Source: Candidatus Fermentibacterota bacterium (GTDB taxonomy: Bacteria > Fermentibacterota > Fermentibacteria > Fermentibacterales > JCC-6). From it: a DNA stretch of 64,000 nucleotides. The notes below the pieces were generated by a model. That model searched no databases. It was given only the letters and a program-made list of their open reading frames with translations, and was not told the origin of the DNA. The stretch lies in the NCBI GenBank assembly GCA_014728175.1, contig WJMA01000003.1:66191-130190 (forward strand). The letters are read 5' to 3'. Position numbers and translations under genes: made by a program. Positions 1 to 64,000 of the stretch are shown piece by piece. How positions within the stretch are numbered: position 1 is the stretch's first letter; each line of letters opens with the position of its first letter.

Positions 1-199
1 GGAGGGGGAAACTCTATGGTCGCAGAGAAGCCGCCCGGACGGCTGGAGTACGAGAGGTCTACCTCGGCCGGGGAAGCAAGAGCTGCGGTTAGGAGGGGAA
101 CAATAAAGAACTGGTACAATGGCCTTCTCCCTGGACAAGAACACTACCGAACCCCCAACGCCCTTGCAAGCCCGCGATCCCGGCGTACGGGAAAAAGTC

Positions 200-229
200 T
201 TGCCTGAGGCGGCCAGGCCCACATATTAG
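200..229 (+). promoter_or_regulatory. candidate sigma70-type promoter (TTGCCT-N17/18-TATTAG) upstream of the FtsX-family permease gene; GGAGGT RBS at 234-239
   Basis: hexamers read directly from sequence; spacing 17-18 nt; ATG at 246. Confidence 0.25.
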
Positions 230-245
230 CGTCTGGAGGTTACAC

Positions 246-1469
246 ATGGGCTCTCTATCGTGGCATCTGGCCTGGCGTAACATAAGAAGGCATCCCCATC
301 GCAGGCGTTTCGCCTTCGCCTCGGTGGTCAGCGTGGCCGGCGTCACGCTGGGGGTCGCCGCGCTGGTGGTGGTGACCAGCGTGTTGGGCGGCCTGGAAGG
401 TTTCATAGAGGAATCGGTCCTCACCGTGGAATCCCCTCTGTCGGTGGTGCCTGAAGGCTCGAGGAGTTTCTCTATTTCCGAGGACGATCTGCGGGCCCTG
501 GACGACGTGGAGGGGGTCTCGGTCGTATCGCCTTACGTGGAGGGCGAGGCGGTAGTCAGGCATCCGGGGATGGACGTGGACGTTGGCTGCAGGGTGAGAG
601 GGGTGGATGCCGCCCGAGAGTTCTCCCTTACGTCTCTTCCCGAAAAACTCAGCTACGGCAACCCGGTGCTCCGCGACCGGAACGGGTTCGGCTGTACCAT
701 CATGGGTTTGTACCTGGCGGAGGAGTTCCGCCACTGCCTCGGTGATACCCTGCTGTTCTTCCCCCCCGCTTCGTTCTTCTCCTCCCGGGGCTTCGTGGTA
801 GGGAGGGCCGTCCTGTCCGGAGCCGTGGAGACCGGTCTTCCCATGAACGACCAGAGCATAGCCTACCTGCCCCTCGAGCTGGCCCGGATGATGTACATGA
901 GTGAGGACGAGTACAGCGGGATTTCCGTATGGCTGGACCCCGGCGCGGACCCCGAGCGGGTGTCGCCGAAGATGCGCCCCCTCCTGCCGGACTGCACCCG
1001 AATAATTACCTGGCAGGAGAGGAACCCCGACCTTACGGCCTCCATGAAGCTGGAGCGGATGGGCTCCTTCCTGGCCATACTCCTTATTACCCTGGTCGCC
1101 ACCTTCAATATAGTGGGAACCGTCTCCAGATCGGTCGTCGAGAGGCGGGCCGACATCTCCATACTAAAGGCCATGGGGGCTACGGGGAGACTGGTTCTGG
1201 AGGTGTTCCTCTGGCAAGGGATTCTGGTGGGGGCCGTAGGGGTGGCGGCCGGCCTGCTCCTGGGTCTTGCCGGATGCTGGGCGCTGCACAACACTGGCCT
1301 GGTGTCCCTTCCCGACGTCTACTCCTTCCATCAGCAGTTACCGGTGGCGGTGGCCGTTCCCAACCTGGTGATCATCTCGCTGGTGGCGATGGCTCTCAGC
1401 GTACTCTCGGCCGCCTTCCCCGCCTTCAAGGCCGCCCGGCTGGATCCGGTCAAGGGATTGCACGGATGA
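246..1469 (+). CDS. FtsX-family ABC transporter permease, LolC/LolE-like (lipoprotein-release type)
   Basis: 407 aa; N-terminal TM helix, large periplasmic loop, C-terminal 3-TM FtsX domain ending ...AARLDPVKGLHG typical of LolC/E/MacB permeases. Confidence 0.75.
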   Translation: MGSLSWHLAWRNIRRHPHRRRFAFASVVSVAGVTLGVAALVVVTSVLGGLEGFIEESVLTVESPLSVVPEGSRSFSISEDDLRALDDVEGVSVVSPYVEGEAVVRHPGMDVDVGCRVRGVDAAREFSLTSLPEKLSYGNPVLRDRNGFGCTIMGLYLAEEFRHCLGDTLLFFPPASFFSSRGFVVGRAVLSGAVETGLPMNDQSIAYLPLELARMMYMSEDEYSGISVWLDPGADPERVSPKMRPLLPDCTRIITWQERNPDLTASMKLERMGSFLAILLITLVATFNIVGTVSRSVVERRADISILKAMGATGRLVLEVFLWQGILVGAVGVAAGLLLGLAGCWALHNTGLVSLPDVYSFHQQLPVAVAVPNLVIISLVAMALSVLSAAFPAFKAARLDPVKGLHG

Positions 1470-2476
1470 TCCGGGTCATCGTCGTGTTCCTGATCCTGCG
1501 GTTCTCCCCCTCCGACTCCGCCGATGCCCTGATCACACTGGCCGACGTCCCCCAAAGGGCCCTTTCCTTCGCCAGAATGGCGGCCGAGGAGACCGGAGGC
1601 GGGTGCATTGAGCTGGGAAGGTTGCTGGAGGTATCCGGAAGGTTCGAGGAAGCCTCCCGGCAGTATGGCCTGGCCATGGACTCGGCGACCGACCCGGTTC
1701 TAAGAAACTGGCTCGCGGACCGGATGAGGGGCTCAGCCGGCCTGGACACGGTAATGATGCTCGATGCCCAGGTCATGAACCTCAGCAGCCGGACCGCCTA
1801 CGATCTGACCCTGGTAACCCCGTTGCCCGCCTCCCACCCCCCGTACCAGGCCATACAGCTGGTGGGTACTTACTTCGAGCGGGCCGGGCCGATGCTTCGA
1901 TGCAGGATAGATTCCGTACCCGCTGGTGACACTCTCTCCGTTCCCATCCTGATCCACGTGATCCAGCATCCACACACCTACCGCCCCCTGCCGGACACCC
2001 TGGGCGGGCTCACCCTAAAACGGCTGAGCCTGCTGCTGCGGGATCTGGATATTCCCGAGCGGTACGAGGGCACCGGTCCCTGCCTGGAGATGGCCTCCGC
2101 CCTTCGCCGCATGGCCGAAGAGCAGGGTCTGGAGATGGAGGTGGTGGGAGGATTGGTAAGGAGGGGCGACAGCCTGGTCTTTCACGCCTGGAACCTGCTG
2201 ACCGATTCCAGGCCGGGCCTTCCGATAGACCCGCTTCTGTTCAGGAGCGACTCTCTGCGGGGCCTGGGTCACTGTCCCACGGACATGATACCCGTCTGGG
2301 ACCTGCTCTCCACCCAGGGGCACGAGGTCAGCGTGTACTTCCCGGGTCAGCAGGCCGACCTGGAAGTGAGGATGACCGCAAAGTTCCTAACCGGGGAGAC
2401 GCTGGACGAGCTGGGGAAGGGCTATCCGGCCTCGGAGCTTCTGAGGAGAATGTTGCTGCGATCCGGGGGCGGCTAG
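1466..2476 (+). CDS. transglutaminase-like (Cys-His-Asp) domain protein, translationally coupled (ATGA overlap) to the FtsX permease
   Basis: 3' part of ORF 929..2476 in the frame that continues after the permease stop; ATG at 1466; motif GTGPCLEMA...VFHAWNLL resembles the transglutaminase-like catalytic core (C...HAW). Confidence 0.5.
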   Translation: MIRVIVVFLILRFSPSDSADALITLADVPQRALSFARMAAEETGGGCIELGRLLEVSGRFEEASRQYGLAMDSATDPVLRNWLADRMRGSAGLDTVMMLDAQVMNLSSRTAYDLTLVTPLPASHPPYQAIQLVGTYFERAGPMLRCRIDSVPAGDTLSVPILIHVIQHPHTYRPLPDTLGGLTLKRLSLLLRDLDIPERYEGTGPCLEMASALRRMAEEQGLEMEVVGGLVRRGDSLVFHAWNLLTDSRPGLPIDPLLFRSDSLRGLGHCPTDMIPVWDLLSTQGHEVSVYFPGQQADLEVRMTAKFLTGETLDELGKGYPASELLRRMLLRSGGG

Positions 2477-4080
2477 AAGACGGACCTCCAGACTATGCCC
2501 AGGTTCTCACCCAGGCGGTGGCGGTTGAACGCCGACCTCTCCGCCTCCCGGATGGTTTCCAACCTGGCGCAGACCCAGGACGGGGCCGAGCCGTCCTCCA
2601 CGGCTTCCCGGAAGGCGCCCTTCCGGTAGCCGTACCTTTCCCGTATCCGGGCCACGTCATCGGCCAGCTCCAGAAGCCCGTACCGGTGGGCGGGTCTCCC
2701 GGACGGAAGATCTATCCGGGCCAGGATGGGATCGGTGAGCCCGAAGCTCTGGACCACCGCCCGCCGGGGATTTACGTAGGCGTTCACGCACCAGCTCTCG
2801 GTCGAGACCCGTCCGGCGTCCCCGCTCCGGCGGTAGCGGGTCTCCGCCGCACCCCAGGATAGAAAATCCGCCGATTCGAAGGGCGGGGGCGAAAAGCCGG
2901 ACTCGTGCAGCCGGTGAACGGAAGCGTCCTTGATCAACATGAAGGCCTCCTGGCCGGGCTCGGCCCGCAGAAGAAGGGGATGGTGTCTCAGCTGTCGGGG
3001 ATAGTTGGAGCCCTCCCACAGGGCGAAGGCGGCGCACAGGACGTAGATGTAACGGCGGCCTTTCCGAAAGCGCTCGGCCACCGTCTCCAAGAGCCCCCCG
3101 GTGGCCAGAACGACCAGACAGAATGGAAAGGCCAGGAACCGGAAGTGCCGGGGGTCTCCACCTATCTTCACCACGTACAGCAACACTGGGAGAGCGGTCA
3201 GGGCCATCACCCCTCTGGGGACGGCCAGCATGTTTCGGCGACCTCTGCTTCTGCACAGGGCCACCAGCACCACCAGAGCGGCCAGCAGGTAGGGCACGGT
3301 ATGGTAGGCTATGAGGGCGTCGCAGAGGTACCGCAGGCCCTGGGATATCCAGACCTCGTCCTTCAGGTAGAAGGTGTTGGGCAGCAAGGAGGCGTAATAC
3401 CAGACCCGGAACAGCAGGTAGCCGCCGGTTCCCACCAGAAAAGACACCACCATCGGAACGGGCGTCTTCCTTCTGCGGTAGGCGTTGTATGCCAGCACCA
3501 CCAGCATGGGCGGCAGGAGCTCGGGGCGAACCAGGGGCGAGATTCCCACCGCGATCTGCATCCAGGTGCTCGCGGGCCATAGAACCGCCGCCGCGAATAC
3601 CGCCGACCAAAGACCGACCAAAGGGCCCTCCAGGCCGGAGGTGAAGTAGCAGATCACCCCGTAGGTGAACGTCAGGTACACCAGGGGAAGGTTCAGGCCG
3701 AAGCTCTTCCCGGACAGGGCCGGGGTGAGTTTCCGGTTGACCAGGCAGGCCAGCCACCAGAAGGCCGCGAAGCAGAGCATGCCCACCAGCCTGACCACCA
3801 GCCAGTAGTTGAGACGCAGAACTCGCAGCGCCGACAGCAGAAGCGTCCACAGAGGGGAGGAGAACCCCTCCACGTACTCCCCGGGATTCCAGACCAGTCC
3901 GTTTCCGTGTATCAGCAGATTGTCCACGTACCTGAAGTAGACGTAGGCGTCGTCGATCAGCCAGGCCAGCCAGAGGACCATCGCTTCCCCCAGAACCAGG
4001 CACCCCAGCTCCACCAACGAAGGGCTGAACCTCCAGGGAATACGTTCCCGGCGGGCCATCGGCGTCGATTCTTCTTTCAT
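2473..4080 (-). CDS. polytopic integral membrane protein, GT-C-fold glycosyltransferase-like (ArnT/PMT-like) with C-terminal soluble domain; start uncertain (ORF extends to 4251)
   Basis: 10+ predicted TM helices; DDAYVYFRY motif in first loop after TM1 reminiscent of GT-C DD/DE motif; about 110 aa hydrophilic C-terminus. Confidence 0.4.
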   Translation of the reverse strand: MKEESTPMARRERIPWRFSPSLVELGCLVLGEAMVLWLAWLIDDAYVYFRYVDNLLIHGNGLVWNPGEYVEGFSSPLWTLLLSALRVLRLNYWLVVRLVGMLCFAAFWWLACLVNRKLTPALSGKSFGLNLPLVYLTFTYGVICYFTSGLEGPLVGLWSAVFAAAVLWPASTWMQIAVGISPLVRPELLPPMLVVLAYNAYRRRKTPVPMVVSFLVGTGGYLLFRVWYYASLLPNTFYLKDEVWISQGLRYLCDALIAYHTVPYLLAALVVLVALCRSRGRRNMLAVPRGVMALTALPVLLYVVKIGGDPRHFRFLAFPFCLVVLATGGLLETVAERFRKGRRYIYVLCAAFALWEGSNYPRQLRHHPLLLRAEPGQEAFMLIKDASVHRLHESGFSPPPFESADFLSWGAAETRYRRSGDAGRVSTESWCVNAYVNPRRAVVQSFGLTDPILARIDLPSGRPAHRYGLLELADDVARIRERYGYRKGAFREAVEDGSAPSWVCARLETIREAERSAFNRHRLGENLGIVWRSVF

Positions 4081-4222
4081 CCTGAGCCCTCCGATCAGCC
4101 CATGCATCATCCAGCGCCCGGCCTCAGTCAAGAGCGCCCGGGCCGCGGAAGGCCCGGCGCGGGTAGCCTCGACCCAAGCCCATGGTAGGTGTAAACTACC
4201 CTTCGACGGCGACTGAGCGGAC

Positions 4223-6061
4223 ATGGGAAAGGACAGGTTTTCGATGATCAAGTACCTAGCTTTGGTGATCTTGCTTGCGATGATAGCGGCCTGTGGGGAC
4301 GGCCGGGCTCCCCGGGGAGGCGACGTGGACGCGATCGTGGGCAGATATGTGGAGGCCGTAGGGGGCCGAGAAAGGTTGGAATCTCTTCAGGTGGTACATA
4401 CCATCGACAGCCTGGAGATAGCCGGTCTGCGGGGACGAAGCGAGTCCTGGTGGAGCAAGACCCCCTTCAGGGGCCGGAGCGTTGTCGAGCTGGGCCCTGT
4501 AAGGCAGGAGGTGCTGGTTCTCGGTGACAGCGTCTGGTCGGTGGATCACAACGGCCAGCTGTCCTCCGGCGACCCCCAGGCCCGGACCGAGGCCGACCTG
4601 GCCAGGATGACCGTGTTCTACGACGCCTTTCTCCGCCCGGAGGGCATCACCCTCGTGGGGGACACCACCCTGGAGGACGGCCCGGCGGTGGGCCTGAGCC
4701 TGGGCGAAGGAAGCCCGGTGCGCATCTACCTTTCCCGGGAAACTTGGCTGCCCGTACTGCTGACCGCCGAGGTGATGGGAATGGAGATAAGGCAGTATCC
4801 CGAGAACTACAGGGAGATCGACGGAGTGGTGGTGGCCACCTCCACCGTGGACTCCGTGCCGGCCTTGGGGCAGGCCAGCGTATCGAAAAACGTACTTACG
4901 GAGTTCGACGTGCCGGTCCCGGACACCGTGTTCAATCCCATGACCGCGTCCCTGGACTCCGAGCTACTATCCCCCGGAGAGGCCCATCCGTTCGATCTGA
5001 TCGGTCAGCACATATACATGGAGGGAACCGTATGTGGCAGGCCGGTGACTATCCTGCTGGACAGCGGAGCGGGGGCCACGGTGATCGATTCCACGCTGGC
5101 CACCGAGCTGGGTCTGGAAGGGGTGGGCGAGTTCGTCGCCGGGGGAGTGGGCGGAGCCCAAACCTTCTCTTTCGTCGAGGTTCCCCGGTACGGACTGGCT
5201 TCCGCCCGGGTCACCGGCCAGAACGTGGCGGTGATGCCTTTGTCCGAGGCCTTCTATCCGTCGACCGGCAAGCACATACAGATGGTGGTTGGCTACGATT
5301 TCCTCAGCAGGTTCGTCACCCGAATCGACTACGGCTCCCGCCTGATCACCCTCTACGAACCGGAGGAGTTCAACTACGAGGGTGACGGAGTCTCTATTTC
5401 CGCCTCCTGCGAGATGAGCGTGCTGTCCCTGGAAGCGGTTTTGGAGGATACCGTTGCGGTCAAGCTTCTTCTGGATACGGGCGCCGGAGGAAACCTACAC
5501 CTTACCGAGAGGTTCCTGGACGAGCACCCGGCATTCCTGGGTGACAGGCCCTCGTTCCAGACCCAGTTCCAGGGGTTGGGCGGTGAGGAAACCGCGACGG
5601 TCTTCAGGATAGACAGCCTCACCCTGGGCGATTTCACCGTGCCCGGCGGGCTCTGCTCCAGCTTTCAGGGCCCTCCCATGCTGCAGGCTTACGACGGCAT
5701 ACTGGGCACCGGGGTTCTGGCCAGGTTCGCGGTGTGGCTGGACTACGACCGGGAAAGGGTGATCCTGGAAAGATCCTCTCTGTTCGAGGAAGGCCTACCG
5801 GAGGACATGACCGGTCTCAGCCTGCGCATATACGAAGACAGGCTGGTCGTCGACGCCGTCGTAGAGGGCTCGGCTGCCGATGAGGCCGGGGTGATACCCG
5901 GCGACACGCTGGTCTCGATAGAGGGGCTCGCGGTGGACAGCGCTCGCTTCACCGAGCTGAGAGACCTGCTGCCCGAGGAAGAGGGAGAAACCTTCACCTT
6001 GGTGGTCAAAAGGGAGGACCGGGAGCTTCCCCTGACCGTTACGACCAGGAGGCACCTGTAG
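4223..6061 (+). CDS. lipoprotein with two retropepsin-like aspartyl protease domains and a C-terminal PDZ domain
   Basis: signal peptide + lipobox (LAMIAAC); two D-S/T-G-A motifs (LLDSGAGATVID and LLDTGAGGNLHL) each in a retropepsin-like context; C-terminal GLSLRIY...VEGSAADEAGVIPGDTLVSIEG PDZ signature. Confidence 0.6.
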   Translation: MGKDRFSMIKYLALVILLAMIAACGDGRAPRGGDVDAIVGRYVEAVGGRERLESLQVVHTIDSLEIAGLRGRSESWWSKTPFRGRSVVELGPVRQEVLVLGDSVWSVDHNGQLSSGDPQARTEADLARMTVFYDAFLRPEGITLVGDTTLEDGPAVGLSLGEGSPVRIYLSRETWLPVLLTAEVMGMEIRQYPENYREIDGVVVATSTVDSVPALGQASVSKNVLTEFDVPVPDTVFNPMTASLDSELLSPGEAHPFDLIGQHIYMEGTVCGRPVTILLDSGAGATVIDSTLATELGLEGVGEFVAGGVGGAQTFSFVEVPRYGLASARVTGQNVAVMPLSEAFYPSTGKHIQMVVGYDFLSRFVTRIDYGSRLITLYEPEEFNYEGDGVSISASCEMSVLSLEAVLEDTVAVKLLLDTGAGGNLHLTERFLDEHPAFLGDRPSFQTQFQGLGGEETATVFRIDSLTLGDFTVPGGLCSSFQGPPMLQAYDGILGTGVLARFAVWLDYDRERVILERSSLFEEGLPEDMTGLSLRIYEDRLVVDAVVEGSAADEAGVIPGDTLVSIEGLAVDSARFTELRDLLPEEEGETFTLVVKREDRELPLTVTTRRHL

Positions 6062-7043
6062 CCCCGCTCTGTCGGCCCAGGTGCTCGTAACCGGGATCGG
6101 TTACTCTGATCTCCCTGCCTCCGCGGGTAACGTGCAGCTTTCCCGATCCTTCGGAGGCGTGGCCGATCATGGTGAATCCCTCCCCCGCCAGGTCCAGCTC
6201 GGCGGGGGCACCGAACACCAGCACGAAGTCCTCCCCGGCGCCGGCGGCCTCCAGCGGTCTGGGCCGTACCGAGTCGAAGAAGGGAACCAGATCCAGGTCC
6301 ACCCAGGTGTCGATACCGCTCTCCACGGCCAGGTGCTCGGCTTCGCTCAGCACTCCGTCGGACACGTCTATCGCGCACCGGATACCCATGTGACGTAAAA
6401 GCTTTCCCTCCCGCAGGTGCGCCCGGGGCCTGAGAAAGGCCCTGACCTGCTCCAGCTCCACGGAGGTCAACGCCTCGTACCTGGGGGACAGCTCGTCGCC
6501 GAAAAGCCCCCCTGCGGACTCTATCAGCCCGGGAGCGCCCAGGGCCCTGCCCACCCGCCCGGTCACCCACAGCCGGTCGCCCTCCGACAGACCGGACCTC
6601 CTGAGCAAGGGGTTCTCGTTCTCGCCCTCGCCCTCCGCGATCACCGTAAGGGTTACCCCAAGCCGGTCGCCGGATACGGTCTCTCCTCCGGCCAGCACCG
6701 GCTCCGACCTGTGCTGAAAGCCTCGATAAAGATCCTCCAGCCAGCCGACCCGGGTCTGGGAGGGCAGTATGAGCGAAACCAGGGACCACCGCGGCTCGGC
6801 TCCCATGGCGGCCACGTCGGAAAGAGTCGCCTCCACCAACCTTCGCCCCAGCATACGGGGACTCGTCCACCAGAGGAAAAAATGGGATCCTTCCAGGAAG
6901 CTGTCGGTGGTCACTACCGGCCGGCGAAGCTCCGCGGGCAGCTCGGCGGCGTCGTCTCCGGCCAGGGATAGCCGAGGGAAGGTCTTCCTAAGCCTTCTCA
7001 GAAGGGCCCGCTCGCCCATATCGGAGACGGTCAGGTCTTCCAT
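6039..7043 (-). CDS. thiL: thiamine-monophosphate kinase
   Basis: 334 aa; AIR synthase-related fold motifs (GDDAA, TTDSFLEGSHF) typical of ThiL. Confidence 0.8.
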   Translation of the reverse strand: MEDLTVSDMGERALLRRLRKTFPRLSLAGDDAAELPAELRRPVVTTDSFLEGSHFFLWWTSPRMLGRRLVEATLSDVAAMGAEPRWSLVSLILPSQTRVGWLEDLYRGFQHRSEPVLAGGETVSGDRLGVTLTVIAEGEGENENPLLRRSGLSEGDRLWVTGRVGRALGAPGLIESAGGLFGDELSPRYEALTSVELEQVRAFLRPRAHLREGKLLRHMGIRCAIDVSDGVLSEAEHLAVESGIDTWVDLDLVPFFDSVRPRPLEAAGAGEDFVLVFGAPAELDLAGEGFTMIGHASEGSGKLHVTRGGREIRVTDPGYEHLGRQSGATGASWS

Positions 7044-7045
7044 TG

Positions 7046-7906
7046 CTATCGTCTTACGACGACCTCCAGCTCTTTCATCCTCTCCGGATCCCGGGCCTCG
7101 GGGGAGGTTATGAAGCAGTTTTGGACCCCCTCCCGACAGGAGCAGTTCCGCCGGTCCTCGGCCCCCAGCTTTTTCACCGCCGACCGAAGGGTCCTCTTCG
7201 CCAGCTCGACGTTGTGCATGAGGTTCTCAACGATCTTCTCGACGCTGACCTCCTCCTCGGTGGAATGCCAGACATCGTAGTCGGTGGTCATGGCCAGCAG
7301 CCCGTAGCAGATGCCGGCCTCCCTGGCCAGCTTGGCCTCCGGCACGGCCGTCATCCCTATGACATCCATTCCCATCCTCCTGTATTGCTCGCTCTCCGCC
7401 CTGGTGGAGAACATCGGCCCTTCCATACATACGTAGGTACCCTCCGGATGGACGGTCGCTCCCGATTCCCGGGCCGACTCCGCAACCACCCGGCGGACGT
7501 TCCCGCAGAACGGGCAGGCGAATCCAACGTGCGCCACCGCCCCCTTTCCAAAGAACGTCTGCCTTCTCACGCCCTTCGTCCTGTCGAACAGCTGATCGGG
7601 AACCACGAAGTCCCTGGGCCTGATGGGTTCCCGGAGACTACCCACGGCCGAGACCGCCACTACGGTCCTTACGTCGAGCTTCTTCAGGGCGTATATGTTT
7701 GCGGCAAAGGGAACCTCCGAAGGCATGTAGCGATGGCCGGATCCATGACGGGCGAGAAAAGCCAGTGGTACGTCCGCCAGACGGGCCAGGCTGATGGGGC
7801 CGGATGGGCTACCGAAGGGAGTGGAGGGAGAGACCTCTTCTTCCCTCTCCAGACCTTCCATGTCGTACAGCCCCGTCCCTCCTATGATGCCTATTCGTTC
7901 GGTCAT
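7046..7906 (-). CDS. mtnP: S-methyl-5'-thioadenosine phosphorylase (PNP family 2)
   Basis: MTERIGIIGGTGLYDMEGL N-terminus and overall similarity to MTAP/PNP-II. Confidence 0.85.
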   Translation of the reverse strand: MTERIGIIGGTGLYDMEGLEREEEVSPSTPFGSPSGPISLARLADVPLAFLARHGSGHRYMPSEVPFAANIYALKKLDVRTVVAVSAVGSLREPIRPRDFVVPDQLFDRTKGVRRQTFFGKGAVAHVGFACPFCGNVRRVVAESARESGATVHPEGTYVCMEGPMFSTRAESEQYRRMGMDVIGMTAVPEAKLAREAGICYGLLAMTTDYDVWHSTEEEVSVEKIVENLMHNVELAKRTLRSAVKKLGAEDRRNCSCREGVQNCFITSPEARDPERMKELEVVVRR

Positions 7907-7984
7907 GTTCCCCCCAGGGTTGAGATCAAACGCACCAACCCGGTAAATATAGGCAACGACCCGAATACCGAAAGGAAGCCGCGG

Positions 7985-9049
7985 ATGAAGGAAGGCGGCG
8001 GGGGCAAGCCTTTGAGAATAGCCAGCCTGACCAGGGAGCGTCTAAGCGAATGGATGGTGGAGGATCTGGGACTGCGATCGTTCAGGGCCGATCAGCTCTT
8101 CTCGTGGATGCACGGCAGAAGGGTCCGCAACTTCGGGGAGATGACCGATCTGGCCAAGGGGCTTAGGGCCGAGCTGGAGAGCCGATCGATTCTGGTCAAC
8201 TCTCTCCGACCCACCGAAAGCCAATACTCTTCCGACGGTACGACCAAGTACGTACTAGGGCTGCCCGACGGGACGGTGGTGGAGTCCGTTCTCATACCCG
8301 ATCCCCCCAGGCTAACTGCCTGCCTTTCGTCCCAGGTGGGATGCAGGATGGGCTGCAGATTCTGTCAGACCGGGCTTACCGGCTTCGTCAGGGATCTTCT
8401 GGCAGACGAAATCGTGTCCCAGCTGTACAGCATGCAGGAGCTTTCCGGACGAAGGATCACCAACGTGGTCCTGATGGGAATGGGTGAGCCGCTGGACAAC
8501 ATCGAGGCCACCCTGTCCGCACTGTCCATCATCAATGACGATCGGGGTATCTGTATAGGTTGTAGAAAGATAACCGTTTCTACGGTGGGAGTGGTGCCCG
8601 GCATATACCGGCTGGCCGAGAGCGGAAGCCAGTACGGTCTGGCGTTGTCTCTTCACAGCGCCGTGGAGAGCGTCCGCAGAAGCCTGGTTCCCGCCTCCGG
8701 CCGATGGCCGCTCCCGGAGGTCCGCCAGGCCCTCTCGGACTACGCCTCCGTCACCGGTCGCAGGGTCACCCTGGAATACTGCATCCTGAAGGGGGTTAAC
8801 GACGGTGTCGACCAGGCGCAGGCCCTTGCCGAGTTCGCCTCCGGCATTCCGTGCAAGATAAATCTCCTGGCGTACAATCCGGTGCAAGGGTTGGATTACC
8901 GAACGCCCTCGGACTCCGGGGTGGCCCGCTTCGCCCAATACCTCTATCCGAGGTGCCCGGCGGTCACCGTGCGCAGATCGAGGGGCACGGAGGTATCGGC
9001 GGCCTGCGGCCAGTTGGGCACGTCGCTTTCCGGCGGCGGGGGATCGTAG
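7985..9049 (+). CDS. rlmN: 23S rRNA (adenine2503-C2)-methyltransferase, radical SAM
   Basis: ORF 7043..9049 overlaps mtnP antisense at its 5' end; real start ATG 7985; CRMGCRFCQTG radical-SAM cluster and RlmN-like N-terminus. Confidence 0.85.
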   Translation: MKEGGGGKPLRIASLTRERLSEWMVEDLGLRSFRADQLFSWMHGRRVRNFGEMTDLAKGLRAELESRSILVNSLRPTESQYSSDGTTKYVLGLPDGTVVESVLIPDPPRLTACLSSQVGCRMGCRFCQTGLTGFVRDLLADEIVSQLYSMQELSGRRITNVVLMGMGEPLDNIEATLSALSIINDDRGICIGCRKITVSTVGVVPGIYRLAESGSQYGLALSLHSAVESVRRSLVPASGRWPLPEVRQALSDYASVTGRRVTLEYCILKGVNDGVDQAQALAEFASGIPCKINLLAYNPVQGLDYRTPSDSGVARFAQYLYPRCPAVTVRRSRGTEVSAACGQLGTSLSGGGGS

Positions 9050-9050
9050 G

Positions 9051-9422
9051 ATGAGAGGCAAGTCCCCCGTTCCCCGCAGGGCCTCCAGGCTGGCATGGTC
9101 GATCGGCGCCAGCGGAAGTCTTTGCTGGATGGCGCTCCCCATGGGTATCCTGTTGGCCGGGGGAAGATTCCTGGGAGCCCTCTGCTGTCTGGCCATCCTG
9201 GCCGGCGGGTTGTTCTACGTGTATGCGGGCGCTCCCTGGAAGCACCGGGGAACGCCATTCTGGAAGATCTACCTGGGGCTGCTGGGATTCGTGCTCGGAG
9301 GGGGGGGCTTGATAATCGTCCTCTGGTTCGGAGACAGTATGGGCAAGTTGGGTCCGCGGTACGCCCTATGTCTGCTACCGCTGTTTCTACCCGCGTTCCT
9401 GGGCGGCTCCGAGAGCTCCTAG
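9051..9422 (+). CDS. small hypothetical membrane protein (3-4 TM)
   Basis: hydrophobic segments only; no family recognised; start uncertain. Confidence 0.3.
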   Translation: MRGKSPVPRRASRLAWSIGASGSLCWMALPMGILLAGGRFLGALCCLAILAGGLFYVYAGAPWKHRGTPFWKIYLGLLGFVLGGGGLIIVLWFGDSMGKLGPRYALCLLPLFLPAFLGGSESS

Positions 9423-9985
9423 AAAACCAGTGCCGCCACCGCTTTCAGCCAGGCCATCTGGCTGTCTTCCTCTCCGGCCAGCGCCGAGCCCAGGGGTGCG
9501 TAGTCGGCGCTGACGGTCAGGTCCACGAAGGTACCCGACGAGACCAGCACCCTGGCACCCAGCTCGATTCCCAGGAGACCGCCCCCGGTAGTGGTTGCCT
9601 CCACGTCGTCCTCGGTGCTCTCCCAGGCCAGCACGCCGCCCCCATGAAGACCCATGAAAGGCTCCAGTCCCCGGGGACCGGCAAACGGCCTATGCAGGGG
9701 AAAGATCCTGTATCCGATGCTGAGGGGTACGGCGTTTATGCCACCGTATCCGGGCCTGTCCGAACCGGCGGTCATGTAGCCGGTGCGGACGTTAATGCAG
9801 TCGCTCTGCCCCATGGGGGTCTCCAGGCCCAGCACTACGCTCGGGCCTACGGACAACTCGGTGTCCTCGGACGCCAACCCCGGCACCCAAATCCCCGCTC
9901 CCGCGGCGAGATCCAGCGCGCTTCTTTCTGAGGCCCCGGCCGTAGACAGGACCACCAGCAGAAGAACTATTCCCGCTCTGTGCAT
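9419..9985 (-). CDS. hypothetical small secreted/outer-membrane beta-barrel-like protein
   Basis: 188 aa, signal peptide, alternating Gly/aromatic beta-strand pattern, C-terminal ...AALVF. Confidence 0.35.
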   Translation of the reverse strand: MHRAGIVLLLVVLSTAGASERSALDLAAGAGIWVPGLASEDTELSVGPSVVLGLETPMGQSDCINVRTGYMTAGSDRPGYGGINAVPLSIGYRIFPLHRPFAGPRGLEPFMGLHGGGVLAWESTEDDVEATTTGGGLLGIELGARVLVSSGTFVDLTVSADYAPLGSALAGEEDSQMAWLKAVAALVF

Positions 9986-9996
9986 CAGAAACCTCC

Positions 9997-10521
9997 TCAG
10001 AACTCGATACCCTTTCTGGCCTGCAGGCCCTCCTCGGTGAAGTAGTGACGGAGCTCCCTCATCTCCGTGATCAGGTCGGCCGCGTCCAGGAGGACGGCCG
10101 GAGCGTACCTTCCGGTAACCACCACCTCAACCCCATTCGACCTTTGCTGCAGAACCTTCATAACCTCGCCCACCGAAAACAGATCCATATGCATGGCAAC
10201 GTTCAGCTCATCGGCTACCACCAGGTCGAAATCGCCCGAGCGCAGGACCTCCGACAGCCTGTCCAGGCCCCCCGCAGCCAACCGTTCGTCCTCTCCGGTG
10301 GGCTGTTTGCCCCTGGTTAATAGCTGCCCCCTTCCGTACGGTTCCATGACTATGCGATCGGGAAAGGCTTCCGTCAGGCAGGATTCGCTGTTGCTCCCGC
10401 CCTTCAGAAACTGTCCCACGTACACGCGCAAACCCGCACAGGCGGCCCTTACCGCCAGGCCGATCGAGGCGGTGGTCTTTCCCTTTCCCTCACCCGTGTA
10501 CACATGGAGCTTGCCCTCCAT
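9997..10521 (-). CDS. cobO: cob(I)yrinic acid a,c-diamide adenosyltransferase (CobA/CobO/BtuR family)
   Basis: HVYTGEGKGKTTASIGLAVRA P-loop region diagnostic of the family. Confidence 0.8.
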   Translation of the reverse strand: MEGKLHVYTGEGKGKTTASIGLAVRAACAGLRVYVGQFLKGGSNSESCLTEAFPDRIVMEPYGRGQLLTRGKQPTGEDERLAAGGLDRLSEVLRSGDFDLVVADELNVAMHMDLFSVGEVMKVLQQRSNGVEVVVTGRYAPAVLLDAADLITEMRELRHYFTEEGLQARKGIEF

Positions 10522-10536
10522 GGCCCCCTTCCTTCC

Positions 10537-11868
10537 TCAGTAGCTCTCGAAGTAGCGCTCCAGCTCCCAATGGTGGATAACCTGTATGTAGCGTTCCCAC
10601 TCCCTCTGCTTGTTCAGGAGGAAGTGCTCGTAGACGTGCTCACCCAGAGCATCGGCCATAACCTTGTCCCTCTTCAGGTATCTCAGGGCCTCCTGCAGAT
10701 TCTCCGGTAGATGCACTATCTTTCTTCTCCTCTTCTCCCTCTGGCTCATCTCGAAGATGTTCTTGTTTACCGGCGCCCGACAGTCCAGGCCCTTTTCGAT
10801 ACCGTCCAGCCCCGAGGCCAGAAGAACCGACAGGGCGAGGTAAGGGTTGCAGGAGGGGTCGGGCACCCGGACCTCACAGCGGCGCCCATCGCCACCGGAG
10901 GCCGGCACCCTGACCAGCGGTGACCGGTTCTTCTCCGACCATGCTACGTTTACCGGCGCCTCGTAACCCGGAACCAGCCGCTTGTACGAATTGACCAGGG
11001 GATTGGTCACTGCCACGAAGGCCCTGGCATGCTCCAGCAGGCCGGCTATGAACGAGCGGGCGGCGTCGGAAAGACCGTATTCACCGGAAGGATCGTCGAA
11101 GGCGTTCCTGCCGTCCAGGGTGTACAGCGACAGATGGGTATGCATGCCCGACCCCGGCAGTCCGGAGAGCGGCTTGGGCATGAAGGTGGCGTGAAGGCCG
11201 TGACCAAGGGCTATCTTCTTCACCACGAACCTGAAGGTCACGATGTTGTCCGCTGTGGTCACCGCGTCCTCGTACCGGAAGTCGATCTCGTGCTGGCCCG
11301 GGGCCACCTCGTGGTGGGCGGCCTCCACCTCGTATCCCATGGCCTCCAGAGCCAGAACTATATCCCTACGGGCCTCTTCTCCCATGTCTACCGGAGTAAG
11401 GTCGAAGTAACCTCCGGTGTCGTGCGTCTCCGGGCAGGTCTCACCCAGGCTGCTGCGGTGGAAGAGGAAGAACTCCGCCTCCGGTCCGGCCATCAACTTG
11501 AAGCCCATCTCCTCGGCCCTTGCAGTTATCCCCTTGAGAACGGTTCTCGGGCATCCCGGGAATGGGGAACCGTCGGGTCTTGTCACGTCGCAAATGAGTC
11601 TCCCGGCCTTTCCCCTGCCGGTATCCCAGGGAAAAACGGAGAACGTTCCCAGATCGGGCATCAGCAACATGTCGCTCTCCTCGATACGGGTGAAACCCTC
11701 TATGGAGGAGCCGTCGAACATCACTTTTCCCTGCAGGGCCTTCTCGAACTGGCTCTCCGGCACCTCGACGTTCTTTATGATGCCGTCGACGTCGGTGAAC
11801 TGCAGTCTCATGAAATGAACGTTCTCCCTGGAGCACCTTTCGAGGATCTCTTCGGCCATACCCTTCAT
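10537..11868 (-). CDS. glnA: glutamine synthetase type I
   Basis: 443 aa with GS beta-grasp and catalytic domain signatures (FDGSSI, ATFMPKP, NAFDDPSGEYGL). Confidence 0.9.
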   Translation of the reverse strand: MKGMAEEILERCSRENVHFMRLQFTDVDGIIKNVEVPESQFEKALQGKVMFDGSSIEGFTRIEESDMLLMPDLGTFSVFPWDTGRGKAGRLICDVTRPDGSPFPGCPRTVLKGITARAEEMGFKLMAGPEAEFFLFHRSSLGETCPETHDTGGYFDLTPVDMGEEARRDIVLALEAMGYEVEAAHHEVAPGQHEIDFRYEDAVTTADNIVTFRFVVKKIALGHGLHATFMPKPLSGLPGSGMHTHLSLYTLDGRNAFDDPSGEYGLSDAARSFIAGLLEHARAFVAVTNPLVNSYKRLVPGYEAPVNVAWSEKNRSPLVRVPASGGDGRRCEVRVPDPSCNPYLALSVLLASGLDGIEKGLDCRAPVNKNIFEMSQREKRRRKIVHLPENLQEALRYLKRDKVMADALGEHVYEHFLLNKQREWERYIQVIHHWELERYFESY

Positions 11869-12129
11869 TTTGCACCTCCCGTGTTTTCATTTCGCGTATT
11901 CTATGCCGTTATTGTGCATAATGCAAGTCTATTTTGTTGCATTTGCCACTTTTTGGTTGTCATTCCGCAACAAATCGATGAGCCATGCTTTCTCCCTTGC
12001 TGTACCCGAACCTCGTCTTTGGCTAGCTTCGGGCTGCACAGAATCTCCGACCGGACCCTTTGGAACCTGTCTTTGTTCGATTAGGGGGAGGAAAGCCGTT
12101 AAAAGGTTAAAAAGTTTAGGAACGTCCCC
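11869..12129. promoter_or_regulatory. unusually AT-rich intergenic island between glnA (minus) and the MFS transporter (plus) with short palindromes (TGCATaATGCA)
   Basis: local GC drop well below genome level; inverted repeat read from sequence; function inferred. Confidence 0.3.
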
Positions 12130-13393
12130 GGAGGTGGCGTGGTGCCTTTACGACTGGGCCAACTCCTCGTTCGTCACCACGATCACCGCGGCCGTGCTTC
12201 CGGTGTACTTCGCCCGGGTGGTATGCGGGGAGGCCGACGTTCATTGGTCGCTTCTGGGACGCCAGCTTACCAGCGGGGCCACCTCCCTGTGGGGATACGC
12301 CATGGCTCTGGCCGCCCTTCTGGTGGCGGTGCTCTCGCCCCTTTTCGGGGCCGCGGCCGACGCCGGCGGCAGAAGGAAGCTGCTCACCGGCTTACTGACC
12401 GGGTTGGGGGTGGCCTCCGCCGCGCTGCTCGCGTTTTTCGGGTCCGGTGACGTATGGCCGGTGCTTCTGCTTCTGGTAACCGGCCAGATAGGCTTCGCCG
12501 GGTCCAACGTCTTCTATAACTCTTTGCTCCTCAGCGCAGCCTCGCCCGAAAGGCGGGACGTGGTCTCCGCCAAAGGCTTCGCCTTCGGCTACCTGGGGGG
12601 CGGCATCCTGCTGGCCCTAAACCTGCTTCTGATAGCCAACCCCGGGATCCTGGGCCTGCAGACCGCCGATCAGGCCACCAGGGTGGCCTTCGCGTCGGTC
12701 GCCGTCTGGTGGGCGCTGTTCTCCATACCCCTGTTCCTCTTCGTTCCCGAAGGGCCCTCAGGGTCGGCCAGAAGCATCGGCCAGGCTCTCCGCGAGGGCC
12801 TGTCCACCCTGGCGGCCACTCTGCGGAACCTCTCCGGCCATGACAACGCCTTTCGGTTCCTTCTCTCCTACCTTCTATACAACGACGGCATCCAGACGGT
12901 GATCATCATGGCAACCATCTTCGGAAAGTCCGAGCTCGGTCTCGACGACGGGGATCTGATAGGCGCCCTTCTTCTTACTCAGGGGATAGGGGTTCCCGCC
13001 AGCGTGGCCTACGGAAGGCTGGCGCAGCGATTCGGGGCCCGGAGAATGCTGTTCGCGGGAATAACGGGCTACCTGGCCATAGTTCTGTACGCCTACCGGA
13101 TGCAAACGGCGACGGAGTTCTGGGTGCTGGCGGGGGCGGTGGGCCTTCTGCAGGGAGGAGTCCAGGCGGTAAGCAGGAGCTACTTCGCCGGAATGATCCC
13201 CAGAAGGCTCTCCGCGGAGTACTTCGGCTTCTTCTCCATCTCCACCAGGTTTGCCAGCATCTTCGGTCCCCTTATCTTCGCCTTGATCGCGGATATTACC
13301 GACAGCGCAAGGGGGTCCATCCTGGCGCTGGCCGTCTTCTTCCTCGCAGGAGGCGCGCTTCTCTCGACGGTAAGGGAGGAAAGGAAACGATGA
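12130..13393 (+). CDS. MFS transporter, UMF1/Atg22-like family (start codon uncertain; ORF opens at 11870)
   Basis: AWCLYDWANSSF N-terminal motif typical of UMF1 family; 12 TM helices. Confidence 0.6.
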
Positions 13394-14223
13394 TACCTCT
13401 AGCCGCGGCAGCTCTGGTGTCGCTCCTGCTGGAGGAGCTGCTGCAAAGGCATTACCACATCCGGCCCGAAGGCATCACCTGGAGATTCGATCCGGAGGCT
13501 CCCGAAGCGGTCAAACACAAGTATCGCTCCAGCGTCCACAAGGCCGGCCTGCTGAGGGTCCTCCAGCTGCTGTTCGTGGGGTCCATGTTCTCGGTATCGG
13601 CCCAGAAGCTCGGCCAGACCTTCTTCAGCAGCGGGCTGGGACAGCTGGTCGGCCTTCTGCTTCTGCTTCAGGTGGTCAGGATGATGGGCAACCGTCTCCT
13701 GGGACACTGGTTCGTCACCGCGACCCTCATGTGGCTACAGGTAGTGCTGATTCCGGTGACCATCCTGTTGTACGCCTCCACCCCGGATCTGGTGGCGACC
13801 GCCGAGACCGAGCTCCTGCTCTGGGCAGCAGGCATTACCGTCCTGCTGGGGAACCTCGCCCTCTCCGTGAGCTTCTCCTTCGCGGTGGCTTTCGTGCTGC
13901 GTCTCAGGCTCAACCGGAGGCACGACCTCTTCGGCCGGCTTCCTCCGCTGGCGGGCTCGGAGTCCTGGGTAAGGCGTACAGGTTTCGTGGCACTGATTCT
14001 CTTCGGGGTCTCCGCCGCCTGCATGATCGTACCCGCAGTGGGATCGGGCACCGGTGCGCTTACCCTGCTGCTGGAGGGCTCTCTTCTGGTCCTTCTGGGA
14101 ACGGCGCAGTACATCTTCCGCTTAGTACCGAAGAGCTACCATACCCCGGCCAACGTGCTCACCGGTCTGGCCTTCGTCGCGGTGATTCTCCTCACTGCTC
14201 TGGAGGGCGCTTTCTTCGGCTGA
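13390..14223 (+). CDS. hypothetical polytopic membrane protein, ATGA-coupled to the MFS gene
   Basis: 277 aa, 6-7 TM segments; no recognisable family. Confidence 0.35.
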   Translation: MIPLAAAALVSLLLEELLQRHYHIRPEGITWRFDPEAPEAVKHKYRSSVHKAGLLRVLQLLFVGSMFSVSAQKLGQTFFSSGLGQLVGLLLLLQVVRMMGNRLLGHWFVTATLMWLQVVLIPVTILLYASTPDLVATAETELLLWAAGITVLLGNLALSVSFSFAVAFVLRLRLNRRHDLFGRLPPLAGSESWVRRTGFVALILFGVSAACMIVPAVGSGTGALTLLLEGSLLVLLGTAQYIFRLVPKSYHTPANVLTGLAFVAVILLTALEGAFFG

Positions 14224-14309
14224 CCCGGCTTCCTTCATACCAGGTGAACATTGTTTTATCAGCGTAAATCTCCCTGTGAAAGGTTGGCCGCATCCGCGGC
14301 CCTTCTCCG

Positions 14310-15422
14310 GTGGGAACTGCCATGCTTGAGTCGATCGAGATCTTCTCCAGGCTGCATGCGAAGGCCCGGGAAGACCCCCTTCCATTGGACGACAGCTCGC
14401 GGTTGGTTTTCCTCAGCGACTGCCACCGGGGCAACGGCGGCTGGGGGGACGACTTCGCCCACAATCGCCTGATCTACCTGCACGCTCTGGAATGGTACAG
14501 GCGCAACGGGTACACCCTGGTCGAGGTCGGGGATGGCGAGGAGCTCTGGGAGAACACCTCGTTCGCCGCCATACATTGGGCCTACAGTGAGATATACGTG
14601 CGGCTCGGATACCTCCACTCCGAGGGCAGGTTCGTCCTGATCTGGGGCAACCACAACAACCGGTGGCGTGATCCGGAGAAGTTGCGCAGGGAGCTGATGC
14701 CGGCGATGTGGATGTACTTCGACGGTCGTCCCAGTCCGCTTCTGGAGCACATCGAGGCTGCTGAGCTCCACAGGATCGCCAAGGGTACCGCCGAGCCGCC
14801 CGACCTGCCCGTCTTCCGCCCGCTGGCGACCAGGGAGGCGGTGGTTCTAAGGCACGCCTCGTCCGGGGGCGAGATACTGGTGACCCACGGGCACCAGGGC
14901 GAGCTCTGGAGCCACCGGATGTGGCCCATGAGCAGGTTCCTGGTCAGGCGGGTCTGGCGCATGCTCCAGAACGCAGGTCTCCGGCCCAGGATCACACCCG
15001 CGGGCAACTACGCTTTGATGAAAAGGGTGGAAAGCCGGCTCAACCTTTGGTGCAGGCTGACCGGAATTCCCCTGATAGCGGGGCATACCCACCAATCGGA
15101 GTTCCCGGCCCCCGACGCCACCCCCTACTTCAACTGCGGTAGCTGTGTCCACCCCAGATGCATAACCGCCATAGAGATAAGCGAGGGAAAGATCACCCTG
15201 GTCAAATGGCACGTCTCAACTCCGGTGGCCGAGGGTAAGGCGGTCGGGGCCAGCCTGGAGATGATGCGCAACGTCCTACAGGGACCGGTCGAGCTCTCCC
15301 TGTACCTGGGCAGGCGGCCGGATGGGGGCCGAAAGCGCAGAAAGCTGAGAAAGATAGAAGCGCCGGTCATGGGGCAGAGGGTCAGCGCCGCGGACAGAGA
15401 GGTCTCTCTAGTCGAGAAGTAG
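14310..15422 (+). CDS. metallophosphoesterase (calcineurin-like) family protein
   Basis: motifs LSDCHRGNG, GDGEE, GNHNN, THGH, GHTH in canonical order. Confidence 0.65.
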   Translation: MGTAMLESIEIFSRLHAKAREDPLPLDDSSRLVFLSDCHRGNGGWGDDFAHNRLIYLHALEWYRRNGYTLVEVGDGEELWENTSFAAIHWAYSEIYVRLGYLHSEGRFVLIWGNHNNRWRDPEKLRRELMPAMWMYFDGRPSPLLEHIEAAELHRIAKGTAEPPDLPVFRPLATREAVVLRHASSGGEILVTHGHQGELWSHRMWPMSRFLVRRVWRMLQNAGLRPRITPAGNYALMKRVESRLNLWCRLTGIPLIAGHTHQSEFPAPDATPYFNCGSCVHPRCITAIEISEGKITLVKWHVSTPVAEGKAVGASLEMMRNVLQGPVELSLYLGRRPDGGRKRRKLRKIEAPVMGQRVSAADREVSLVEK

Positions 15423-16130
15423 CTTGGATAGCTCCTCTACGCTGTCTACGGTATAGGTGGGGTCGGCGTTTCTCAGCTCCTCCTGCGAGCCGTAGCCGTA
15501 GCTGACCGCTATGGAGTCTATCGAATGATCATGGGCCGCCGAAACGTCCTGCTCCCGGTCTCCCACGATGACCAGGCTCTTCTGTTTCAGCACCGGGAGC
15601 TCGTCCAGCACGGCTCCCACCAGCTCGGACTTCCTGGCCAGAGTTCTTCCCAGGCTGCTTCCGCGGGTCACCGCGAAGAACCTGAATATCCCGAACTGGC
15701 GAAGAACCTGGTTCAGGTAGGTTGTATGCCTGGAGCTGAGCGCCACCAAGCCGACTCTGTTTCCCTGCAGATTCCCCAGCAACTCCTCGATGCCGTCGTA
15801 CAAATGGTTCTCCAGGATTCCGTACTCCAGGTAGTGCTGGCGGTAGCGCTCCTCGGCCTTGAGCGCCTCCAGCTCGTCGAGGTTGTAATACAACCTGAAG
15901 GCGTCCTGCAGCGGCGGACCTATGAGCCTTCTCAACCTGTACGGACTCTCTTCGTTAACGCCCACCTGGGCCAGGGCGTGCTGCACGGCCTGCACGGCCC
16001 CGGGCCCGGGGTCCACCAGCGTTCCCTCCAAGTCCAGGAAGACGATCTCGTACTTAGGCAACGGCCGAACCGCCCCTCCGATATCGGGGATCTGCCCCTC
16101 ACTGGCAGCGAATAACCACCGGAACCCCAT
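15408..16130 (-). CDS. HAD-superfamily hydrolase (phosphoglycolate phosphatase-like)
   Basis: FLDLEGTLVD motif I, later SS/T motif II and VGDREQD motif IV; start ambiguous (16130 or 16178). Confidence 0.65.
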   Translation of the reverse strand: MGFRWLFAASEGQIPDIGGAVRPLPKYEIVFLDLEGTLVDPGPGAVQAVQHALAQVGVNEESPYRLRRLIGPPLQDAFRLYYNLDELEALKAEERYRQHYLEYGILENHLYDGIEELLGNLQGNRVGLVALSSRHTTYLNQVLRQFGIFRFFAVTRGSSLGRTLARKSELVGAVLDELPVLKQKSLVIVGDREQDVSAAHDHSIDSIAVSYGYGSQEELRNADPTYTVDSVEELSKLLLD

Positions 16131-16213
16131 TTTACGCAAGGCAGAGGCTTTCATCAAGGGCGGAAATCCCCACATCATCGCCCCCGGCCCACCCCCGAGG
16201 GCCGCGGGAACCG

Positions 16214-16258
16214 TTGACAGCGTGGAAAAACGTTATTAGTTAAGCCTAATTGGGGGTG
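16214..16258 (+). promoter_or_regulatory. candidate promoter (TTGACA-N17-TAGTTA) overlapping a partial DtxR/IdeR-like iron-box (TTAGTTAAGCCTAATTG) upstream of the dtxR-feoA/feoB operon
   Basis: read from sequence; about 12/19 match to TTAGGTTAGCCTAACCTAA by eye. Confidence 0.3.
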
Positions 16259-16262
16259 CTCG

Positions 16263-16994
16263 ATGAGACAGGTCGGTGCGCTATCCGAGAGCCTGGAAGA
16301 CTACCTGGAAACCATATACAACCTCCAGGTGGAGAACGGAGCCGCGAAGGTAAGCGACATCGCGGATGCGCGTGGGGTCAGCATGGCCAGCGTCTGCCAA
16401 GCGCTCAAGCGTTTGGACCGGGAGGGCCTGGTCGACTACTCGGCCCGGGAGTCGCTGGAGCTCACTCCCGAGGGCCGCCGCCTGGCCCAGAAGATATCAT
16501 CCAGACACAGGTTCGTTTTCCGCTTCCTCTCCCACATCCTGGGAGTGGACAAAGATGTGGCGGAGAAAGACGCCTGCTCCCTGGAGCACCACCTTAGCAA
16601 GGAGACCCTCTCCCATCTGGTCGCCTTCACCCAGTTCGCCGAGAGCGGGTTCTGCGGCGAGGAGAAGATCATGGACTCCTACCGCCGTTCCGAGAGAACC
16701 GGCCAGGTCCGGGGCCCCCGTAGGCGTCCCCGCCGGAGACAAGGCAGACCCCGACACCGGGAGGGTCCCTTCCTGTCGGAGCTGAAACCGGGCAGGAGGG
16801 CCAGGATAATGCACCTCCACGCCTCCTGTGCCATTCGCCAGAGGCTGGTGGACATGGGTCTTCTGCCGGGGGTCGAGGTGGAGATGATCAGGGTGGCTCC
16901 CCTGGGTGATCCCGTGGAGGTGAAGATCAGGGACCTGTCGCTGTCTCTTCGTAAGAGCGAGGCGGCGGCGATCGAGGTGGAACCTCTGCCTTGA
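16263..16994 (+). CDS. DtxR/MntR-family metal-dependent transcriptional regulator fused to a C-terminal FeoA (SH3-like) domain via an Arg-rich linker
   Basis: N-terminal LEDYLETIY...VSDIA HTH + dimerisation region of DtxR family; linker GPRRRPRRRQGRPRHR; C-terminal FeoA-like segment (LSELKPGRRARIMHLH...GDPVEVKIRD). Confidence 0.7.
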   Translation: MRQVGALSESLEDYLETIYNLQVENGAAKVSDIADARGVSMASVCQALKRLDREGLVDYSARESLELTPEGRRLAQKISSRHRFVFRFLSHILGVDKDVAEKDACSLEHHLSKETLSHLVAFTQFAESGFCGEEKIMDSYRRSERTGQVRGPRRRPRRRQGRPRHREGPFLSELKPGRRARIMHLHASCAIRQRLVDMGLLPGVEVEMIRVAPLGDPVEVKIRDLSLSLRKSEAAAIEVEPLP

Positions 16995-19159
16995 AGCGCA
17001 TCAGAGTCGCCCTTGCCGGCAATCCCAACGTAGGCAAGACCTCGGTATTCAACCAGCTTACCAGATCAAGCCAACACGTCGGCAACTATCCCGGCGTCAC
17101 CGTGGAGACCATTTCCGGCAGTTGCAGGTACGGCGACTACGAGCTGGACTTCGTCGACCTTCCCGGCACCTACAGCCTCACCGCTCACTCCGAGGACGAG
17201 ATGGAGGCTCGGAGGATACTTCTGTACAACCCTCCCGACGTGGTCGTTCACGTGGTCGACGCAACCGGTCTGGCCAGGAATCTCTACCTTACGGTCCAGC
17301 TTATGGAGCTCCGCATGGGCCTGGTGGTGGCTCTGAACATGAGCGACGAGGCCGAGGAAAAGGGTACGATGCCCGACATCGACCTCCTCTCGGAAGTGAT
17401 GGGGGTGGACATCGTCCCCACTATCGGTCACCGGGGAACCGGCATAGACGAGCTTAAAAGCTCCATAGTGAGTTGCTACGAGTCCGGGGACAGCCCCAGG
17501 AGGATAAGCTACGGAAGAGACATAGACCGCTCCATCGCTCCCATATCCAGCATCCTGGCCGAGGCCGGAGATCTGTTCTTCCCGCCCAGATACGCCGCCG
17601 CGAAGCTCCTGGAGAACGACGAAGAGGTGAGGTCCACCCTGGAGGAGGAGCTGCCCCGGAACGTCTTCGCGGAGGTCAGTCGGATGGCCGACGGGGAGAG
17701 GGAGAGGCTGGAGGACCTCTTCGGTGACGATCTCGCGGTGGTCATGGCCGAGCAGCGGCACGGGATAGCTTCCGGGGCCGCCGAGGAGGCCACCATGGAC
17801 TCCAGGGCCAGATCCACCGGAGCGGATCTCACCCGGGAGATAGACAACGTCCTGCTGAGTAGAGTACTGGGGCTGCCCATATTCGGCCTGGCCATATACC
17901 TGACCTTCTGGCTCACGTTCACCGTCGGCGCTCCCTTCTCCTCGCTTCTGGAGTACCTCTTCGGCCAACTGGGAGGTCTGGTGGAGTCCCTGATAGCCCC
18001 GGGCTTGCTCAGATCGCTGCTGGTAGACGGAGTGATCGCCGGGGTGGGGGGGGTGCTGGTCTTCGTGCCCAACATCGCGCTTCTGTTCCTGGTAATATCC
18101 GTCATGGAGGATACCGGCTACATGGCCCGGGCCGCCTTCCTTATGGACCGGTTCATGCACAGGATAGGGCTGCACGGGCAGAGCTTCATCCCCATGCTGA
18201 TAGGCTTCGGTTGCACCGTCCCGGCCATCATGGCCACCAGGGTGCTCAACGACCGAAGGGACCGTCTGGTAACCATGATGGTTCTGCCCCTCATGTCCTG
18301 CAGCGCCAGGCTTCCGATCTATCTGCTGGTAGCGGGCGCCTTCTTCCCCGACCACAGAGCGCTCTCCCTGTTGATCATATATCTGGTGGGCATCCTTTTG
18401 GCGGTGGGCCTGGCCAAGCTGATGAGGGTATCCGTAATGAAGGGCGAGAACTCCCCCTTCGTCATGGAGCTTCCCCCGTATCGGATACCCACCTTCAGGG
18501 GCCTCTTCAGCCACGTATGGTTACGGGTAAGGCACTACCTGAGAAAGGCGGGAACGGTCATCCTGGCCTTCTCGGTGCTCCTCTGGCTGGCCAGCTCCTT
18601 CCCGGTGCCCGACAGCTACGCCGTGGACGAGATGCTCCGGTCCGGCCGTCTGGCCCCCGCCCGGCCCGGAGAGGCGGGAACCGTGGAGGCCCTGGATCTG
18701 GAGCGGTCGACGGAGGTCAGTGGGACCATATCCAGCCCCGAGATAACAGCGGCCAGGAAGGCCCAGGGGATAGAGACATCCCTGGCCGGCAGGACGGGAC
18801 ACCTGATAGAGCCTCTGCTTAAGCCCGCGGGCCTGGACTGGAGGATAGGAACCGCTCTGATAGGCGCCCTGGGCGCAAAGGAGCTATTCGTATCCCAGCT
18901 GAGCATACTCTACTCCATGGGAGGGTCCGAGCGGGGAACCGAGAGCCTGAGGGAGGTCATGCGAAGGCGCTACTCACCCTACACCGGGATATCGATAGCC
19001 TTCTTCATCCTCATCATGGCCCCCTGCATAGCCACCCTGGCGGTGGTGCGCAAGGAGACCGGCAGCTGGGCGTGGGCGCTGGGTCAGTTCGTCGGCCTCA
19101 CTCTGTTGGCCTACCTCGTATCCCTGGCCTTCTACCAGATATCCAGGCTTTTCGCATGA
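16991..19159 (+). CDS. feoB: ferrous iron transporter B
   Basis: 722 aa; N-terminal G-domain (GNPNVGKTS, DLPG), two gate-motif membrane halves. Confidence 0.9.
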   Translation: MKRIRVALAGNPNVGKTSVFNQLTRSSQHVGNYPGVTVETISGSCRYGDYELDFVDLPGTYSLTAHSEDEMEARRILLYNPPDVVVHVVDATGLARNLYLTVQLMELRMGLVVALNMSDEAEEKGTMPDIDLLSEVMGVDIVPTIGHRGTGIDELKSSIVSCYESGDSPRRISYGRDIDRSIAPISSILAEAGDLFFPPRYAAAKLLENDEEVRSTLEEELPRNVFAEVSRMADGERERLEDLFGDDLAVVMAEQRHGIASGAAEEATMDSRARSTGADLTREIDNVLLSRVLGLPIFGLAIYLTFWLTFTVGAPFSSLLEYLFGQLGGLVESLIAPGLLRSLLVDGVIAGVGGVLVFVPNIALLFLVISVMEDTGYMARAAFLMDRFMHRIGLHGQSFIPMLIGFGCTVPAIMATRVLNDRRDRLVTMMVLPLMSCSARLPIYLLVAGAFFPDHRALSLLIIYLVGILLAVGLAKLMRVSVMKGENSPFVMELPPYRIPTFRGLFSHVWLRVRHYLRKAGTVILAFSVLLWLASSFPVPDSYAVDEMLRSGRLAPARPGEAGTVEALDLERSTEVSGTISSPEITAARKAQGIETSLAGRTGHLIEPLLKPAGLDWRIGTALIGALGAKELFVSQLSILYSMGGSERGTESLREVMRRRYSPYTGISIAFFILIMAPCIATLAVVRKETGSWAWALGQFVGLTLLAYLVSLAFYQISRLFA

Positions 19160-19326
19160 GCTGGCAACTGGTAGCGGTGCTGGCAGTCGCGGCCGCCGCC
19201 GCCCTGTACGCTGCGATCTACGTGGCCAGGGCCGTAAGGAAGGGCTCCATGTGCGAGCACTGCCCGTTCGCCGGAAGATGCCCCCGGGCAATGGAGCCCG
19301 ACCGCGAAGACCGGGAGGAGGACTAA
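19156..19326 (+). CDS. FeoB-associated Cys-rich small membrane protein
   Basis: 56 aa from ATG 19156 overlapping feoB stop; single TM helix followed by CEHCPFAGRC motif and acidic tail. Confidence 0.55.
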   Translation: MSWQLVAVLAVAAAAALYAAIYVARAVRKGSMCEHCPFAGRCPRAMEPDREDREED

Positions 19327-19332
19327 AGAGGG

Positions 19333-19959
19333 CTATTGCCCCTTTTGCCGCTCCCTTATCTTCTTCAGCCAGTCCGGCACCGGCTGTTTGCGATCGTAGG
19401 CCAGATCCACCCTGCCCTCCTTCACGTGCAGGATCTCCCTGCCGTTCCTGTGGCCCAGCTCGAAAGCTTCGAGGTTCATCTCCGTGTACTTCTCCGCGAC
19501 GCTCTTCATTATGGCCTGGCGCCACGCATCCAGGCCGAAGTACTTGGTCAGGGCTCCCATCATTCCCAGCGCTATCATGTTCGCCACCAAAGGAGTGCCG
19601 AACGATTCCTTGCTGGTCCTGGTGAACGTGTACTCGTATACGTTCCCGGCCGGGGGCTGATCGACGTAGGTCGAATCCACCAGCGAGAAACCGTCCTCCT
19701 TTACGAACTCACCGAACTTGTCCGCGCTGGGCTGGTTCATGGCCAGAAGCACGTCCAGCTCCCTGCACATGGGGTAGAGGATCTCGTCCTGCGAGACTAT
19801 CACGTCGGTCCTGCTGGCTCCACCCCTGGCCTCCGGGCCGTAGCTCTGGGTCTGGCAAACGTTGTAGCCGTCGTTGATCGCGGTTTCGGCAAGCACCCGG
19901 CCGGCCAACCCGAGCCCCTGGCCTCCCGCGCCCGACAGCCTTATCTCAGCGTACTTCAT
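19333..19959 (-). CDS. 2-oxoacid:ferredoxin oxidoreductase, gamma subunit
   Basis: GAGGQGLGLAGRVL motif of POR/KOR gamma family. Confidence 0.8.
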   Translation of the reverse strand: MKYAEIRLSGAGGQGLGLAGRVLAETAINDGYNVCQTQSYGPEARGGASRTDVIVSQDEILYPMCRELDVLLAMNQPSADKFGEFVKEDGFSLVDSTYVDQPPAGNVYEYTFTRTSKESFGTPLVANMIALGMMGALTKYFGLDAWRQAIMKSVAEKYTEMNLEAFELGHRNGREILHVKEGRVDLAYDRKQPVPDWLKKIRERQKGQ

Positions 19960-20801
19960 TGGTTCATCTCCAAGCGCTCCCGGGCCCTCTGGCAGAGCTC
20001 TTCGTACCTGTCCAGGTACTCGGGAACATCCACGTCCCGGAAGATGCCCCTGAGGATCTTTCCCTCCAGGTCTTGCTGCTTCATCTTCGTCGCCTGCTTC
20101 ACGGTCACCGTGTCGTCCCGGAGGGACTCCATCATGTCGACGGGGTCGGCCTGGTTGTTGGCCCTTCCGAAGCTGGTCGGGCAGGGCGAGAGAACCTCCA
20201 CCACGCTGAAGCCTTTCTTCTCCATGGCCCTCTTAAAGATCCGGTCCAGCTCCATCACGTGGTACACCGTCCCCCTGGCCACGAACGTGGCGCCGGCGCC
20301 GGACATGAGGTCGCAGACGTCGAAGTTGGGCTCCATCATACCGTAGGGGGTGGTCGAAGTTCTAGCCCCCTCCGGGGTGGTGGGAGAGAACTGGCCGCCG
20401 GTCATGCCGTAATTGTTGTTGTTAACCACAATGGCGGTCATGTCCATGTTCCTCCTGGCGGTGTGGATTATGTGGTTGCCGCCAATGGCCAGAGCGTCTC
20501 CGTCTCCCATCACGGTTATCACCTTCAGCGTCGGATTCGCCAGCTTGACGCCGGTGCTGAAGGCCAATGCTCTGCCGTGGGTGGTATGCAGGGTGTTGAA
20601 ATCGAGGTAGACGGGCATTCTGGACGTGCAGCCAATCCCCGAGGAGACCACCACGTCGTCCTTCTTCCAGTCCAGGTCGATTATAGCCCGGATTATGGAG
20701 CCCATCAGTATGCCGATCCCGCAACCGGGACACCACACGTGGGGAAACTTCTTCTTGTGCCTGAGATACTTGTGCTCGTAGGGAAGATGTACGGCCATCA
20801 T
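19956..20801 (-). CDS. 2-oxoacid:ferredoxin oxidoreductase, beta subunit (TPP-binding)
   Basis: WCPGCG motif and GDG-x-N TPP-binding region; real start ATGATG at 20801 with GGAGGTGG RBS, overlapping alpha stop. Confidence 0.85.
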   Translation of the reverse strand: MMAVHLPYEHKYLRHKKKFPHVWCPGCGIGILMGSIIRAIIDLDWKKDDVVVSSGIGCTSRMPVYLDFNTLHTTHGRALAFSTGVKLANPTLKVITVMGDGDALAIGGNHIIHTARRNMDMTAIVVNNNNYGMTGGQFSPTTPEGARTSTTPYGMMEPNFDVCDLMSGAGATFVARGTVYHVMELDRIFKRAMEKKGFSVVEVLSPCPTSFGRANNQADPVDMMESLRDDTVTVKQATKMKQQDLEGKILRGIFRDVDVPEYLDRYEELCQRARERLEMNQ

Positions 20802-21940
20802 ACCACCTCCCCTATCTGCTCCACTATCTGCTCCGGCGTTATCTGGTAGCCGTCTATCCTCTGCACGGGGACGATGCGCACGGCATCCAAGGTCACTCTC
20901 TCCACCTCGTGGATGATCTGGCCCTGGTTGAGCTCGGGCACGATCACCACCTCCTTGTCGTCGAGGTACTTCTTTGCCGTAACGTCGGGGAAGGGCCATA
21001 TGGTCACCGGTCTGAATACTCCGACCTTCATACCTTCCTCGGCCAGAATCTGTTGGGCCGCGAGGGCGGAGCGGTAGACCGAGCCATAGGCGAAGATGAC
21101 TACCTTGCTGTCCTCGAGCCCGTGCAGCCTTACGTCCTCGAGCTCATCCAGCCTTCTGGTTATCTTGTGCTTCAATCGGCCGAGCTTGGCCATCACCTCC
21201 TCCACCTTTCGGGTGGGGAAGCCGTGCGCGTCGTGGGTGAGTCCGGTGACGTGGAAGCGGTAGCCGGTTCCGAACCTGGCCATCGGAGACACGTTGGATG
21301 CGGTGGGATGGTAGTGCTCGTACCATTCGATGGGCACGTCCGGCTCCGGCTGGCACTTGATTTCCACCTCGTCCTCCCCGGGGAAGGCTATACGCTCGCG
21401 CATATGGCCCACGATCTCGTCCGCCAGAAGCAGCACCGGAGTACGGAAGCACTCGGCGAGGTTGAAAGCCCGCACGGTAAGATCGAAGCATTCCCTGACG
21501 CTGCAGGGCACCATGGCGATCACCGGATGATCGCCGTGGGTACCCCATCTGGCTTGCATCACGTCTCCCTGGGCCGCCTGGGTGGGCAGGCCCGTCGAGG
21601 GGCCGGCCCTCATCACGTTCACTATTACGATGGGCACCTCCGTCATGCAGGCGTATCCGAGTCCTTCCTGCATAAGGCTGAATCCGGGTCCACTGGTGGC
21701 GGTCATTGCCTTGGCTCCCGCCAGGCTGCCGCCTATTATGGCGCTGATGCTGGCTATCTCGTCCTCCATCTGGATCCACTTCTTCCCCAGCGCGGGAAGA
21801 TATCTGGACAGTATCTCGGCGATCTCGCTGGATGGAGTTATCGGGTACCCGGCGAAGAGGTCGATCTCGCTGGCAATGGCCCCCATGGCGATAGCCTCGT
21901 TGCCCTGCACCAGCTCTTCCTCACCCCATGGTACGATCAC
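20798..21940 (-). CDS. 2-oxoacid:ferredoxin oxidoreductase, alpha subunit
   Basis: 380 aa PorA/KorA-like (GYPITPSSEI, SGPGFSLM). Confidence 0.85.
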   Translation of the reverse strand: MIVPWGEEELVQGNEAIAMGAIASEIDLFAGYPITPSSEIAEILSRYLPALGKKWIQMEDEIASISAIIGGSLAGAKAMTATSGPGFSLMQEGLGYACMTEVPIVIVNVMRAGPSTGLPTQAAQGDVMQARWGTHGDHPVIAMVPCSVRECFDLTVRAFNLAECFRTPVLLLADEIVGHMRERIAFPGEDEVEIKCQPEPDVPIEWYEHYHPTASNVSPMARFGTGYRFHVTGLTHDAHGFPTRKVEEVMAKLGRLKHKITRRLDELEDVRLHGLEDSKVVIFAYGSVYRSALAAQQILAEEGMKVGVFRPVTIWPFPDVTAKKYLDDKEVVIVPELNQGQIIHEVERVTLDAVRIVPVQRIDGYQITPEQIVEQIGEVV

Positions 21941-22221
21941 TGGTCGTCACCTTCCTTCTTTACCGCCCTGCCCTCCTCGTCGGTAAGCGCGATGGCGAAG
22001 TCGGGGCAACGGCGGGCGCACAGGAAACAGCGGATGCATCTCTCCGGATGCGCCACGTGCGCCTTCTGGTCTTCACCCATCTCCAGTACCTGCTTGGGAC
22101 AGAAGGCGACGCATATTCCACAGCCCTTGCACCACTCGGGGTAAATACGGATCAGCGGTTTCTCAGCTCCCTCCTCGGGAGCTTTGCCGGGCTTGGTTCC
22201 GGCCTCGGCCTTCTCAGCCAT
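21937..22221 (-). CDS. 2-oxoacid:ferredoxin oxidoreductase, delta subunit (2x[4Fe-4S] ferredoxin)
   Basis: two CxxCxxCxxxCP motifs in 94 aa. Confidence 0.8.
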   Translation of the reverse strand: MAEKAEAGTKPGKAPEEGAEKPLIRIYPEWCKGCGICVAFCPKQVLEMGEDQKAHVAHPERCIRCFLCARRCPDFAIALTDEEGRAVKKEGDDQ

Positions 22222-22261
22222 TTACGGTCACACCTCCGTGTTCTTTTGGTCTGCGCTCTCT

Positions 22262-22320
22262 GGGCGGAGCCGCCCCAAAAGCGCGGAAGGGCCGGGCTTC
22301 GACCGCCCGGCCCTCCAGGA
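22262..22320 (-). terminator. rho-independent terminator after the GTPase gene (stem GGGCCGGGC/GCCCGGCCC followed by U-rich tract on minus strand)
   Basis: perfect 9-bp GC inverted repeat with 7-nt loop, then CGCUUUUGG on transcript. Confidence 0.5.
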
Positions 22321-22338
22321 TGAGTTCATCTTCCTTCG

Positions 22339-23667
22339 TCAGCTCTCCAGAAAAGGCTGCAGAACATCGACCAGGTTGGGCCTGCCTATCTCCTGCAGCT
22401 CGTAGGTCACTCTTGCACAAGGTTTGTCTATCTCTATTACCCGGGCGAGATCTATGGGGGTCGCCACCACCACGGTATCTGCGTCCGAGGAGTTGATGGT
22501 CGCCTGCAGGTCTCTCATCTGGTCGTCTCCGTAACCCATCGCCGGCAGTATCGACACGACTTTGTGATCGGAATAATAGAGCTCGAAGGTGTCCACGATG
22601 GACCCCCTGGCGAACGGCCTGGGATCCACGGTCTCGGCGGCTCCGTAGCGCTGCGCGGCGACTATTCCAGCTCCGTAATCCATACCGCCGTGGGTCAGGG
22701 TGGGACCGTCCTCCACGACCAGCACCCGCTTGCCCGTTATGGACGCGGGATCGTCAACGCTCACCGCGCTGGCGGCCTCGATTATCTTCGCGGAAGGATT
22801 TATCGCCCGGACGTTGTCCCTCACCTCGGCCACTTCCTCGGGGTAGGCGCTGTCCACCTTGTTTATAATCACCGCATCGGACAGCCTTACGTTTATCTGG
22901 CCCGGGTAGTAGGAGAGCTCGTGGCCCGGGCGGTGAGGATCGGCAACCGTCAGATGAAGGTCGGGGAGGTAGAAGGGAGTATCGTTGTTTCCTCCGTCCC
23001 AAAGGATTACATCCGCCTCTTTCTCGGCCTGCCTCAGGATCTCTTCGTAGTCCACTCCCGCGTAAACCACGGTTCCCCTGTTTATATGCGGCTCGTACTC
23101 CTCCATCTCTTCGATGGTGCAGTCGTGCCGCTCCAGGTCGTCTATAGTTTCGAAACGCTGCACCCTCTGGACCCGCAGATCGCCGTAGGGCATGGGATGA
23201 CGGACGACGACTACCTTCCTGCCGGCTTCCTGGAGTATTCCCACCGCCCTTCTCGTGGTCTGGCTCTTACCCGAGCCGGTCCTGACGGCGCATACCGCCA
23301 CCACCGGCCTGGAGCTCTCCAGCATGGTCCTGACGGCCCCCAGCATGGACACGTCCGCACCCGCCGAGTTGACCCGGGCACCCAGGGTCATCACGTAGTG
23401 GTCGGAGAGGTCGCTGTACGAAAGGACGCACAGCTCGACCCCAAAATCGCCAACTATCTCCTCCAGCTCGTCCTCCGGCATTATGGGTATGCCCTCGGGG
23501 TAGAGTTTCCCGGCCAGCTCGGGAGGGTACTTTCTGTCGTCTATATCTGGAATCTGGGCGGCAGTGAAGCCCACAACCTCGTACCTGTCGTCCTCTCTGA
23601 ACACTACGTTGAAGTTATGGAAGTCGCGACCCGCGGCTCCCAGCAGCAAAGTCTTGATCCTGCTCAT
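22339..23667 (-). CDS. P-loop GTPase family protein (COG2403 / cyclic 2,3-diphosphoglycerate synthetase-like)
   Basis: 442 aa; Walker A CAVRTGSGKSQT, WDGGNND, NKVD G4 motif; family assignment from memory, uncertain. Confidence 0.4.
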   Translation of the reverse strand: MSRIKTLLLGAAGRDFHNFNVVFREDDRYEVVGFTAAQIPDIDDRKYPPELAGKLYPEGIPIMPEDELEEIVGDFGVELCVLSYSDLSDHYVMTLGARVNSAGADVSMLGAVRTMLESSRPVVAVCAVRTGSGKSQTTRRAVGILQEAGRKVVVVRHPMPYGDLRVQRVQRFETIDDLERHDCTIEEMEEYEPHINRGTVVYAGVDYEEILRQAEKEADVILWDGGNNDTPFYLPDLHLTVADPHRPGHELSYYPGQINVRLSDAVIINKVDSAYPEEVAEVRDNVRAINPSAKIIEAASAVSVDDPASITGKRVLVVEDGPTLTHGGMDYGAGIVAAQRYGAAETVDPRPFARGSIVDTFELYYSDHKVVSILPAMGYGDDQMRDLQATINSSDADTVVVATPIDLARVIEIDKPCARVTYELQEIGRPNLVDVLQPFLES

Positions 23668-23843
23668 TGCCGTCCTTTCCGCAAGCTAGTGGGTACCTTG
23701 CGGGAAAGCAACAGCGAGCCTGCTCCGGCTCGGCCCTTCCCTACCTACAAAACGACCAGCCCATCGGGCTGGCGAATTGTAGTCCAGTTAATCTCCAAAA
23801 GCCACCGCACGTTGTCAACTTCACCGATCCCCAGGGCCTTTTT

Positions 23844-24299
23844 TCACCGCCCGCTTCGCCCTCCCGCCCGATCGGCCACCAGAAGGAGCGATACTCCGAA
23901 TCCACCCACGGCCCCGGTTATCATTCGGACTGCCTCCGTGCTCCGGTAGCACCCGATAAGCAGCTGCGCCAGACCGTCGACGACCACGGGTAGGAGAAGC
24001 AGGATGCCGGCGGCCACTCCCCAGCGGGGGGGCCGCAGGAAGTGGTAGAGGCTGCCACCGAACAGGCCCATCCAGAAGGAGGTGCACCGGGCACACATCG
24101 CGCTGTGCCCCCAGGGCAGGTTTATGCAGCGGGAGGGAATTCTGTGGCAAAGCCCGGAGAGCACGGGATCCAGAACCGGGATCTCTCCCGGGGGCATCAG
24201 GCCCCTGAGCAGGGAGGCGGCGAACAGGAACAACGCCGGAATTCCCACTATCAGCGAAGCCAGTCGGCGACGTCCCTCCGGCAGCCCTCTCCCGGTCAT
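23844..24299 (-). CDS. small membrane protein with conserved cysteines (DUF2085-like)
   Basis: 151 aa, 4 TM segments, CHRIPSRC...CARC pattern. Confidence 0.4.
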   Translation of the reverse strand: MTGRGLPEGRRRLASLIVGIPALFLFAASLLRGLMPPGEIPVLDPVLSGLCHRIPSRCINLPWGHSAMCARCTSFWMGLFGGSLYHFLRPPRWGVAAGILLLLPVVVDGLAQLLIGCYRSTEAVRMITGAVGGFGVSLLLVADRAGGRSGR

Positions 24300-24338
24300 T
24301 GCTCCGTCCGGAGCCTCTCTGTGGTCAAACCGCCCTTC

Positions 24339-25739
24339 CTAACCGTCGGCCCAGGTGTCCTTGGACCAGTCGAACCGCTCTCCCACCGACCCTCTGCCCA
24401 GGGTCTCCATGGCCGCGTACTCACCCATCTCGATCGAATGATCCATGTTGTTGTACCTGAACAGGCCCTGTCTTCCGCAGGTGACCGAGCCTTCCAGCTC
24501 CTCCATGGCCCGCAGCACTTCGCTCAAAGGATCGGAGTAACCCTTCCTGTAGATGGGATAGGCATGGGCCTGCCTGGAGATGGTGTGATCGATCACCTCG
24601 TCCGCCCGCAGCAATCCCAGCCTCTCGCCCCCCGTCACCGCCGCCTCCACCAGCCGGCGGTCGCCGTTCCACAGGTCGTCGTTCTCTTGGCAGCTGAACT
24701 CGAACACGGCCTGAAAACCGCCCTCGGGAGACATCCCGGGATCGAAGTTCTCCGGGAAGCTTATCCGGTTGAAGAGGTACCTGTCCTCCGATGCGTATAT
24801 CCAATGGTCTTCGACCGGAATCTCCGCGTCCACCCGGAGAGCCACGAATACCACGGCCCTGTAGAGAAGCTGCTCCGCCGACCTTTCCAAACCCTCCGGC
24901 AACACGTCTCCCAGCAGACGAACGTACTCGGGGAGGGGAATGGTGCTCACCACCCTGTCCGCCCTGAGTTGTTCGCCGGCGGTATGGATGACGAACGAGC
25001 CCTGTCCTCCGGTAATCCTCCGGGGGACCGTGCGATAATGGATCGCTCCTCCCATGTCCCCCACCCTCTCGGCCAGGACTTCGGCTATGCGGCCGATTCC
25101 TCTCCGGGGGTAATGGAAGGTGCTTACCAGGCTTCTTATCTTGCCCGAGCTGGGCAGCAGGGTCTCTCTCAGCAGACCGCTCAGGCTGGGAACCGTTATC
25201 CTCTGGCTGGCCCAGTCTACGGACAGTTGGTGGGGAGCGAAACCCCACAGCTTGGCCGTATAGGGCCGGAAATATAAGTCGTATAGCTTATGGCCGAACC
25301 TCTTGACCACCCAGTCCTCGAAGCTTTCCTCCTTCCTGGGGGCCACAATGTTGCCTAGCTTCTCGGCCATATAGCTAAAGACCATAGCCGCGCCCTGGCT
25401 CAAAGGCATTCGCCTCAGCACGTCCCCGAACGACAGTGGGTACCGGAAGTATCTGTCCAGGAGCCTTATCCTGCTCTTGCGCTCCAGCTGCATCAGCTCG
25501 TCCGGAAGAAGGTCTCTCACCCTTTCCAGGATCCAGTCCTCCTGGGTGTGGAACCTGTGCGGGCCGTGGTCGAACCGAAAGCCGTTCTCCGCGCAGGTGG
25601 AAGCCAGGCCGCCGGGGCCGGGCTCCTTCTCCAGCACGGTCACCTCGGCTCCCTCGGCGCACAGCCGCCGGGCCGCGGCCAGACCGGTCAGGCCGGCACC
25701 CAACACCACCACCCGGGGAGCGTCTGTCTCCCTACTCAT
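24339..25739 (-). CDS. FAD-dependent oxidoreductase (amine oxidase/protoporphyrinogen oxidase-like superfamily)
   Basis: N-terminal VVVLGAGLTGLAAA dinucleotide-binding motif and GLAS...GFRFDHGPH; overlaps upstream 5'-nucleotidase gene by 8 bp. Confidence 0.6.
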   Translation of the reverse strand: MSRETDAPRVVVLGAGLTGLAAARRLCAEGAEVTVLEKEPGPGGLASTCAENGFRFDHGPHRFHTQEDWILERVRDLLPDELMQLERKSRIRLLDRYFRYPLSFGDVLRRMPLSQGAAMVFSYMAEKLGNIVAPRKEESFEDWVVKRFGHKLYDLYFRPYTAKLWGFAPHQLSVDWASQRITVPSLSGLLRETLLPSSGKIRSLVSTFHYPRRGIGRIAEVLAERVGDMGGAIHYRTVPRRITGGQGSFVIHTAGEQLRADRVVSTIPLPEYVRLLGDVLPEGLERSAEQLLYRAVVFVALRVDAEIPVEDHWIYASEDRYLFNRISFPENFDPGMSPEGGFQAVFEFSCQENDDLWNGDRRLVEAAVTGGERLGLLRADEVIDHTISRQAHAYPIYRKGYSDPLSEVLRAMEELEGSVTCGRQGLFRYNNMDHSIEMGEYAAMETLGRGSVGERFDWSKDTWADG

Positions 25740-27339
25740 CCTTCCAGATTATCCTCATCCGATCGTCGGCCCTAACCGGGCTGTGCTCCCGTACGTACTC
25801 TACGACTGCCTTCAGCAGCGTAACACCCGTGTAGCGTCCGGTATGCTCCAGCATCACCTCGTAGCCTATGTTGCCCGAAGCCAGGTATCCGGTGGTAACC
25901 AGCTCGTACATGCTGTCCGGATGAACGGGCTCTCCTCCGACCAGCAGCTCTTCGGTCTTCTGGCCGTCGGGCATCGACTGGTTCCTCACCGCATGGACGC
26001 CCGATATCTCCATATCGCGTCTTCTACCGGCCATGCCCGCCTCCAGCACCTCCACCAGCTCCTCCCCGGTAAGCTCCAACACGTACAGGTCCTCCTGGAA
26101 AGGAATGGCCTGGTAGATTATACGAGGGGTAATGGGGCCCCGGGGAATGGCGGCCCTTATGCCCCCCCTGTTCATCAGAGCCACGTCTGCGCCGGTGCGC
26201 CAGGCCATGGCGTCCGCCACCAGCCTTCCCAGGGGATGTTCCGCCGGGCCCCTGGGAATCTCCTCCTCGGCCTCTCCCACCACCTCGTCCATGCCGGCCT
26301 CCGCCAGCCCGCGGAAACCTTCTATAAGCTCCGTAGCCGCGGGGTCGGGCCAGAACTCGTCGTGGAAGAGGCTGATGTACTCCTCCCCGTACGGAAGGTC
26401 GTAACCGACGAGGGTCTGGGTCTCGGTGTCCAGGGCCAGACGAATGTGTCCGATGCCCGTTCCGTTGGCGTACCCCTGGACCACTATGGTGTGGTTCACA
26501 GGGTTTATCCAGGGCTCGGCGTAGCCTATGTGAATATGACCGCTTACGATGACGTCGATGCCCGGCAGCACGGTGCTCAGCTCTACGTTGTTCAGGGCCC
26601 ACTCTTTGGCGTAGCCAGAGTCGCTTTCCCAGGATCTCAGAACCGATTCCAGGTACCTGTCCGGATCCGGAGGTTGACCCAGGTGGGAGACCAGCACCAC
26701 CACATCGGCTCCTTCCTCCCTGGCCCGATCCATCGCTCTACGGACGGTCTGTACCTCGTTGCCGAAGAGATAGCCCTCCAGCAGCGCGGGATCCACCAGG
26801 CCGTAGGTGTCCGGGGTGTTCACTCCCACGAAGGCCACCTCCACACCTTCCACGTCGCGTATCACGTACGGTTCGACCGGCCGGGGGATGCTTCCGGTCT
26901 CCGTCTGCAGGAAGTTGCAGCAAACCACGGAGAAGTCGGCCGTCCGGGCCAGCTCGACGGCGTTCTCCGCCCCGTCGTCGAAGTCGTGGTTGCCGAGGGT
27001 CATGATGTCGTAGCCCACGAAGTTCATCCACTCCACGACCAGACGGCCGGAGTCGTAATTGCCGACCGGCGTTCCCTGGTAGATGTCGCCGGCGTCTATC
27101 ATAAGGCAGTGCTCACCGCTCTCCCGGCACCTCTCACGCACCTGATCGACGTAGGCGGATATGTACGCTCCTCCCCCCATCATGGGGGGGAAGTTGGGGT
27201 TAATGAAGGAGGCCGAGGTGGGAGCTATGCCTCCATGTATATCATTGGTATGTAATATGTTAAGATATACAGTCTCCGCCGCCGGTTGAGCGGTGGCCAA
27301 AAGCAGGGCAACGAAGAGCAGGAACCGGCGTTTGGTCAC
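25732..27339 (-). CDS. bifunctional metallophosphatase/5'-nucleotidase (UshA family), secreted
   Basis: signal peptide; NDIHGG, GNHDFD metallophosphatase motifs + C-terminal 5'-nucleotidase substrate domain; GTG start at 27339 overlapping upstream stop (GTGA). Confidence 0.8.
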   Translation of the reverse strand: MTKRRFLLFVALLLATAQPAAETVYLNILHTNDIHGGIAPTSASFINPNFPPMMGGGAYISAYVDQVRERCRESGEHCLMIDAGDIYQGTPVGNYDSGRLVVEWMNFVGYDIMTLGNHDFDDGAENAVELARTADFSVVCCNFLQTETGSIPRPVEPYVIRDVEGVEVAFVGVNTPDTYGLVDPALLEGYLFGNEVQTVRRAMDRAREEGADVVVLVSHLGQPPDPDRYLESVLRSWESDSGYAKEWALNNVELSTVLPGIDVIVSGHIHIGYAEPWINPVNHTIVVQGYANGTGIGHIRLALDTETQTLVGYDLPYGEEYISLFHDEFWPDPAATELIEGFRGLAEAGMDEVVGEAEEEIPRGPAEHPLGRLVADAMAWRTGADVALMNRGGIRAAIPRGPITPRIIYQAIPFQEDLYVLELTGEELVEVLEAGMAGRRRDMEISGVHAVRNQSMPDGQKTEELLVGGEPVHPDSMYELVTTGYLASGNIGYEVMLEHTGRYTGVTLLKAVVEYVREHSPVRADDRMRIIWKDE

Positions 27340-28523
27340 AGCTCGAACCTCCGACCGATGGACAGCAGAACGGTGGTCGAGCTCTCCTCCACCACCAGGC
27401 TGTCGCCGGGGTCGAAGGAAACCATGTCCGGAACCTCCACCTGTCTCCATCTGCCTGGGCTGAAGCTGCCGCCCACGTCCAACGAGTAGTCACCCAGCCG
27501 GAAGCCCAGGCCCAGGGTGAAGGCCATCCTGTCCAGAGCCCGGGATATCGGAGAGCTGCGGTAGCTGAAGCCGAACCTGCCCACGGGCCCGCCGGGAAGG
27601 TCGTTCTCCACGCCCGCAGACATTCCCCATGCGTCCCGGTCGTACATGTCCGCGCCCTCCCGCTCCGCATCGCTTCTGGCACTGTAGTAACACTCCCCGG
27701 TGAAAACCGTCCGGAGCGCGTTCCCCGGCTCGTACACGGCCCCGGCGTGGAACACGGGGGGGAGGCTGACGCTGGCCTGCTCGTCTCCCGTCAGCTCGTA
27801 GGAAAGACTGTAATCCATTCCCGCGGATATCGCGACCCTTCCGGCGCGGTACAGGGCCGAGGCCCTGGCGCTGGCTCCGCTGACATCGGTGTCGGTTACC
27901 TGCAGGACGTCGTCCGCGGTGGGGTCCACGTAGCTCACCACCCAGCGGGAGGTTCGATTGCCGAACAGGTATCCGGCCCCCAGGCCCACCAGCAACCTCT
28001 CCGAGGGGGCGAAGCAGGCGGCCAGAGCCAACTCCGAGGCCCTCCCGCTTACCTCCAGGCGCTCCCTGGCCGTCTCCACGTAACTCTCGTCCATCACCAT
28101 TCTGTCGTAGTCGTAGCAGAAGCTGTAGGGACGGTACAAGCCGGCGGTTATGGAAACGTTGTTCGGTATTCCCACCGCCCCGGAGCCGGTGGCGGACACT
28201 CCGCCGGGAAACGTCGAGATATGCCGGTTGAACGCTTCCTCGGACTCCCCGATGCTGCTGCCGAACTCGTCGTAGACCTTCCGCAGCCTCTTCTCCATGG
28301 TCAGTCTGGTGCCTCCCGAAACCTCCACCAGCAGCCCCGGGCCCAGCAGCCCGGATAGGGCGGGATTCCTGAGCGCCCCGGTCGGGGTCAGCTCTACGAA
28401 CCCCGACTCTCCCATCGAGATGCCCCGGGCGGAGGTGGAGGGGCATGGAATGCCCATGTCCAGAACGGAGGGAAGGCTTGCCGGGATCGTTGCGAATGCC
28501 AATACGGTCAACAAGAGTGACAT
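27336..28523 (-). CDS. hypothetical outer-membrane protein, possibly FadL/PorV-like beta-barrel
   Basis: 395 aa, signal peptide, beta-rich with periodic aromatic/Gly residues, C-terminal ...GRRFEL; family assignment speculative. Confidence 0.35.
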   Translation of the reverse strand: MSLLLTVLAFATIPASLPSVLDMGIPCPSTSARGISMGESGFVELTPTGALRNPALSGLLGPGLLVEVSGGTRLTMEKRLRKVYDEFGSSIGESEEAFNRHISTFPGGVSATGSGAVGIPNNVSITAGLYRPYSFCYDYDRMVMDESYVETARERLEVSGRASELALAACFAPSERLLVGLGAGYLFGNRTSRWVVSYVDPTADDVLQVTDTDVSGASARASALYRAGRVAISAGMDYSLSYELTGDEQASVSLPPVFHAGAVYEPGNALRTVFTGECYYSARSDAEREGADMYDRDAWGMSAGVENDLPGGPVGRFGFSYRSSPISRALDRMAFTLGLGFRLGDYSLDVGGSFSPGRWRQVEVPDMVSFDPGDSLVVEESSTTVLLSIGRRFEL

Positions 28524-28535
28524 ATCTCCTCCAGG

Positions 28536-30974
28536 CTACCAGCGAAAGTCCAGCTGGCAGCGGATTCCATAACCCGTGACATGATCTCCGAAGTCCCTGA
28601 CCGCGGAGTCGGGGTCCCCCTGGTAGTGGAACTGGTCCTCCGGGTCGGGACGGTAAAGCCCGGTCCGGGGATAGAAGGTGTCCTTCCTCAGCACCCTGAA
28701 CCTGAGCTGGAGATTGTCCGACAGCGCGTTCTTGAAGGTCAGGTAGAACTTGGTCCCATCTCCGTCCAGGAAATCTATTCCCGTATCCTCGAACTCCCAC
28801 TGGCTCATCCCGTCGGTGGTCCATAGGGTCGTTCCTCCCAGAACGGACAGCCGGTCGCTGAAGTCGTGCTCCCACCGGGCGGAGAGATACCCACCGGAGA
28901 GCAGCCTGTCGTCTCCGTAGAGAGGGTTTGGGGTCAACTCGACCATTCCCAGCCTGAGGCGCACGTCGAAGTAATCGTGGGCGAAGGGGAGGAAGAAGGA
29001 GCGCAGCGTGTACTCGTGCGTTCTGGACGTCGTGGGTACCACATCGTGCATCTTGGTCTTCGACTGATACTTGTACTTCAGACGGAAGCGCACCGGGAAG
29101 TCCGCCCTGTACTCCACCTCTCCCTGGAACCTGTGGTTGTCGAAGTCGTAGGGCAACGAGCGCCAAACGTCCAGGTAGAGCTTGGGGAAGACGACCTGGT
29201 CGCTCACCTGGAACCTGCTTTCCAGATAGACCCCCTCCTCGGGCTTGGGGGTGGGCCATTCCTGCAGCTGCGAGACCAGGGGGTCGGTCAGGTAGTAGGG
29301 CTTCTCGAAGACCGTATCGTCGTAGCGCTTCTGCTCCGAAAACCCCCGGCAGTAGGGATTGGAGTAGCCCAGATCGTAGTGCCTGGCCGCGGCGGTCAGG
29401 TAGAAGTAGTCGTTCTGCCACCTGGAGGCGATCAGAAAGGCCGACGCCCCGTCGTCCTGTCTGGACAGCTCGCCTTCCAGGCTCATGGGCCCCACCACGG
29501 TCTGCCCGCTTACCCCCAAAAGGGTCATTCCGTCGGTGGCCTCCAGGGAGCGGTACTCCGGGCAGTCCCAGTAGTAGCCGTCGTTGGGAACGTCCAGGTA
29601 ATCGGCGTCCGGAAACAGGGAGTCGTCGTAGGCGATGCTCATGCCTCCCAGACCCACCGCGGTACCGGTGGGCAGTATCCCTCCCAGGTCCGCGAAGCAG
29701 TAGCCCCCGTAGGTGGTTTCGATAAGCGCGTCGGTGTAGCGGCCGCACCTGTACTGCATGGCGGCGGGAACGTTGGGCACACCGTTCTGGCTGAGTATCG
29801 CGTCCCGGCTGGAGCTGGACAGGAAGCCGTATCCCAGGAATGGACCCTGCCTGGCCTCTACCGCGGCACCGGTGAGGGCGAACTGCCGGGTGGAGGTCAG
29901 GTCCGGGTGCAGACCCCAGGGGCGTTCCAGCCGTCTGTACATAAGCTCGCCGGAGTTGTCCACCAGCAGGCCCTGACCCAGGGCCAGCCTGTAGTTGCCC
30001 AGCACCACCTGACGCAGGGGGCCCAGATGGTGGAGGGACACGAAGGCCTTGGCCTGGTCGAACCGATTACTCACCTCGCCCATGTCCATGTCCCGGAAGA
30101 GGTCGTGGCCGGCGGTGGAAAGCCTGCCCCTGGCCAGCCGTACCCCGCCCCGCATCCGGTCCCCCAGGCCCCCGGAAACCCGGTGGGTGAAGCCGGTTAC
30201 CCCCCGGGCCGAAAGCAGCTCCTCGCGGCTGGCCTGCAGCTGTTCGTAGAGAAGGGCGCTGTCCACGGGGCTGCCGGAGTAGTCGGCGCCTCCGGTGGAC
30301 ATCTCGAAAAGCGCCGACCCGAGGTTGTCCAGGGCCGCGTCGTATCCCTCCTCGTCGGAGTCCCTTCCCGCTCCTCCCTCCACGATCATCCGGTAGGAAC
30401 CGAACAGCTTCAGGGAGGATAGATCCAGCTCCCGGGTGGATACGAAGTCACGCATGTTCCGGTAACCGTAATAGCTCAGGTTCTCCACGCTCCTCAGGGA
30501 ACGTATGCTGGACACCGGACCGATGCTCCGCAGACGCCGCTCCACCGCGGCGGCGTCCACCAGGCTCACCCGGTCCAGCGACCTCAGGTCCCACGAGGTG
30601 GCTTCGTTCACCGGCAGGGGCCTGACCAGGAGGTTCTCCCACTCGGCGACCGCCGCGTCCCCGGGGCTATCCTCGGAAGCCAGCTTCTCCATCACGTCCA
30701 GAACCTCCGGAGGCAGCCGGTCCGGCTCGGGGGGAACCAGGATGCATTGTCTTCTCAGCGCCTCCAGCTCGGAGGGACCTATTCCCTCCACTTCGGTCAG
30801 CTGGTAGATGTTCTCCAGCCCACCCATCAGATAGATGTAGCGATGGAGCGAGTCGGCCTGTTCTCCGCTCACCCCCTCCAGTGCTCCTATCTCTTCCGGC
30901 GAGGCGCTGTTCAGATCCAGCCTGTCCGCGGGCCAGAGAAACACGGCCAGAGCGAGGAGCAGGCTAGAAGCCAT
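28536..30974 (-). CDS. large secreted/outer-membrane protein with N-terminal ComEA-like double helix-hairpin-helix DNA-binding domain fused to about 700-aa beta-rich domain
   Basis: signal peptide; LDLNSASPEEIGALEGVSGEQADSL...LTEVEGIGPSELEAL matches the ComEA HhH-HhH signature; rest rich in Y/G/D/R with C-terminal ...QLDFRW. Confidence 0.55.
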   Translation of the reverse strand: MASSLLLALAVFLWPADRLDLNSASPEEIGALEGVSGEQADSLHRYIYLMGGLENIYQLTEVEGIGPSELEALRRQCILVPPEPDRLPPEVLDVMEKLASEDSPGDAAVAEWENLLVRPLPVNEATSWDLRSLDRVSLVDAAAVERRLRSIGPVSSIRSLRSVENLSYYGYRNMRDFVSTRELDLSSLKLFGSYRMIVEGGAGRDSDEEGYDAALDNLGSALFEMSTGGADYSGSPVDSALLYEQLQASREELLSARGVTGFTHRVSGGLGDRMRGGVRLARGRLSTAGHDLFRDMDMGEVSNRFDQAKAFVSLHHLGPLRQVVLGNYRLALGQGLLVDNSGELMYRRLERPWGLHPDLTSTRQFALTGAAVEARQGPFLGYGFLSSSSRDAILSQNGVPNVPAAMQYRCGRYTDALIETTYGGYCFADLGGILPTGTAVGLGGMSIAYDDSLFPDADYLDVPNDGYYWDCPEYRSLEATDGMTLLGVSGQTVVGPMSLEGELSRQDDGASAFLIASRWQNDYFYLTAAARHYDLGYSNPYCRGFSEQKRYDDTVFEKPYYLTDPLVSQLQEWPTPKPEEGVYLESRFQVSDQVVFPKLYLDVWRSLPYDFDNHRFQGEVEYRADFPVRFRLKYKYQSKTKMHDVVPTTSRTHEYTLRSFFLPFAHDYFDVRLRLGMVELTPNPLYGDDRLLSGGYLSARWEHDFSDRLSVLGGTTLWTTDGMSQWEFEDTGIDFLDGDGTKFYLTFKNALSDNLQLRFRVLRKDTFYPRTGLYRPDPEDQFHYQGDPDSAVRDFGDHVTGYGIRCQLDFRW

Positions 30975-31794
30975 AGGTCACGCCCGCCTGGTGGGTGAGG
31001 TCCAGCTCCGGATGGCTTTGAACCGCGTATTCGAAACGAATGCCGGATACGGTCACTCCCAGTCCTCCCGTGGCGGTGGTGGGATTACTCTGTACTCCGG
31101 CCATCAGCGAAAGCGGCCCCAGGGGAAGGGATTGTCCCACGTGCACTCTGGTTCCCCCGAAGTCCCGGGATACGGTCACCCTGGAGCACAGACCGGTCTG
31201 GGGCTCGTAGCTCAGCCCGGCGTCCATTCTTCGCTGCAGGTAGTCCGAGCTCTCCCCCAGCCTGGCCTGGAAGGGATTCCTCACCGAGGCCGCCAGCATC
31301 CACCTGGAGTACATCCGGACCTGGAAGCCCAGGTTCCAGGCCACCGTGGTCGCACTGCCATAGCTGCCTACTCCGTCAGCTATCTGGGCCCTGCATATCA
31401 AAGGCTGTATACCCACCGACATGTCCTTGGACAGGAGTGCGGCCGCGGTCAGGGCCAGAACCTGCTCCGAGTAGAGGTCCGACCCGAAGTACCTCAGGGA
31501 AGCCGCTCCCATCACGGAGCCCCCGAGGGGGTGGGACACGTCCAGCCCATGGGTGGCGAAATCGAGCTTGGAGAACGGCAATCTGCTCTCCAGGCCCACT
31601 TCTCCGTACTCGCCGCCCGAGATGCCCGCCGGATTCCACATCACCGACCCCAGACCGGTCGCCACCACCCCGGTCCCGCCCATGGCCTGCGAGGAGACCC
31701 CGATCTGAAGCTCCTCGAAGGCGGCGTGGGCCTTCAGCGAAAACAACGTCAGGGCAACCAGTGCCGTCTTTCTCGCCAGGTTTCTCATAGGCAT
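30964..31794 (-). CDS. small outer-membrane beta-barrel protein (PorP/SprF-like size and position)
   Basis: 276 aa; signal peptide ...SLKAHA; C-terminal ...AGVTYGF aromatic terminus typical of OMPs; placed immediately after a CTD-bearing cargo gene. Confidence 0.4.
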   Translation of the reverse strand: MPMRNLARKTALVALTLFSLKAHAAFEELQIGVSSQAMGGTGVVATGLGSVMWNPAGISGGEYGEVGLESRLPFSKLDFATHGLDVSHPLGGSVMGAASLRYFGSDLYSEQVLALTAAALLSKDMSVGIQPLICRAQIADGVGSYGSATTVAWNLGFQVRMYSRWMLAASVRNPFQARLGESSDYLQRRMDAGLSYEPQTGLCSRVTVSRDFGGTRVHVGQSLPLGPLSLMAGVQSNPTTATGGLGVTVSGIRFEYAVQSHPELDLTHQAGVTYGF

Positions 31795-31795
31795 C

Positions 31796-32821
31796 TCAAT
31801 CCAGCCGCTCCGCTATCACCACGGTCTCCGTGGTGGTCATCCTGCCGCCGTCGGGTCCCACCGCCTGCAGCAGCAACACGTAGGGTCCCACCGGAAGCCA
31901 CTCATCGTTGTCGTCCCTTCCGTCCCACATCATCACGTCCCCCCCGTACCTGGAGTCTACCAGCTGGGCGACGCTCCTTCCCGCCCTGTCGAAAACGGTC
32001 AGGCTGAATCTGCAGTCGTCCGGGCCACCGTACTCCAGATGCATGCTCTCTCCCGCTCTGGGGCTGAAGGGATTGTCCCACACCGTCAGATGGAACTGCC
32101 CCGGGACCGACGGCGAGTAGACCTGCAGGTCCGACTGGCTGCGGGGAAGCAACTGATAGCCGGTCTCGTAGGGCGGCTCGCTGTCGTACTGGCCTCCCAG
32201 GCCGTATATGTACAGACGAACCCCGGGTTCTATCCCCGAGACGTCTATTCCCGTACCCTCGTCGACCCTTATCGACACCGCCGCCTGGCCGTTCCAGACC
32301 TCGAAGTTGTAGCCGCCCCCGGCCTGGGAGGGATGGCTGGCGACCGTGACCCACTGCTGCGTGGATCTGTCCCCCAGGGCCAGCAGAAGGCCCTCCAGAG
32401 ACTCGCTGACATCCTGGTGGATGACCATCTGGCTGGGCTCCGGCTCCCCCGGCGAGCCCAGATATTCCAGGTCGTACTCGCTGTCAGGCTTTATCTCCGT
32501 AAGACCGTTGTACTGAGTTATCTCCCCCGTGATTCTCAGGCTGTCTCCGGTATCGATGCTGAAGCCAGGGACGGCGCTCGAGTACACGTTTATTCCCGCG
32601 GTGGCGTCCTGCACGTAGAAACTGAGGCCACTACCGCCGGAGAAAAGGGTTCCGTTGCAGGTGGCGGTCGCCTCGATGGTCACCACCTCACCCATACGGT
32701 CGGGCAGGCCATCGCCATCGGCGTCCACTCTGGCCTCGGCCACGGTCAGCAACGGCTGGGCCGATATGCTTCCGGCCATAAGCAGCACGGCAGCCGCCGG
32801 CAGGGTTCTTACCATCCGCAC
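31796..32821 (-). CDS. secreted protein with N-terminal OB-fold of the extracellular-nuclease (ExeM/NucH/Xds-type) DNA-binding kind and C-terminal FlgD-like Ig/T9SS-type sorting domain; no catalytic nuclease domain
   Basis: signal peptide; motif GEVVTIEATAT...GLSFYVQDATAGINVY...GDSLRITGEITQYNGLTEI; C-terminal 90 aa (FHLTVWDNPFSP...LLLQAVGPDGG) resembles FlgD Ig-like CTDs. Confidence 0.45.
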   Translation of the reverse strand: MRMVRTLPAAAVLLMAGSISAQPLLTVAEARVDADGDGLPDRMGEVVTIEATATCNGTLFSGGSGLSFYVQDATAGINVYSSAVPGFSIDTGDSLRITGEITQYNGLTEIKPDSEYDLEYLGSPGEPEPSQMVIHQDVSESLEGLLLALGDRSTQQWVTVASHPSQAGGGYNFEVWNGQAAVSIRVDEGTGIDVSGIEPGVRLYIYGLGGQYDSEPPYETGYQLLPRSQSDLQVYSPSVPGQFHLTVWDNPFSPRAGESMHLEYGGPDDCRFSLTVFDRAGRSVAQLVDSRYGGDVMMWDGRDDNDEWLPVGPYVLLLQAVGPDGGRMTTTETVVIAERLD

Positions 32822-32840
32822 TCCCTTCGAAAGCGATTCT

Positions 32841-34277
32841 TCATCTTTCCGTCTCCATCTCCTCGTCGGCCAGCTCCGCCGCCCTAGCCAGGGCTTCCTC
32901 CGGACCCATACGCCCGTAGAGGGCTATCTCCACCGCCTCGGAGAGGAACTCCCTACCGTTGTACCATGCGCTGATCTGGGGCTCGAACCTGGCGTAATCC
33001 AGCTGGGCGACAACCTCCTCCAATCCCCGGCTCTCGGATAGCCTGCGCCGGGCGACCGGTTGCCGCAGCGCGGTGCTGGACACGGGAAGGTAGCCGGTTC
33101 CGGCGAACCATCTGGCCTGCTGCTCGGGCTCGGTGAACCACTTGACGAACTCCCAGGCGGCCTCCGTCCGGTCCGGGCCATGATCCGCGAACAACACTAC
33201 GTTGGTCCCGGCTATGAAAACCGCCCTCCGGCGATTCGATGGAAGGGGAGCCACGGCTATCTCGAAAGTGCTCAGACCGCTCTCGGCACGCCTTTGCATG
33301 TCCCGCTGCATGAAGGAAAGCGATACCACCGACCCCTGAACCATTGCCACCCGTCCCTCCGTGAACTCCCGCTGATGCTCGTACCCGGAGGACAGATACG
33401 CCGTACCGTCCCGATGCAACAGTTCCACCAGGAAGCCTAGAGCCTCCACTCCCTCCGTCTGCGCGAATGCGGTGCTCCGACCGTCCGGTGAGAGCAGTGT
33501 ACCTCCGTTCTGGGCCAGTAGGTTCTCGAACATCCAAACGCTGACCGTAAAGGCCGTTCCCCACCTGTCGCAGTCGTCCAGGAGGTCTCCGTCCCCGTTG
33601 CCGTCGTAAGAAAGGGTTCTCAGCAGCTCTCTATGCTGCTGCCAGGTGGAGGGAGGGGCCAGCCCCAGGCTGTCGAACAGGTCCGCATTGTAGTACAGGG
33701 CGGGGACGCTTTTGTTGAACGGAAAGCTGTAGACCCGTTCCCCGAAGGTGTTGTTCTTACGGAATACCTCGTAGAAGCGTGCCCAATCGCTCCGGGAATA
33801 TTCCCGGTCCTGGGCCATCATGGAGTCCAGGGGTACCAGCACCCCGCCGTCTATGAGCTGAGCCGTCCAGGTCTCGTAGGCCTGGGCCAGAACCGGCGGT
33901 TCTCCGGCCATGACGCTGGCCATAATCTTCTGGCTGAGCGCCCTGTAGTTGCCCATGGAAACGGCGACCACCTCGATACCCGGATGGGTGGCGTTGAACT
34001 CGGCCACCAGCGAGTCCTCAAGCAGCTCGCCGAGCGGCCCCCCCATGGCGTGCCAGAATACAACCCTGACCGTCTGCCCGGAGGTTCGGCCACCATCCGG
34101 GCGGCAGGACGGCAGAAACGGGGCCGCCAGAATCAGGAAAAGCAAGAAGCGGGACAGAGACTCCTCCCGAGATTCGTGCAGCAGAGAAAACGGAGCGTGA
34201 ATCGACCCCGGTAAATATACTCCCTCCCGATCCACCCGTAAGGTCTGAAGAGGCCGGATCCGATTGGAGATTGACAC
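32841..34277 (-). CDS. ABC transporter substrate-binding protein, family 1 (sugar-type), orphan (no adjacent permease/ATPase)
   Basis: 478 aa; lipoprotein-like signal (FLPSC); overall SBP-1 pattern; start codon uncertain. Confidence 0.6.
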   Translation of the reverse strand: MSISNRIRPLQTLRVDREGVYLPGSIHAPFSLLHESREESLSRFLLFLILAAPFLPSCRPDGGRTSGQTVRVVFWHAMGGPLGELLEDSLVAEFNATHPGIEVVAVSMGNYRALSQKIMASVMAGEPPVLAQAYETWTAQLIDGGVLVPLDSMMAQDREYSRSDWARFYEVFRKNNTFGERVYSFPFNKSVPALYYNADLFDSLGLAPPSTWQQHRELLRTLSYDGNGDGDLLDDCDRWGTAFTVSVWMFENLLAQNGGTLLSPDGRSTAFAQTEGVEALGFLVELLHRDGTAYLSSGYEHQREFTEGRVAMVQGSVVSLSFMQRDMQRRAESGLSTFEIAVAPLPSNRRRAVFIAGTNVVLFADHGPDRTEAAWEFVKWFTEPEQQARWFAGTGYLPVSSTALRQPVARRRLSESRGLEEVVAQLDYARFEPQISAWYNGREFLSEAVEIALYGRMGPEEALARAAELADEEMETER

Positions 34278-34343
34278 TGACCCCGGGTTGGAATCAATAT
34301 CACATGCATCTGCAAGGACATTCCTAGCGACTGGAGGGAAGAG

Positions 34344-34844
34344 ATGAGAGCAACCCGAATCGTTCTGGCCTTCGTCGTTCTGGCAATGGCGGTCTCCTGC
34401 GGACCGGGCAAGGCGACCGACAGGATGAAGGAGCTAATTCAGGCCATAGACGAAGGGGACGGACAGCTGGCTGCATCCATGCTTTCCCAGAGCGCCCTGG
34501 GCAAGCTTTCGGAATCGCTGGACAGGTTCAAGCGCGACCCCGGAGCGGCTTCCCAGCAGCTGACCGCAATCGGGGTACAGATAACCGCAGAGGAGCTGCA
34601 AACCATTACCCCCCGGGCCTTCGCGCGCAAGCTGGTTTCGTCCCAGGCTACGGCGGAAATAATGCGGGCGGCCAGGCCCGAGGTAACCCACGTTTCCGTC
34701 GATGGCGACACGGCCATGGTAGAGATTGAGGCGACGCTACAGAATACCAAGCAGACCATGGTTATCCGCCTGGTGGTAGAGGACGGGGAATGGAGGGTGA
34801 CCAGCCTGCCGATCAACCCGGTTAAGATCCACTTCGGGTTCTGA
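34344..34844 (+). CDS. hypothetical lipoprotein
   Basis: signal peptide + lipobox AVSC; 166 aa; no family recognised. Confidence 0.4.
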   Translation: MRATRIVLAFVVLAMAVSCGPGKATDRMKELIQAIDEGDGQLAASMLSQSALGKLSESLDRFKRDPGAASQQLTAIGVQITAEELQTITPRAFARKLVSSQATAEIMRAARPEVTHVSVDGDTAMVEIEATLQNTKQTMVIRLVVEDGEWRVTSLPINPVKIHFGF

Positions 34845-34862
34845 GAAAGTCTTACCCGTAGG

Positions 34863-35117
34863 TTACTCGGTCGGCTCCTTATCGGTTCCGTTCGAGGGGG
34901 AAGAGTTCTCCTCCTCTTTCCGGTCGGAGGGCTCGCCCTTGCGGTAGTCGGTGGCGTAGAAGCCCGGTCCCTTGAAGATCAGGCCTGCTCCGCCGGTTAT
35001 GATCCTATCCGCCTCACCTCCGCACTCCGGACAGCACGGGACCGACTCATCGGTTATCCTCTGGAACCGCTCGAAGCGGTGACCACAACGCTTGCACTCG
35101 TAGACGTAGGTTGGCAT
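34863..35117 (-). CDS. FmdB-family zinc-ribbon protein
   Basis: MPTYVYECKRCGHRFE...CPECG hallmark. Confidence 0.7.
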   Translation of the reverse strand: MPTYVYECKRCGHRFERFQRITDESVPCCPECGGEADRIITGGAGLIFKGPGFYATDYRKGEPSDRKEEENSSPSNGTDKEPTE

Positions 35118-35134
35118 TTTGACTCCCTAGCTGA

Positions 35135-36151
35135 TCATCGGTCCGATCCGGCCTCCGCCCTTTCGGCCATCCGCTCCATGTCTCTGGCCCTTACGCCCTC
35201 TCTGGCAGCGCCCAGAAGCCCGGCAATTATTATCGGAAGAAACTGCGTAGCGTGAAAGACGATGGCAAGTGCCTTGGCATCCGTGGGGCCGATTGCGGTC
35301 ATGGTGGGCATCACCACCCCGATGGCGTAGTGGACGGTTCCGGTACCCGCCGGGGTGGGAATAAGCATTCCGAACGCCGCCAGGACCAGCACCAGAAAGG
35401 GATACGACCAGCGAAGGGACAAACCCAGACTGGCGAACGCGGGAACCACCGAAACCACCAACGACAGCCACACCCCGGCGGATAGGGCGGCCACCGTGAC
35501 GACCTCTCTGCCGCTCTGTAGAACCGCCAGCCCTCTGGAGAAAGAAAGTAGCACGTTCTGGAGCTTCTCGCCCAGCTTGGAGCTCAACAGTTTCACCGGG
35601 GCGGACATGGCCCGGGCCGCCTTCTCCGACCAGATCCTCAGGGAGACCAGACCCGCCAGCACTCCGATGTAAAGAAGGCCCGCCCCGATAAGACCCAGCC
35701 TGGTGGTTTCTCCCATACTGTTCCAACCGGTCAGCAGAAGCCCGAGGGTGAAGGCAGTGAGGGTGAGACCGTCGAACAGGCGGGCCAGAACCACGGTCGC
35801 GAAGCAGGAAGCCCGGGGTATCCGGCTCTTCCTGGACAGCATCAGGGCCCTCAGCAGCTCTCCGACCCTGCCGGGCAGCAGGGAATTCACGGCGAACCCC
35901 GTAAGCAGGGGGCCCGTAATCTGGCCGAAGGAGACTTCGGAGACCGGCGCCAGCAGCACCTTCCACCGGGCTATTCTGAACAGGTAGCTGCAGGCGAGGA
36001 AAGGTATCACCAGCAAGAGCATGGGCATGGAGGCGCTCGATAGGATCTCCCCCAGGGCCGGCAGATCGGCGCGCTGGTAGGTCAGATAGAGCGCCACCAG
36101 GGCGATAACGATGCCCAGGATAAGGTTACGCCAGGTCTTAGCCTTGCTCAT
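35135..36151 (-). CDS. flippase-like membrane protein (UPF0104/lysyl-PG synthase TM-region-like)
   Basis: 338 aa, 8 TM; N-terminal KTWRNLILGIVIALVALYL and GRVGELLRA motif characteristic of the family. Confidence 0.55.
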   Translation of the reverse strand: MSKAKTWRNLILGIVIALVALYLTYQRADLPALGEILSSASMPMLLLVIPFLACSYLFRIARWKVLLAPVSEVSFGQITGPLLTGFAVNSLLPGRVGELLRALMLSRKSRIPRASCFATVVLARLFDGLTLTAFTLGLLLTGWNSMGETTRLGLIGAGLLYIGVLAGLVSLRIWSEKAARAMSAPVKLLSSKLGEKLQNVLLSFSRGLAVLQSGREVVTVAALSAGVWLSLVVSVVPAFASLGLSLRWSYPFLVLVLAAFGMLIPTPAGTGTVHYAIGVVMPTMTAIGPTDAKALAIVFHATQFLPIIIAGLLGAAREGVRARDMERMAERAEAGSDR

Positions 36152-36728
36152 GCCTCTCCTTAGAGGTTCTCGACCGAGTCAGCTGGGTCTCCAGGGCGTA
36201 GCACAGGGCATGACCGGCGACCAGCAGGCATTCCTGCACGTGGCTGGTGGTGTCGGAACTGGCCCTGATCACCACGTCACACAACTCGGCGAGCTCTCCT
36301 CCCGACCCTCCGGTCATGCCCAGGACACCCATATCCAGGCGCGACGCGGTTCTGGCGGCCTTCAGGACGTTCTCAGAGCTTCCGCTGGTGCTTATGGCCA
36401 CCAGCACGTCCCCGGGCCTGCCCAGGGCCTCCACCTGGCGGGAGAACACTTCGCCGAAATCGTAGTCGTTGGCAATCGCCGTTATGGAGGCGATGTTTCC
36501 GGTGAGAGCCACCCCGGCCAACGGTTCGCGGTCCTTCCTGAACCGGCAGGTAAGCTCGGCGGCCAGGTGCTGGGCGTCAGCGGCACTTCCTCCGTTCCCG
36601 CAGAAGATAAGCTTCCCCCCATTCCGCAGGCATCCGGCGCACAGGTCCAGGGCGGGCCGTATGCCCTCGGCATCCATGGCGCCAAGCGCGGACTTGGCCA
36701 TCTCCAGGTACGCCAAAATCTCATTCAC
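36138..36728 (-). CDS. gmhA: phosphoheptose isomerase (SIS domain)
   Basis: GNGGSAADAQHLAAEL and ISTSGSS motifs. Confidence 0.75.
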   Translation of the reverse strand: MNEILAYLEMAKSALGAMDAEGIRPALDLCAGCLRNGGKLIFCGNGGSAADAQHLAAELTCRFRKDREPLAGVALTGNIASITAIANDYDFGEVFSRQVEALGRPGDVLVAISTSGSSENVLKAARTASRLDMGVLGMTGGSGGELAELCDVVIRASSDTTSHVQECLLVAGHALCYALETQLTRSRTSKERHEQG

Positions 36729-37527
36729 GGCTCCTCCTCCATCTTGCCAGGGCTTCCACGGTCTTGGGAAGCTTTAGACCTCTCTCCGTGCCCAGAACAG
36801 AGTACCGGGGCCGGCGGGCCGGCAGACCCAGATCTTCCCAACGCACGGATACTACATCCACCTCACCATGCTCATCGGCCAGCATACGCACCAGTCCCAG
36901 GGGGGTGAAAACGCCCTCGTTGACCAGGTGGTACACCCCCCGACCTCCGCGGTCGCACAACTCAATAACCGCTCTCACCAGGTCGGGGGCGTACGTAAGG
37001 CAGGCCGACTGGTCCCTAACCGCCCTTACCGCGCCCTCCCGCTCGATGCTGTCCAATAGAAACGCAGGAAGGCCGCTTCGCTCATCGAAGAGCCACGAAG
37101 TGCGGACTACCACGCTGGTGGGAGATATCCCCAGAAGCTGCCTTTCTCCCCTCAGCTTGCTCCAGGCATACTCGTTTACGGGATCGGGCCGGTCGGACTC
37201 CAGAAAGGGGGAGGGGTCCCGCCCGGAGAAAATGTGATCGGTGGAGAAGCTCACCACCCTGATCCCGGTTCTGGCCAGGTTGGCCACGCCGGCGCAGTGG
37301 ACGTCCATGGCCAGGTCCGGCCTGGCTTCGCACAGGTCGACGTCGGTGATGGCCGCGCAGTTTACTATCAGAGAGGGAGAGAGGCTCCCCACGACCTCCG
37401 CCACGTTTTGCTCGTCCGTGACGTCCAACTCGGGGAGATCGAGCCCGACCGCGTCGTTACCCAGCTCGCAGACGAAACGACGCCCGAGCGTACCTCTGCT
37501 GCCCACTACGAGAACTCTGGACCTCAC
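36721..37527 (-). CDS. rfbD: dTDP-4-dehydrorhamnose reductase
   Basis: VLVVGSRGTLGRRF Rossmann start, AAITDVD, overall RmlD pattern. Confidence 0.75.
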   Translation of the reverse strand: MRSRVLVVGSRGTLGRRFVCELGNDAVGLDLPELDVTDEQNVAEVVGSLSPSLIVNCAAITDVDLCEARPDLAMDVHCAGVANLARTGIRVVSFSTDHIFSGRDPSPFLESDRPDPVNEYAWSKLRGERQLLGISPTSVVVRTSWLFDERSGLPAFLLDSIEREGAVRAVRDQSACLTYAPDLVRAVIELCDRGGRGVYHLVNEGVFTPLGLVRMLADEHGEVDVVSVRWEDLGLPARRPRYSVLGTERGLKLPKTVEALARWRRSRE

Positions 37528-37725
37528 AAGCCCCTCCCGGAGATGGTCTGATAGTGCTCGGTCCGTGCGGGAGACAACATTTTACTAGCACGTATCTACT
37601 TTGTCTAGCGAAGCTTTGTTCCGGTGGGGCGTTTGCCCTTATGTTCTGCCTCGCCTCCTACGGGAGGAACCGTGCCGATGAACATGGATAGAACCATCTA
37701 CGGACGACCGTGATCGGAGAATAAC

Positions 37726-38202
37726 TTGGTCAAGGTGTTCAGGTTCGGAACATCCCTACTGCTTCTCCCACTTCTGGGGGGGACGCTCTCCGCCGACGTA
37801 TCCGAAGCCATGGAACGGCTCTCCGGGGTCACCGACCGGCTATTGGTGATGGGAGAGAGCATGGTCGGGGATCCAATATCAGGTTCCATGGCCGTGGCCG
37901 AGACCGTATCGGTGGACCTGACCCTAAGCACGGAGTACTCCTACCATCTCCACGTGTGGACCGACTCCATCTTCAACATCCTGGAGTTCTGGCTGTCCGA
38001 CCCCTCCGACAGCGTAGCCGACCAGGCGGTAGGCGACCACGCTACCCTCGTCGTGTTTCCCGACACCTCGGGGCGATGGAGCCTGAACATGATTCTGGTG
38101 GAGGGCGACCTTTCCGACTCGGCCTCCTACGCCGCCTCCCTGTTTCACCGACCCAGAGTAATTCCGCCGGACTCCCTTTCGGCCGCAGAGCCGGCCTTTT
38201 AG
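37726..38202 (+). CDS. hypothetical secreted protein
   Basis: signal peptide; acidic; no family recognised. Confidence 0.3.
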   Translation: MVKVFRFGTSLLLLPLLGGTLSADVSEAMERLSGVTDRLLVMGESMVGDPISGSMAVAETVSVDLTLSTEYSYHLHVWTDSIFNILEFWLSDPSDSVADQAVGDHATLVVFPDTSGRWSLNMILVEGDLSDSASYAASLFHRPRVIPPDSLSAAEPAF

Positions 38203-38206
38203 CCCC

Positions 38207-38893
38207 CTATCCGGCTCCCGGAGACGGCAAGTTCCGCCGGGGCATTATCCTCAGCTTGCGGGAAGATCCCTTCCGACACCCGAGAAGAATCAGCTCCGCC
38301 GGACCGTCTTCCCCGCCGTAGGTCCGCAACTCCTCAGGGTTCAGGCCGAAGCTCCGGCAGCAAAGTGCCAGCCTCACCAGGTTCGCCGGCCTGTGCACCA
38401 CCAGGAACCTTCCCCCCGCCCGCAGCAGATGGGCTGCGGCCCGGACGAAGGAGGCCATGGACAGCCGGCCACCGATCCTGCTGCTGCGCCTTCGGGGATC
38501 GGGGCTGGGACGTGACTCTCCGCGCCGGAGGTAGGGAGGATTGGTTATGACCACGTCGGCCATCCCCCCCCGCATCAGAAAAGGTACCCTGGTCACGTCG
38601 CCGCACACGGCCAGGTAGGGCGTAACATCGTTCATTCCGGCCGAGAGGAGGGCGAGCTCCAGTAGCTCGCTTCGAACGTCGATCCCCACCCAGGTACAGC
38701 CGGGATTGGCTCTGGCGGCGACCAGCCCGGCTCCACCGCTTCCGCTGCCCAGATCGAAGACCACAGAGCCGGAAGGGGCGGAAACCGCACCGCCCAGGAT
38801 GCAGGTATCGGAGCTTACCTCCCCCCCACCGGGTTGAATAAGGGCGGTTCCGTCCGGCAACACGACCGGGTGCGGCCCGCCCTCCCCGGTCAT
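38207..38893 (-). CDS. N6-adenine-type small-domain methyltransferase (TrmN6/YfiC-like; NPPY motif)
   Basis: VFDLGSGSGGAGL SAM motif and VVITNPPYL motif IV; real start ATG 38893 overlapping upstream stop. Confidence 0.6.
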   Translation of the reverse strand: MTGEGGPHPVVLPDGTALIQPGGGEVSSDTCILGGAVSAPSGSVVFDLGSGSGGAGLVAARANPGCTWVGIDVRSELLELALLSAGMNDVTPYLAVCGDVTRVPFLMRGGMADVVITNPPYLRRGESRPSPDPRRRSSRIGGRLSMASFVRAAAHLLRAGGRFLVVHRPANLVRLALCCRSFGLNPEELRTYGGEDGPAELILLGCRKGSSRKLRIMPRRNLPSPGAG

Positions 38894-39507
38894 CGGGAGG
38901 AAAGGGTGAAGAGGTAGTATCCCTTGAAAACTCCCCACGTGACGTCGTCGGGACCGTGCTCCTCCCGCCGGCTGTCCTCCCAGCGGTATATCGACCACAG
39001 GCCGCCGGAGCCGGGCCTGGCCAGGTAGAGCCGGGCGATACCCTTCGCCGGGGAGTGCTCGCTGGAAAGGTACTGCACCTCGTACTCTCGGTATATGTCT
39101 ATGGTGTCCTCGTAATCAACCGGGTCCGGCAGGCTGGGTATCTCGGATAATACCACCGAGGCCACCGTGTCCTGGCCGTACGTGGTGTCGGACTCGGCCT
39201 CGTCGAATATAGGCCCCACCGCCGATTCCTCGGTGACGTAGTCCCAGTTCCGGAAGTTCCAGCCGTACTGGGCGGTATCCTGGTCATCGGCGATGAACGC
39301 GAACGAGTCGGCGTAGCACCTCATGTAGTAAGGTACGGACAGCCCTTCCATGGTGTTCTTCAGGTTGGTGATCACCGTCTGGTATTGGTAGGGGTCGAAC
39401 CATTCCACCGGAGGCTCTTCGGGATCCTCCGGGCTCCGGGGCTCGAAAAGGCTGCAGCAGCAGAGCACGGAGGCCAGAATCACCGCCGGTAGGCCCAGCT
39501 TGCCCAT
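38890..39507 (-). CDS. hypothetical lipoprotein
   Basis: signal peptide with Cys cluster (VLCCCSLF); 205 aa. Confidence 0.4.
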   Translation of the reverse strand: MGKLGLPAVILASVLCCCSLFEPRSPEDPEEPPVEWFDPYQYQTVITNLKNTMEGLSVPYYMRCYADSFAFIADDQDTAQYGWNFRNWDYVTEESAVGPIFDEAESDTTYGQDTVASVVLSEIPSLPDPVDYEDTIDIYREYEVQYLSSEHSPAKGIARLYLARPGSGGLWSIYRWEDSRREEHGPDDVTWGVFKGYYLFTLSSR

Positions 39508-39517
39508 AATCCTCCTC

Positions 39518-41365
39518 CTAGGGAACGTAGTTGAAATTGACAGTTGCTCTCCAATAGCTTTCCCGGTCTTCCTCCGAGTAGAAGGTTCTGGTCAGGGACA
39601 GGGTGAGGTTTCCCCTTGAGAGGGACATGTTGGTGTACAGGCCCACGTGATGGAGATGTTCGGAAGTAGAGGAGGCCAATCCGGAGGGGTAGTTCCTGCT
39701 GTTGTACTCCCAGCTGTAGCTGGGGGTCAGGCCCACCCGCCCCGGAAGGTGAAAACCTCCGAACAGGGTCAAAGAGCTCCTGAGGGTTTCCTCGGATCTG
39801 GTGAACATGGATTGCTCGAAGCCACCCTGGTCCTGGTAGCGGAAATCGTGGGATACGCCGAGACGAGTGGAGTCCGCCGATAGCCGGTCAAGGGAGAAGC
39901 TGGATTCCACGCGCCTGAACAGTAGGTTGTTGGAGGCCGAGACGTCCGGGAACAGATAGGTTGTGTAGTCGGCGCTGAACTTCACCTTGTGCTCCAGGTC
40001 CCAGTTCCTTCCCAGCTCGAAGGTGGCACCCGGCTCAACGCTGTAGATGGAAGAGGTCTTGCTGTTAGCAGACTGCTCCGCCATCAGATATATGGTCTCC
40101 CTCCTCTCCCCGGTGAGGGCCGTGCTCAACGTCAGCCTGCTGCTGACGGGCAACTCCGCGTTCAGCATCAGTGTCTCCCTCAACTCGTCCCGGTCGGTGT
40201 TGTCCCGGTACTCAACCCCGATGCCGCTCTCCCAGGTTCCGAAGGTATCGTGCCTGTAGAGCTCGACCGTCCTCTTGAACTCTACCTTGGCCTCCCCCGG
40301 CTTATAGACCACGCTCGCCGACAGGCTCCTGTTGTCCGAGTTGTTCCAGATGTCGAACAGGTTCTCGGTTCCAGGCCCCTGACGCTTGCGGTCGCTGCGG
40401 GAGAGCCTCCGGGAAATCCCGAAGGTGATGTATGCGTTCTCCATGATGTCGTACCTGATCGAGGAGTTTATTCCCCTGCTCACATCCTCCCGGTTCCTGG
40501 CATCCCTCTGCTGAGCGGTTGAGTCCTCGCGCTCCCAGTACCTCTGCGTCTGGTTCCAGTTGGTTCCCATCGATAACGACAGGGCGGGCAGCAGCTCGGG
40601 AAGGGTGAATGAGGCGGAGTGTTTCCAGGACCGCTGCCGCTGACTCTGGGCCGAGTCGTGGTAGATGGTGAAGAACTTGGAGGCTCCCACCTGGTAGGTG
40701 ATGAAGGCATCGGGCAGCAGCTCGGGGAGCTTGTAGTTAACCCTGCCGGTCAGGTTATCGCTTCCGTAGTCGGTCTCGTCGCCCAGGGTACGTTCCTCTC
40801 CGAAGCTAACGCTGGTGGAGAACCTGGGAGTGAAGCTCTTGTTGACGGAGATGGACACGTCATGAACCCCTCCCTGGTTACGACCGGAGACCATAGAGTC
40901 GTCGGAAATAGTCTGGTAGCGGAGAAGATGGGTGCCCAGACCGACGTCCAGGCTCAACCATTCCAGGGCGGAGCATCGGATTTGGCCGGTGACGGTCGTT
41001 TCCGCCTCGTCCCGGATTATCTCGCCGAAACGTTCCTCGGTATGCAGCCTTCTCTCCAGGCTGGTGGCCAGCTCCAGGTCCTCCCCGGGCTTGTAGCTCA
41101 CCCAGGCTTCTCCCATGCGGGTGTCCCGGAAGCGGTGTAGCGCGTCGCTGCGGTTGGCCGTGAAGTCCGCGTCCAGATTCAGGTCCACCTTGTCAGAAAG
41201 GGCCTGGACCAGGGAAAAGCTGTTGTAAAGCTCGCTGGTCTGCTTGTACTGGGAGTACGAGTTGTCGTAGCTTAGATTGTAAGCCATCGACAGGGATAGA
41301 CCCAGCAGACATACCACGCCCGCCAGCCTCAACCGGATACCTCCTCGGTTAGCCGCAGGAAGCAC
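39518..41365 (-). CDS. large hypothetical outer-membrane beta-barrel-like protein
   Basis: 615 aa, signal peptide, extremely S/T/Y/R-rich amphipathic beta pattern; no family recognised. Confidence 0.4.
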   Translation of the reverse strand: MLPAANRGGIRLRLAGVVCLLGLSLSMAYNLSYDNSYSQYKQTSELYNSFSLVQALSDKVDLNLDADFTANRSDALHRFRDTRMGEAWVSYKPGEDLELATSLERRLHTEERFGEIIRDEAETTVTGQIRCSALEWLSLDVGLGTHLLRYQTISDDSMVSGRNQGGVHDVSISVNKSFTPRFSTSVSFGEERTLGDETDYGSDNLTGRVNYKLPELLPDAFITYQVGASKFFTIYHDSAQSQRQRSWKHSASFTLPELLPALSLSMGTNWNQTQRYWEREDSTAQQRDARNREDVSRGINSSIRYDIMENAYITFGISRRLSRSDRKRQGPGTENLFDIWNNSDNRSLSASVVYKPGEAKVEFKRTVELYRHDTFGTWESGIGVEYRDNTDRDELRETLMLNAELPVSSRLTLSTALTGERRETIYLMAEQSANSKTSSIYSVEPGATFELGRNWDLEHKVKFSADYTTYLFPDVSASNNLLFRRVESSFSLDRLSADSTRLGVSHDFRYQDQGGFEQSMFTRSEETLRSSLTLFGGFHLPGRVGLTPSYSWEYNSRNYPSGLASSTSEHLHHVGLYTNMSLSRGNLTLSLTRTFYSEEDRESYWRATVNFNYVP

Positions 41366-42147
41366 TCAGGCGAGAGCTCCTCGGCCCTACAACCGGGCTC
41401 TATTCCCGCCTTCCCGAGCAGCACCCTCGCCGAGTTCTTGCCCACCAGCCTGGCCAGGTTGTTCAGGATCGTTTTCCTCCTCGATGCGAAAGAGGCCTTT
41501 ACCACCCTTCTGTAATCCTCCAGTAGCGACGGGTCGAGCAGCGCGCGCTCCCTCCTTTTCAAAAGAAGAACCCGGGAGCTTACCGCGGGTCGAGGATAAA
41601 AGTCGTCCGGGCCCACGTCCAGAATCTTCTCGGCCTCGAAGAAAGGCCAGATCTGCAGATGCAGCCGCCCGAAGCTCTTTCCACCCCCACTGGCACGAAC
41701 CCTCTGCGCCACTTCTCTCTGCAGCATGAAAACGGCCTTCTTGACCGACCCCAACCGCTGTTCGAGCAGACGGAGCAGAACCGGGGAAGATATGGAATAG
41801 GGAAGATTTCCCACCAGGCAATCGAACGGATACCCGGGAAGTTCCCTGGGATCCAGCTCGAGGAAGTCGGCTTCGAGCACGGTGGTTGCCGACAGTGTCG
41901 GCAGGGCTCGGAGGTAAGCCGCCAACCGCTCGGAGACCTCCACGCAGGTAAGGCTGTCGCAGGTAAAAGCCAGGCGCACGGTGAGTACGCCCAATCCGGG
42001 GCCTATCTCCAGCGCACTCTTCGAGGCGGCCACCTCGGCGGTCTTGGCCGCAACTCCTTCGTTCAGAAGAAAGTTCTGTCCCAGCTTCTTCCGGGGGTAA
42101 ACCCCCAGGTCGTCCAGTATTCTCCTTACGTCGTTTCGGCTGCTCAC
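41329..42147 (-). CDS. rsmA: 16S rRNA (adenine1518/1519-N6)-dimethyltransferase
   Basis: KKLGQNFL start and LEIGPGLGVLT SAM motif. Confidence 0.85.
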   Translation of the reverse strand: MSSRNDVRRILDDLGVYPRKKLGQNFLLNEGVAAKTAEVAASKSALEIGPGLGVLTVRLAFTCDSLTCVEVSERLAAYLRALPTLSATTVLEADFLELDPRELPGYPFDCLVGNLPYSISSPVLLRLLEQRLGSVKKAVFMLQREVAQRVRASGGGKSFGRLHLQIWPFFEAEKILDVGPDDFYPRPAVSSRVLLLKRRERALLDPSLLEDYRRVVKASFASRRKTILNNLARLVGKNSARVLLGKAGIEPGCRAEELSPECFLRLTEEVSG

Positions 42148-42150
42148 GGT

Positions 42151-43521
42151 CTAGCCCCTGGCCCTGAACCGCAGACCTTTGCTACCGGCCAGGGCCTCAC
42201 AGGCCTTCATGCTGACACCGCATCCCCTGACGGCCGTCAGCTCCAGGCCGCAGCCGATCTCCCGGCACAGGTCTATGAATCTCTGCAGGTAATGCCAGGC
42301 GTTCTTCGCCGAAGGACGGGATATCCTGCGGTAGCTCTCCTCGTCCGGTGCGTTCAGGCTCACGCTCACCCTGTCGAACAGGGACACCATGCGTCGGACC
42401 CTCTCCTCGGGAATTCTACTCAGGGCCAGGCCGTTCGTGTTCAGCCTGACCGGGATCCCCCTCGCCGAAAGAGCCTCCGCCAGCTCGGACAGGAGCCCCA
42501 GTCTCATGGTCGGCTCTCCGTAGCCGCAGAAGACGATCTCCTCGAACCAATCCGGTCTCACCAGGGCGAGGCCCGACCTAAGCCTATCCGGATCGGGCTC
42601 GCTGTCGTGTTGGAGGAAGTAGCCGTCGATCCCATCCTGGTAGTTCCTGATGCAGAACGTGCAGTCGTTGTCGCATCTACCGGTCAGGTTCACGTACATC
42701 TTTCCGTCCAGCACGTAGAAGAGGTCCGTCCTCCTATGCTCGCCCACCCCGAAGGCCCTGCAGGAGTTATCCAGAAGCAGAGAGGCGGTTCCCGCCGGAT
42801 CGGCGCCCATGGCCCGGGCAACGACCTGCAGTACCAGCTCCAGGTTGGCCGGTTGGTTTCTGCTTCCCCTCCGAGGCTCGGGGGACAGGAAGGGGGAATC
42901 GGTCTCTATCAGCATCCGCTCCGGCGGCAGTCTTCCAGCCAGCTCTCTCAGGCTCCGGTTGGAGCGGTACGTCACGGGGCCGGCGAGACCTACGTAGCAT
43001 CCCCGCCGGGCGGCTTCCACGGCCAGCTTTACCGGACCGGTGTAGCAGTGCAGAACCACCGGGACCGGGTCGCAGGAGCCTATGGCGTCCACCACCTCGG
43101 CCTCCGCTGCGCGGGAATGGGCCACCAGGGTCCGGCCCAGAGCCCGGGCCAGCTCCAGGTGCCTTCGAAGCCATTCCCGCTGTTTCGCGGGGGGAGAGCC
43201 CTTCCTGTACAGGTCCATGCCGGTCTCTCCAATCGCTACCACCCGGGGCCTTAGGGCGGTGCGGGCGATGGCTTCCATACCTTCGTCGCCTACGGCCTCT
43301 ATTTCATTGGGGTGCACGCCAACGGCAGCCCATAGCCCTTCGTAGACCGTCGCCATGCGAGCGGCCTTGATGCTGCTTGGCGGGTCGGTCCCCGGTACCA
43401 GTACGTCTCGGACTCCGGCCCGGCGCGCTCTCCGCAAAACCTCTTCCAGATCGCGGTCGAAGGAGTCGAAGCACAGATGCGCATGGGTATCGAACAGACG
43501 GTACCCGAAGCTGTCCGACAA
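42151..43521 (-). CDS. fusion protein: N-terminal TatD-family metal-dependent hydrolase + C-terminal radical-SAM domain
   Basis: FDTHAHL TatD start and HxH/Asp pattern in first about 260 aa; then YVNLTGRCDNDCTFC radical-SAM CxxxCxxC cluster in last about 190 aa. Confidence 0.65.
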   Translation of the reverse strand: MSDSFGYRLFDTHAHLCFDSFDRDLEEVLRRARRAGVRDVLVPGTDPPSSIKAARMATVYEGLWAAVGVHPNEIEAVGDEGMEAIARTALRPRVVAIGETGMDLYRKGSPPAKQREWLRRHLELARALGRTLVAHSRAAEAEVVDAIGSCDPVPVVLHCYTGPVKLAVEAARRGCYVGLAGPVTYRSNRSLRELAGRLPPERMLIETDSPFLSPEPRRGSRNQPANLELVLQVVARAMGADPAGTASLLLDNSCRAFGVGEHRRTDLFYVLDGKMYVNLTGRCDNDCTFCIRNYQDGIDGYFLQHDSEPDPDRLRSGLALVRPDWFEEIVFCGYGEPTMRLGLLSELAEALSARGIPVRLNTNGLALSRIPEERVRRMVSLFDRVSVSLNAPDEESYRRISRPSAKNAWHYLQRFIDLCREIGCGLELTAVRGCGVSMKACEALAGSKGLRFRARG

Positions 43522-43524
43522 AAC

Positions 43525-44802
43525 CTAGAAAAGCCTCCAGATAATATCGTTCTGTCCGGGGCCGGTGGAGACGGCCCGGACCGGCACCCCGACCAGCTCC
43601 TCTATCCGGAGCACGTACCGTTGGGCCTGCTCGGGCAGATCGTCCCAGGAGGTCGCCCCGGCTATGTTCTCGGACCATCCGGGGAGCTCCTCGAACACCG
43701 GCCGGTGCTTGCCCAGCCTTCTCCCGGTTTCGAACAGTGGAACGTCGGAGTCCGGATCCAGCTCGTACCTGGTGCAAATGTTGAGGGAGTCGAAACCGCT
43801 GAGGACGTCGAGCATGGTCAACGCCAGCCAGTGGCAGCCGTTCAACCGGGACGCGTACCGAAGAAGTACCCCGTCCAGCCAACCGCACCTGCGGGGACGC
43901 CCGGTGGTGGCCCCGTACTCATGGCCTTTTTCCCGGAGCATGTCGCCCGTATCGCCGCGGAGCTCGGTGGGAAAGGGGCCCGCTCCCACCCTGGAGCAGT
44001 AAGCCTTTACCACGCCCACCACCTCGTCTATCATGGACGGCCCTATCCCCAGACTGATGCTGGCCGCGCCGGACAGGCAGGAGCCGCAGGTTACGTACGG
44101 ATAGGTTCCATGGTCCGGGTCCAGCAACGTTCCCTGGGCCCCTTCGGCTATCACCAGCCCGTCCTCCTCTAAAATCTCCTCCAGGGCCAGAGACACGTCT
44201 CCGGCCAGCTCCACCAGCTCCAGAGAAAGTTCTGTGAAACGCTCACTCTGCCTGCGTATCTCCGTGCGTCGGTCCGAAGAGAGGTCCAGCATGCTCAGGC
44301 ACCTGTCGGTTTGGGCCTCGATCGCCTCCCTGAACTCGCTCTCGCAGGCCGCATCCTCCAACCTTATGCCCCGGCGGGAGAACTTCTGTACGTAGGTGGG
44401 CCCTATGGCCCTGAGGGTGGTCCCGATGGCATTGCCACCCCGGTCCTCTTCGTCCATCTTCTCCAGGGCCTTGTAGACCGGGTGAACCAGGTGGACCTTG
44501 GAGGATATCCTGAGCCTGTCACCTACGTTGATACCGGCATCCATCAGCGACTTCAGCTCCTCGGACAAAGCGATGGGATCCAGGACGCATCCGGTTCCTA
44601 CGAAAGCCTTTACCGCTGGCTGGACCAGTCCTGTGGGAACCTGGTGCAGGACCAGGTCGGACCCGCCCAGCTTCACCGTATGGCCTGCGTTCGCTCCTCC
44701 GGAGAATCGTGCGACCGCGGTCGCGGACTCCGACAGATTGTGGACCATCTTGCCTTTGCCCTCGTCTCCCCACTGCAGGCCGACTACTACCGTGGTTGGC
44801 AT
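43525..44802 (-). CDS. purA: adenylosuccinate synthetase
   Basis: GLQWGDEGKGK, GGANAGHT motifs. Confidence 0.9.
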   Translation of the reverse strand: MPTTVVVGLQWGDEGKGKMVHNLSESATAVARFSGGANAGHTVKLGGSDLVLHQVPTGLVQPAVKAFVGTGCVLDPIALSEELKSLMDAGINVGDRLRISSKVHLVHPVYKALEKMDEEDRGGNAIGTTLRAIGPTYVQKFSRRGIRLEDAACESEFREAIEAQTDRCLSMLDLSSDRRTEIRRQSERFTELSLELVELAGDVSLALEEILEEDGLVIAEGAQGTLLDPDHGTYPYVTCGSCLSGAASISLGIGPSMIDEVVGVVKAYCSRVGAGPFPTELRGDTGDMLREKGHEYGATTGRPRRCGWLDGVLLRYASRLNGCHWLALTMLDVLSGFDSLNICTRYELDPDSDVPLFETGRRLGKHRPVFEELPGWSENIAGATSWDDLPEQAQRYVLRIEELVGVPVRAVSTGPGQNDIIWRLF

Positions 44803-44848
44803 AGGTGCCACCTTCTCCCCGTACATGGTTGGCTGGAAATCCAGAAGC

Positions 44849-45421
44849 TCATACCGCCACCGCCTGGTCCACCCATCTCAGCAACTCACCCAGCCCCGTA
44901 CCCTTCAGAGCGGATACGGGAAGGACCGGCCCCAAATCCTGCGCCCGATCTACCGAGCTGCGCAGCTTGCTCTTACTTAACTTATCCGACTTGGTCAACG
45001 CCACTATGTACGGTCTTCCCAGCTCCATAAGAAAGCGGGACAAATCGACATCGCTAGCCATGCCGGGATGACGGGCGTCTACCAGCAGGATGATCCCCCT
45101 CAGCTCGACGCGGTACATCAGGTAGCGCTCGACCCACTCCGTCCATCTATGCCTGACCTTTCTCGGCGCCCTGGCATAGCCGTAGCCGGGAAGGTCGACC
45201 AGATGGAAACGGCCGCCATCTACACTAAAGATGTTCAGGGTCTGCGTACAGCCTGGACGACCGCTGGTCCGCGCAGGCTTTCGCTCCACGCTCAACGCGT
45301 TGAGAAGGGACGATTTGCCTACGTTGGACCGTCCCGCCAGCGCCACCTCGGGAACTCGTCGGTCCGGAAGATCGTCCGGACCGGCGCAGGCCTGGAGGAA
45401 CTCGACTTTGAGCTTTCTCAT
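44849..45421 (-). CDS. engB: ribosome biogenesis GTP-binding protein YsxC/EngB
   Basis: VALAGRSNVGKSSLLN G1 region and overall size. Confidence 0.8.
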   Translation of the reverse strand: MRKLKVEFLQACAGPDDLPDRRVPEVALAGRSNVGKSSLLNALSVERKPARTSGRPGCTQTLNIFSVDGGRFHLVDLPGYGYARAPRKVRHRWTEWVERYLMYRVELRGIILLVDARHPGMASDVDLSRFLMELGRPYIVALTKSDKLSKSKLRSSVDRAQDLGPVLPVSALKGTGLGELLRWVDQAVAV

Positions 45422-45441
45422 CGGTACCCGTCGGGAGAACC

Positions 45442-46695
45442 CTAGACAGCCTCTTCGACGCCGTCCTCGTCGGGGGTGAACCTGGGTTGCTCCTCATCGA
45501 GGATGCTTTTCCTGGTGATAAGGAGCGAACCCTTCGCGCTCTTCTTGGAGGGCAGTGAGTACATGGACTCCAGGAGGCTCCTTTCCAGGATCGACCTCAA
45601 TCCCCGGGCACCACTCTCGGTCTTGCCGCCCTGACGGGCTATCTCCAGTAGGGCATCATCATCGAACCTAAGCTCTATCCCCTCCAGCCTGAAGAAGTAG
45701 GAGAATTGCTTGATCAGGGCGTTTCGCGGCTCCGTCAGCACCCGGACCAGGTCCTCCTCGGTCAGATCGTCCAGGGCCACGATCACCGGCAACCGGCCCA
45801 CCAGCTCGGGGATAAGACCGTAGTGAACCAGGTCATGGGGCCGGGTGTTCCTGAGGATGTTCTGGTCCTTCTGGCGGAACCGACGGCTGAGGGAGGCATC
45901 GAATCCCAGAGACCCCTGGTTCATCCTTCTGCCTATGATACTTTCCAAACCGTGGAAAGCACCGCCGCAGATGAAGAGAATATTGCTGGTGTCGACCTGG
46001 ATGTTCTCCTGGTAGGGATGCTTTCGGCCCCCCTGGGGCGGGACGCTGGCCATCGTACCCTCTATTATCTTGAGAAGCGCCTGCTGAACGCCCTCTCCGG
46101 AGACATCGCGGGTTATGGATGGATTCTCGGACTTGCGGGCTATCTTGTCTATCTCGTCTATGTAGATGATGCCCTTCTGCGCCGTCTCTATATCCATGTC
46201 CGTTACCTGTAACAACCGCAGAAGGATGTTCTCCACATCCTCTCCCACGTAGCCGGCCTCGGTCAGGGTGGTGGCGTCGGCTATGGCGAAGGGCACGTCC
46301 AAAACGGTAGCCAGAGTTCTGGCCAGCAACGTCTTCCCTACACCGGTCGGCCCGGCCAGGAGTATGTTGCTCTTCTCCAGCTCCACGTCGCGGTCGGGCT
46401 CGAAATCGGACCGCAACCGCTTGTAGTGATTGTACACGGCAACGGACAGCACGCGCTTGGCATACTCCTGGCCAACCACGTAGTCGTCCAGCTTATTCTT
46501 GATCTCAGCGGGGGGAAGGAGCTCCCCCTCCATGAAGCCGGTACGGTGAAGGTCCTCGTCGCGCTCTTCCTCCCGGATAAGCTTGTAGCAGTACCGTACG
46601 CAATCGTCACAGATACTCACCCCGGGCCCCTGGATGAGTCTTCCCACCTCACTGGCGGGTCTATTGCAGAAAGAGCAATTGCTTACCCTGGGCAT
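45442..46695 (-). CDS. clpX: ATP-dependent Clp protease ATP-binding subunit ClpX
   Basis: N-terminal C4 zinc finger (CSFC...CDDC), AAA+ [17 protein letters not shown]. Confidence 0.9.
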
Positions 46696-46723
46696 CGTTT
46701 ACCCCGTTTCTATTCCAAAACGC

Positions 46724-47317
46724 TCACTTCCCGGACTTCCTGGCGCTGAGGACTGTGTCCACCACCCCGTACTCCCGGGCCTCCTCGGCCGTCATCCAGA
46801 AGTTCCGGTCGGTGTCGACCTCTATCCTCTCCACCGGCTGCCCGGTGTGATCCGATAGTATTAGGTTAAGCTCCTGCCGGAGCTTGATGATCTCCTTCGC
46901 TTCTATCTCTATATCACTGGCTTGCCCCTGAACACCCCCCATGGGCTGGTGCAGCATCACCCGGGCGTGGGGAAGGCTGTTCCTCTTACCCTTCTCACCT
47001 CCGGCCAGAAGGACGGCGGACATGCTGGCGGCCGAGCCCATGCAGTAGGTTCCCACGTCGGGCCTTATGAATTGCATTGTGTCGTATATGGCCAGGCCGG
47101 CAGCCACCGATCCGCCCGGACTGTTCACGTACATGCTGATGTCTCTCTCCGGATCTTCTCCCTCGAGGAAAAGCAGCTGCGCAACTACCAGGCTGGCAGT
47201 CTGATTCGTAATGATGTCTCCAACGAAAACTATTCTCTCTTTGAGCAGCCTGGAGTAGATGTCGTAGGCTCGCTCCGTGTTGCCGCTGCGCTCCACAACG
47301 AACGGAATAACGGGCAT
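46724..47317 (-). CDS. clpP: ATP-dependent Clp protease proteolytic subunit
   Basis: ClpP catalytic region ([20 protein letters not shown]); start ATG 47317 (ORF extends upstream). Confidence 0.9.
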
Positions 47318-47321
47318 GGAG

Positions 47322-48584
47322 CTAATCCTCCTTCTCTTTGCCGCCTTCGGCGTCTTCTTCCAACTCCTGCCACGACCAAGACGGCTCCTGCCGATCCTCG
47401 TCCTCCGGGGACGACGGGGGGGTCGATCCGTTTTCCTCATTCAGAACAGCCTCGGAAAGGATCAGTTCCATGGCCCGAACGTTCCTCACCCGGTCGTAAA
47501 CCGAGCTGGCCGACTCCTCGGGGCTTCTCTCCTCTTGGACCTCTTCCTCGGAAACCTCGATATCCTCCCGTATCGCCACCTGTCTGAGAACGAAGAACTC
47601 CCGGACCTTTCTGGAGGCCATCTTCCTGGCGGACTCCACCATCCGTTCGTCCGCTTCGTCCCCATCCAACCTTCTGAGTAGGTCCTCGGTCATGTTATCG
47701 ACCATGTAACGAGGTGGCTCGAACTCGTTACTTTCCAGAACTTTATCCAATGCCTGTCTTTCCAGGAACTGTTTCTTCTCCTGCTCTAGTCTTTCCTCGA
47801 GGTCCTCCCTCAGTTCCTGCCGCATATCCTCCATGGTGTCGCTGCCGCCCACTTTCTTCGCGAACTCGTCGTCCAGCTCGGGCAGCTTGGGCTCTCTGAC
47901 CTCGGTTACCCGGAATCTAATCGTCTCGCCCAGGTCTCCTTCGTCCTCCCGGGTTTCCATCCTGGCTACGAAGACGTCACCCGCCTTCCGTGCTTCCACG
48001 ATGTCGTCGAAGCCCGGGCCCATCTGCGAATGTCCCAGCCGTACGGCCAGGTCGCGGTCGTCTTCGGTGTCTCTATCCGGGGTCTGAAGAACCACCAGAT
48101 CCCCCTGTTCGGCGGGGCGTTCCACCGGCTCGAAGCTTACCATTCTCTCCCTAAGGGATTGCAGCGTCTGTTCTACCTCCCGGTCCAGGTCGAAAACTGG
48201 TTCCACCAGCTCCAGCCCCTTGTATTCCTCCAGCTCCGGGCCGCCGTAGAGGCTGTAGGTGATGCTGAAGGTATAGTCCTCTCCCTCTATGGGCAGTTCC
48301 TCGTCGGATACGGCCATCTCGTCGTCGAGTATCCAGTCCTCCTCGGTAAGCACCCTGGAGGTGAGGCTCTGTCTGACCACCTCGGCCACCTCGGCCTTTA
48401 TTAGATTACCGAACCTCTTGTCCACTATCGATCTGGGCACTTTCCCGGGGCGAAACCCAGGCAGATCGAGATCCCTGGTTATCTTTCCCCTCACCTCCCG
48501 GAAGAGCTTCTCCATCCTGTCGGCCGGCTCCTGGAACCTTACCGTTCTCCTGTTGTCTTTCGATTCTACTATCTCGTAATCCAT
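47322..48584 (-). CDS. tig: trigger factor
   Basis: [10 protein letters not shown]... with PPIase middle domain; upstream ORF extension would overlap tRNA. Confidence 0.85.
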
Positions 48585-48599
48585 TATCCTCTTACCTTT

Positions 48600-48685
48600 T
48601 GGTGCGAGAGGGGGGACTCGAACCCCCACGGGATACCCCACCAGATCCTAAATCTGGCGCGTCTGCCGGTTCCGCCACTCCCGCG
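48600..48685 (-). tRNA. tRNA-Leu (anticodon TAG), long variable arm
   Basis: hand-folded: acceptor GCGGGAG/CUCUCGC, anticodon stem CCAGA/UCUGG with loop UU-UAG-GA, T-arm GGGGG-TTCGAGT-CCCCC, CCA encoded. Confidence 0.75.
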
Positions 48686-48745
48686 ATTGCGTACGATCCA
48701 AGTCAAATAAATAGCCGTTGGGGCGGTCGTGGTCAAAGAGTGCGG

Positions 48746-49390
48746 TCATTGGGTGCTTTCCCTGCGCAGGGCCGCCTCGTCGCTTTCCGGATAGCGCTCC
48801 AGAAGCAGCTCCCACAACCTCTCGGCATCCCTTAGCGCCGAATGGTCAGCGTAGATGCGCGCCGCACGGGCGACCGCAGCGGGAGCCTTCTCCGAGCCAG
48901 GATAGAGGTGGTAGAGCGTAACCAGGTTCTCTATCGCCCTGTGGTGCTGCCCATCGGCCTCGTGGCTGAGAGCCATGAAGTACATGGCGTCGTCGGCGAG
49001 GGAGCTTTCCGGGTAGAGGGTCAGGAGCTCCTCGAAACCGGCGGAAGCCGTCCCGTAGTTGCCTTGCTGAAACTGCAGGTAAGCCTCCTCGTAGATAACC
49101 CGGGCATCGGGACCGGCTACGGAGTCCTGCGAGACCCTCGCCGTTCCCGTCTGAAGTCGGCGGAGGGTTATCTCCAGCTCCGAGGCCAGCGTGGAAAGCC
49201 GTTCCACCAGCTCTGCGGCCTGGGAACCGGTTTGGGCGTGCAGCCCTCTCAGCAGACTTTCGTTCTCCCGTACCGCCCCGGAGATGGAGTAGAGAGTGTC
49301 CTTCATCTCCAGCTGCCTTCCCTCCATCTTCTCTATCCGGCCCGGAGCGTTGGCCCACTTGCTTCCCCAGCACCCGGCCGCCACCAACAT
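48746..49390 (-). CDS. cpoB: Tol-Pal system protein CpoB/YbgF (coiled-coil + TPR)
   Basis: position after pal; lipobox VAAGC start at 49390; TPR-like C-terminus. Confidence 0.6.
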   Translation of the reverse strand: MLVAAGCWGSKWANAPGRIEKMEGRQLEMKDTLYSISGAVRENESLLRGLHAQTGSQAAELVERLSTLASELEITLRRLQTGTARVSQDSVAGPDARVIYEEAYLQFQQGNYGTASAGFEELLTLYPESSLADDAMYFMALSHEADGQHHRAIENLVTLYHLYPGSEKAPAAVARAARIYADHSALRDAERLWELLLERYPESDEAALRRESTQ

Positions 49391-49430
49391 GAAGAGGCAG
49401 AGGAATATCGGGTGGGCTACGGCCCTTCTG

Positions 49431-49982
49431 CTATCTACTGGGCAGGACCCGTAAATGGACCCGTCTGTTCTTCGCCCACGATTGCTCGTCATGACCAAGC
49501 GCAAAAGGTCTCTCCTTTCCGTAACTCACGGTTTGAAGCCTAGAGGCGTCCACGCCGTACTCGATCAGATAATCGTAGACAGCCATGGCCCGTCTCTCCC
49601 CCAGCGCCAGGTTGTAATCAATGGTTCCCCGCTGGTCGCAATGACCCTCCAGAAGAACCCGGAATTCCTTGTGGTCCAGGATGTAGGAGGCGTCGTGCAT
49701 CAGAGTGTCCAGAGCCTGCTCGGTCAGCTCGCTCCGATCGAACTCGAAGAATACGTCTTTAAGCCGCTGCTGGTGCACGGCCAGAGTGTCCACGGAGGTT
49801 ATTACGGTGTCCGGGCCCCAGATACCGGTCTCTATGCTGTCCTCCACCAGGGTGTCCGTCTCGAAGACGGCGGTGGTATCAGGTCCCTCCGTAGTATCGT
49901 CCGGTCTGCATCCGGTCGCCGCCGTCATAACGATGGGCACCGCCAGCATCACCGACAGAATCAGTCTGCGCATCACCCTCAC
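49431..49982 (-). CDS. pal: peptidoglycan-associated lipoprotein (OmpA-like)
   Basis: lipobox TAATGC; OmpA C-terminal domain (NLALGERRA, SYGKERP). Confidence 0.8.
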   Translation of the reverse strand: MRVMRRLILSVMLAVPIVMTAATGCRPDDTTEGPDTTAVFETDTLVEDSIETGIWGPDTVITSVDTLAVHQQRLKDVFFEFDRSELTEQALDTLMHDASYILDHKEFRVLLEGHCDQRGTIDYNLALGERRAMAVYDYLIEYGVDASRLQTVSYGKERPFALGHDEQSWAKNRRVHLRVLPSR

Positions 49983-49995
49983 TCACCTTCCCTGA

Positions 49996-51228
49996 TCAGC
50001 CACCCTCGGCAGGATGCCGGGCCACGGGCGACCATGTGGGGAAATAGCATTCCCCGGACTGGCTCAACTTATGAACCTTCAAACTGTTAAGCTCCAGGAT
50101 GTATATTGCCCTGGATCCGTCCCTATCGCTACTGAAGGCTATGTGTCTGCCCGTGGGCGACCACACGGGGTTCTCGTTCAACGTTCCCTCGGAGGTCACC
50201 TGGCGCACATCGCCGCCGTCGGCGTCACTTACGAATATATGGAAGTCGCCGCCGCATCTGGCCACGTAGGCTATCCTGTCCCCCAACGGTGACCAGGCCG
50301 GGCTGTCCATGTAGCGGTGAACGCCGGTAAGCCTGGTGGCGCTTCCGCCGCAACTGTCCATCACGTACAGCTGGGGAAACCCCAGCCTGTCGCTGGTGAA
50401 GATTATCTGACTTCCGTTCGGAGAGAAGTCGGGAGCGGTCTCGATCGAGCTTCTCGCGGTAAGCCGAACCAGCCTTTCCGAGGCCATATCGTAAAGCGAT
50501 ATCTCCGAGTTGGCGCCTTCCGAGACGGTCAGGGCCAGTTTTTTCCCATCCGGGCTCCAGGCGGGAGAGGTGTGCAACCCCCCCCCGGACAGTATCCTCA
50601 GGGCTCTTCCCTCGGATAGGTCGTAGACGTAGAGGTCCGACGTGCCCGATCTGTACGAGGTCAGGGCTATGCGGTCGCCCGAAGGGCTCCACGAGGGGGT
50701 GGTTATGACCTCCTCGTCCCGCAGGACCATCACCTGCTCCCGGGGATCGAGGCTCTTGACCATCAGCGCGTAGCTGGAGCCACTTCTGCTTACGTAAGCC
50801 AGCCTGGTGGAGGCTATTCCCTGCTCGCCGGTGAGCAGGTATACCATGTCGTCCGATACGGCGTGGACGAGGGGGTACAGCGCCTCCCTGGACCGGGACC
50901 GGCTTACGTACTGTCTGTCCATCAGCGTTTCTCCGCCCGCTTTCAGACACGCGGACAACACGGTTCCCCTCTCTCCCCGCGTTGCGTCTACGGTTACCTC
51001 GCCGTAGAAGCTCTCCTCCTCCACCCGGAGCAACCCGGAGAAGTCTACGTCGAACTCCATCTGCTCGTAAACCGGCTCTACCAGCTCGGGGTCTCCCTTT
51101 ACAACCACCCGAACCGGCAGACACTCGCTTCCCAGGGGGGTCATGGGCAGGAACTCGGAGGTTTGAGCCAACGGCTCGGTTCCCATAACGGCTCCGACCA
51201 GCAGCCCTAACCGGACCCAGCCTCTCAT
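49996..51228 (-). CDS. tolB: Tol-Pal system beta-propeller protein TolB
   Basis: repeated WSPDG/FSPNG blades, N-terminal TolB domain. Confidence 0.8.
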   Translation of the reverse strand: MRGWVRLGLLVGAVMGTEPLAQTSEFLPMTPLGSECLPVRVVVKGDPELVEPVYEQMEFDVDFSGLLRVEEESFYGEVTVDATRGERGTVLSACLKAGGETLMDRQYVSRSRSREALYPLVHAVSDDMVYLLTGEQGIASTRLAYVSRSGSSYALMVKSLDPREQVMVLRDEEVITTPSWSPSGDRIALTSYRSGTSDLYVYDLSEGRALRILSGGGLHTSPAWSPDGKKLALTVSEGANSEISLYDMASERLVRLTARSSIETAPDFSPNGSQIIFTSDRLGFPQLYVMDSCGGSATRLTGVHRYMDSPAWSPLGDRIAYVARCGGDFHIFVSDADGGDVRQVTSEGTLNENPVWSPTGRHIAFSSDRDGSRAIYILELNSLKVHKLSQSGECYFPTWSPVARHPAEGG

Positions 51229-51884
51229 GGACCTTCTCCCTCCGCGCCCAGGAACTCTATCCTAAGTACGGCCGGGGTGGTTCTTCCCGGGGGCGGAGGG
51301 GGGATATTGGCCATGGCCAGCGCATGCTCCACCGCCCGGTCGAACGCACCGGTCCCGCTCTTTCTTATGGTGGTGACCTGGACCGAACCGTCGGGACGTA
51401 CGACTAGCTCTATCCGGTAGGATTCCGAGGGAGTTACGGAGGTCCGGAAGTGCCTTCTTACCGCATTGAACACCCTGGACTCGTAGGTACCCGGGCCGGG
51501 AGCCTGGCCCTGGACGTTCCCCTGATGGTCCACGGCGCTGAACTCGCTCGCGGTCTCAGAAGGATCCTCATGGGAGCCTTGCTCCTCGGGCGAATCCTCT
51601 TCCTGTACCGGGGGCTCCTCTTCCGCCTCGGATTCCGGCTGTACGGGGGATTCCTCCTCGGTCTCCACCTGCTCCTCGGGCTGGGTTTCCTCTACAGGGT
51701 CGGGGCGGGGCTCTTCCTGCCCATCGGACACGGCGGTCGCGGGTTGCTGCAGAGTTACCATCTCCACCGCTATCGCGTTTCCGGTCATTGGAGTCGGCGT
51801 CCACTCCTCACCGGACAGCACAAACCCAACCCCCACCACCAGTACATGAAGGGCTACCGAGACCAGAAGGTATCTGGGATTCAT
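51225..51884 (-). CDS. tolA: TolA/TonB-like energy-transducer (TM anchor, Glu/Pro-rich linker, TonB-C-like domain)
   Basis: domain pattern and position between tolR and tolB. Confidence 0.55.
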   Translation of the reverse strand: MNPRYLLVSVALHVLVVGVGFVLSGEEWTPTPMTGNAIAVEMVTLQQPATAVSDGQEEPRPDPVEETQPEEQVETEEESPVQPESEAEEEPPVQEEDSPEEQGSHEDPSETASEFSAVDHQGNVQGQAPGPGTYESRVFNAVRRHFRTSVTPSESYRIELVVRPDGSVQVTTIRKSGTGAFDRAVEHALAMANIPPPPPGRTTPAVLRIEFLGAEGEGP

Positions 51885-52315
51885 CGCTCCTCGGCCTCCC
51901 GCGACTCCTGGAGCAGGCCGACCGTGGGATATCCCCCTCTGCGCAGCTCGGTCAGTACTCCGGTTACCACCTCGTAGCGAACGTTCCGGTCCGCCCGGAC
52001 GTAGGCCTCCATCCGCCCGGAGCCCAGGGCGGTCGCGGCCAGCCCGGACAGGTCATCCATCCGCACGGTCTCTCCTCCCACCGTAACCGAGCCGTCATCG
52101 GCCACCTCCACAACCAGGGACGTCCCGGGGTCCAGATTGGTTATTATCCTGCCCTGGTCGCTTTCCGGGGGAGAGACGTCCGCGCTGCGGTGGATCACCG
52201 GGGCGGTAAGCATGAATATCACCAGGAGAACCAGGGTCACGTCTACCAGGTTGGTCACGTTTATGGTCGCGAACCGGGAGTACCTGGGCTTTATCAAAGC
52301 CTTCCCCTTCGGCAC
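51881..52315 (-). CDS. tolR: TolR/ExbD biopolymer transport protein
   Basis: single TM + ExbD periplasmic domain pattern. Confidence 0.8.
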   Translation of the reverse strand: MPKGKALIKPRYSRFATINVTNLVDVTLVLLVIFMLTAPVIHRSADVSPPESDQGRIITNLDPGTSLVVEVADDGSVTVGGETVRMDDLSGLAATALGSGRMEAYVRADRNVRYEVVTGVLTELRRGGYPTVGLLQESREAEER

Positions 52316-52959
52316 ACGTCCACCAGCTCGGATAGGAACCTGTCTATCTCCCCGGCCAGCGAGTTGATCCTGCCCACCACGAAGTTGTGGAAGACGTTGG
52401 CCGGTATGGCGGCCAGAAGGCCGGCCACGGTGGTGGTCAAGGCGGCGGCCACGCCTGCGCCCACCGCGCTGAGGTCGGCCGTGCCGGTCTCCTTCATCCC
52501 GATGAAGCTGGTCAGAACCCCCCAGACCGTTCCCAGCAGCCCCAACAGGGGCGATACGCTGGTAACGGTGGCCAGGAAGCCTATGTTCCTCTCCCTCGCG
52601 GAGAGGTCCTCACTGGCCTCACGCTCCAGGGCGCTCTGCAGCCTAGCCACCTCCTCGGAGGACAGGCTTCCGGCCTCGCCCCGGTCCTCCCGCCTGCGCA
52701 AGAACCTTCCCGCCTCAGCATACATCTTGGCCAGTGGGCCTATCTCCTGGCTCCGGTTCCAGAAATCACTTCCCGGAGGCCTTCCGGTGGTACGCAGCGT
52801 TTCCATGAACTTCTTGGACACCCCGAGGACGTTCCTGAACTCCCTCAGCTTGGCTATGGCCACGGCCCACGAACCCACGGACAGAAAGAATATGCACAGC
52901 AATATCAGCTTGGTTATCAGATCCGCCTCGCCTACCAGGGAGATAACCTTACCCACCAT
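52294..52959 (-). CDS. tolQ: TolQ/ExbB/MotA proton-channel protein
   Basis: 3 TM with conserved LGLLGTVWG motif. Confidence 0.8.
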   Translation of the reverse strand: MVGKVISLVGEADLITKLILLCIFFLSVGSWAVAIAKLREFRNVLGVSKKFMETLRTTGRPPGSDFWNRSQEIGPLAKMYAEAGRFLRRREDRGEAGSLSSEEVARLQSALEREASEDLSARERNIGFLATVTSVSPLLGLLGTVWGVLTSFIGMKETGTADLSAVGAGVAAALTTTVAGLLAAIPANVFHNFVVGRINSLAGEIDRFLSELVDVCRRGRL

Positions 52960-53371
52960 CAGCTTCTCCCCCTTCGCGGGCCACGGCCTCGATCTCCACC
53001 AGCGCTCCCTTGGGTAGACCGGGCACCTCCACCGCTGCCCTGGCCGGATAGGGCGGTTGGAAGAATCTGGCGTATACCTCGTTCACCTTACCGAAATCGC
53101 TCATGTCCTTGAGATAAACCGTCGACTTGACCACGTCGGTCATGGACAGACCGGCCGCCGACAGGACCGCCCTAAGGTTGGAAAGGGCCCTCTCGGCCTG
53201 TTCTCCCAGTCCTTCCACCAGCTCCCCAGAGACGGGGTCCAGCCCAATCTGGCCGGATATGAACAGAAAGCCCCCGGACTCGACAGCCTGGCTGTAGGCT
53301 CCCACGGGCTCGGGGGCGTCATCAGACCTGACCTCAGTCAAACCGACTCCTCTTCTCCCCTGCGAGAACAA
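52949..53371 (-). CDS. ridA: RidA/YjgF family reactive-intermediate deaminase
   Basis: APEPVGAYSQAV...FISGQIG and C-terminal ARAAVEV...EIEAVA signature. Confidence 0.75.
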   Translation of the reverse strand: MFSQGRRGVGLTEVRSDDAPEPVGAYSQAVESGGFLFISGQIGLDPVSGELVEGLGEQAERALSNLRAVLSAAGLSMTDVVKSTVYLKDMSDFGKVNEVYARFFQPPYPARAAVEVPGLPKGALVEIEAVAREGGEADGG

Positions 53372-53525
53372 TGACGCCTCAGTGAATATACATACTCAAG
53401 CCCCCTTCTGTTCCAAACGGAACGTTTTTCAGATAGCTCGGGACTACGGGCCCTTCTCTCCGGAGAGCGAAGGTTTCATATTCTCTGGTAAGCTTATGCT
53501 GTAGCACCACGCCGGGGGGAGAGTC

Positions 53526-54491
53526 ATGTCCGATCTGTCGACCACGTACCTGGGACTGGAGCTGCGCAATCCCATCGTCGTCGGGAGCTCGGGGCTCTCG
53601 AACTCTCCGAAGAAGGTGGAAGCCTGTGCTCGCGCCGGCGCGGGTGCGGTGGTTCTCAAGTCTATCTTCGAAGAGGAGATCAACGAAGAGTTACAGAAGA
53701 TAGCCCGAGCCAACGCCTGGTACCCAGAGGCCGCCGATTACGTTCGGTCCTACGGACGGCAGAATGCCGTATCACATTATCTGGACCTAATATATAAGTC
53801 AAAGGACTTGGTCGAGATTCCGGTGATAGCCAGCATCCACTGCGTATCACCGGGTGCCTGGACCGAGTTTGCCAGCCGCGCCGACAAAGCCGGAGCCGAC
53901 GCCATAGAGCTCAACGTCTTTATGTTGCCTACGGATACGGATCTCGGTCCATCCGACTACGACAAGATCCACATAGACATCCTTCAGGACGTGAAGTCCA
54001 AGGTCGATGTTCCGGTCTGCATGAAGATCGGAACCCACTTCTCCTCGTTGGCCCGAATGGCGATGATCCTCAGTCACTACGGCGCCGACGGGTTGGTTCT
54101 GTTCAATCGCTTCTTGAGGATGGACATAGACATCGACGACCTCAGCCTCGTTCCGGGAAATCCGTTCAGCGTTCCGGCCGAAACCCTGGTTCCGCTCCGG
54201 TGGGTCTCGCTGCTCTCGAAGAGCATAAACTGTGACATAGTGGGCACTACTGGAATCCATTCCTGGAAAGAGGTCGTAAAACACCTGCTGGCAGGCGCCT
54301 CCGCGGTGCAGATATGCAGCTGTCTCTACCAAAACGGCGTGGAGCACATCGGAAAGCTGCTATCCGGCGTCGAGAATTGGATGGACGACAAGGGATTCGG
54401 CAGCATCGACCAGTTCCGCGGAAAGCTGGCTCGAAAGGCGGAGAGAAAGGCTACGGCCTGGGAGCGCGTCCAGTACATGAAGGAAGAGTAG
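53526..54491 (+). CDS. dihydroorotate dehydrogenase-like flavoprotein (class 1 DHOD/DHPD family)
   Basis: TIM-barrel FMN motifs (LRNPIVVGSSGL, VVLKSI, NVFMLP, CMKIG) in 321 aa. Confidence 0.65.
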   Translation: MSDLSTTYLGLELRNPIVVGSSGLSNSPKKVEACARAGAGAVVLKSIFEEEINEELQKIARANAWYPEAADYVRSYGRQNAVSHYLDLIYKSKDLVEIPVIASIHCVSPGAWTEFASRADKAGADAIELNVFMLPTDTDLGPSDYDKIHIDILQDVKSKVDVPVCMKIGTHFSSLARMAMILSHYGADGLVLFNRFLRMDIDIDDLSLVPGNPFSVPAETLVPLRWVSLLSKSINCDIVGTTGIHSWKEVVKHLLAGASAVQICSCLYQNGVEHIGKLLSGVENWMDDKGFGSIDQFRGKLARKAERKATAWERVQYMKEE

Positions 54492-54505
54492 AGACCGGTT
54501 GGCGG

Positions 54506-55474
54506 TTATAGGCGTCCCGGATTTGCCAAGCTTACCAGCAGGGGGTCGAGGCTCTTTTTGCGGGTCCAGGAATCGGCCAGGGGATGGCGGGTGACCTCAT
54601 GGTCCTCCTCACCGACCATGCACGGTGCGGCGCCATCTATAAGGGCTTCCACGGCCGCCCAGCCCAGTTTGGTCGCCAGCACCCGGTCGGCGGAGGTGGG
54701 AGCGCCCCCTCGTTGCACGTGCCCCAGTACGGTGACGTGGCTCTCCAGCCCCGATAGTGCCTCCAACTTGGTCGCTATCTGGTAGGCGTTTCCTTCCTCG
54801 TCGCCCTCGGCGACCACCACCAGACTTGAGGTTCTGCCCTTCTCCCGACGGCCCTCTATAAGACCCGAGAGAGCCTCCAGGTCTGTTCTGGTCTCGGGTA
54901 TCAGTATCTCCTCCGCCCCGGAGCCTACGCCCACTTCCAGGGCAATAAATCCTGCGTCCCGACCCATCACCTCCACCAGGAACAATCTGTCATGGGCCGC
55001 CGCGGTGTCCTTGATCTTGTCTATCGCGGAAAGGGCCGTGTTCACCGCCGTATCGTACCCTATGGTGTAATCACTGCCCCAGATATCGTTGTCTATGGTG
55101 GCCGGCACCCCAACCACCTGAACTCCGTGCTCCTGATGAAGGCAGTTCGCACCCCTGAAGCTGCCGTCGCCGCCCACCACCAGCAGACCTTCTATTCCTT
55201 TGTCGGCAAGCGTCCGGGCAGCCTGCTCTCTCGGTGCGGGGTCGAAGAACCGGGGACTCCTGGCGGAATGAAGAATGGTTCCTCCCCTCTGGATGATGTT
55301 GGAGACCCCCGCGCTGGACAGCAGTTCCAGGCAGCCGTCGATAAGCCCGTCGAAACCCCTGTAGACACCGAATACAGAAAGGCCGCGGTCTATTCCCGTT
55401 CGGACCGCGGCCCTGATCGCTGCGTTCATCCCCGGGGAATCGCCGCCGCTGGTCAGTACGGCAATTCGCTCCAT
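54506..55474 (-). CDS. pfkA: ATP-dependent 6-phosphofructokinase
   Basis: IAVLTSGGDSPGMNAAIRAAV, GGDGS, MGR motifs. Confidence 0.85.
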   Translation of the reverse strand: MERIAVLTSGGDSPGMNAAIRAAVRTGIDRGLSVFGVYRGFDGLIDGCLELLSSAGVSNIIQRGGTILHSARSPRFFDPAPREQAARTLADKGIEGLLVVGGDGSFRGANCLHQEHGVQVVGVPATIDNDIWGSDYTIGYDTAVNTALSAIDKIKDTAAAHDRLFLVEVMGRDAGFIALEVGVGSGAEEILIPETRTDLEALSGLIEGRREKGRTSSLVVVAEGDEEGNAYQIATKLEALSGLESHVTVLGHVQRGGAPTSADRVLATKLGWAAVEALIDGAAPCMVGEEDHEVTRHPLADSWTRKKSLDPLLVSLANPGRL

Positions 55475-55480
55475 CCGAAC

Positions 55481-55867
55481 CTACTCCTCTTTCTCGGATC
55501 CTACCTTCACCGGGCTGTCGACCAACTCCAGGATGCATTCCTCGGCCGTATCTCCCAACCTTTTACCCAGCTTGAGGATCCTGGTGTAACCTCCCGGTCT
55601 TTCCCTGTAACGGGGGCCGAGCTCGTTGAAAACCTTCTTCACGGCCTCGCTTCCGTACACCTGCTTGGCGACCAGCCTTCTGGCGTGAACGGTGTCCTTC
55701 TTGCCCCGGGTTATCACCCGCTCTGCGACGCTGCGGGCCGCCTTGGCCTTGGCCAGGCTGGTGGTGATCCTCTCCTCCATAATGAGGAAGGTAACCATGT
55801 TGCGCAGCATTCTTTGCCGCTCGGCCTTGTTGCGGCTCAGTTTTGCTGTGGTTTTCCTGTGACGCAT
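55481..55867 (-). CDS. rplQ: 50S ribosomal protein L17
   Basis: sequence family recognition. Confidence 0.9.
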   Translation of the reverse strand: MRHRKTTAKLSRNKAERQRMLRNMVTFLIMEERITTSLAKAKAARSVAERVITRGKKDTVHARRLVAKQVYGSEAVKKVFNELGPRYRERPGGYTRILKLGKRLGDTAEECILELVDSPVKVGSEKEE

Positions 55868-55879
55868 GTTCGCCCCCGG

Positions 55880-56842
55880 CTAATCCTCGTCCTCTTCGGG
55901 CAGGGAAAGGTCTCTATCCTCAAGCATCTCGACCACCTTGCGCAGGGATGCCTGGCCGAAGTTCCTGAGTGATAGCAGATCCCTTTCCGTCTTGTCGAGG
56001 AGGTCGGAAATCGACTTGATCCCTCCCGCAGTCAGGCAGTTCACAAGCCGTGGTGACAGCTCGGTCTCCTTGAGGGGCACGTCGGTGAATTCTTTCTTCC
56101 CCTCGGGCTCGGCGCCCTCCTCCGCCTCCAGGTCCAGCCTGGTCCTGCCCGTTATTATCAGCTCCATGTGCTTGACCAGGATCTCGCAGGCCTTCTTCAC
56201 GGCCTCCTTGGGGCTTATGCTGGCATCGGTGGCGACCTCTATGCTCAGCTTGTCGTAGTCGGTTTTGTCTCCCACCCTGGCGCTGTCCACGTGGTAGTTG
56301 ACCTTCCGAACCGGACAGAACCAGGAATCGAGCAGGATGGTCCCTATCTCGGTGGAAGGCCTGAGATCCCACCATTCGTCCGCGGTAACGTATCCCTTGC
56401 CCTTCTGTACCTCGATCTCCAGCGTCAGCTCACCGTCTTCGGCCACCTCGGCTATTACCATCTCTTGGCCGGAAACCGTTATCGGATCGTCCGTCTTCAG
56501 GTCTATGCCCTTAAGCGTCGAGGGGCCCTTGACGCTGGCCTTGAGAAGGCCCGTCTCGTCGCCGTCGTAGTGGATGCTCAACCCCTTGATGCTAAGGATG
56601 ATCTCCGGCACGTCCTGGACCACTCCGGGAATGGTGGTGAACTCGTGCTTTACCCCCTCTATCCTCACCGCAACCGGAGCGGCTCCCTCGATGGAGGAGA
56701 GCAGCACCCTTCTAAGGGCGTTACCCAGGGTGGGACCGAATCCTCTTTCCAGGGGAGTTACGATCAGTTTCCCGTAGGATTCCGTGTAGGTTTCCTCGTC
56801 CCATTCCACGATGTCCGGCAGATAGAGCCTCATGAATTCCAT
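55880..56842 (-). CDS. rpoA: DNA-directed RNA polymerase alpha subunit
   Basis: LERGFGPTLGNALRRVLLSS; start MEF at 56842 (ORF extension overlaps rpsK). Confidence 0.9.
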   Translation of the reverse strand: MEFMRLYLPDIVEWDEETYTESYGKLIVTPLERGFGPTLGNALRRVLLSSIEGAAPVAVRIEGVKHEFTTIPGVVQDVPEIILSIKGLSIHYDGDETGLLKASVKGPSTLKGIDLKTDDPITVSGQEMVIAEVAEDGELTLEIEVQKGKGYVTADEWWDLRPSTEIGTILLDSWFCPVRKVNYHVDSARVGDKTDYDKLSIEVATDASISPKEAVKKACEILVKHMELIITGRTRLDLEAEEGAEPEGKKEFTDVPLKETELSPRLVNCLTAGGIKSISDLLDKTERDLLSLRNFGQASLRKVVEMLEDRDLSLPEEDED

Positions 56843-56904
56843 CCAGTCCCCCTGACAGGCTTCTACTTGAGCTTGAGAGGTTCTAAACGACGCGCAAGGA
56901 AGTT

Positions 56905-57309
56905 CTACATCCGTCGCCGTTTCGGCGGACGGCAACCGTTATGTGGAACCTTGGTGATGTCCTTTATACCGGTAATCTCCAGATCGGTGGATTGCAGCGC
57001 CCTGACGGCGGCCTCTCTCCCGGAGCCCGGGCCTCGGACCCAGATCTCCACCTTCCTTATCCCCGTCTCCATGGCCTTCTCGGCGGCCTGAACCGCAGCC
57101 TGGCTGGAAGCGAAGGCGGTGCCCTTCCTCGTTCCCCTGACTCCGGTGGTTCCTCCGCTGGCCCAGGTTATCACTTCGCCGTTTTCCGTGGTCATGGTGA
57201 TGGTGGTGTTGTTAAAGGAAGATTTCACGTGCGCGATGCCGGCCGAAGAGGTTACCTTGGCCTTCTTCTTCCTCTTTTTGGTAGTTCCACGACCCTTGCC
57301 CTTTGGCAA
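56905..57309 (-). CDS. rpsK: 30S ribosomal protein S11
   Basis: family recognition. Confidence 0.9.
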   Translation of the reverse strand: MPKGKGRGTTKKRKKKAKVTSSAGIAHVKSSFNNTTITMTTENGEVITWASGGTTGVRGTRKGTAFASSQAAVQAAEKAMETGIRKVEIWVRGPGSGREAAVRALQSTDLEITGIKDITKVPHNGCRPPKRRRM

Positions 57310-57332
57310 AAGCTGCCCTCCAATCCGACTAG

Positions 57333-57698
57333 CTATCTCTTTTTGGTATGCCCCTTCTTGGGACCCTTCCTGGTCCTGGCGTTGGTATGCGTTCGCTGTC
57401 CGTGGACCGGCAATCCGCGCCTATGCCTAAGACCTCTATAGCACCCTATATCCATAAGCCTCTTACGGTTCATGCTGATCTCGGCGCGCAGGGCTCCCTC
57501 GACCGTCAGGCTCTCATCTATGGCCCTTCTAAGAGCGGCGATCTCGCTCTCGGTGAGATCGTCCGTACTCTTGTCGAACGGTATTCCGGTCTTCTCGAGT
57601 ATCTTCCTCGACGTGGTCAGGCCTATCCCGTAAATGTAGGGAAGCGCGTACAGTATATGCTTGTTGCGCGGAAGATCCACACCTGCGACTCTAGCCAA
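57333..57698 (-). CDS. rpsM: 30S ribosomal protein S13
   Basis: family recognition ([10 protein letters not shown]...). Confidence 0.9.
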
Positions 57699-57747
57699 GT
57701 ACTACCTCCAAATGCGACAGGCCTGCGTTTGGGCCGCCCGGCCCCGA

Positions 57748-57864
57748 TCAGCCCTGCCTCTGCTTGTGCCTGGGATCGCGAGAGCAGATGACGTACACGG
57801 TTCCCCGCCGCCGAACTATGCGGCAATGCTCACAGATCTTCTTCACGGAGCTTCGAACCTTCAT
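57748..57864 (-). CDS. rpmJ: 50S ribosomal protein L36 (zinc-ribbon form)
   Basis: hand-translated below ORF-track size cut-off: [38 protein letters not shown]. Confidence 0.85.
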
Positions 57865-57877
57865 CTGCGTCGGCTCC

Positions 57878-58102
57878 CTACTTGTATCTGTAGATTATCC
57901 GCCCCCGGGTGAGGTCGTAGGGCGACAGCTCCACCGTCACCCTGTCACCGACCAGTATACGAATGTAGTTCATCCGCATCTTCCCGGAGATGTGGCAGAG
58001 GGCCATCGAGCCTTCCGGCTTGTCGAGTCTTACCCTACACATGCTGTTGGGCAAGGTTTCCTCGACCGTTCCGTCGACTACTACGCCCTGCTCCTTAGCC
58101 AA
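57878..58102 (-). CDS. infA: translation initiation factor IF-1
   Basis: family recognition. Confidence 0.9.
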
Positions 58103-58198
58103 TCCCTACCTTCCCTTTGCTCGTTGCGTTACGGAGCGCCTAGTATTAGCAAATGTTCCCATTTAGTCAACATCAACAGGTTACCCCACCCTAAAGCT

Positions 58199-58837
58199 TC
58201 AGCAATCGGCAGGCAGCTTCTGCACAACCCCATTCACGCGTTCGGCAACCGCATCCACGGATCCGACACCGTCCACCCGATGGAGCCGGCCATCGTAATA
58301 CTCGACAACCGGATCGGTCCTTTCGTGGTACTCCCGTAGCCTATTGCGGACCGCCTCGGGCCTGTCGTCCTTCCTTCGGACCAGCTCCTGGTCGCAGACC
58401 GGGCAGGAATCGCCGACCTCGCCCTCCGACCTGGTCGCCACGAATCCACAGGACGGGCAAACCACTCTGCTGGAGATCCTCCTGACCACCTCTTCGTCCG
58501 GTACCGCCAGCAGCAATACGCCCGAAAGCTCCCGGTCCCTTACCTTCAGGAACTCGTCCAGGGATATCGCCTGGGTCACGGTTCTGGGGTAGCCGTCGAG
58601 GAGGAACCTGTCGATCCCCTCGATCCTGGCGAAGACCTCTGCGTTAACCAGCTCGTCCTTGACCAGGGCCCCCGACTCCAGCGCCTCGGTGATCGCCCGG
58701 CCCAGATCGCTTTTTCTTCTGGACTCGGAACGGAAGATGTCTCCGGTGGACAGGTGCATCAGGTCCATGGTGCTGCTCATCCTGTCGGCCTGAGTGCCCT
58801 TTCCCGATCCAGGGGGCCCCAGAAGAACCAGCTTCAT
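58199..58837 (-). CDS. adk: adenylate kinase (zinc-lid form, CPSC...CPVC)
   Basis: LLGPPGSGKGTQ P-loop, Cys4 lid. Confidence 0.9.
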   Translation of the reverse strand: MKLVLLGPPGSGKGTQADRMSSTMDLMHLSTGDIFRSESRRKSDLGRAITEALESGALVKDELVNAEVFARIEGIDRFLLDGYPRTVTQAISLDEFLKVRDRELSGVLLLAVPDEEVVRRISSRVVCPSCGFVATRSEGEVGDSCPVCDQELVRRKDDRPEAVRNRLREYHERTDPVVEYYDGRLHRVDGVGSVDAVAERVNGVVQKLPADC

Positions 58838-60141
58838 CTTCTTCCCCGAATCCGGCCTTTCTTGAGGAACCCGTCGTAGTGTCTCATAAGCAGGTGGGTC
58901 TCGATCTGGCGAAGCGTCTCCAGGCCCACGCCGACCACGATCAGCAGACCCGTGCCCCCGAATCGGAAGGCCACTCCAGCCTCCTGCATCAGGATCATGG
59001 GTAACACCGCTATCGCGGCCAGGAATATCGCTCCGGGCAGGGTTACCCTGACCAGCACCCTCTCGATGTACTTAGCGGTGCTCTTGCCCGGCTTCCTGCC
59101 GGGAATGAAACCTCCGTACTTCTTCATGTTGTCCGCCAGGTCCTGGGGATTGAAAGTAACAGCGGTATAGACGTAGGCGAACAGGATGATCAGGCCTGCG
59201 TAGATCACCACGTACAGAGGGCTCCCGGGGGCCATGAAGCTGTTGACCCACTCGTCCACCCCGGAGTTGGGGAAGAACATCGCTATGCTGCTGGGAAACA
59301 TCATGAACGCCTGCGCGAATATCACCGGGATAACTCCGGCCGTGTTCAGACGCAGCGGAATATGGGTACTCTGCCCCCCGTAGATCTTCCTTCCCCTGAC
59401 CTGCTTCGCATAGGTGACCGGTATTCGCCTCTGGGCCTCGGTCATCATAACCACGAAGGCCACCACCGCGAACATGAACACCACCAGAAACACCGCGCTG
59501 ACGAAAGAGGTCTGTTGGAGTACGAACACGTCTCTGTACAAGGTCTGTATCGAGCCGGGAAGCCTGCCCACTATGCCGGCAAAGATTATCAGGCTAATGC
59601 CGTTGCCGACTCCCCTCTCCGTGATCCTCTCCCCCAGCCACATTATGAAGATGGTTCCGGTTATCAGGGTCAGCACGGTTTGAGCTGTAAAGGCCAGGCC
59701 CGGATTGGGCACCACGCCCGGAACCTGCCTGTTGAGTCCCACCAGGTACTGGGTTATGCCCAGACCCTGTATGAAGGACAGAAGAACCGTCCCGTATCGG
59801 GTTATCTCGGTCATCTTCTGCCGTCCGGCCTCGCCCTCCTTCTTAAGCTTCTCGAAGTAGGGGACTACGGAAGTCAGCAGCTGGATGATGATCGAGGCCG
59901 AGATGTAGGGCATTATGCCCAGGGCGAAAATGCTGGCCCTGCGTAGGGCCCCGCCCACGAACAGGTCGTACATGCCCATCAACCCGCCCGCGGCCCCGCT
60001 GAAAGCTCTCTCCAGGGCCGTTCCGTCGATGCCCGGTACGGGAATGTGCCCGCCAACGCGGTACACGGCTATCAGAAGAAAGGTGTAGAACAGCTTCTTC
60101 CGGAGCTCGGGAATCTTGAATACGTTGTCGAAGCCTCGCAT
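58834..60141 (-). CDS. secY: preprotein translocase subunit SecY
   Basis: 435 aa, 10 TM, family recognition. Confidence 0.9.
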   Translation of the reverse strand: MRGFDNVFKIPELRKKLFYTFLLIAVYRVGGHIPVPGIDGTALERAFSGAAGGLMGMYDLFVGGALRRASIFALGIMPYISASIIIQLLTSVVPYFEKLKKEGEAGRQKMTEITRYGTVLLSFIQGLGITQYLVGLNRQVPGVVPNPGLAFTAQTVLTLITGTIFIMWLGERITERGVGNGISLIIFAGIVGRLPGSIQTLYRDVFVLQQTSFVSAVFLVVFMFAVVAFVVMMTEAQRRIPVTYAKQVRGRKIYGGQSTHIPLRLNTAGVIPVIFAQAFMMFPSSIAMFFPNSGVDEWVNSFMAPGSPLYVVIYAGLIILFAYVYTAVTFNPQDLADNMKKYGGFIPGRKPGKSTAKYIERVLVRVTLPGAIFLAAIAVLPMILMQEAGVAFRFGGTGLLIVVGVGLETLRQIETHLLMRHYDGFLKKGRIRGRR

Positions 60142-60584
60142 CAGTCCAGAACCACTGCCTCTCCACCGGTGGAGCGTATCATCTCGGCCGCCTTCTCACT
60201 GAACGCGTGAGCCTTGACCTTCAGCTTCCTTTCCAGCTCGCCGTCTCCTAGAATCTTGACCGGCTTGCGGCGGGAAGAGATCAGACCGGCCTCTTTAAGA
60301 ACGTCCGGGGTCACCTCGGTGCCGTCCTCGAACCTCTGCAGGAACGATACGTTGACAATCTGGTACTCCTTGGAGAAACGCCTGTTGTTGAAACCCTTAT
60401 GGGTAAGGCGCCTCTGGATGGGCATCTGGCCGCCCTCGAACCAGTTCTTCACCTTGCTTCTGTGCTTCTGCCCCTTCTCCCCCCTGCCGGAGGTGCCGCC
60501 CCTGCGGGCGCTTCTTCCGCTTCCCCGCCGGACGTTCTTCCTTCTGGCGCCCTTGGCGGGGCGGAGATGCTGCAGGCGTCTCAT
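60141..60584 (-). CDS. rplO: 50S ribosomal protein L15
   Basis: family recognition. Confidence 0.85.
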   Translation of the reverse strand: MRRLQHLRPAKGARRKNVRRGSGRSARRGGTSGRGEKGQKHRSKVKNWFEGGQMPIQRRLTHKGFNNRRFSKEYQIVNVSFLQRFEDGTEVTPDVLKEAGLISSRRKPVKILGDGELERKLKVKAHAFSEKAAEMIRSTGGEAVVLD

Positions 60585-60772
60585 TTCTTAACCTCCTCGA
60601 CCTCGACCAGATGGATGACCCTGTCGATCATCCCCCTTATCTCGGGGCGGTCCTCGTGAACCACGCTCTTTCGAATGCCGTGCAGGCCGAGGGCCTCGAG
60701 CGTCCGCTTCTGCTTACGGTGCCTTCCCACGGCGCTTCTGGTCTGGGTGATCCTTAACTTACTCTCAGCCAT
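60581..60772 (-). CDS. rpmD: 50S ribosomal protein L30
   Basis: family recognition. Confidence 0.8.
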
Positions 60773-61310
60773 GCTTCTGCCTCTCGGCCACCACCGACTC
60801 CCTATGCTTGGATACTCTATCTATGAGCACCAGGTCGTTGAGGCCGGCCATGGCAGCCTTCACTACGTTATGGGAGTTGTTGCTGCCCTGGGACTTGGTA
60901 AGTACGTCCTTTATCCCGGCGCATTCCATGATCGCCCTTACCGGAGCGCCGGCTATGATGCCCGTTCCCGGGCTGGCCGGCCTGAGGAGAACCTTCCCCG
61001 CTCCGAACCTGCCCACGATCTTGTGGGGAATCGTGCGGCCGTCGGCCAGAGGGATCCTGATCATGCTTCCCTTGGCCTTCTCCGTGGCTTTTTTTATCGA
61101 CTCCGGCAGCTCGGCGGCCTTCCCCAGACCGACGCCGACCCTGCCCTGGCCGTCGCCCACGGCCGCGATCGCGTTGAATCCAAATGTGCGACCGCCCTTG
61201 GTTACCTTGGCTACCCTGTTGATGGTTATCAGTCGGTCCATCAAGCCTTCTTCTTCGAGCGCCGACTGCCTTCTGCGCTTTCTCGAACGTCTACCCTTCT
61301 GTATAGCCAA
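60765..61310 (-). CDS. rpsE: 30S ribosomal protein S5
   Basis: family recognition. Confidence 0.9.
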
Positions 61311-61325
61311 ATCCAGCCTGCCCTC

Positions 61326-61688
61326 CTAGAACTTCAAACCGCCCTCGCGGGCCTTTTCCGCCACTTCCTTCACTCTGCCTTGGTAGGGGTAACCGCCTCT
61401 GTCGAAAACGACGGTCTCAATTCCCTTTTTCCTCGCCTTCTCCGCCAGCAGCAGCCCCACCCGGCCCGCCTGCTCGGTCTTGGTACGGTTCTCAACACCC
61501 TTGAGCTCCTTGCTGTTCGTGGTTACGGTCAGGATGGTGGTTCCCGTAGTGTCGTCGATCAGGGAGGCCGTGATGTTCCTGTTGCTCCGATAGACGAACA
61601 TACGAGGCTTATCGGGCGTACCGATTATCTTCTTCCTTATCCTTCTGTGGCGCCGCTTTATGCGGTTCCTTCGGTCCATTACGGACAT
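61326..61688 (-). CDS. rplR: 50S ribosomal protein L18
   Basis: family recognition. Confidence 0.85.
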   Translation of the reverse strand: MSVMDRRNRIKRRHRRIRKKIIGTPDKPRMFVYRSNRNITASLIDDTTGTTILTVTTNSKELKGVENRTKTEQAGRVGLLLAEKARKKGIETVVFDRGGYPYQGRVKEVAEKAREGGLKF

Positions 61689-61706
61689 GATCCGCTCTCG
61701 CCCTTC

Positions 61707-62258
61707 CTAAGTCGTAACTATCTTGGCGGTCTTGGTCTTAACCCTCTGATCGGAGTACCGGAAACCGATCATGTTGTAGGGCTCCACCGGACGCAGCTTG
61801 TACAGAACGTCCGCGAAGGTCCCCACCAGGTACTTGTCGTTGCTCCGCAGCTCAAGGGTGAAGGTGTTCTGACCCGGCTTGACCTCTACCTCGACTCCCT
61901 CGGGAATCTCGACCAAGACCTTGTGCGAGAACCCGATCTGCATCTCTATCACCTTTCCCACGACCTCCGCCTGGTAACCCTTTCCGTTGACTATCAAGGA
62001 CTTGGAATGGCCGGTGCTCACGCCGTTCACCATGTTCCTCAGATGCCTCGTATAGGTTCCGTGGTACATCTTCTGACCCCTGGTGTCGTTCCGTCGGGAG
62101 ACCTGGAGCGCCCCGTCGTCCATCTCCGCCGTTATCCCATCGGGCAGGGTAATGCCCATCTCGCCTTTGGGGCCCTTCACAGTTACCTTCGAGCCCTTAA
62201 TGGAGACCTCTACGCCTTCCGGCACCACGATGGGGTGATTTCCCAGCCGCGACATCAA
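61707..62258 (-). CDS. rplF: 50S ribosomal protein L6
   Basis: family recognition. Confidence 0.9.
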   Translation of the reverse strand: MMSRLGNHPIVVPEGVEVSIKGSKVTVKGPKGEMGITLPDGITAEMDDGALQVSRRNDTRGQKMYHGTYTRHLRNMVNGVSTGHSKSLIVNGKGYQAEVVGKVIEMQIGFSHKVLVEIPEGVEVEVKPGQNTFTLELRSNDKYLVGTFADVLYKLRPVEPYNMIGFRYSDQRVKTKTAKIVTT

Positions 62259-62266
62259 AGCACCTC

Positions 62267-62662
62267 CTACCAGATATGCAGCATGACCTCGCCGCCGACG
62301 CTCTGGCTCCGAGCGTCGGAGTCGGCCATGATCCCCTTGGGGGTGGTCAGAACGGCCATGCCCCGGCCGCCCATGACCCGGGGAATGTCCTTCGCACCGG
62401 CGTATATCCTGCAGCCGGGCTTGGAGACTCTCTTCAACCCTACGATCAGGGGTTGGCCGGTACGGTAGGCGAGGTAGATCCGGAGAACGCCCTGCCGGTT
62501 GTCGTCGATCTTCCTGAACCCACGGATGTAGCCCTTATCGTACAGAACACGTGCTATTCCTATCTTCAGCTTGGACGAAGGGATGTCCACCAGCTTTTTC
62601 CCCGCCCGGTAGGCGTTCCTGATCCGGGTCAGCATATCCGCAATGGGATCGGTCATCGACAT
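62267..62662 (-). CDS. rpsH: 30S ribosomal protein S8
   Basis: family recognition. Confidence 0.9.
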   Translation of the reverse strand: MSMTDPIADMLTRIRNAYRAGKKLVDIPSSKLKIGIARVLYDKGYIRGFRKIDDNRQGVLRIYLAYRTGQPLIVGLKRVSKPGCRIYAGAKDIPRVMGGRGMAVLTTPKGIMADSDARSQSVGGEVMLHIW

Positions 62663-62676
62663 ACGCAGCTCGCCCC

Positions 62677-62862
62677 CTACCAGCTAGCCTTGCGAACCCC
62701 GGGGATCAGACCCCGGTTCGCCAGCTCTCGAAAGCAGATGCGGCAGATGCCGAACTTGCGTAGGTAGCCTCTGGCCCGTCCGCACAGTGAGCATCTGTTG
62801 TACTTCCTCACCTTGAATTTGGGCTTGCGCTTCTGCTTTTCGATAAGGCACTTTCTAGCCAA
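62677..62862 (-). CDS. rpsZ: 30S ribosomal protein S14 type Z (zinc-binding, 61 aa)
   Basis: CSLCGRARG...CRICFRE. Confidence 0.85.
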
Positions 62863-62874
62863 ATCGGTCCCCCT

Positions 62875-63438
62875 CTATCGGCCGCTCCTACGAAAGGGCA
62901 TGCCCAGAAGCGAGAGCAGCTCCAGGCCTTCCTCATCCGTAGAGGCCGTGGTAACAATTGCGATGTCCATTCCTCTGAACTTGTCTATCTTGTCTACGTT
63001 GATCTCCGGAAATATCGCCTGCTCGTTCAATCCGAAGTTGTAGTTGCCCCTGCCGTCGAACCTCCGGGGGGAAACTCCCCGGAAATCCCTTACCTGGGGC
63101 AGAGCGAAGTTAACCAGCCTGTCCAGGAAATCCCACATGCGGTTTCCCCTGAGAGTTACGTAGACTCCCAGAGGCACGCCCTCGCGGACCCTGAAGCCGG
63201 CAACCGACTTTTTGGCCCTGGCCACGACGGGCGCCTGGCCGGCTATCGCCGCCAGCTGCTCCGTGGCGTTCTTCACGTTGTTTGGATTCTCCACCGCCTC
63301 GGCTCCCAAACCCATGTTGATCACTATTTTCACCGGCCTGGGTATCTCGTTGGTATTCTGGTAGGAGAACCTCTCCGCCAGTTGTCCGCAGACCTCTTGC
63401 TGGTAGACCTGCTTCAACCTCGATACGTAACCAGCCAC
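62875..63438 (-). CDS. rplE: 50S ribosomal protein L5
   Basis: family recognition. Confidence 0.9.
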
Positions 63439-63451
63439 TGCGTCTACCTTT

Positions 63452-63772
63452 CTAGCCGGCCGGGATCATCTCGCCGCAGGACTTGCACTTCCTGCGACGC
63501 GTCCCGTCGGGGTCTCTTTCGATGCTCAGGCCCTTCGCCTCTCCGCATCCGGGGCATACGATCCTGAGATTGGAGAGGTGAATGGGGGCCTCCTTCTCCA
63601 CGATTCCTCCCTGCTGTTGGCGGGACGAAGGCCTGGTGTGCCTTTGTATGAAATTCAGTCCCTCGACTATTGCCCGCTCCTGATCCGGGAAGACCTTGAG
63701 GACCTTTCCGGTCTTCCCTCTCTCCTCGCCGGTTATCACCTTTACCTTGTCTCCCCTTCTGATCTCCATCAC
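63452..63772 (-). CDS. rplX: 50S ribosomal protein L24 with unusual C-terminal CxxC...CxxC segment
   Basis: KOW N-terminus ([18 protein letters not shown]) + [11 protein letters not shown]; C-terminus CPGCGEAKG...CKSCGE. Confidence 0.85.
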
Positions 63773-64000
63773 ACCACCTCCGGAGCCAGCGAGATGATCT
63801 TCATGAAATGCTCCCGCAGCTCCCGGCCCACCGGCCCGAATACTCTGGTCGCAATCGGCTGGTAGGCGTCGTCCAGCAGAACCACGGCGTTGTCGTCGAA
63901 GCGAACCGAGGTGCCGTCATCCCGGTTTAGCTCCTTCTTAGTCCTCACCACTACGGCCCTGCGAACCTCACTCTTCTTCACCGTGCCGTTGGGTATGGCC
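63769..64000 (-). CDS. rplN: 50S ribosomal protein L14 (3' part; gene continues beyond window end)
   Basis: C-terminal L14 sequence ...[25 protein letters not shown]; start lies off-window. Confidence 0.85.

What the first reader, a model, noticed from the sequence alone, without database searches (positions are those of the whole stretch)
23844..34277. Translationally coupled minus-strand operon that looks like an outer-membrane DNA-capture / nucleotide-scavenging module
Nine same-strand genes with 0-40 bp gaps or overlaps (including a GTGA overlap into the 5'-nucleotidase). In order: an orphan family-1 SBP; a secreted protein with an extracellular-nuclease-type OB-fold and a FlgD/T9SS-like CTD; a 276-aa beta-barrel; an 812-aa ComEA-HhH::beta-rich outer-membrane protein; a 395-aa FadL/PorV-like OMP; a UshA-family 5'-nucleotidase; an FAD oxidoreductase; and a DUF2085-like membrane protein. 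Two independent DNA-binding modules (OB-fold and ComEA HhH2) sit on surface or OM proteins with no nuclease catalytic domain, followed by a periplasmic nucleotide phosphoesterase. This suggests capture of extracellular DNA at the outer membrane with downstream processing to nucleosides, or a DNA-uptake route distinct from the PilQ/ComEA paradigm. I do not recognise this gene combination as a described system.
Basis: partly seen in the sequence, partly recalled or inferred. Interest (0 to 1): 0.8.

Follow-up and report, generated by a model that had tools for sequence, protein, structure and literature searches.

The report
Outer-membrane nucleic-acid capture and uptake operon
A Fermentibacteria operon encodes a surface OB-fold protein, three outer-membrane barrels (one fused to ComEA-like DNA-binding domains), a 5'-nucleotidase and a dinucleotide-type binding protein, which looks like an undescribed way to take nucleic acids across the outer membrane.

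Summary
They are packed at -11 to +39 bp, and the GTGA and ATGGCTTCTAG overlaps are real. Every domain call was reproduced.

Only part of the operon is a conserved module. The trio of PorV-like barrel, tandem-HhH ~24-strand barrel and BamG-like barrel is kept in order in Fermentibacterota, WOR-3, TA06, Edwardsbacteria and Cloacimonadota. It is usually preceded by a DUF5689/tandem-OB protein with a T9SS-type C-terminal domain and followed by a UshA-like 5'-nucleotidase. Relatives add a secreted NucT-like nuclease, a PHP hydrolase, LTD proteins, adenosine deaminase, RecJ or ComM. The "orphan" SBP is closest to the Thermus dinucleotide (U3G)-binding protein and sits beside ABC permeases in TA06. 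The FAD oxidoreductase and DUF2085 are lineage-specific passengers.

Best reading (about 0.6): an outer-membrane nucleic-acid capture and import module. It is analogous to the Bacteroidota DUF5689 + barrel + HhH systems (B. thetaiotaomicron ddb; Riemerella transformation genes). Its translocon differs: no plug or TonB-receptor domain was detected, and HhH domains are fused to the barrel.

Caveats: the window has no nuclease, the OB region is acidic, and nothing has been tested experimentally. I class it as a new variant of a known kind.

The parts
32841..34277 (-). Family-1 (CUT1) solute-binding lipoprotein, closest to the dinucleotide (U3G)-binding protein / UgpB cluster. The true start is probably about 40 codons downstream of 34277.
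   Evidence: SBP_bac_8 1e-36 and SBP_bac_1 2e-32. Best solved homologue is the 7C0F/7C14 series, E 5e-39 to 2.5e-38 over the full length, ahead of UgpB at 4e-28. 7C0F is the U3G-binding protein according to SI Table S5 of PMC12718374. The lipobox-like LPSC was read. The gene is conserved here in 46/47 Fermentibacterota loci. In L062/L063/L066/L071 it is preceded by two BPD_transp_1 permeases.
31796..32821 (-). Secreted 341-aa surface-receptor candidate: leader, tandem OB-type beta domains (about residues 24-240, window 32102-32752) and an Ig-like T9SS-type C-terminal domain (about residues 243-341, window 31799-32095).
30964..31794 (-). 276-aa small FadL-superfamily outer-membrane barrel, PorV/PorQ-like; proposed docking partner for the CTD protein.
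   Evidence: NCBIfam PorV/PorQ 5e-6, below the cut-off. The family profile's best PDB match is PorV 6h3i_F at 7e-6, then CymD/TodX. It has the N-terminal FE...AMGG...NPAGL motif and ends in a C-terminal F. It lies immediately upstream of the HhH barrel in 23/23 non-Fermentibacterota loci that have upstream flank. It is a paralogue of the 395-aa family (hhalign 97.6%, E 4.5e-12).
28536..30974 (-). 812-aa core protein: leader, two ComEA-type (HhH)2 domains (residues 18-78, window 30741-30923; residues 120-180, window 30435-30617) and a beta-barrel of about 24 strands (residues 190-812, window 28539-30407) that ends ...DFRW.
27336..28523 (-). 395-aa FadL-superfamily outer-membrane barrel, closest to Bacteroidota BamG.
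   Evidence: NCBIfam BamG 4e-8, 32.6 bits against a cut-off of 250. Family profile against PDB: P. gingivalis BamG 9hjm_F 4e-12, F. johnsoniae BamG 9n2d_B 1e-9, TodX 2e-8. It lies immediately downstream of the HhH barrel in 24/25 non-Fermentibacterota loci.
25732..27339 (-). UshA-family 5'-nucleotidase with an N-terminal leader; its GTG start overlaps the upstream stop codon (GTGA).
   Evidence: 5_nucleotid_C 7e-32 and Metallophos 9e-11. Best PDB matches: nucleotidase 3ivd 2e-49, T. thermophilus 5'-NT 2z1a 3e-43, UshA 1e-32. Junction read. Present in 50/50 Fermentibacterota loci and in most loci of other phyla.
24339..25739 (-). FAD/NAD-binding amine-oxidase-family oxidoreductase. It is probably co-transcribed (8-bp overlap) but is a lineage-specific passenger, not part of the conserved module.
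   Evidence: Amino_oxidase 6e-24 and PRK07208 4e-100. Found in 30 of 42 Fermentibacterota loci and missing from all Aegiribacteria-named loci; absent from 17/17 loci of other phyla.
23844..24299 (-). DUF2085 small membrane protein, last gene of the unit. It is conserved here only within Fermentibacterota and its role is unknown.
   Evidence: DUF2085 9e-17. Present in 39/39 Fermentibacterota loci and 0/17 elsewhere.
23755..23773 (-). Terminator-like hairpin (8-bp stem, 6 GC pairs, then CGTTTTGTAG) 70 bp after the DUF2085 stop; a possible end of the transcription unit.
   Evidence: The number of such sites in the region does not exceed the shuffled expectation, so this is only suggestive.

Best explanation
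I think this is an outer-membrane module for acquiring extracellular nucleic acid, either DNA or RNA and their fragments.

Shown:
- Three outer-membrane barrels are always encoded together: a PorV-like barrel, a tandem-HhH barrel of about 24 strands, and a BamG-like barrel.
- The trio is usually preceded by a secreted tandem-OB/DUF5689 protein with a T9SS-type C-terminal domain.
- It is usually followed by a UshA-like 5'-nucleotidase.

Inferred mechanism:
1. The OB/DUF5689 protein is displayed on the cell surface. Its C-terminal domain is held by the small PorV/PorQ-like barrel, as PorU and PorZ are held by PorV and PorQ.
2. The OB protein acts as the substrate receptor, as DdbD / RA0C_RS04920 are proposed to do.
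3. The polymer or its fragments cross the membrane through the 812-aa barrel. No plug or TonB-receptor domain was detected in it.
4. The two N-terminal ComEA-type (HhH)2 domains should lie in the periplasm. There they bind the incoming strand and bias its movement inward, as ComEA does.
5. The BamG-like barrel is a lateral partner. It stabilises the complex or docks a second surface or lipid-anchored component.
6. Nucleases cut the polymer. They are encoded elsewhere in Fermentibacteria; Cloacimonadota relatives have an adjacent NucT-like PLD nuclease.
7. The 5'-nucleotidase converts mononucleotides to nucleosides plus phosphate.
8. The U3GBP-like SBP hands short phosphodiester products (di- or oligonucleotides) to an ABC importer. 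The permeases are adjacent in TA06-type loci and are not in this window.

Nutrient scavenging is the more likely output. Feeding a transformation pathway is not excluded.
For: Synteny:
- The six-gene order is colinear in 46-53 Fermentibacterota genomes.
- The three-barrel core is invariant in WOR-3, TA06, Edwardsbacteria, Cloacimonadota and in more distant members.

HhH domains:
- HHH_3 is above the Pfam cut-off.
- A tandem HhH match to EEPD1 and ComEA.
- The HhH domains are retained in distant family members.

Receptor:
- The model contains OB folds and hits the same dsDNA-HIN entry (4JBM) that was reported for DdbD.
- Relatives hit DUF5689 above the cut-off.

CTD and PorV-like pairing:
- The CTD resembles the PorU and PorZ CTDs.
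- The 276-aa family's best solved match is PorV.
- PorV and PorQ anchor PorU and PorZ.

Enzymes and neighbours with a nucleic-acid theme:
- 5'-nucleotidase.
- Secreted NucT-like PLD nuclease in L072/L073.
- PHP hydrolase with a CTD.
- LTD proteins and NrnA.
- Adenosine deaminase.
- RecJ in 10 loci and ComM in 2.

SBP:
- Closest to the dinucleotide-binding U3GBP.
- ABC permeases are adjacent in four loci.
Against: - No nuclease, ComEC, DprA or ABC permease is encoded in the 64-kb window.
- The tandem-OB region is strongly acidic in every lineage (net -9 to -23). HhH domain 1 is acidic in Fermentibacterota (net -5 to -12), though near neutral in other phyla. This is atypical for non-specific DNA binders.
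- DNA binding by DUF5689 proteins is itself only inferred in the literature.
- The window's OB, CTD, PorV-like and BamG-like matches are all below the curated cut-offs.
- About 40% of non-Fermentibacterota loci lack an OB protein. Three loci instead have an unrelated CTD-bearing protein upstream of the small barrel: Kelch, adjacent in L080; a C25 peptidase in L069, separated by an opposite-strand gene; and an unidentified protein in L081.
- Barrel size, pore and topology come from a medium-confidence AF2 model (pLDDT 76), and I could not inspect the coordinates.
- Signal peptides were judged by eye.
Confidence: 0.6

Rival explanations
1. The three barrels are a dedicated secretion and surface-attachment device for CTD-bearing proteins, a T9SS-like accessory. 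The PorV-like and BamG-like barrels shuttle or anchor cargo, and the large barrel is the translocon or scaffold. On this reading the nucleic-acid theme belongs to the usual cargo (an OB protein) and not to the barrels.
For: - The 276-aa family's best match is PorV, and the 395-aa family's best match is BamG. Both known proteins dock surface proteins beside a larger barrel.
- Some CTD-bearing protein lies upstream of the small barrel in most loci. Non-OB examples are a Kelch/Por_Secre_tail protein in L080 and a C25 peptidase with a T9SS type-A sorting domain in L069.
Against: - The tandem ComEA-type HhH domains are kept on the large barrel in nine of ten distant members scanned (one below the cut-off), and no protein-secretion role explains them.
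- The core occurs with no adjacent CTD gene in L088, and the L069 peptidase is separated from it by an opposite-strand gene.
- The 5'-nucleotidase, nuclease, RecJ and adenosine deaminase linkage follows the barrels, not just the OB cargo.
- The scan returned one locus per genome, whereas CTD proteins are many.
- No motor or energising genes are adjacent.
Confidence: 0.13
2. The module scavenges another phosphate-ester substrate, not nucleic-acid polymers. Candidates are free nucleotides, NAD or UDP-sugars, glycerophosphodiesters, or teichoic-acid-like polymers. The barrels act as specific porins, and the OB and HhH domains serve as protein-protein or glycan-binding modules.
For: - UshA-family enzymes hydrolyse many nucleotide derivatives; the NCBIfam hits include NadN, CpdB and UshA.
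- The SBP sits in the UgpB / GPC / U3G phosphate-ester cluster.
- The OB region and HhH domain 1 are acidic.
- The window has no nuclease.
- One distant receptor carries a CBM_4_9 domain.
Against: - A barrel of about 24 strands plus two accessory barrels and a surface receptor is elaborate for small solutes.
- The SBP is 10 orders of magnitude closer to the dinucleotide binder than to UgpB.
- A secreted PLD nuclease, LTD proteins, RecJ and ComM in relatives point to polymers.
- DUF5689 proteins are tied genetically to DNA uptake.
Confidence: 0.15
3. The module is mainly the outer-membrane entry step of natural transformation. DNA is taken up intact and handed to ComEC, and the 5'-nucleotidase is incidental.
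For: - The closest experimentally tested analogue is the Riemerella DUF5689 + barrel + HhH protein set, which is essential for transformation.
- ComM is adjacent in L064/L065, and RecJ is adjacent in 10 loci.
- ComEA-type domains are the classical periplasmic DNA receptor.
Against: - The most constant enzymatic partner is a catabolic 5'-nucleotidase.
- An SBP/ABC importer, adenosine deaminase, and PLD and PHP hydrolases accompany the core in different lineages.
- No ComEC, DprA or ComF lies near it in the window.
- The homologous Bacteroides ddb system is catabolic.
Confidence: 0.1

Closest known systems
Bacteroides thetaiotaomicron DNA-utilisation locus ddbABCDEF, specifically DdbC (barrel) + DdbD (DUF5689) (bioRxiv 10.1101/2025.03.18.642099)
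   Same: Both have a surface DUF5689/OB-type protein next to a large outer-membrane barrel in a locus with nucleic-acid hydrolases. The receptor model hits the same dsDNA-HIN structure (4JBM). Both have a PUL-like logic of surface binder, outer-membrane conduit and periplasmic hydrolase.
   Different: DdbC is annotated as a TonB-dependent transporter. The 812-aa barrel has no Plug, TonB_dep_Rec or CarboxypepD_reg signal and no sequence match to TBDTs, and it carries fused HhH domains. DdbE and the surface nucleases DdbA/F carry SPII lipoprotein signals (DdbD's signal type was not in the passages read). Here the receptor has an SPI-like leader plus a T9SS-type CTD and is paired with a PorV-like barrel. 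The ddb locus has three nucleases and the window has none. The window adds a second FadL-like barrel, a 5'-nucleotidase and an SBP.
Riemerella anatipestifer transformation genes RA0C_RS04915 (barrel), RA0C_RS04920 (DUF5689/DUF5017) and RA0C_RS02645 (periplasmic HhH protein) (PMC8459023)
   Same: The same three functional parts are present: a DUF5689 surface protein, an outer-membrane barrel and a periplasmic HhH DNA binder. All three were essential for DNA uptake in that organism.
   Different: In Riemerella the HhH protein is a separate gene elsewhere in the genome; here the HhH domains are fused to the barrel. The barrel families are unrelated by sequence. No ComEC is nearby here. There is no experimental evidence of competence in Fermentibacteria.
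ComEA (periplasmic DNA receptor of competent bacteria)
   Different: ComEA is a small soluble or membrane-anchored protein that works with the PilQ secretin and a pilus. Here two HhH2 units are the N-terminus of a barrel of about 24 strands. HhH domain 1 is acidic in Fermentibacterota.
T9SS attachment pairs PorU-PorV and PorZ-PorQ (P. gingivalis)
   Same: In both, an Ig-like CTD-bearing surface protein is encoded next to, or held by, a small FadL-like barrel. The CTD model matches the PorU and PorZ CTDs, and the barrel family's best match is PorV.
   Different: The 276-aa protein scores 26 bits against the PorV/PorQ cut-off of 90. I did not test for a T9SS core in these genomes. The partner is a large HhH barrel rather than SprA/Sov.
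BamG (FadL-like subunit of the Bacteroidota BAM complex)
   Same: It is the best solved sequence match of the 395-aa family (4e-12, 1e-9). BamG is a FadL-type barrel that binds the side of a larger barrel and docks a surface lipoprotein.
   Different: The window protein scores 32.6 bits against the cut-off of 250. It is encoded with the HhH barrel, not with bamA. No BamH-like gene is adjacent. It is therefore a paralogue and not the BAM subunit.
ExeM/NucH/Xds extracellular nucleases and B. subtilis YhcR (OB + nuclease + 5'-nucleotidase)
   Same: Both combine an OB module of the same type with a UshA-type phosphoesterase for degrading extracellular nucleic acid. There is a weak ExeM/NucH N-terminal hit, and JGI names some orthologues "YhcR". 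LTD domains occur in relatives' receptors.
   Different: The window has no EEP or SNase catalytic domain. The functions are split over separate genes and are combined with outer-membrane barrels.
Thermus thermophilus U3G-binding protein (PDB 7C0F) / UgpB cluster of CUT1 SBPs
   Same: The SBP is a full-length homologue (E about 1e-38), closer to it than to UgpB.
   Different: The ligand is untested. No permease or ATPase genes lie in this window. The window protein looks like a lipoprotein.

Membership tests
ComEA-type (HhH)2 domain (Pfam HHH_3) | Sequence match above the Pfam gathering score | tested here: met
   43.6 bits against a cut-off of 27, residues 18-75. Of ten distant members scanned, eight pass the cut-off, six of them with two HHH_3 stretches.
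ComEA-type (HhH)2 domain (Pfam HHH_3) | HhH2 fold superposable on ComEA | tested here: met
ComEA-type (HhH)2 domain (Pfam HHH_3) | Non-specific DNA binding | not testable with these tools
   Charge analysis gives a mixed picture. HhH1 has net -5 to -12 in Fermentibacterota and about 0 elsewhere. HhH2 runs from -1 to +6.
TonB-dependent transporter (DdbC / RA0C_RS04915 type) | N-terminal plug, TonB_dep_Rec barrel (22 strands) and/or CarboxypepD_reg extension | tested here: not met
DUF5689 (DdbD / RA0C_RS04920) | Match to PF18942 | tested here: inconclusive
   The window protein has no hit at E<=0.1. The homologous module of 6/13 relatives matches (best 1.2e-7), and longer relatives exceed the cut-off (39.6, 48.4 and 32.3 bits against 28.6).
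DUF5689 (DdbD / RA0C_RS04920) | Tandem OB / HIN-like fold | tested here: met
T9SS cargo C-terminal domain (Por_Secre_tail / FlgD_ig / CHU_C) | C-terminal Ig-like sorting domain | tested here: inconclusive
   The window protein scores 18.6 and 18.1 bits against a cut-off of 27. Among family members FlgD_ig hits 12/13 and Por_Secre_tail 3/13. The fold matches the PorU and PorZ CTDs.
T9SS cargo C-terminal domain (Por_Secre_tail / FlgD_ig / CHU_C) | A T9SS core (SprA/Sov, GldKLMN/PorKLMN) in the same genome | not tested
A literature search for Fermentibacteria plus T9SS found nothing.
PorV/PorQ family (NCBIfam NF033709) | Score above the curated cut-off | tested here: not met
   26.3 bits against 90. 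The family profile matches PorV 6h3i_F at 7e-6 over residues 27-181 only. This supports the superfamily, not the family.
BamG (NCBIfam NF053685) | Score above the curated cut-off | tested here: not met
   32.6 bits against 250, although BamG chains are the best PDB sequence matches of the family profile.
BamG (NCBIfam NF053685) | Association with BamA and BamH | not testable with these tools
   No bamA or bamH lies nearby. The constant neighbour is the HhH barrel.
FadL/TodX (Pfam Toluene_X) | Match above the gathering score | tested here: not met
   13.5 and 13.2 bits against 29.7. An N-terminal NPAG-type motif is present, the family profiles reach TodX at 2e-8 and CymD at 4e-4, and the two families are related to each other.
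UshA / 5'-nucleotidase family | Metallophos + 5_nucleotid_C two-domain architecture | tested here: met
   43.1 bits (cut-off 21.5) and 111.1 bits (cut-off 23.6). PDB nucleotidase 3ivd matches at 2e-49 over the full length. The UshA equivalog cut-off is not reached (174.6 against 600), so substrate specificity is open.
U3G / UgpB phosphate-ester cluster of CUT1 SBPs | Full-length homology, closest to the characterised members | tested here: met
   7C0F/7C14 match at about 1e-38 over residues 23-425. UgpB matches at 4e-28. The UgpB equivalog cut-off is not met (112 against 411).
U3G / UgpB phosphate-ester cluster of CUT1 SBPs | Conserved phosphate-coordinating Tyr/Ser residues; the actual ligand | not tested
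   The residues are named in PMC12718374, but I did not map them onto the window protein.
Bacteroidota ddb-type DNA-utilisation locus | Secreted nuclease(s) encoded in the locus | tested here: not met
   No nuclease domain in the eight window genes or in the flanks examined. A secreted NucT-like PLD nuclease is present in the Cloacimonadota-type loci L072/L073.

The most novel reading that the evidence does not exclude
The 812-aa family is a previously unrecognised outer-membrane DNA translocon that uses neither a pilus nor TonB. It would be a barrel of about 24 strands whose own periplasmic tandem ComEA domains act as the pulling ratchet. Two FadL-type barrels flank it and dock a swappable CTD-anchored surface receptor. 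This would be the general route by which several uncultured FCB candidate phyla (Fermentibacterota, WOR-3, TA06, Edwardsbacteria, Cloacimonadota) import DNA for food and possibly for transformation. It would also show that FCB bacteria repeatedly build machines of the form "large barrel plus FadL-like side barrel", as in T9SS, BAM and now nucleic-acid uptake.
Probability: 0.3. Interest if true: 0.85.

Novelty: new variant of a known kind. Interest (0 to 1): 0.68.

Why it matters
Extracellular DNA is a major pool of phosphorus, nitrogen and carbon in sediments and digesters, which are the habitats of these uncultured phyla. How polymers as large as DNA cross a Gram-negative outer membrane is known mainly for the type IV pilus/PilQ route. 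A TonB-dependent route in Bacteroidota has been proposed only recently.

A conserved module in which the barrel itself carries ComEA-type domains and is flanked by two FadL-like barrels would be a third solution. It offers a concrete, clonable set of five to six proteins for testing DNA translocation through a beta-barrel. It would also give a marker for DNA-foraging potential in metagenomes.

Finally, it would extend the emerging rule that PorV- and BamG-type barrels are docking platforms for surface proteins in the FCB superphylum. It would also point to a possible physiological role for dinucleotide-type SBPs.

Tried and rejected
Hypotheses rejected:
2. The 395-aa protein as the BamG orthologue, and the 276-aa protein as true PorV, PorQ or PorP/SprF. 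Scores are far below the curated cut-offs, and PorP_SprF did not appear at all. I kept them as FadL-superfamily paralogues.
3. The FAD oxidoreductase and DUF2085 as module components. They are absent outside the phylum, and the oxidoreductase is also missing from all Aegiribacteria-named loci.
4. The DHH/DHHA1 neighbour as the missing periplasmic nuclease. It is RecJ and has no leader peptide.
5. Permeases, ComEC or a nuclease hidden elsewhere in the window. The flanks are housekeeping genes (PFOR, FeoAB, GlnA, PurA, ClpX, RmlD and others), and tblastn with the TA06 permeases finds nothing.

Technical dead ends:
- The afdb50 fold library was unavailable.

Literature searches that returned nothing useful:
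- Fermentibacteria + T9SS.
- HhH + outer membrane + transformation + Bacteroidota.
- U3GBP.
- PDB codes as search words.
- Fermentibacteria + extracellular DNA.

The promoter and terminator scans were not above the shuffled expectation.

Full report
**Organism and observation**

The 812-aa protein is 100% identical to GF402_00755 of a Candidatus Fermentibacteria MAG, so the window comes from Fermentibacterota, in the FCB superphylum.

Between 23844 and 34277 there are eight minus-strand genes, not nine:
- SBP, 32841-34277
- 341-aa OB/CTD protein, 31796-32821
- 276-aa barrel, 30964-31794
- 812-aa HhH::barrel, 28536-30974
- 395-aa barrel, 27336-28523
- 5'-nucleotidase, 25732-27339
- FAD oxidoreductase, 24339-25739
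- DUF2085, 23844-24299

The junctions are +19, +1, -11, +12, -4, -8 and +39 bp. I read the GTGA overlap and an ATGGCTTCTAG overlap directly. The unit is bounded upstream by a divergent gene (34344-34844, + strand). Downstream there is a 176-bp gap containing a terminator-like hairpin. The rest of the window is housekeeping: PFOR, FeoAB, GlnA, PurA, ClpX and an RmlD/SIS/LPG-synthase envelope cluster.

**Domain checks**

Above curated thresholds:
- SBP_bac_8 and SBP_bac_1
- HHH_3 on residues 18-75 of the 812-aa protein
- Metallophos + 5_nucleotid_C
- Amino_oxidase
- DUF2085

Below threshold in the window proteins:
- FlgD_ig, CHU_C, OB and ExeM/NucH N-terminus on the 341-aa protein
- PorV/PorQ on the 276-aa protein
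- BamG and Toluene_X on the 395-aa protein

These weak calls become solid at family level.
- Homologues of the 341-aa protein in WOR-3 and TA06 pass the Pfam cut-offs for DUF5689, tRNA_anti-codon OB and FlgD_ig.
- In the aligned 341-like module of 13 members, FlgD_ig matches 12, DUF5689 6, OB 4 and Por_Secre_tail 3.
- A profile of the 276-aa family finds PorV (6h3i_F, 7e-6) and then TodX/CymD.
- A profile of the 395-aa family finds P. gingivalis BamG (4e-12), F. johnsoniae BamG (1e-9) and TodX (2e-8).
- The two barrel families are distant paralogues (hhalign 97.6%, E 4.5e-12).

**Structure predictions**

**Conservation**

A pattern scan of 185,579 species genomes found 175 relatives of the 812-aa protein, of which 80 loci were kept. 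In Fermentibacterota the order SBP, OB/CTD, 276, 812, 395, 5'-NT is essentially invariant:

| Gene | Fermentibacterota loci with it |
|---|---|
| 276-aa barrel | 51/53 |
| OB/CTD | 51/51 |
| SBP | 46/47 |
| 395-aa barrel | 53/54 |
| 5'-NT | 50/50 |
| DUF2085 | 39/39 |
| FAD oxidoreductase | 30/42 (missing from all Aegiribacteria-named loci) |

Outside the phylum (WOR-3, TA06, Edwardsbacteria, Cloacimonadota and unnamed MAGs, at 35-41% identity), HMM searches give the following:
- The 276-aa family lies immediately upstream in 23/23 loci that have upstream flank.
- The 395-aa family lies immediately downstream in 24/25 loci.
- The 5'-NT comes next in most loci.
- An OB/DUF5689/CTD protein of 800-1160 aa lies upstream in about 60%.
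- The FAD oxidoreductase and DUF2085 are never present (0/17 each).

An exhaustive HMM search found 164 clusters (at 50% identity) with E<1e-30, roughly 70-90 of them full length. Of ten distant members scanned, eight pass the HHH_3 cut-off, six of them with two stretches. One of these has a TPR N-terminal extension.

Even the most distant members examined keep the neighbourhood:
- L091: OB-like/CBM, 276-like, TPR-HhH-barrel, 395-like, 5'-NT, LTD, LTD, with NrnA nearby.
- L090: adenosine deaminase, OB/FlgD_ig, 276-like, HhH-barrel.

**Accessory genes in relatives**

All have a nucleic-acid or phosphoester theme.
- A 193-aa secreted PLD-type, NucT-like nuclease plus a short UshA-like enzyme in L072/L073.
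- A CehA/McbA PHP metallohydrolase with a CTD in L062/L063/L071.
- RecJ, with no leader peptide, downstream in 10 loci.
- ComM/YifB in L064/L065.
- Two BPD_transp_1 ABC permeases directly upstream of the SBP in L062/L063/L066/L071. The window itself has no such permeases.

The SBP's best solved homologue, over its full length, is the Thermus protein of the 7C0F/7C14 series (E about 1e-38), ahead of UgpB at 4e-28. 7C0F is the uridylyl-3'-5'-phosphoguanosine (dinucleotide) binding protein according to SI Table S5 of PMC12718374. That paper places it with UgpB and the GPC binder in a phosphate-ester-binding cluster of CUT1.

**Literature context**

- DUF5689 is the annotation of DdbD, the proposed substrate-binding partner of the barrel DdbC in the B. 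thetaiotaomicron ddbABCDEF locus. That locus is required for depletion of exogenous DNA. The DdbD model was reported to resemble the dsDNA-binding HIN domain of 4JBM.
- DdbC and DdbD are homologous to R. anatipestifer RA0C_RS04915 and RS04920. Together with a separate periplasmic HhH protein (RA0C_RS02645), these are essential for natural transformation.
- PorV and PorQ are FadL-like barrels that hold the CTD-bearing surface proteins PorU and PorZ.
- BamG is a FadL-like barrel bound to the side of BamA that docks the surface lipoprotein BamH, and it is conserved across FCB phyla.
- I found no description of an HhH::barrel fusion or of this gene set.

**Most likely mechanism**

Shown: the gene order, the domain and fold assignments above, and the cross-phylum linkage.

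Inferred:
- The OB/DUF5689 protein is exported and held at the surface through its CTD by the 276-aa PorV-like barrel. It acts as the receptor.
- The 812-aa barrel is the conduit.
- Its N-terminal HhH2 pair lies in the periplasm, the usual side for the termini of an even-stranded barrel. There it retains or ratchets incoming nucleic acid, as ComEA does.
- The 395-aa BamG-like barrel is a lateral partner.
- Nucleases generate short products. None is encoded in this window; some relatives have one adjacent.
- The 5'-nucleotidase yields nucleosides and phosphate.
- The U3GBP-like SBP feeds di- or oligonucleotides to an ABC importer.

I put about 0.6 on "nucleic-acid capture and uptake across the outer membrane". 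Within that, catabolic scavenging is more likely than dedicated transformation.

**Evidence against, and rivals**

- The tandem-OB region is acidic in all lineages (net -9 to -23). HhH1 is acidic in Fermentibacterota (-5 to -12) but near neutral elsewhere, and the Fermentibacterota barrel is acidic too (-21 to -33). This suggests a lineage-wide acidic bias, but it remains a real caveat.
- DNA binding by DUF5689 has not been demonstrated, even in the literature I read.
- Some loci have an unrelated CTD-bearing protein near the small barrel: a Kelch-CTD protein adjacent in L080, and a C25-peptidase-CTD protein in L069 separated by an opposite-strand gene. This keeps alive a rival in which the barrels are a CTD-protein display or secretion device (about 0.13).
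- A second rival is scavenging of other phosphate esters (about 0.15).
- A transformation-only role gets about 0.1.

**Verdict**

- The module should be trimmed to six genes (SBP to 5'-NT), with a five-gene cross-phylum core.
- It should be tied to the recently described Bacteroidota DNA-uptake and DNA-utilisation systems.
- It needs the charge and no-nuclease caveats.

It is not a member of the TBDT-based ddb family, because the defining barrel features were tested and not met. It plausibly works like that family. I rate it a new variant of a known kind, with interest 0.68.

Noticed in passing
L004, L062, L063, L066, L069, L071, L074, L079, L080, L088 (0-6 kb downstream of the 5'-NT gene): recJ stays linked downstream of the module in ten loci from WOR-3, TA06 and Edwardsbacteria-type genomes. 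The RecJ proteins are only 30-55% identical to each other. The one whose N-terminus I read (L004) has no leader peptide. recJ is not found in the Fermentibacterota flanks.
   Followed up: partly
L072 13863-14444 and L073 13374-13949: A 193-aa secreted PLD-family protein with weak NucT (Helicobacter nuclease) similarity lies between the BamG-like barrel and a shortened UshA-like gene in the L072/L073 loci (L073 is titled Cloacimonadota). It is the only nuclease candidate found inside any version of the module.
   Followed up: partly
L064 10244-11788 and L065 about 14000-15067: ComM/YifB, a competence-associated AAA+ protein (665 bits against a cut-off of 362), follows the BamG-like barrel in two WOR-3 loci that lack the 5'-nucleotidase.
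   Followed up: no
L090 3539-4648: An adenosine deaminase gene above the equivalog cut-off lies directly upstream of the OB/FlgD_ig receptor gene in a distant version of the module. An Amino_oxidase-family gene of 466 aa, the same length as the window's FAD oxidoreductase, lies about 6.7 kb upstream of the HhH-barrel gene (about 3.7 kb upstream of the receptor gene) on the other strand.
   Followed up: no
L091 8001-11756 (P0215): One family member (1251 aa) carries a long TPR region in front of the HhH domains and barrel. It is followed by the 395-like barrel, a 5'-NT and two LTD-domain proteins.
   Followed up: partly
L080 5756-8998; L069 2438-6349: Where the OB receptor is missing, other CTD-bearing proteins lie upstream of the PorV-like barrel. 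L080 has a Kelch propeller with Por_Secre_tail. L069 has a C25 peptidase with a T9SS type-A sorting domain and partial PorU similarity. This hints that the receptor or cargo position is swappable.
   Followed up: partly
window 34344-34844 (+): A divergent 166-aa gene with a lipoprotein-like leader and Lumazine_bd_2 / DUF4878 / Rv0361-C-terminal similarity separates the operon from the upstream same-strand envelope cluster. A similar small DUF4878-like gene is present in L003. In F. daniensis (L001) only a Zn-ribbon gene occupies this position.
   Followed up: no
window 22339-23667 (-): A 442-aa protein with only weak cobW/HypB GTPase similarity is conserved (66-73% identity) downstream of the operon. 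It sits next to a ferredoxin and the por (pyruvate:ferredoxin oxidoreductase) genes throughout Fermentibacterota.
   Followed up: no
window 25477-27255 (+), 28866-30422 (+), 22564-23949 (+), 30991-32007 (+): Long antisense ORFs of 338-592 aa overlap the real genes. Their codon-position GC pattern (high GC1, lower GC3) marks them as shadow ORFs of this 62% GC genome and not as genes.
   Followed up: yes
window 4223-6061 (+): A 612-aa protein combines retropepsin-like aspartyl protease domains (Asp_protease_2) with a C-terminal PDZ domain.
   Followed up: no
window 7043-9049 (+): This 668-aa ORF contains RlmN (RlmN_N + Radical_SAM) only from residue 328 onward. The listed start is probably too far upstream, or the N-terminal half is a separate unannotated region.
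   Followed up: no
window 28536-34277, and alignments A1 and A2: The exported proteins of the Fermentibacterota operon are strikingly acidic: the barrel has net -21 to -33, against -17 to +6 in other phyla. This suggests a lineage-wide acidic bias of envelope proteins, possibly linked to a saline habitat.
   Followed up: partly

What the first reader, a model, noticed from the sequence alone, without database searches (positions are those of the whole stretch)
28536..30974. ComEA-type double HhH domain fused to a 700-aa beta-rich (probable outer-membrane) domain
After a signal peptide, residues of about 20-80 match the ComEA signature twice (LDLNSASPEEIGALEGVSG... and ...LTEVEGIGPSELEAL). ComEA is normally a small periplasmic or membrane-anchored DNA receptor. 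Here it is the N-terminal module of an 812-aa protein whose remainder has OMP-like composition and an aromatic C-terminus (QLDFRW). A DNA receptor physically fused to a putative OM channel or platform is unusual.
Basis: seen in the sequence. Interest (0 to 1): 0.7.

Follow-up and report, generated by a model that had tools for sequence, protein, structure and literature searches.

The report
HhH-tipped outer-membrane barrel, DNA-scavenging operon
A Fermentibacteria gene encodes a large predicted outer-membrane barrel with two ComEA-like helix-hairpin-helix modules on its periplasmic end; it sits in a gene cluster conserved across several phyla whose other parts point to nucleic-acid handling, so it is a candidate for a new, untested route for DNA or nucleotides across the outer membrane.

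Summary
Window 28536-30974 (minus strand) is an 812-aa ORF with a short signal peptide, a significant HHH_3 match (residues 18-75, E=3e-11) and a second, diverged (HhH)2 copy (119-183). The rest is confidently modelled as an outer-membrane beta-barrel of about 24 strands (AF2 pLDDT 82, pTM 0.80). All fold matches are outer-membrane barrels, and none is close.

The fusion is real and old. About 840 50%-identity cluster representatives match the barrel profile at E<=1e-10, in Fermentibacteria, WOR-3, Cloacimonadota, Latescibacterota, Calditrichota, KSB1, Gemmatimonadota and some Bacteroidota. None is characterised, and no Pfam or NCBIfam model covers the barrel.

The gene sits in a tightly coupled cassette that keeps its order across phyla: a surface OB-fold/DUF5689 protein with a T9SS-type tail, a PorV/PorQ-like barrel, the HhH-barrel, a BamG/FadL-like barrel and a UshA-like 5'-nucleotidase. 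Some lineages add a PLD-domain protein or a DHH phosphoesterase.

The closest known systems are the Bacteroides ddb DNA-utilization locus and the Riemerella transformation genes. Both use a TonB-dependent-type barrel instead.

My best reading is an outer-membrane conduit or platform for nucleic-acid scavenging. One caveat: HhH module 1 lacks ComEA's DNA-contact lysine pair and is acidic, so DNA binding is unproven.

The parts
28536..30974 (-). Whole gene: 812-aa HhH-HhH-barrel protein. It is 100% identical to NCBI hypothetical protein GF402_00755, Candidatus Fermentibacteria.
   Evidence: ORF list and translation; identity to P0001
30927..30974 (-). Residues 1-16, short Sec-type leader (MASSLLLALAVFLWPA). 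The ATG overlaps the last 11 nt of the upstream PorV-like gene.
   Evidence: Sequence; classical signal peptides at the same place in distant homologues P0054, P0055, P0058
30741..30923 (-). Residues 18-78, (HhH)2 module 1. ComEA/HHH_3-type fold. Acidic, and lacks the ComEA lysine pair.
   Evidence: Pfam HHH_3 E=3.1e-11; PDB ComEA and EEPD1 hits; charge and motif analysis
30426..30620 (-). Residues 119-183, (HhH)2 module 2. A diverged duplicate carrying the nearly invariant motif Y-Y-G-Y-R-N-M-R-D-F-V.
   Evidence: hhalign module 1 vs module 2, probability 95.3%, E=2e-8; five helices in the AF2 model; conservation
28539..30407 (-). Residues 190-812, predicted ~24-strand outer-membrane beta-barrel. 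Long conserved loops lie on one side (201-260 with two helices, 332-366, 534-578). The C-terminal beta-signal is ...QLDFRW.
29052..29093 (-). Residues 628-641, strand 17. Conserved lumen-facing basic ladder R629-R631-K633-K635-Q637-K639-K641.
   Evidence: Alternation and conservation analysis on alignment A1
30964..31794 (-). 276-aa PorV/PorQ-family small OM barrel, translationally coupled to the HhH-barrel. It is the most constant partner (76 of 83 loci).
   Evidence: NCBIfam PorV_fam in 17/17 family members, best E=3.9e-27, and PorQ in 7; synteny
31796..32821 (-). 341-aa secreted protein: nucleic-acid-type OB fold (DUF5689-related) plus a C-terminal FlgD-Ig / T9SS-type sorting domain.
27336..28523 (-). 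395-aa BamG/FadL-like OM barrel immediately downstream.
   Evidence: NCBIfam BamG in 13/16 family members, best E=1.4e-13; synteny 64/83 loci
25732..27339 (-). UshA-like 5'-nucleotidase/metallophosphoesterase with a Sec signal peptide. The likely true start is the GTG at 27339, which overlaps the stop codon of the preceding gene.
   Evidence: Pfam Metallophos + 5_nucleotid_C; NCBIfam UshA E=3.8e-51; sequence at the junction; synteny 62/83 loci
32841..34277 (-). UgpB-like ABC substrate-binding protein at the head of the cluster. It lies directly upstream in the Fermentibacteria loci only (two distant loci have a 43%-identity match about 4 kb downstream), so it is probably an accessory.
   Evidence: Pfam SBP_bac_8/1; NCBIfam UgpB E=2.3e-32; present in 50/83 loci

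Best explanation
The gene encodes the central outer-membrane component of a conserved nucleic-acid capture and scavenging cassette.

Shown or predicted by computation:
- An exported 812-aa protein in which two tandem ComEA-fold (HhH)2 modules precede a ~24-strand OM beta-barrel.
- The barrel's lumen-facing positions are conserved and net basic.
- The gene is translationally coupled into an operon whose order is kept across at least five phyla: OB-fold/DUF5689 protein with a T9SS-type C-terminal domain, PorV/PorQ-like barrel, HhH-barrel, BamG/FadL-like barrel, signal-peptide-bearing UshA-like 5'-nucleotidase.

Inferred mechanism:
1. The OB/DUF5689 protein is displayed on the cell surface. It is docked through its C-terminal domain on the PorV/PorQ-like barrel, as PorV and PorQ hold PorU and PorZ, and it captures extracellular DNA or RNA.
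2. The polyanion, or oligonucleotides cut from it, crosses the outer membrane through the wide, basic HhH-barrel.
3. The two HhH modules lie in the periplasm, because they precede strand 1 of a canonical OMP topology. They hold the incoming strand, much as free ComEA does behind the PilQ secretin.
4. Periplasmic enzymes then act: the 5'-nucleotidase here, plus a small PLD-domain protein (a possible nuclease) or a DHH phosphoesterase in other lineages. They reduce the substrate to nucleosides and phosphate for uptake.

The system would therefore work like the Bacteroides ddb DNA-utilization locus, but with a different barrel that carries no TonB-dependent features.
For: Architecture:
- HHH_3 at E=3e-11; PDB ComEA hits.
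- Second HhH module.
- AF2 barrel model, pLDDT 82 / pTM 0.80.

Topology:
- 24 strands with alternating hydrophobic and polar faces.
- Turns of 2-9 residues on one side and loops of up to 60 residues on the other.
- 25 conserved basic versus 13 conserved acidic lumen-facing positions, including an R-R-K-K-Q-K-K ladder.

Operon:
- Start/stop overlaps at both flanks.
- The same gene order in Fermentibacteria, WOR-3, Cloacimonadota, Latescibacterota and Hydrothermota at only 29-40% barrel identity. Partners are present in 76, 64, 62 and 62 of 83 loci.

Nucleic-acid theme of the partners:
- The 341-aa protein models as an OB fold matching RPA and the AIM2/p202 HIN-dsDNA complex 4JBM.
- Its homologues score DUF5689 plus OB-fold.
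- DUF5689 proteins are DdbD in the B. thetaiotaomicron DNA-utilization locus and RA0C_RS04920, which is essential for Riemerella transformation (PMC12478041, PMC8459023).
- UshA-like 5'-nucleotidase.
- A PLDc_2 188-aa protein in 4 distant loci, a DHH/DHHA1 gene in L001 and an LTD protein in L002.

Partner barrels:
- PorV/PorQ family 17/17; BamG/FadL type 13/16.
- A second pair of CTD protein plus PorV-like barrel recurs in four distant loci, two of them titled WOR-3 and two unnamed.
Against: - No experiment exists for any member of the family.
- HhH module 1 is acidic (net -7; family mean -7.1). It has E/A/Q plus Q where V. cholerae ComEA has the K62/K63 pair required for DNA binding, and T/S/D where ComEA has the last hairpin glycine. 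It may not bind DNA.
- The protein is below both NCBIfam ComEA cut-offs.
- The window's own cassette contains no recognisable nuclease.
- I could not inspect model coordinates. Pore width, any plugging by the conserved loops (201-260, 332-366, 534-578) and the side of the membrane on which the HhH modules sit are inferred, not seen.
- The basic-lumen count rests on a simple alternation rule, with no control set of other porins.
- PorV/PorQ and BamG relatives are known from secretion and OMP biogenesis, not uptake.
- The shorter subfamily (620-700 aa) often keeps only the PorV-like partner and lacks the nucleotidase.
Confidence: 0.55

Rival explanations
1. Secretion or surface-attachment platform. 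The HhH-barrel together with the PorV/PorQ-like and BamG/FadL-like barrels would be an outer-membrane docking or export complex. It would place the CTD-bearing OB protein (and in some lineages other CTD enzymes) on the cell surface. The HhH modules would serve as protein-protein or structural modules, as the HhH-like fold does in T2SS GspK or PsbU. DNA would be handled only outside the cell and would not pass through this barrel.
For: - The partner barrels belong to families whose characterised members anchor surface proteins (PorV-PorU, PorQ-PorZ, BamG-BamH) (PMC12611786).
- The upstream protein has a FlgD-Ig / Por_Secre_tail type C-terminal domain that matches PorU and PorZ structurally.
- HhH module 1 lacks ComEA's DNA-contact lysines and is acidic.
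- Some homologues' HhH regions also score T2SSK or PsbU.
Against: - The 5'-nucleotidase has a plain Sec signal and no CTD. It is expected in the periplasm, so it needs a substrate that has crossed the outer membrane.
- The conserved basic lumen-facing ladder is not explained by a docking role.
- No T9SS translocon or attachment-complex enzyme (SprA, PorU) was found among the recurring neighbour families that were annotated.
- HHH_3 fused to a barrel is kept across very distant subfamilies, which argues for a specific functional coupling.
Confidence: 0.2
2. Natural-transformation entry port. The same complex would import intact DNA into the periplasm for hand-over to ComEC, replacing the type IV pilus/secretin route, as proposed for the DUF5689 protein plus barrel pair of Riemerella anatipestifer. 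The nucleotidase would only recycle the degraded strand.
For: - A DUF5689-type protein adjacent to an OM barrel is essential for transformation in Riemerella (PMC8459023). The ddb paper links that system to DNA utilization loci.
- The ComEA fold is the hallmark of periplasmic DNA capture in transformation (PMC3879209).
- Four members of the OB-protein family hit the Pfam model DUF4131; from my own knowledge, not tested here, this is the N-terminal region of ComEC.
Against: - No comEC, dprA or comF lies in the 64-kb window or in the fetched flanks.
- The tightest conserved enzyme partner is a degradative nucleotidase, sometimes with a PLD-domain protein (possible nuclease) or a DHH phosphoesterase. 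This fits catabolism better.
- Two tethered HhH modules per channel cannot form the multi-copy ratchet described for free ComEA.
Confidence: 0.15
3. Envelope tether or general porin. This would be a large porin whose N-terminal periplasmic domain anchors the outer membrane to a periplasmic structure. It would be analogous to the SLH-domain porins OmpM and SlpA or to OmpA-like proteins, with no role in nucleic-acid handling.
Against: - The matches are generic: query TM-scores are at most 0.32 and under half of the barrel is aligned.
- There is no SLH, OmpA or peptidoglycan-binding domain.
- The invariant association with OB/DUF5689, nucleotidase and PLD-domain genes is unexplained by a housekeeping tether.
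Confidence: 0.07

Closest known systems
ComEA (periplasmic or membrane-anchored competence DNA receptor; TIGR00426/TIGR01259, Pfam HHH_3)
   Same: Module 1 (residues 18-78) has the same (HhH)2 fold and matches HHH_3 and solved ComEA structures. Its predicted location is the periplasm, next to an outer-membrane opening, which is where ComEA acts.
   Different: - It is not a small free protein but the N-terminus of an 812-aa barrel, and the module is duplicated in tandem.
- It scores below the NCBIfam ComEA cut-offs.
- It lacks the K62/K63 DNA-contact pair and the full GIG hairpin, and it is acidic.
ddbABCDEF DNA-utilization locus of Bacteroides thetaiotaomicron, and the related Riemerella anatipestifer transformation genes RA0C_RS04915/04920 (PMC12478041, PMC8459023)
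   Same: The locus logic is the same: a surface OB-like DUF5689 DNA-binding protein is encoded next to an outer-membrane barrel and nucleic-acid-degrading exported enzymes. The window's 341-aa protein is homologous to DUF5689-scoring proteins. Like DdbD, it resembles the HIN-dsDNA structure 4JBM.
   Different: - The barrel is not a TonB-dependent/CarboxypepD_reg transporter. No such Pfam hits were found.
- It instead carries HhH modules.
- The DUF5689-type protein bears a T9SS-type C-terminal domain rather than a lipoprotein signal.
- Two extra FadL/PorV-type barrels are present.
- The constant enzyme is a 5'-nucleotidase rather than secreted nucleases.
PilQ secretin / type IV pilus DNA-uptake route
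   Same: The proposed role is the same: passage of DNA across the outer membrane with a ComEA-fold binder on the periplasmic side.
Large monomeric OM barrels (FimD/PapC ushers with 24 strands, Wzi, OccD porins, AlgE, TonB-dependent transporters, SlpA)
   Different: No match covers more than about two-thirds of the barrel, and query TM-scores are at most 0.32. There is no usher plug or N/C-terminal domains and no TonB plug. There is no sequence-family membership.
T9SS PorV/PorQ and Bacteroidota BamG (FadL-type 14-strand barrels), for the two flanking genes
   Same: The flanking 276-aa and 395-aa proteins hit these NCBIfam models across their families. Characterised members hold surface proteins at the outer membrane (PMC12611786).
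   Different: Scores are far below the curated cut-offs (26 vs 90 bits; 33 vs 250 bits for the window proteins). They are relatives, not orthologues. Their partner here is the HhH-barrel, not SprA or BamA.

Membership tests
ComEA (competence DNA receptor) | (HhH)2 domain matching Pfam HHH_3 / ComEA structures | tested here: met
   PF12836 E=3.1e-11, 43.6 bits above the gathering score of 27; PDB ComEA 8dfk E=1.3e-9
ComEA (competence DNA receptor) | Score above the NCBIfam ComEA thresholds (TIGR00426 domain, TIGR01259 full length) | tested here: not met
   27.5 bits vs cut-off 53.1; 26.1 bits vs cut-off 152.35
ComEA (competence DNA receptor) | DNA-contact lysine pair after the first GIG hairpin (K62/K63 of V. 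cholerae ComEA) | tested here: not met
   The equivalent positions 38/39 are E/A/Q and Q (Q in 26/34, K in 1/34). The last hairpin Gly is T/S/D. The requirement comes from PMC3879209.
ComEA (competence DNA receptor) | Binds DNA without sequence specificity | not testable with these tools
   Needs EMSA or anisotropy with the purified N-terminal region
Outer-membrane beta-barrel protein (BAM substrate) | Signal peptide, even number of amphipathic antiparallel strands closing a barrel, short periplasmic turns and long external loops, C-terminal aromatic beta-signal | tested here: met
   AF2 model; strand-face analysis; fold hits exclusively OMPs; C-terminus QLDFRW. All of this is prediction, not experiment.
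Secretin (PilQ/GspD) | Secretin C-terminal domain and N-domains; multimeric pore | tested here: not met
TonB-dependent transporter (including DdbC / RA0C_RS04915 type) | N-terminal plug domain, TonB box, 22-strand TonB_dep_Rec barrel, often a CarboxypepD_reg domain | tested here: not met
LptD / BamA-TamA (Omp85) | LptD beta-jellyroll or POTRA domains plus the family barrel | tested here: not met
ddb-type DNA-utilization locus | DUF5689 surface DNA-binding protein encoded next to the OM transporter | tested here: met
   The 341-aa neighbour is homologous (33-34% identity over 88-96%) to proteins scoring PF18942+PF01336. Its cassette counterpart in L051 scores DUF5689 at E=1.9e-13. Its structure matches 4JBM.
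ddb-type DNA-utilization locus | DdbC-type TonB-dependent transporter | tested here: not met
   The barrel here is a different, HhH-bearing family
ddb-type DNA-utilization locus | Secreted or periplasmic nucleases in the locus | tested here: inconclusive
   No nuclease domain in the window's cassette. A small PLDc_2 protein is present in 4 distant loci and a DHH/DHHA1 gene in one. The 5'-nucleotidase is present in 62/83 loci.
ddb-type DNA-utilization locus | Required for depletion or use of exogenous DNA | not testable with these tools
   Needs genetics in a cultivable carrier

The most novel reading that the evidence does not exclude
The HhH-barrel is a self-contained outer-membrane nucleic-acid translocon that needs neither TonB nor a pilus. 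A wide basic barrel would admit DNA or oligonucleotides handed over by a surface OB/DUF5689 receptor. Its own tethered periplasmic HhH modules would rectify the movement. On this reading it is the core of an ancient five-gene DNA-feeding (and possibly transformation) machine shared by Fermentibacterota, WOR-3, Cloacimonadota, Latescibacterota, Calditrichota, Gemmatimonadota and some Bacteroidota.
Probability: 0.3. Interest if true: 0.85.

Novelty: new variant of a known kind. Interest (0 to 1): 0.62.

Why it matters
How DNA or its fragments cross the outer membrane is understood mainly for type IV pilus/secretin systems. Since 2021-2025 it has also been described for a TonB-dependent-type barrel paired with a DUF5689 protein in Bacteroidota.

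This cassette pairs the same kind of surface DNA-binding protein with a different barrel that has ComEA-fold modules built into it. It is conserved across several largely uncultured phyla that are common in anaerobic digesters and sediments. Those are habitats where extracellular DNA is a major phosphorus and carbon pool.

If the reading is right, it would:
- define a third route for nucleic acids across the outer membrane;
- give a function to a protein family with hundreds to thousands of sequence clusters and no Pfam or NCBIfam model for its barrel;
- provide a genomic marker for DNA scavenging in these phyla.

It also suggests a role for PorV/PorQ- and BamG-like barrels outside secretion and OMP assembly.

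Tried and rejected
1. The plus-strand reading of the stated coordinates contains two in-frame stops. The gene is on the minus strand.

2. I first took the '2 stretches' of the EEPD1 PDB hit as evidence for the second HhH module. The printed alignment shows both stretches use query positions 13-104. I dropped that argument and tested module 2 directly with hhalign.

3. Riemerella RA0C_RS02645, an HhH protein essential for transformation, was considered as a possible characterised member. The paper places its HhH domain at residues 236-301, describes three HhH domains and reports homologues in Firmicutes and Actinobacteria. That fits a ComEA-like protein, not this barrel family. Neither the paper nor its supplement gives the sequence or length, so membership could not be tested.

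4. A Foldseek search of AFDB50, to find annotated or cultivable relatives, failed because the library was not available.

5. The promoter/terminator scan of 22000-36500 gave counts equal to shuffled expectation. It says nothing about operon boundaries. The operon inference rests on gene overlaps and synteny instead.

6. Secretin, LptD, BamA/TamA, usher and TBDT identities were all considered. No sequence-family hit was found and the structural similarity is only generic.

7. Literature searches for an HhH-barrel fusion found no description of this family.
Full report
**1. The observation**

The coordinates 28536..30974 delimit a real open reading frame of 812 codons, but it lies on the minus strand. 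The plus-strand frame contains two in-frame stops. The product is 100% identical to an NCBI 'hypothetical protein' of a Candidatus Fermentibacteria MAG. The window is about 62% G+C throughout, with nothing compositionally odd at the locus.

The N-terminus (MASSLLLALAVFLWPA) is a short hydrophobic leader. Distant homologues have textbook signal peptides with basic n-regions at the same position, so export is well supported.

Residues 18-75 match Pfam HHH_3 at E=3.1e-11, 43.6 bits against a gathering score of 27. A profile of the family finds solved ComEA structures (8dfk E=1.3e-9, 8dss, 2duy) and the HhH pairs of human EEPD1.

**2.

A second module follows a proline-rich linker. AlphaFold2 predicts five more helices at 106-175. 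A profile-profile comparison of residues 14-84 against 104-184 gives 95.3% probability (E=2e-8) over 65 columns. The protein therefore carries two tandem (HhH)2 modules.

Pfam does not recognise the second one. It has lost the glycine hairpins but holds the most conserved motif of the whole N-terminal region, Y-Y-G-Y-R-N-M-R-D-F-V.

I first misread the '2 stretches' on EEPD1 as support for module 2. The alignment shows both stretches use module 1.

**3. The C-terminal 620 residues**

No Pfam or NCBIfam model matches them, even at E<=10.

AlphaFold2 on a 34-sequence alignment gives mean pLDDT 82.2 and pTM 0.80, with about 24 long antiparallel strands from residue 190 to 811.

- Foldseek agrees, with SlpA, OmpT, AlgE and PapC/FimD.
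- No match covers more than about two-thirds of the barrel, and query TM-scores stay at or below 0.32.

On the family alignment every strand shows a hydrophobic face alternating with a polar face. Connections are 2-9 residues on one side and up to 60 on the other. The chain ends in ...C-Q-L-D-F-R-W, an OMP-type beta-signal.

This is the canonical topology in which both termini are periplasmic. The HhH modules, which precede strand 1, are therefore inferred to sit in the periplasm. I could not inspect coordinates, so pore width and possible plugging by the conserved loops (201-260 with two helices, 332-366, 534-578) are unknown.

Among lumen-facing positions, 25 are conserved basic and 13 conserved acidic. 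Strand 17 carries a ladder R629-R631-K633-K635-Q637-K639-K641. This is suggestive of a polyanion path, but it rests on a simple alternation rule without a control set.

**4. How widespread the fusion is**

- All 58 close relatives have the same length, and 38 of them carry a precomputed HHH_3 hit.
- A profile of the C-terminal region alone (A2, module 1 excluded) was searched against 1.84 billion cluster representatives. It found 3168 proteins at E<=1e-3, 842 at E<=1e-10 and 104 at E<=1e-30.
- Ten of the distant hits were scanned, and all ten carry an N-terminal HHH_3 domain. Seven are 620-670 aa; the others are 801, 944 and 1251 aa (the last with TPR repeats in front).
- In species-representative genomes there are 152 relatives, in Fermentibacteria, WOR-3, Cloacimonadota, Latescibacterota and Hydrothermota.
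- The shorter subfamily occurs in Calditrichota, KSB1, Gemmatimonadota and some Bacteroidota MAGs.
- Two literature searches found no description of the family.

The fusion is therefore genuine, ancient and common in these lineages, yet uncharacterised.

**5. The surroundings carry the main functional signal**

The gene sits in a minus-strand run with almost no intergenic space:

| Position (-) | Product |
|---|---|
| 32841-34277 | UgpB-like binding protein |
| 31796-32821 | 341-aa secreted protein |
| 30964-31794 | 276-aa barrel |
| 28536-30974 | HhH-barrel |
| 27336-28523 | 395-aa barrel |
| 25732-27339 | 5'-nucleotidase |

The barrel's ATG overlaps the upstream gene by 11 nt. The nucleotidase's probable GTG start overlaps the preceding stop codon.

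I ran tblastn with the window's neighbours against 83 fetched loci. It finds the 276-aa barrel in 76, the 395-aa barrel in 64, the 341-aa protein in 62 and the nucleotidase in 62. With few exceptions the order is the same, including in other phyla where the HhH-barrel is only 29-40% identical.

The binding protein lies directly upstream only in the Fermentibacteria loci; two distant loci have a 43%-identity match about 4 kb downstream. The downstream amine-oxidase-like flavoprotein and 442-aa gene were found only in a subset of loci (22 and 17 of 83), so I treat all three as accessory.

In the shorter subfamily the most constant partner is the PorV-like barrel directly upstream (L086 E=8e-61; L087 E=2e-46).

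**6. Identity of the partners**

*The 341-aa protein.*
- It models at pLDDT 91.4.
- Its C-terminal Ig-like domain matches T9SS PorU and PorZ.
- Its WOR-3 homologues (33-34% identity over about 90% of the length) score DUF5689 + OB-fold + FlgD_ig.
- In L051 (titled Cloacimonadota) the corresponding cassette gene scores DUF5689 (E=1.9e-13) with a sub-threshold Por_Secre_tail match (22.8 vs 27 bits). The L063 counterpart passes the Por_Secre_tail threshold (34.7 bits). In another lineage the corresponding gene carries a lamin-tail domain.

*The 276-aa family.* It hits NCBIfam PorV/PorQ in 17 of 17 members, best E=3.9e-27.

*The 395-aa family.* It hits BamG in 13 of 16 members, best E=1.4e-13. BamG is a FadL-type 14-strand barrel that anchors the surface lipoprotein BamH (PMC12611786).

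*The nucleotidase.* It is UshA-like (E=3.8e-51), with a plain Sec signal and no sorting tail, so it is expected in the periplasm.

*Additions in distant cassettes.*
- A 188-aa single PLDc_2 protein; small single-domain PLD proteins include nucleases such as Nuc (my own knowledge, not tested here).
- A DHH/DHHA1 phosphoesterase.
- A second 'CTD protein + PorV-like barrel' pair.

**7. Comparison with what is known**

DUF5689 is the domain of DdbD in the ddbABCDEF DNA-utilization locus of B. thetaiotaomicron. That locus is required for depletion of exogenous DNA. DdbD is modelled as the surface DNA-binding partner of the TonB-dependent-type barrel DdbC and was noted to resemble 4JBM (PMC12478041).

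DdbC and DdbD are homologous to RA0C_RS04915 and RA0C_RS04920, which are essential for natural transformation in Riemerella anatipestifer (PMC8459023).

The cassette here shares the DUF5689/OB surface protein and the theme of exported nucleic-acid-degrading enzymes. It differs in three ways:
- The barrel has no Plug, TonB_dep_Rec or CarboxypepD_reg domain and instead carries HhH modules.
- The OB protein has a T9SS-type tail instead of a lipoprotein signal.
- Two FadL/PorV-type barrels flank the central barrel.

It is not a secretin, LptD, Omp85 or usher by any sequence test, and only generically similar in structure.

**8. Most likely mechanism (inferred)**

1. The OB/DUF5689 protein is displayed on the surface, docked via its C-terminal domain on the PorV/PorQ-like barrel, and captures extracellular DNA or RNA.
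2. The polymer or its fragments cross the outer membrane through the wide, basic HhH-barrel.
3. The tethered periplasmic HhH modules hold the incoming strand, as free ComEA does behind PilQ (PMC3879209).
4. The periplasmic 5'-nucleotidase, with a PLD-domain protein or a DHH enzyme in other lineages, releases nucleosides and phosphate.

I give the scavenging reading about 0.55. Within it, actual passage of nucleic acid through this barrel's lumen is the weakest step, at roughly 0.4.

**9. Evidence against, and rivals**

The main caveat is that module 1 does not look like a competent ComEA.
- It has net charge -7 (family mean -7.1).
- The lysine pair K62/K63 is needed for DNA binding and transformation in V. 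cholerae; K63E abolished transformation and prevented co-localisation with DNA in E. coli, and K62/63A abolished binding in vitro. Here the equivalent residues are E/A/Q and Q, with Q in 26 of 34 sequences and K in 1.
- The protein is below both NCBIfam ComEA cut-offs.
- Module 2 keeps an invariant G-Y-R-N-M-R at the equivalent hairpin and may be the functional binder. That is conjecture.

The window's cassette has no recognisable nuclease.

Rivals:
- A surface-attachment or secretion platform in which the HhH modules are structural (0.2).
- A transformation entry port (0.15). No comEC, dprA or comF lies nearby, and the conserved partner is degradative.
- An OmpM/SlpA-like tethering porin (0.07).

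**10. Verdict**

Its functional gloss ('DNA receptor fused to a channel') is plausible but unproven for the HhH part.

I rate it a new variant of a known kind: a DNA-utilization/uptake locus built around a different outer-membrane protein, which itself is an undescribed family.

Interest is 0.62. A specialist in DNA uptake or outer-membrane transport would find the architecture and its conservation surprising, and it is directly testable. Every functional step still rests on inference, and the organism itself is uncultured.

Noticed in passing
window 42151-43521 (-): A 456-aa ORF combines a full TatD_DNase domain (E=1e-68) with a C-terminal Radical_SAM domain (E=4e-20). I did not check whether this is a real fusion or a missed stop or start between two genes.
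   Followed up: no
window 25732-27450 (-): The longest ORF of the 5'-nucleotidase begins at the ATG at 27450, inside the preceding gene. The likely true start is the GTG at 27339, which overlaps that gene's TGA (GTGA). It yields a normal signal peptide MTKRRFLLFVALLLATAQPAAE.
   Followed up: yes
L056 4818-6922; L058 5581-7696; L062 12614-14853; L083 11486-13674: In four distant loci (L058 and L083 are titled WOR-3, L056 Latescibacterota, L062 unnamed) the cassette ends with an extra pair. It consists of a ~435-aa protein with a FlgD_ig/CHU_C tail (and a weak DUF3604 hit), followed by a second PorV-like barrel. This repeats the 'CTD protein next to PorV-like barrel' pattern seen at the head of the cassette.
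   Followed up: partly
L051 11532-12098; also L054, L063, L072: A 188-aa single-domain PLDc_2 protein (E=1.3e-25) is inserted between the BamG-like barrel and the nucleotidase in four distant loci; L051 is titled Cloacimonadota and the other three are unnamed. Small single-domain PLD proteins include nucleases such as Nuc (my own knowledge), but nuclease activity was not tested here.
   Followed up: partly
L088 3692-8995: An abundant 664-aa member of the shorter barrel subfamily (its cluster has 447 members) has no HHH_3 hit on record. It lies directly after a 1099-aa CarboxypepD_reg/OMP_b-brl_4 barrel, which carries the same regulatory-like domain reported for RA0C_RS04915, the Riemerella homologue of DdbC, and a Na/Pi cotransporter. 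This may link the two kinds of DNA-locus barrels.
   Followed up: no
L084 4801-8920: In one relative the HhH-barrel (639 aa) is preceded by a 406-aa protein with several HHH_3 domains. Before that lies a 324-aa protein with no Pfam hit on record; from reading its sequence it looks like a lamin-tail domain plus an Ig-like tail, which I did not test.
   Followed up: partly
protein P0111 (1251 aa): A variant of the family has about 400 residues of TPR repeats in front of the HhH modules and barrel.
   Followed up: no
window 24339-25739 (-) and 22339-23667 (-): An amine-oxidase-like flavoprotein and a 442-aa protein with only weak CobW/HypB-like hits follow the cassette. They are co-conserved with it in 22 and 17 of the fetched loci, including loci titled Fermentibacteria, Sabulitectum and Hyd24-12. 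Their relation to the cassette is unknown.
   Followed up: no
window 39518-41365 (-) and 17066-18514 (-): Two long ORFs (615 aa and 482 aa) have no Pfam hit at E<=1e-4. The 482-aa ORF overlaps a 722-aa ORF on the other strand, so it may not be coding.
   Followed up: no
window 4223-6061 (+): A 612-aa protein combines retropepsin-like aspartyl protease domains (Asp_protease_2, two stretches) with a C-terminal PDZ domain.
   Followed up: no

Follow-up and report, generated by a model that had tools for sequence, protein, structure and literature searches.

The secreted protein described here, in which a predicted DUF5689-type unit of two OB-fold barrels precedes a putative C-terminal sorting domain (CTD), has, in our estimate, an even chance of serving as the receptor subunit, not itself catalytic, of a system in the outer membrane that captures or takes up extracellular nucleic acid. 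Its gene, which belongs to an uncultivated Fermentibacteria bacterium, lies in the 64-kb window (the whole stretch of DNA analyzed here) within a tightly packed operon that encodes, in this order, a solute-binding lipoprotein (SBP), the DUF5689-CTD protein, a PorV/PorQ-like barrel (P276), an 812-aa HhH barrel (P812), a 395-aa barrel (p395) and a 5'-nucleotidase (Table 1).

Table 1. Features of the DUF5689-CTD protein and the genes of its operon, in window coordinates
Feature	Residues	Coordinates	Strand	Size or basis
DUF5689-unit protein with putative C-terminal sorting domain, secreted		31796..32821	(-)	341 aa from GTG
Predicted Sec (SPI-type) signal peptide	1-21	32759..32821	(-)	Sequence reading; model helix 7-17
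OB1	22-128	32438..32758	(-)	PF01336 at 44-114; NF033681 at 71-150; strands 46-122; invariant residues
OB2, second beta-barrel	129-240	32102..32437	(-)	Model, conservation and unit profile
Ig-like beta-sandwich, T9SS-CTD/FlgD_ig superfamily	241-341	31799..32101	(-)	Profile searches and model
Family-1 solute-binding lipoprotein (SBP), upstream by 19 bp		32841..34277	(-)	Lipobox Cys at ORF residue 58
PorV/PorQ-family small outer-membrane beta-barrel (P276), downstream by 1 bp		30964..31794	(-)	276 aa; profile searches
Outer-membrane protein with signal peptide (P812)		28536..30974	(-)	812 aa; Pfam/NCBIfam and model
Putative outer-membrane beta-barrel (p395)		27336..28523	(-)	395 aa; distant similarity to BamG/PorV-type barrels
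Secreted 5'-nucleotidase-family phosphoesterase (Metallophos + 5_nucleotid_C)		25732..27450	(-)	Domain matches

The tandem-OB unit and its family

The reading frame proposed in the preliminary description is real: the coordinates agree, both motifs quoted are present, and the codon signal (GC3 of 0.81 versus GC2 of 0.47) is like that of the neighboring genes. Translation probably starts at the ATG of codon 3 (32815), which is immediately preceded by a GGAG-like Shine-Dalgarno sequence, giving a product of 339 aa; the public protein GF402_00765 is also 339 aa long and 100% identical to the product of this frame. The N-terminus (MRMVRTLPAAAVLLMAGSISAQP) contains no lipobox cysteine and is thus not of the SPII type; judged by eye, signal peptide cleavage is predicted between SISA and QP. 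No EEP or other catalytic domain is identified in this protein by Pfam and NCBIfam searches at E <= 1, and none is seen in 43 family members, in line with the original reading.

In the AlphaFold2 model of the whole protein (pLDDT of 90.4), a signal helix is followed by two beta-barrels (residues ~45-125 and ~145-235), and residues 244-336 near the C-terminus fold into a beta-sandwich. OB1 contains a calcium-loop-like DxDGDGxPD motif (residues 33-41) and the motifs GLSFYVQDATAGINVY (residues 65-80) and GDSLRITGEITQYNGLTEI (residues 92-110), within which D72, T74, G76, N78, G92, G99, Y104, N105, G106, L107 and E109 are invariant over 43 homologues; OB2 ends with the invariant motif GQY..PY..GYQLLPR..D. 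The Pfam and NCBIfam matches of the window protein itself are all below the curated cut-offs. PF01336 is detected with an E value of 0.021 (14 of the 43 family members match it, with the best E value of 9e-8), and NF033681 (ExeM_NucH) with an E value of 6.6e-5, the alignment covering positions 30-109 of the 546 in the profile. The best Foldseek matches are the tandem-OB, dsDNA-binding HIN domains (p204, MNDA, p202, IFI16, AIM2) and Teb1; the HIN matches, including 4jbm, the entry used for the Bacteroides protein DdbD, have E values from 7e-6 to 2e-3 and TM scores of only 0.2-0.4. These structural matches agree with PF01336 and NF033681 in pointing to the N-terminal OB-type fold that had been noted initially. 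The more specific assignment to OB domains of the ExeM/NucH/Xds type survives as a weak resemblance, the closest family according to the unit profile being DUF5689 (PF18942); furthermore, the initial account captured OB1 but overlooked the second barrel. Membership in ExeM/NucH itself was rejected in view of the missing catalytic domain and of a score of 22 bits, where the cut-off is 300.

Together, OB1 and OB2 appear to constitute a single recurrent DUF5689-type unit of ~220 aa. The window protein is placed in this family through its relatives, because it is via these that the profile searches link it: PF18942 does not match the protein directly at E <= 0.1 and is found in four of the 43 family members (best E value of 6.8e-10). 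The unit profile retrieves 10,923 cluster representatives; in the top 150 of these, the unit occurs in one to six copies per protein, nearly always two to six. Among 45 sampled relatives, PF18942 is present in 35 (up to an E value of 2e-52 with five copies) and PF01336 likewise in 35, Por_Secre_tail in 26 and FlgD_ig in 14; a nuclease domain is found in none of the 45. Some of these relatives also contain CBM_56, CBM_6 or Calx-beta domains.

The unit is highly acidic, with a net charge of -23 over 219 aa and a pI of ~4.05, and is among the most acidic products of the window. A net negative charge is found in 92% of 476 related units, and conservation falls on Tyr, Asn, Gln, Asp and Glu, not on Lys or Arg.

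The C-terminal domain and proposed surface sorting

The last ~100 aa form an Ig-like domain of the sorting type seen in the FCB group, as had been suggested; Pfam, the PDB profile search and the model agree on this point. In the search with the whole protein, FlgD_ig and CHU_C are retrieved with E values of 0.0018 and 0.0029, respectively, and with the CTD alone, CHU_C reaches 5e-4 and FlgD_ig 7e-4, both with fewer than 27 bits and below the Pfam thresholds; among the curated CTD models (PF18962/TIGR04183 for type A, PF13585/TIGR04131 for type B), Por_Secre_tail does not match the CTD of the window protein. FlgD_ig is detected in 41 of the 43 family members (best E value of 9.6e-9), the family profile matches the FlgD Ig domain in the PDB (2.6e-5), and close relatives with the same CTD subtype match Por_Secre_tail (4.9e-5) and FlgD_ig (4.6e-9). 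The CTD profile also matches the last 100 aa of otherwise unrelated proteins, 2-26 residues from their C-termini, and detects canonical type-A CTDs; the Pfam CTD families cross-match each other. Judging from these similarities, the CTD of the window protein is a candidate domain for sorting and anchoring. Within the DUF5689 family, the CTDs constitute a separate subtype. The idea that the subtype tracks adjacency to a PorV-like gene was rejected, as it tracks the DUF5689 family instead; the same subtype is present in an LTD protein encoded at another locus (L009).

A quite unlikely alternative is that the protein is periplasmic and works together with the SBP and the 5'-nucleotidase, the Ig domain being merely a structural or docking element (e.g., for P276 or P812) and not a secretion signal. 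Such a location would be compatible with the sub-threshold Pfam scores and the separate subtype of the CTD, and with the lack of Pfam or NCBIfam matches to T9SS core components (SprA/Sov, PorK/L/M/N or GldK-N, PorU, PorV) among the ~40 scanned proteins of the 64-kb window; a literature search on T9SS or type IX secretion in taxa with names beginning with Fermentibacter likewise found no report. Additionally, the SBP and DUF5689-CTD genes overlap by 4 bp in WOR-3, a tight coupling that suggests a shared compartment. However, the same class of domain terminates unrelated secreted proteins, the same C-terminal position is occupied by the canonical Por_Secre_tail in 26 of the 45 sampled relatives, canonical type-A CTD proteins are encoded in Aegiribacteria loci, and a PorV/PorQ-family gene adjoins the gene for the window protein.

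The operon and its proposed role

Family-1 SBPs are mostly sugar binders, whereas the closest solved relatives of the SBP encoded here bind phosphate esters (U3G dinucleotide, G3P, GPC). Its best PDB match is 7C14/7C0F (E value of 7e-39), of which 7C0F is the U3G dinucleotide binder of Thermus (supplement of PMC12718374); it is also related to UgpB, and no ABC permease gene adjoins the SBP gene. P276 matches NF033709 with 26 bits (E value of 5e-6), below the 90-bit cut-off, and 21 of 22 members of its family match the same model (best E value of 1.2e-22); the best PDB match of the P276 profile is PorV (6h3i, 8.7e-5). By these sequence comparisons, P276 is a distant PorV/PorQ relative and is not called a member. 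The N-terminus of P812 contains a ComEA-type HhH domain (residues 18-76; HhH_3 with an E value of 3e-11, with TIGR00426 and TIGR01259 also matching), followed by a second helical HhH-like region (residues 106-175) and a ~24-stranded barrel (residues 190-811) with a C-terminal ..DFRW beta-signal. The structural matches of this barrel are generic (TM of ~0.3), and it is most like usher-type translocation pores, albeit weakly. A DdbC-like TonB-dependent transporter was rejected as an identity for P812 since only HhH families match and the similarity to the fold of these transporters is generic; TonB_dep_Rec, Plug and CarboxypepD_reg do not match any of the neighboring barrels. No type IV pilus or secretin genes are found near the P812 gene and no nuclease gene in the operon. 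The true start of the 5'-nucleotidase is likely the GTG at 27339, which overlaps the stop of p395.

The gene order SBP, unit-CTD, P276, P812, p395, 5'-nucleotidase is shared by nearly all of the ~59 Fermentibacterota loci with enough flanking sequence. Because synteny is high throughout this phylum, such conservation alone is weak evidence, and relatives from other phyla were therefore compared, in 21 loci picked solely by similarity to the DUF5689-CTD protein of the window. P276 is encoded directly downstream in 10 of these, and P812 comes next in nine of the 10, that is, in all nine with a sufficiently long contig; TA06, Cloacimonadota and WOR-3 are represented among the loci with these barrels. 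Linkage to the SBP is the sole context retained in five of the 21 loci and in three separately fetched WOR-3 loci. Several genes related to nucleic acids lie beside related clusters, namely those for DHH/DHHA1 (L008), a PLD-type Nuc-like protein (L089), ComEC (L090) and ComM (L084 and L087). No glycoside hydrolase was found in any examined locus.

The adjacency of the barrel genes also permits the improbable reading that the PorV-like protein and P812 form a self-contained mini-secretion or anchoring module that exports and holds the CTD protein as its cargo, with a structural role, such as biofilm-matrix DNA binding or adhesion, instead of uptake. This would agree with the position of the PorV/Q-like and large-barrel genes directly after the cargo-CTD gene in nearly all of the ~59 Fermentibacterota loci, with the L009 relative of the cluster, where the LTD protein carrying the CTD subtype of the DUF5689 family fills the slot of the DUF5689-CTD gene, and with the weak likeness of the P812 barrel to usher-type pores. 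Nevertheless, the generic level of the barrel matches tempers the latter argument, an N-terminal HhH domain has no obvious role on an exporter, and the linkage to the 5'-nucleotidase and SBP, along with the ComEC, ComM and nuclease neighbors, points to import and processing.

Under the receptor hypothesis, the CTD would take the protein through the outer membrane and keep it at the cell surface, where P276 could serve it as a dedicated carrier or anchor, much as SprF serves SprB. The tandem-OB unit would bind extracellular DNA or RNA, possibly via bridging divalent cations, and so act in the way that has been suggested for DdbD, on DdbC, in Bacteroides. The barrel of P812 might serve as the conduit, with the ComEA-like HhH domains, which are expected to be periplasmic, holding or ratcheting the incoming strand, and the periplasmic 5'-nucleotidase and the SBP would recover nucleotides and phosphate; if the system serves competence, the DNA could instead be handed on to ComEC. 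The surface-displayed DNA-binding protein envisaged at the outset would fit this genomic context, which includes the HhH barrel, the 5'-nucleotidase and the dinucleotide-binder-like SBP and, near the relatives, ComEC, ComM and a PLD-type nuclease. The net charge of -23 and the weak HIN likeness argue against DNA binding.

The same acidity and the predominance of Tyr, Asn, Gln, Asp and Glu over Lys and Arg among the conserved residues would be in keeping with a surface-displayed module that binds some other ligand (a glycan, another phosphodiester polymer or a cationic polymer) and feeds CUT1-type uptake as a SusE/F-like or CBM-like accessory. We regard this possibility as unlikely. The retention of the family-1 SBP in loci without the barrel genes, the CBM_56, CBM_6 or Calx-beta domains of some relatives, and the structural origin of the case for DNA binding in the DUF5689 family (DdbD) are all compatible with it, but the binding of phosphate esters by the closest solved SBP relatives, the ComEA-type HhH domains on the linked barrel, the recurrence of 5'-nucleotidase, DHH, PLD-nuclease, ComEC and ComM genes around the cluster, and the absence of glycoside hydrolases from every examined locus speak against it; moreover, in two Bacteroidota, genetic evidence connects DUF5689 genes with DNA uptake.

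An extension of the receptor hypothesis, which is possible although on balance doubtful, is that the cluster represents an undescribed outer-membrane DNA route without a type IV pilus or TonB, common to several uncultivated FCB phyla (Fermentibacterota, WOR-3, TA06 and Cloacimonadota), in which DNA would be pulled into the periplasm by a ratchet of the ComEA-like domains and used as food or for natural transformation.

Implications and comparison with known systems

Anaerobic digesters and sediments harbor Fermentibacterota in abundance, and a dedicated system for extracellular-DNA scavenging or competence in this phylum, if real, would matter there for the cycling of nutrients and phosphorus and for gene flow. 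Insight into how DNA passes the outer membrane when no type IV pilus and secretin are involved is at an early stage, the known cases being the TonB-dependent DUF5689 systems of Riemerella (2021, PMC8459023) and Bacteroides (2025, PMC12478041). The present cluster suggests that the idea of a DUF5689 receptor extends far outside Bacteroidota and is realized there with other components: the lipid anchor would give way to a sorting domain, and the TonB-dependent transporter to a barrel fused to ComEA-type DNA-binding domains. P812 is a concrete candidate for an outer-membrane DNA channel. The almost uniform acidity of a family thought to bind DNA is a puzzle.

With the ExeM/NucH/Xds/YhcR nucleases, the window protein shares the weak N-terminal OB match, the predicted secretion and, in some relatives, LTD; it differs in the lack of EEP, SNase or any other catalytic domain and in the possession of a two-barrel DUF5689 unit in place of a single OB. 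The COG label 'YhcR' is assigned by JGI to some orthologues. The resemblance to T9SS cargo and its barrel partners (type-A CTD/PorV, SprB/SprF, PorZ/PorQ) involves the Sec signal, the terminal Ig-like CTD of ~100 aa with the pattern NPF...D..GR.V...G.Y, and the PorV/PorQ-family gene directly downstream, whereas the CTD, which is sub-threshold in Pfam, belongs to a divergent subtype resembling FlgD_ig, and the partner barrel has just 276 aa. P812 shares with ComEA the HhH_3 domain, in a position expected to be periplasmic, but here this domain is fused to a large outer-membrane beta-barrel instead of a membrane anchor. The HIN-200 proteins (AIM2, IFI16, p202), which are the top structural matches, have the same tandem arrangement of OB folds; the identity of 8-13% amounts to no sequence similarity, TM is 0.2-0.4, and HIN domains bind DNA through basic residues and surfaces, in contrast to the highly acidic unit of the window protein.

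The closest counterparts belong to Bacteroidota. DdbD, encoded in the DNA-utilisation locus ddbABCDEF of B. thetaiotaomicron, is a DUF5689 protein with a published similarity to p202, and the proposal that it binds DNA is based on structure (PMC12478041); by genetic evidence, natural transformation of Riemerella anatipestifer requires RA0C_RS04920, also a DUF5689 protein (PMC8459023). Both are non-enzymatic components of outer-membrane DNA uptake, and their partners, DdbC and RA0C_RS04915, are TonB-dependent outer-membrane transporters (PMC12478041, PMC8459023). The window protein appears to belong to the same domain family, since its unit profile retrieves PF18942 proteins, and resembles these two proteins in the predicted tandem-OB, HIN/p202-like fold, in being exported and non-enzymatic, in the adjoining outer-membrane barrel gene and in the presence of nucleic-acid-processing enzymes in the loci. 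It differs from them in lacking the DUF5017 domain and in having an SPI signal and a putative C-terminal sorting domain where they have an SPII lipoprotein signal. In place of a TonB-dependent transporter, the partner is a barrel fused to HhH domains, next to which PorV/Q-like and BamG-like barrels are encoded, and the operon, which comes from a different phylum, Fermentibacterota, encodes no nuclease but includes a linked SBP lipoprotein.

Domain architecture of the exported DUF5689 protein

The ORF encoding the DUF5689-CTD protein is genuine, as the preliminary description had it: it spans 341 codons from a GTG, and its GC3 (0.81) and GC2 (0.47) resemble those of its neighbours. Translation probably starts at the ATG at 32815 (codon 3), because a GGAG-like site lies directly 5' of this codon and the public protein GF402_00765 of a Candidatus Fermentibacteria MAG, which is 100% identical, is 339 aa long. 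Both peptide motifs quoted in that description are found in the product (residues 65-80 and 92-110) and hold residues that are invariant in 43 homologues. The N-terminal sequence (MRMVRTLPAAAVLLMAGSISA-QP) looks like a standard Sec signal peptide without a lipobox.

An AlphaFold2 model built on the 43-sequence alignment is confident (pLDDT 90.4, pTM 0.78): a signal helix is followed by one all-beta barrel at about 45-125, a second at about 145-235 and, at the C-terminus, a beta-sandwich (residues 244-336). The top Foldseek matches in the PDB are the tandem-OB HIN-200 domains of p204, MNDA, p202, IFI16 and AIM2 together with Teb1 AB, with E-values from 7e-6 to 2e-3 and low TM-scores (0.2-0.4); the PorU C-terminal domain is also among the matches (4e-4). 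The Pfam and NCBIfam matches of the protein itself all fall under the curated thresholds, namely the nucleic-acid-binding OB domain PF01336 (0.021), ExeM/NucH NF033681 (6.6e-5, profile positions 30-109 only), FlgD_ig (0.0018) and CHU_C (0.0029). Among the 43 family members, FlgD_ig is matched by 41, CHU_C by 32, PF01336 by 14, and DUF5689 and Por_Secre_tail by four each.

The pair of domains detected by the OB1 and OB2 HMMs occurs twice in WOR-3 relatives of 540-578 aa and thus represents a unit. A profile of this unit, searched against 1.84 billion cluster representatives, matches 10,923 proteins at E<=1e-3, of which 930 also pass E<=1e-30. The best 150 of the 10,923 are 500-3,300 aa long and contain one to six copies, nearly all of them two to six. 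When 45 of these relatives were scanned against Pfam, DUF5689 (PF18942) and PF01336 were each detected in 35, Por_Secre_tail in 26, FlgD_ig in 14, LTD in seven, and a nuclease domain of any kind in none. Because the relatives match PF18942, the N-terminal region of the protein is assigned as a single copy of the DUF5689 unit. The likeness to ExeM/NucH proposed previously amounts to a weak, partial echo of this unit. The companion claim that the protein is nuclease-less is confirmed by the Pfam and NCBIfam scans, which detect no catalytic domain; with this domain absent and the match partial and sub-threshold, identification as an ExeM/NucH nuclease was rejected. The combination of DUF5689 unit and T9SS-type CTD is present in 40 of the 45 sampled relatives, so this architecture is common among uncharacterised proteins and the protein alone is not a new kind.

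A putative sorting domain at the C-terminus

The terminal domain is FlgD-like, in agreement with the preliminary description: FlgD_ig is matched almost throughout the family, and a PDB search with a profile of the family finds the FlgD Ig domain at 2.6e-5 and, weakly, PorU. In related genomes, the CTD HMM also picks up unrelated proteins over their final ~100 residues, including an FG-GAP protein, an alpha/beta-hydrolase-like protein and an LTD protein, several of which share nothing else; the match always ends 2-26 residues before the stop codon. Remote DUF5689 relatives terminate either in a CTD of this type or in a textbook type-A T9SS CTD, which the family HMM picks up at 26-36 bits, and single termini cross-match Por_Secre_tail, FlgD_ig and CHU_C. 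Canonical type-A CTD proteins are encoded at two Aegiribacteria loci. Given its position in unrelated proteins and these cross-matches, the CTD behaves as a putative sorting domain of the T9SS-CTD superfamily; within the DUF5689 family it forms a subtype of its own, ending VV(I/V)(A/G)T.L. Pfam or NCBIfam scans of about 40 proteins encoded in the 64-kb window detected no T9SS core genes, and a literature search found nothing on the presence of the T9SS core in Fermentibacterota. A periplasmic role for the protein appears unlikely.

In one related cluster (L009), an LTD-domain protein with the same CTD subtype takes the place of the DUF5689 protein ahead of the genes for the PorV-like protein, HhH-bearing barrel, further barrel and 5'-nucleotidase, which suggests that the CTD rather than the cargo may be what pairs with the barrels. 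That the DUF5689 protein is itself cargo of a dedicated export and anchoring module, with a structural role, seems quite improbable.

Gene neighbourhood

Features of the window and of related clusters (L005 and L007, WOR-3 loci; L008, L084, L087, L089 and L090, clusters outside Fermentibacterota; L009, related cluster)
Location	Strand	Product	Observation
4223-6061	+	612-aa protein	two retropepsin-like Asp_protease_2 matches, C-terminal PDZ
7043-9049	+	RlmN-like radical SAM protein	RlmN_N from residue 328; GC3 0.70, below neighbours; long N-terminal extension or mis-set TTG start
13390-15422	+	ORFs of 277 and 370 aa	no Pfam/NCBIfam match
16263-19159	+	DtxR-type iron-dependent repressor-FeoA fusion (243 aa) and FeoB	FeoB follows directly
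25732-27450	-	5'-nucleotidase with signal peptide	Metallophos, 5_nucleotid_C
27336-28523	-	395-aa barrel-like protein	PorV/FadL-style N-terminal motif ARGISMGESG; weak BamG (Bacteroidota) match, 4e-8, far below cut-off
28536-30974	-	812-aa protein	signal peptide, ComEA-type HhH_3 (3e-11), barrel
30964-31794	-	276-aa PorV/PorQ-like barrel	NF033709, 5e-6
31796-32821	-	DUF5689-CTD protein
32841-34277	-	family-1 solute-binding protein (SBP)	conserved lipobox cysteine; ends 19 bp upstream of DUF5689-CTD gene
39518-41365	-	615-aa ORF	no Pfam/NCBIfam match; syntenic counterparts of 602-608 aa in Fermentibacter daniensis and Aegiribacteria
42151-43521	-	456-aa fusion, TatD-type DNase (10-258) and radical SAM (277-425)	also in Fermentibacter daniensis and Aegiribacteria
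51788-53017	+	409-aa ORF	no Pfam/NCBIfam match
L005 3329-4582		SBP	4-bp overlap with DUF5689-CTD gene
L007 1699-2958		SBP	4-bp overlap with DUF5689-CTD gene
L008 6724-8328		DHH/DHHA1 phosphoesterase	flanks DUF5689-CTD / PorV-like / HhH-barrel-type cluster
L009 2359-4740		793-aa LTD-domain protein	DUF5689-family CTD subtype
L084 10253-11788		ComM/YifB	flanks cluster
L087 15391-16506		ComM/YifB	flanks cluster
L089 15110-15676		188-aa PLD-type Nuc-like protein	flanks cluster
L090 3938-5527		ComEC	flanks cluster

The minus-strand genes around the DUF5689-CTD gene are tightly packed (gaps of 19, 1, -11, 12, about -4 and -8 bp), and there is no nuclease gene in this operon. Members of the 276-aa barrel family match NF033709 in 21 of 22 cases (best 1.2e-22), and the top PDB match of the family profile is PorV (6h3i, 8.7e-5). 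In the 812-aa protein, for which the HhH region of EEPD1 and ComEA are also matched in the PDB, a second helical region is followed by a barrel of about 24 strands ending ..DFRW; Foldseek finds no close structural relative for this barrel, whose matches are large barrels of the outer membrane of a generic kind (ushers, SlpA, TBDTs and AlgE; best TM about 0.3). The protein is kept across Fermentibacterota, with homologues in other lineages at 29-39% identity, and no description of a fusion of ComEA-type HhH domains to a large outer-membrane barrel was found in the literature. The SBP is an orphan, with no ABC permease gene nearby. Among solved structures, 7C14/7C0F match it best (E 7e-39), followed by E. 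coli UgpB (5e-28); 7C0F is a Thermus thermophilus protein that binds the dinucleotide uridylyl-3'-5'-phosphoguanosine and falls within the CUT1 branch whose ligands are phosphate esters (PMC12718374, Table S5).

Fermentibacter daniensis and Aegiribacteria share the six-gene order, as do nearly all of the ~59 Fermentibacterota loci with enough flank (GTDB species representatives). Since synteny is generally high in this phylum, the informative cases are those outside it. Among 21 such loci from Hydrothermota, TA06, Cloacimonadota, WOR-3 and unlabelled MAGs, picked solely by similarity to the DUF5689-CTD protein, ten encode the 276-aa homologue directly after it, often with the 395-aa barrel as well; the 812-aa homologue comes next in nine of these ten, that is, in all nine whose contig reaches far enough. 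Five loci have only the orthologous SBP directly upstream, and six have neither barrel genes nor SBP. Distant 812-aa homologues always have the 276-aa gene upstream and usually the barrel and 5'-nucleotidase genes downstream. No description of the conserved cluster of PorV/Q-like barrel, HhH-fused barrel, further barrel, nucleotidase and dinucleotide-binder-like SBP was found in the literature.

Possible ligand, mechanism and known DUF5689 systems

Altogether, the protein is highly likely to be an exported DUF5689 ligand binder that lacks catalytic activity, carries a sorting-type CTD and acts with the adjoining barrels. A capture and uptake system for nucleic acids can be envisaged, of which domain make-up and gene linkage are the observed part and the remaining steps are those we infer. 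The protein would be exported by Sec and targeted to the cell surface by its CTD, for which the PorV/Q-like barrel would serve as carrier or anchor, and would capture extracellular nucleic acid for the HhH-bearing 812-aa barrel. Both termini of an outer-membrane barrel are normally periplasmic, and the HhH domains, expected there, would hold or ratchet the strand that enters. The nucleotidase and the SBP might then harvest the products or, alternatively, DNA might pass to ComEC. The chances that this model holds as a whole are about even.

The charge of the unit bears on the ligand. It contains 4+4 Lys/Arg and 18+13 Asp/Glu residues (net -23, pI about 4.05) and is among the most acidic products of the window (median pI 5.5). 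Among 476 DUF5689-type units from 149 relatives, net charge per 100 aa has a median of -8.6 and is below zero in 92%. Acidity is thus a family-wide trait, and an odd one if these units bind DNA as has been proposed; HIN domains use basic residues to contact the backbone of DNA. The extreme acidity counts against the nucleic-acid model, as do the predominance of sugar binders in the SBP family, the absence of a nuclease gene from the operon and the lack of T9SS core genes among the scanned window proteins. A surface binder of another ligand is a minor, though appreciable, possibility. For the nucleic-acid model, cation-bridged binding via the conserved, calcium-loop-like DxDGDGxPD motif at the start of the unit (residues 33-41) is conceivable, if speculative.

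Two DUF5689 systems have been linked to DNA. In Riemerella anatipestifer, which lacks a competence pilus, natural transformation requires both RA0C_RS04920 (DUF5689 and DUF5017) and RA0C_RS04915, the outer-membrane protein encoded next to it (PMC8459023). In Bacteroides thetaiotaomicron, the ddbABCDEF locus is required to deplete exogenous DNA; the gene for DdbD (DUF5689) adjoins that for the TonB-dependent transporter DdbC, a DdbC-DdbD complex is predicted by AlphaFold3, and the DdbD model is similar to the dsDNA-binding HIN domain of p202 (PDB 4JBM), from which DNA binding was inferred (PMC12478041). The likeness to HIN/p202, 4jbm included, was recovered independently for the protein described here in the Foldseek search of the PDB. 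Unlike the DdbD-type system, this protein has neither lipoprotein anchoring nor a counterpart of the TonB-dependent partner; it is probably homologous to DdbD and RA0C_RS04920 and might work in a similar manner.
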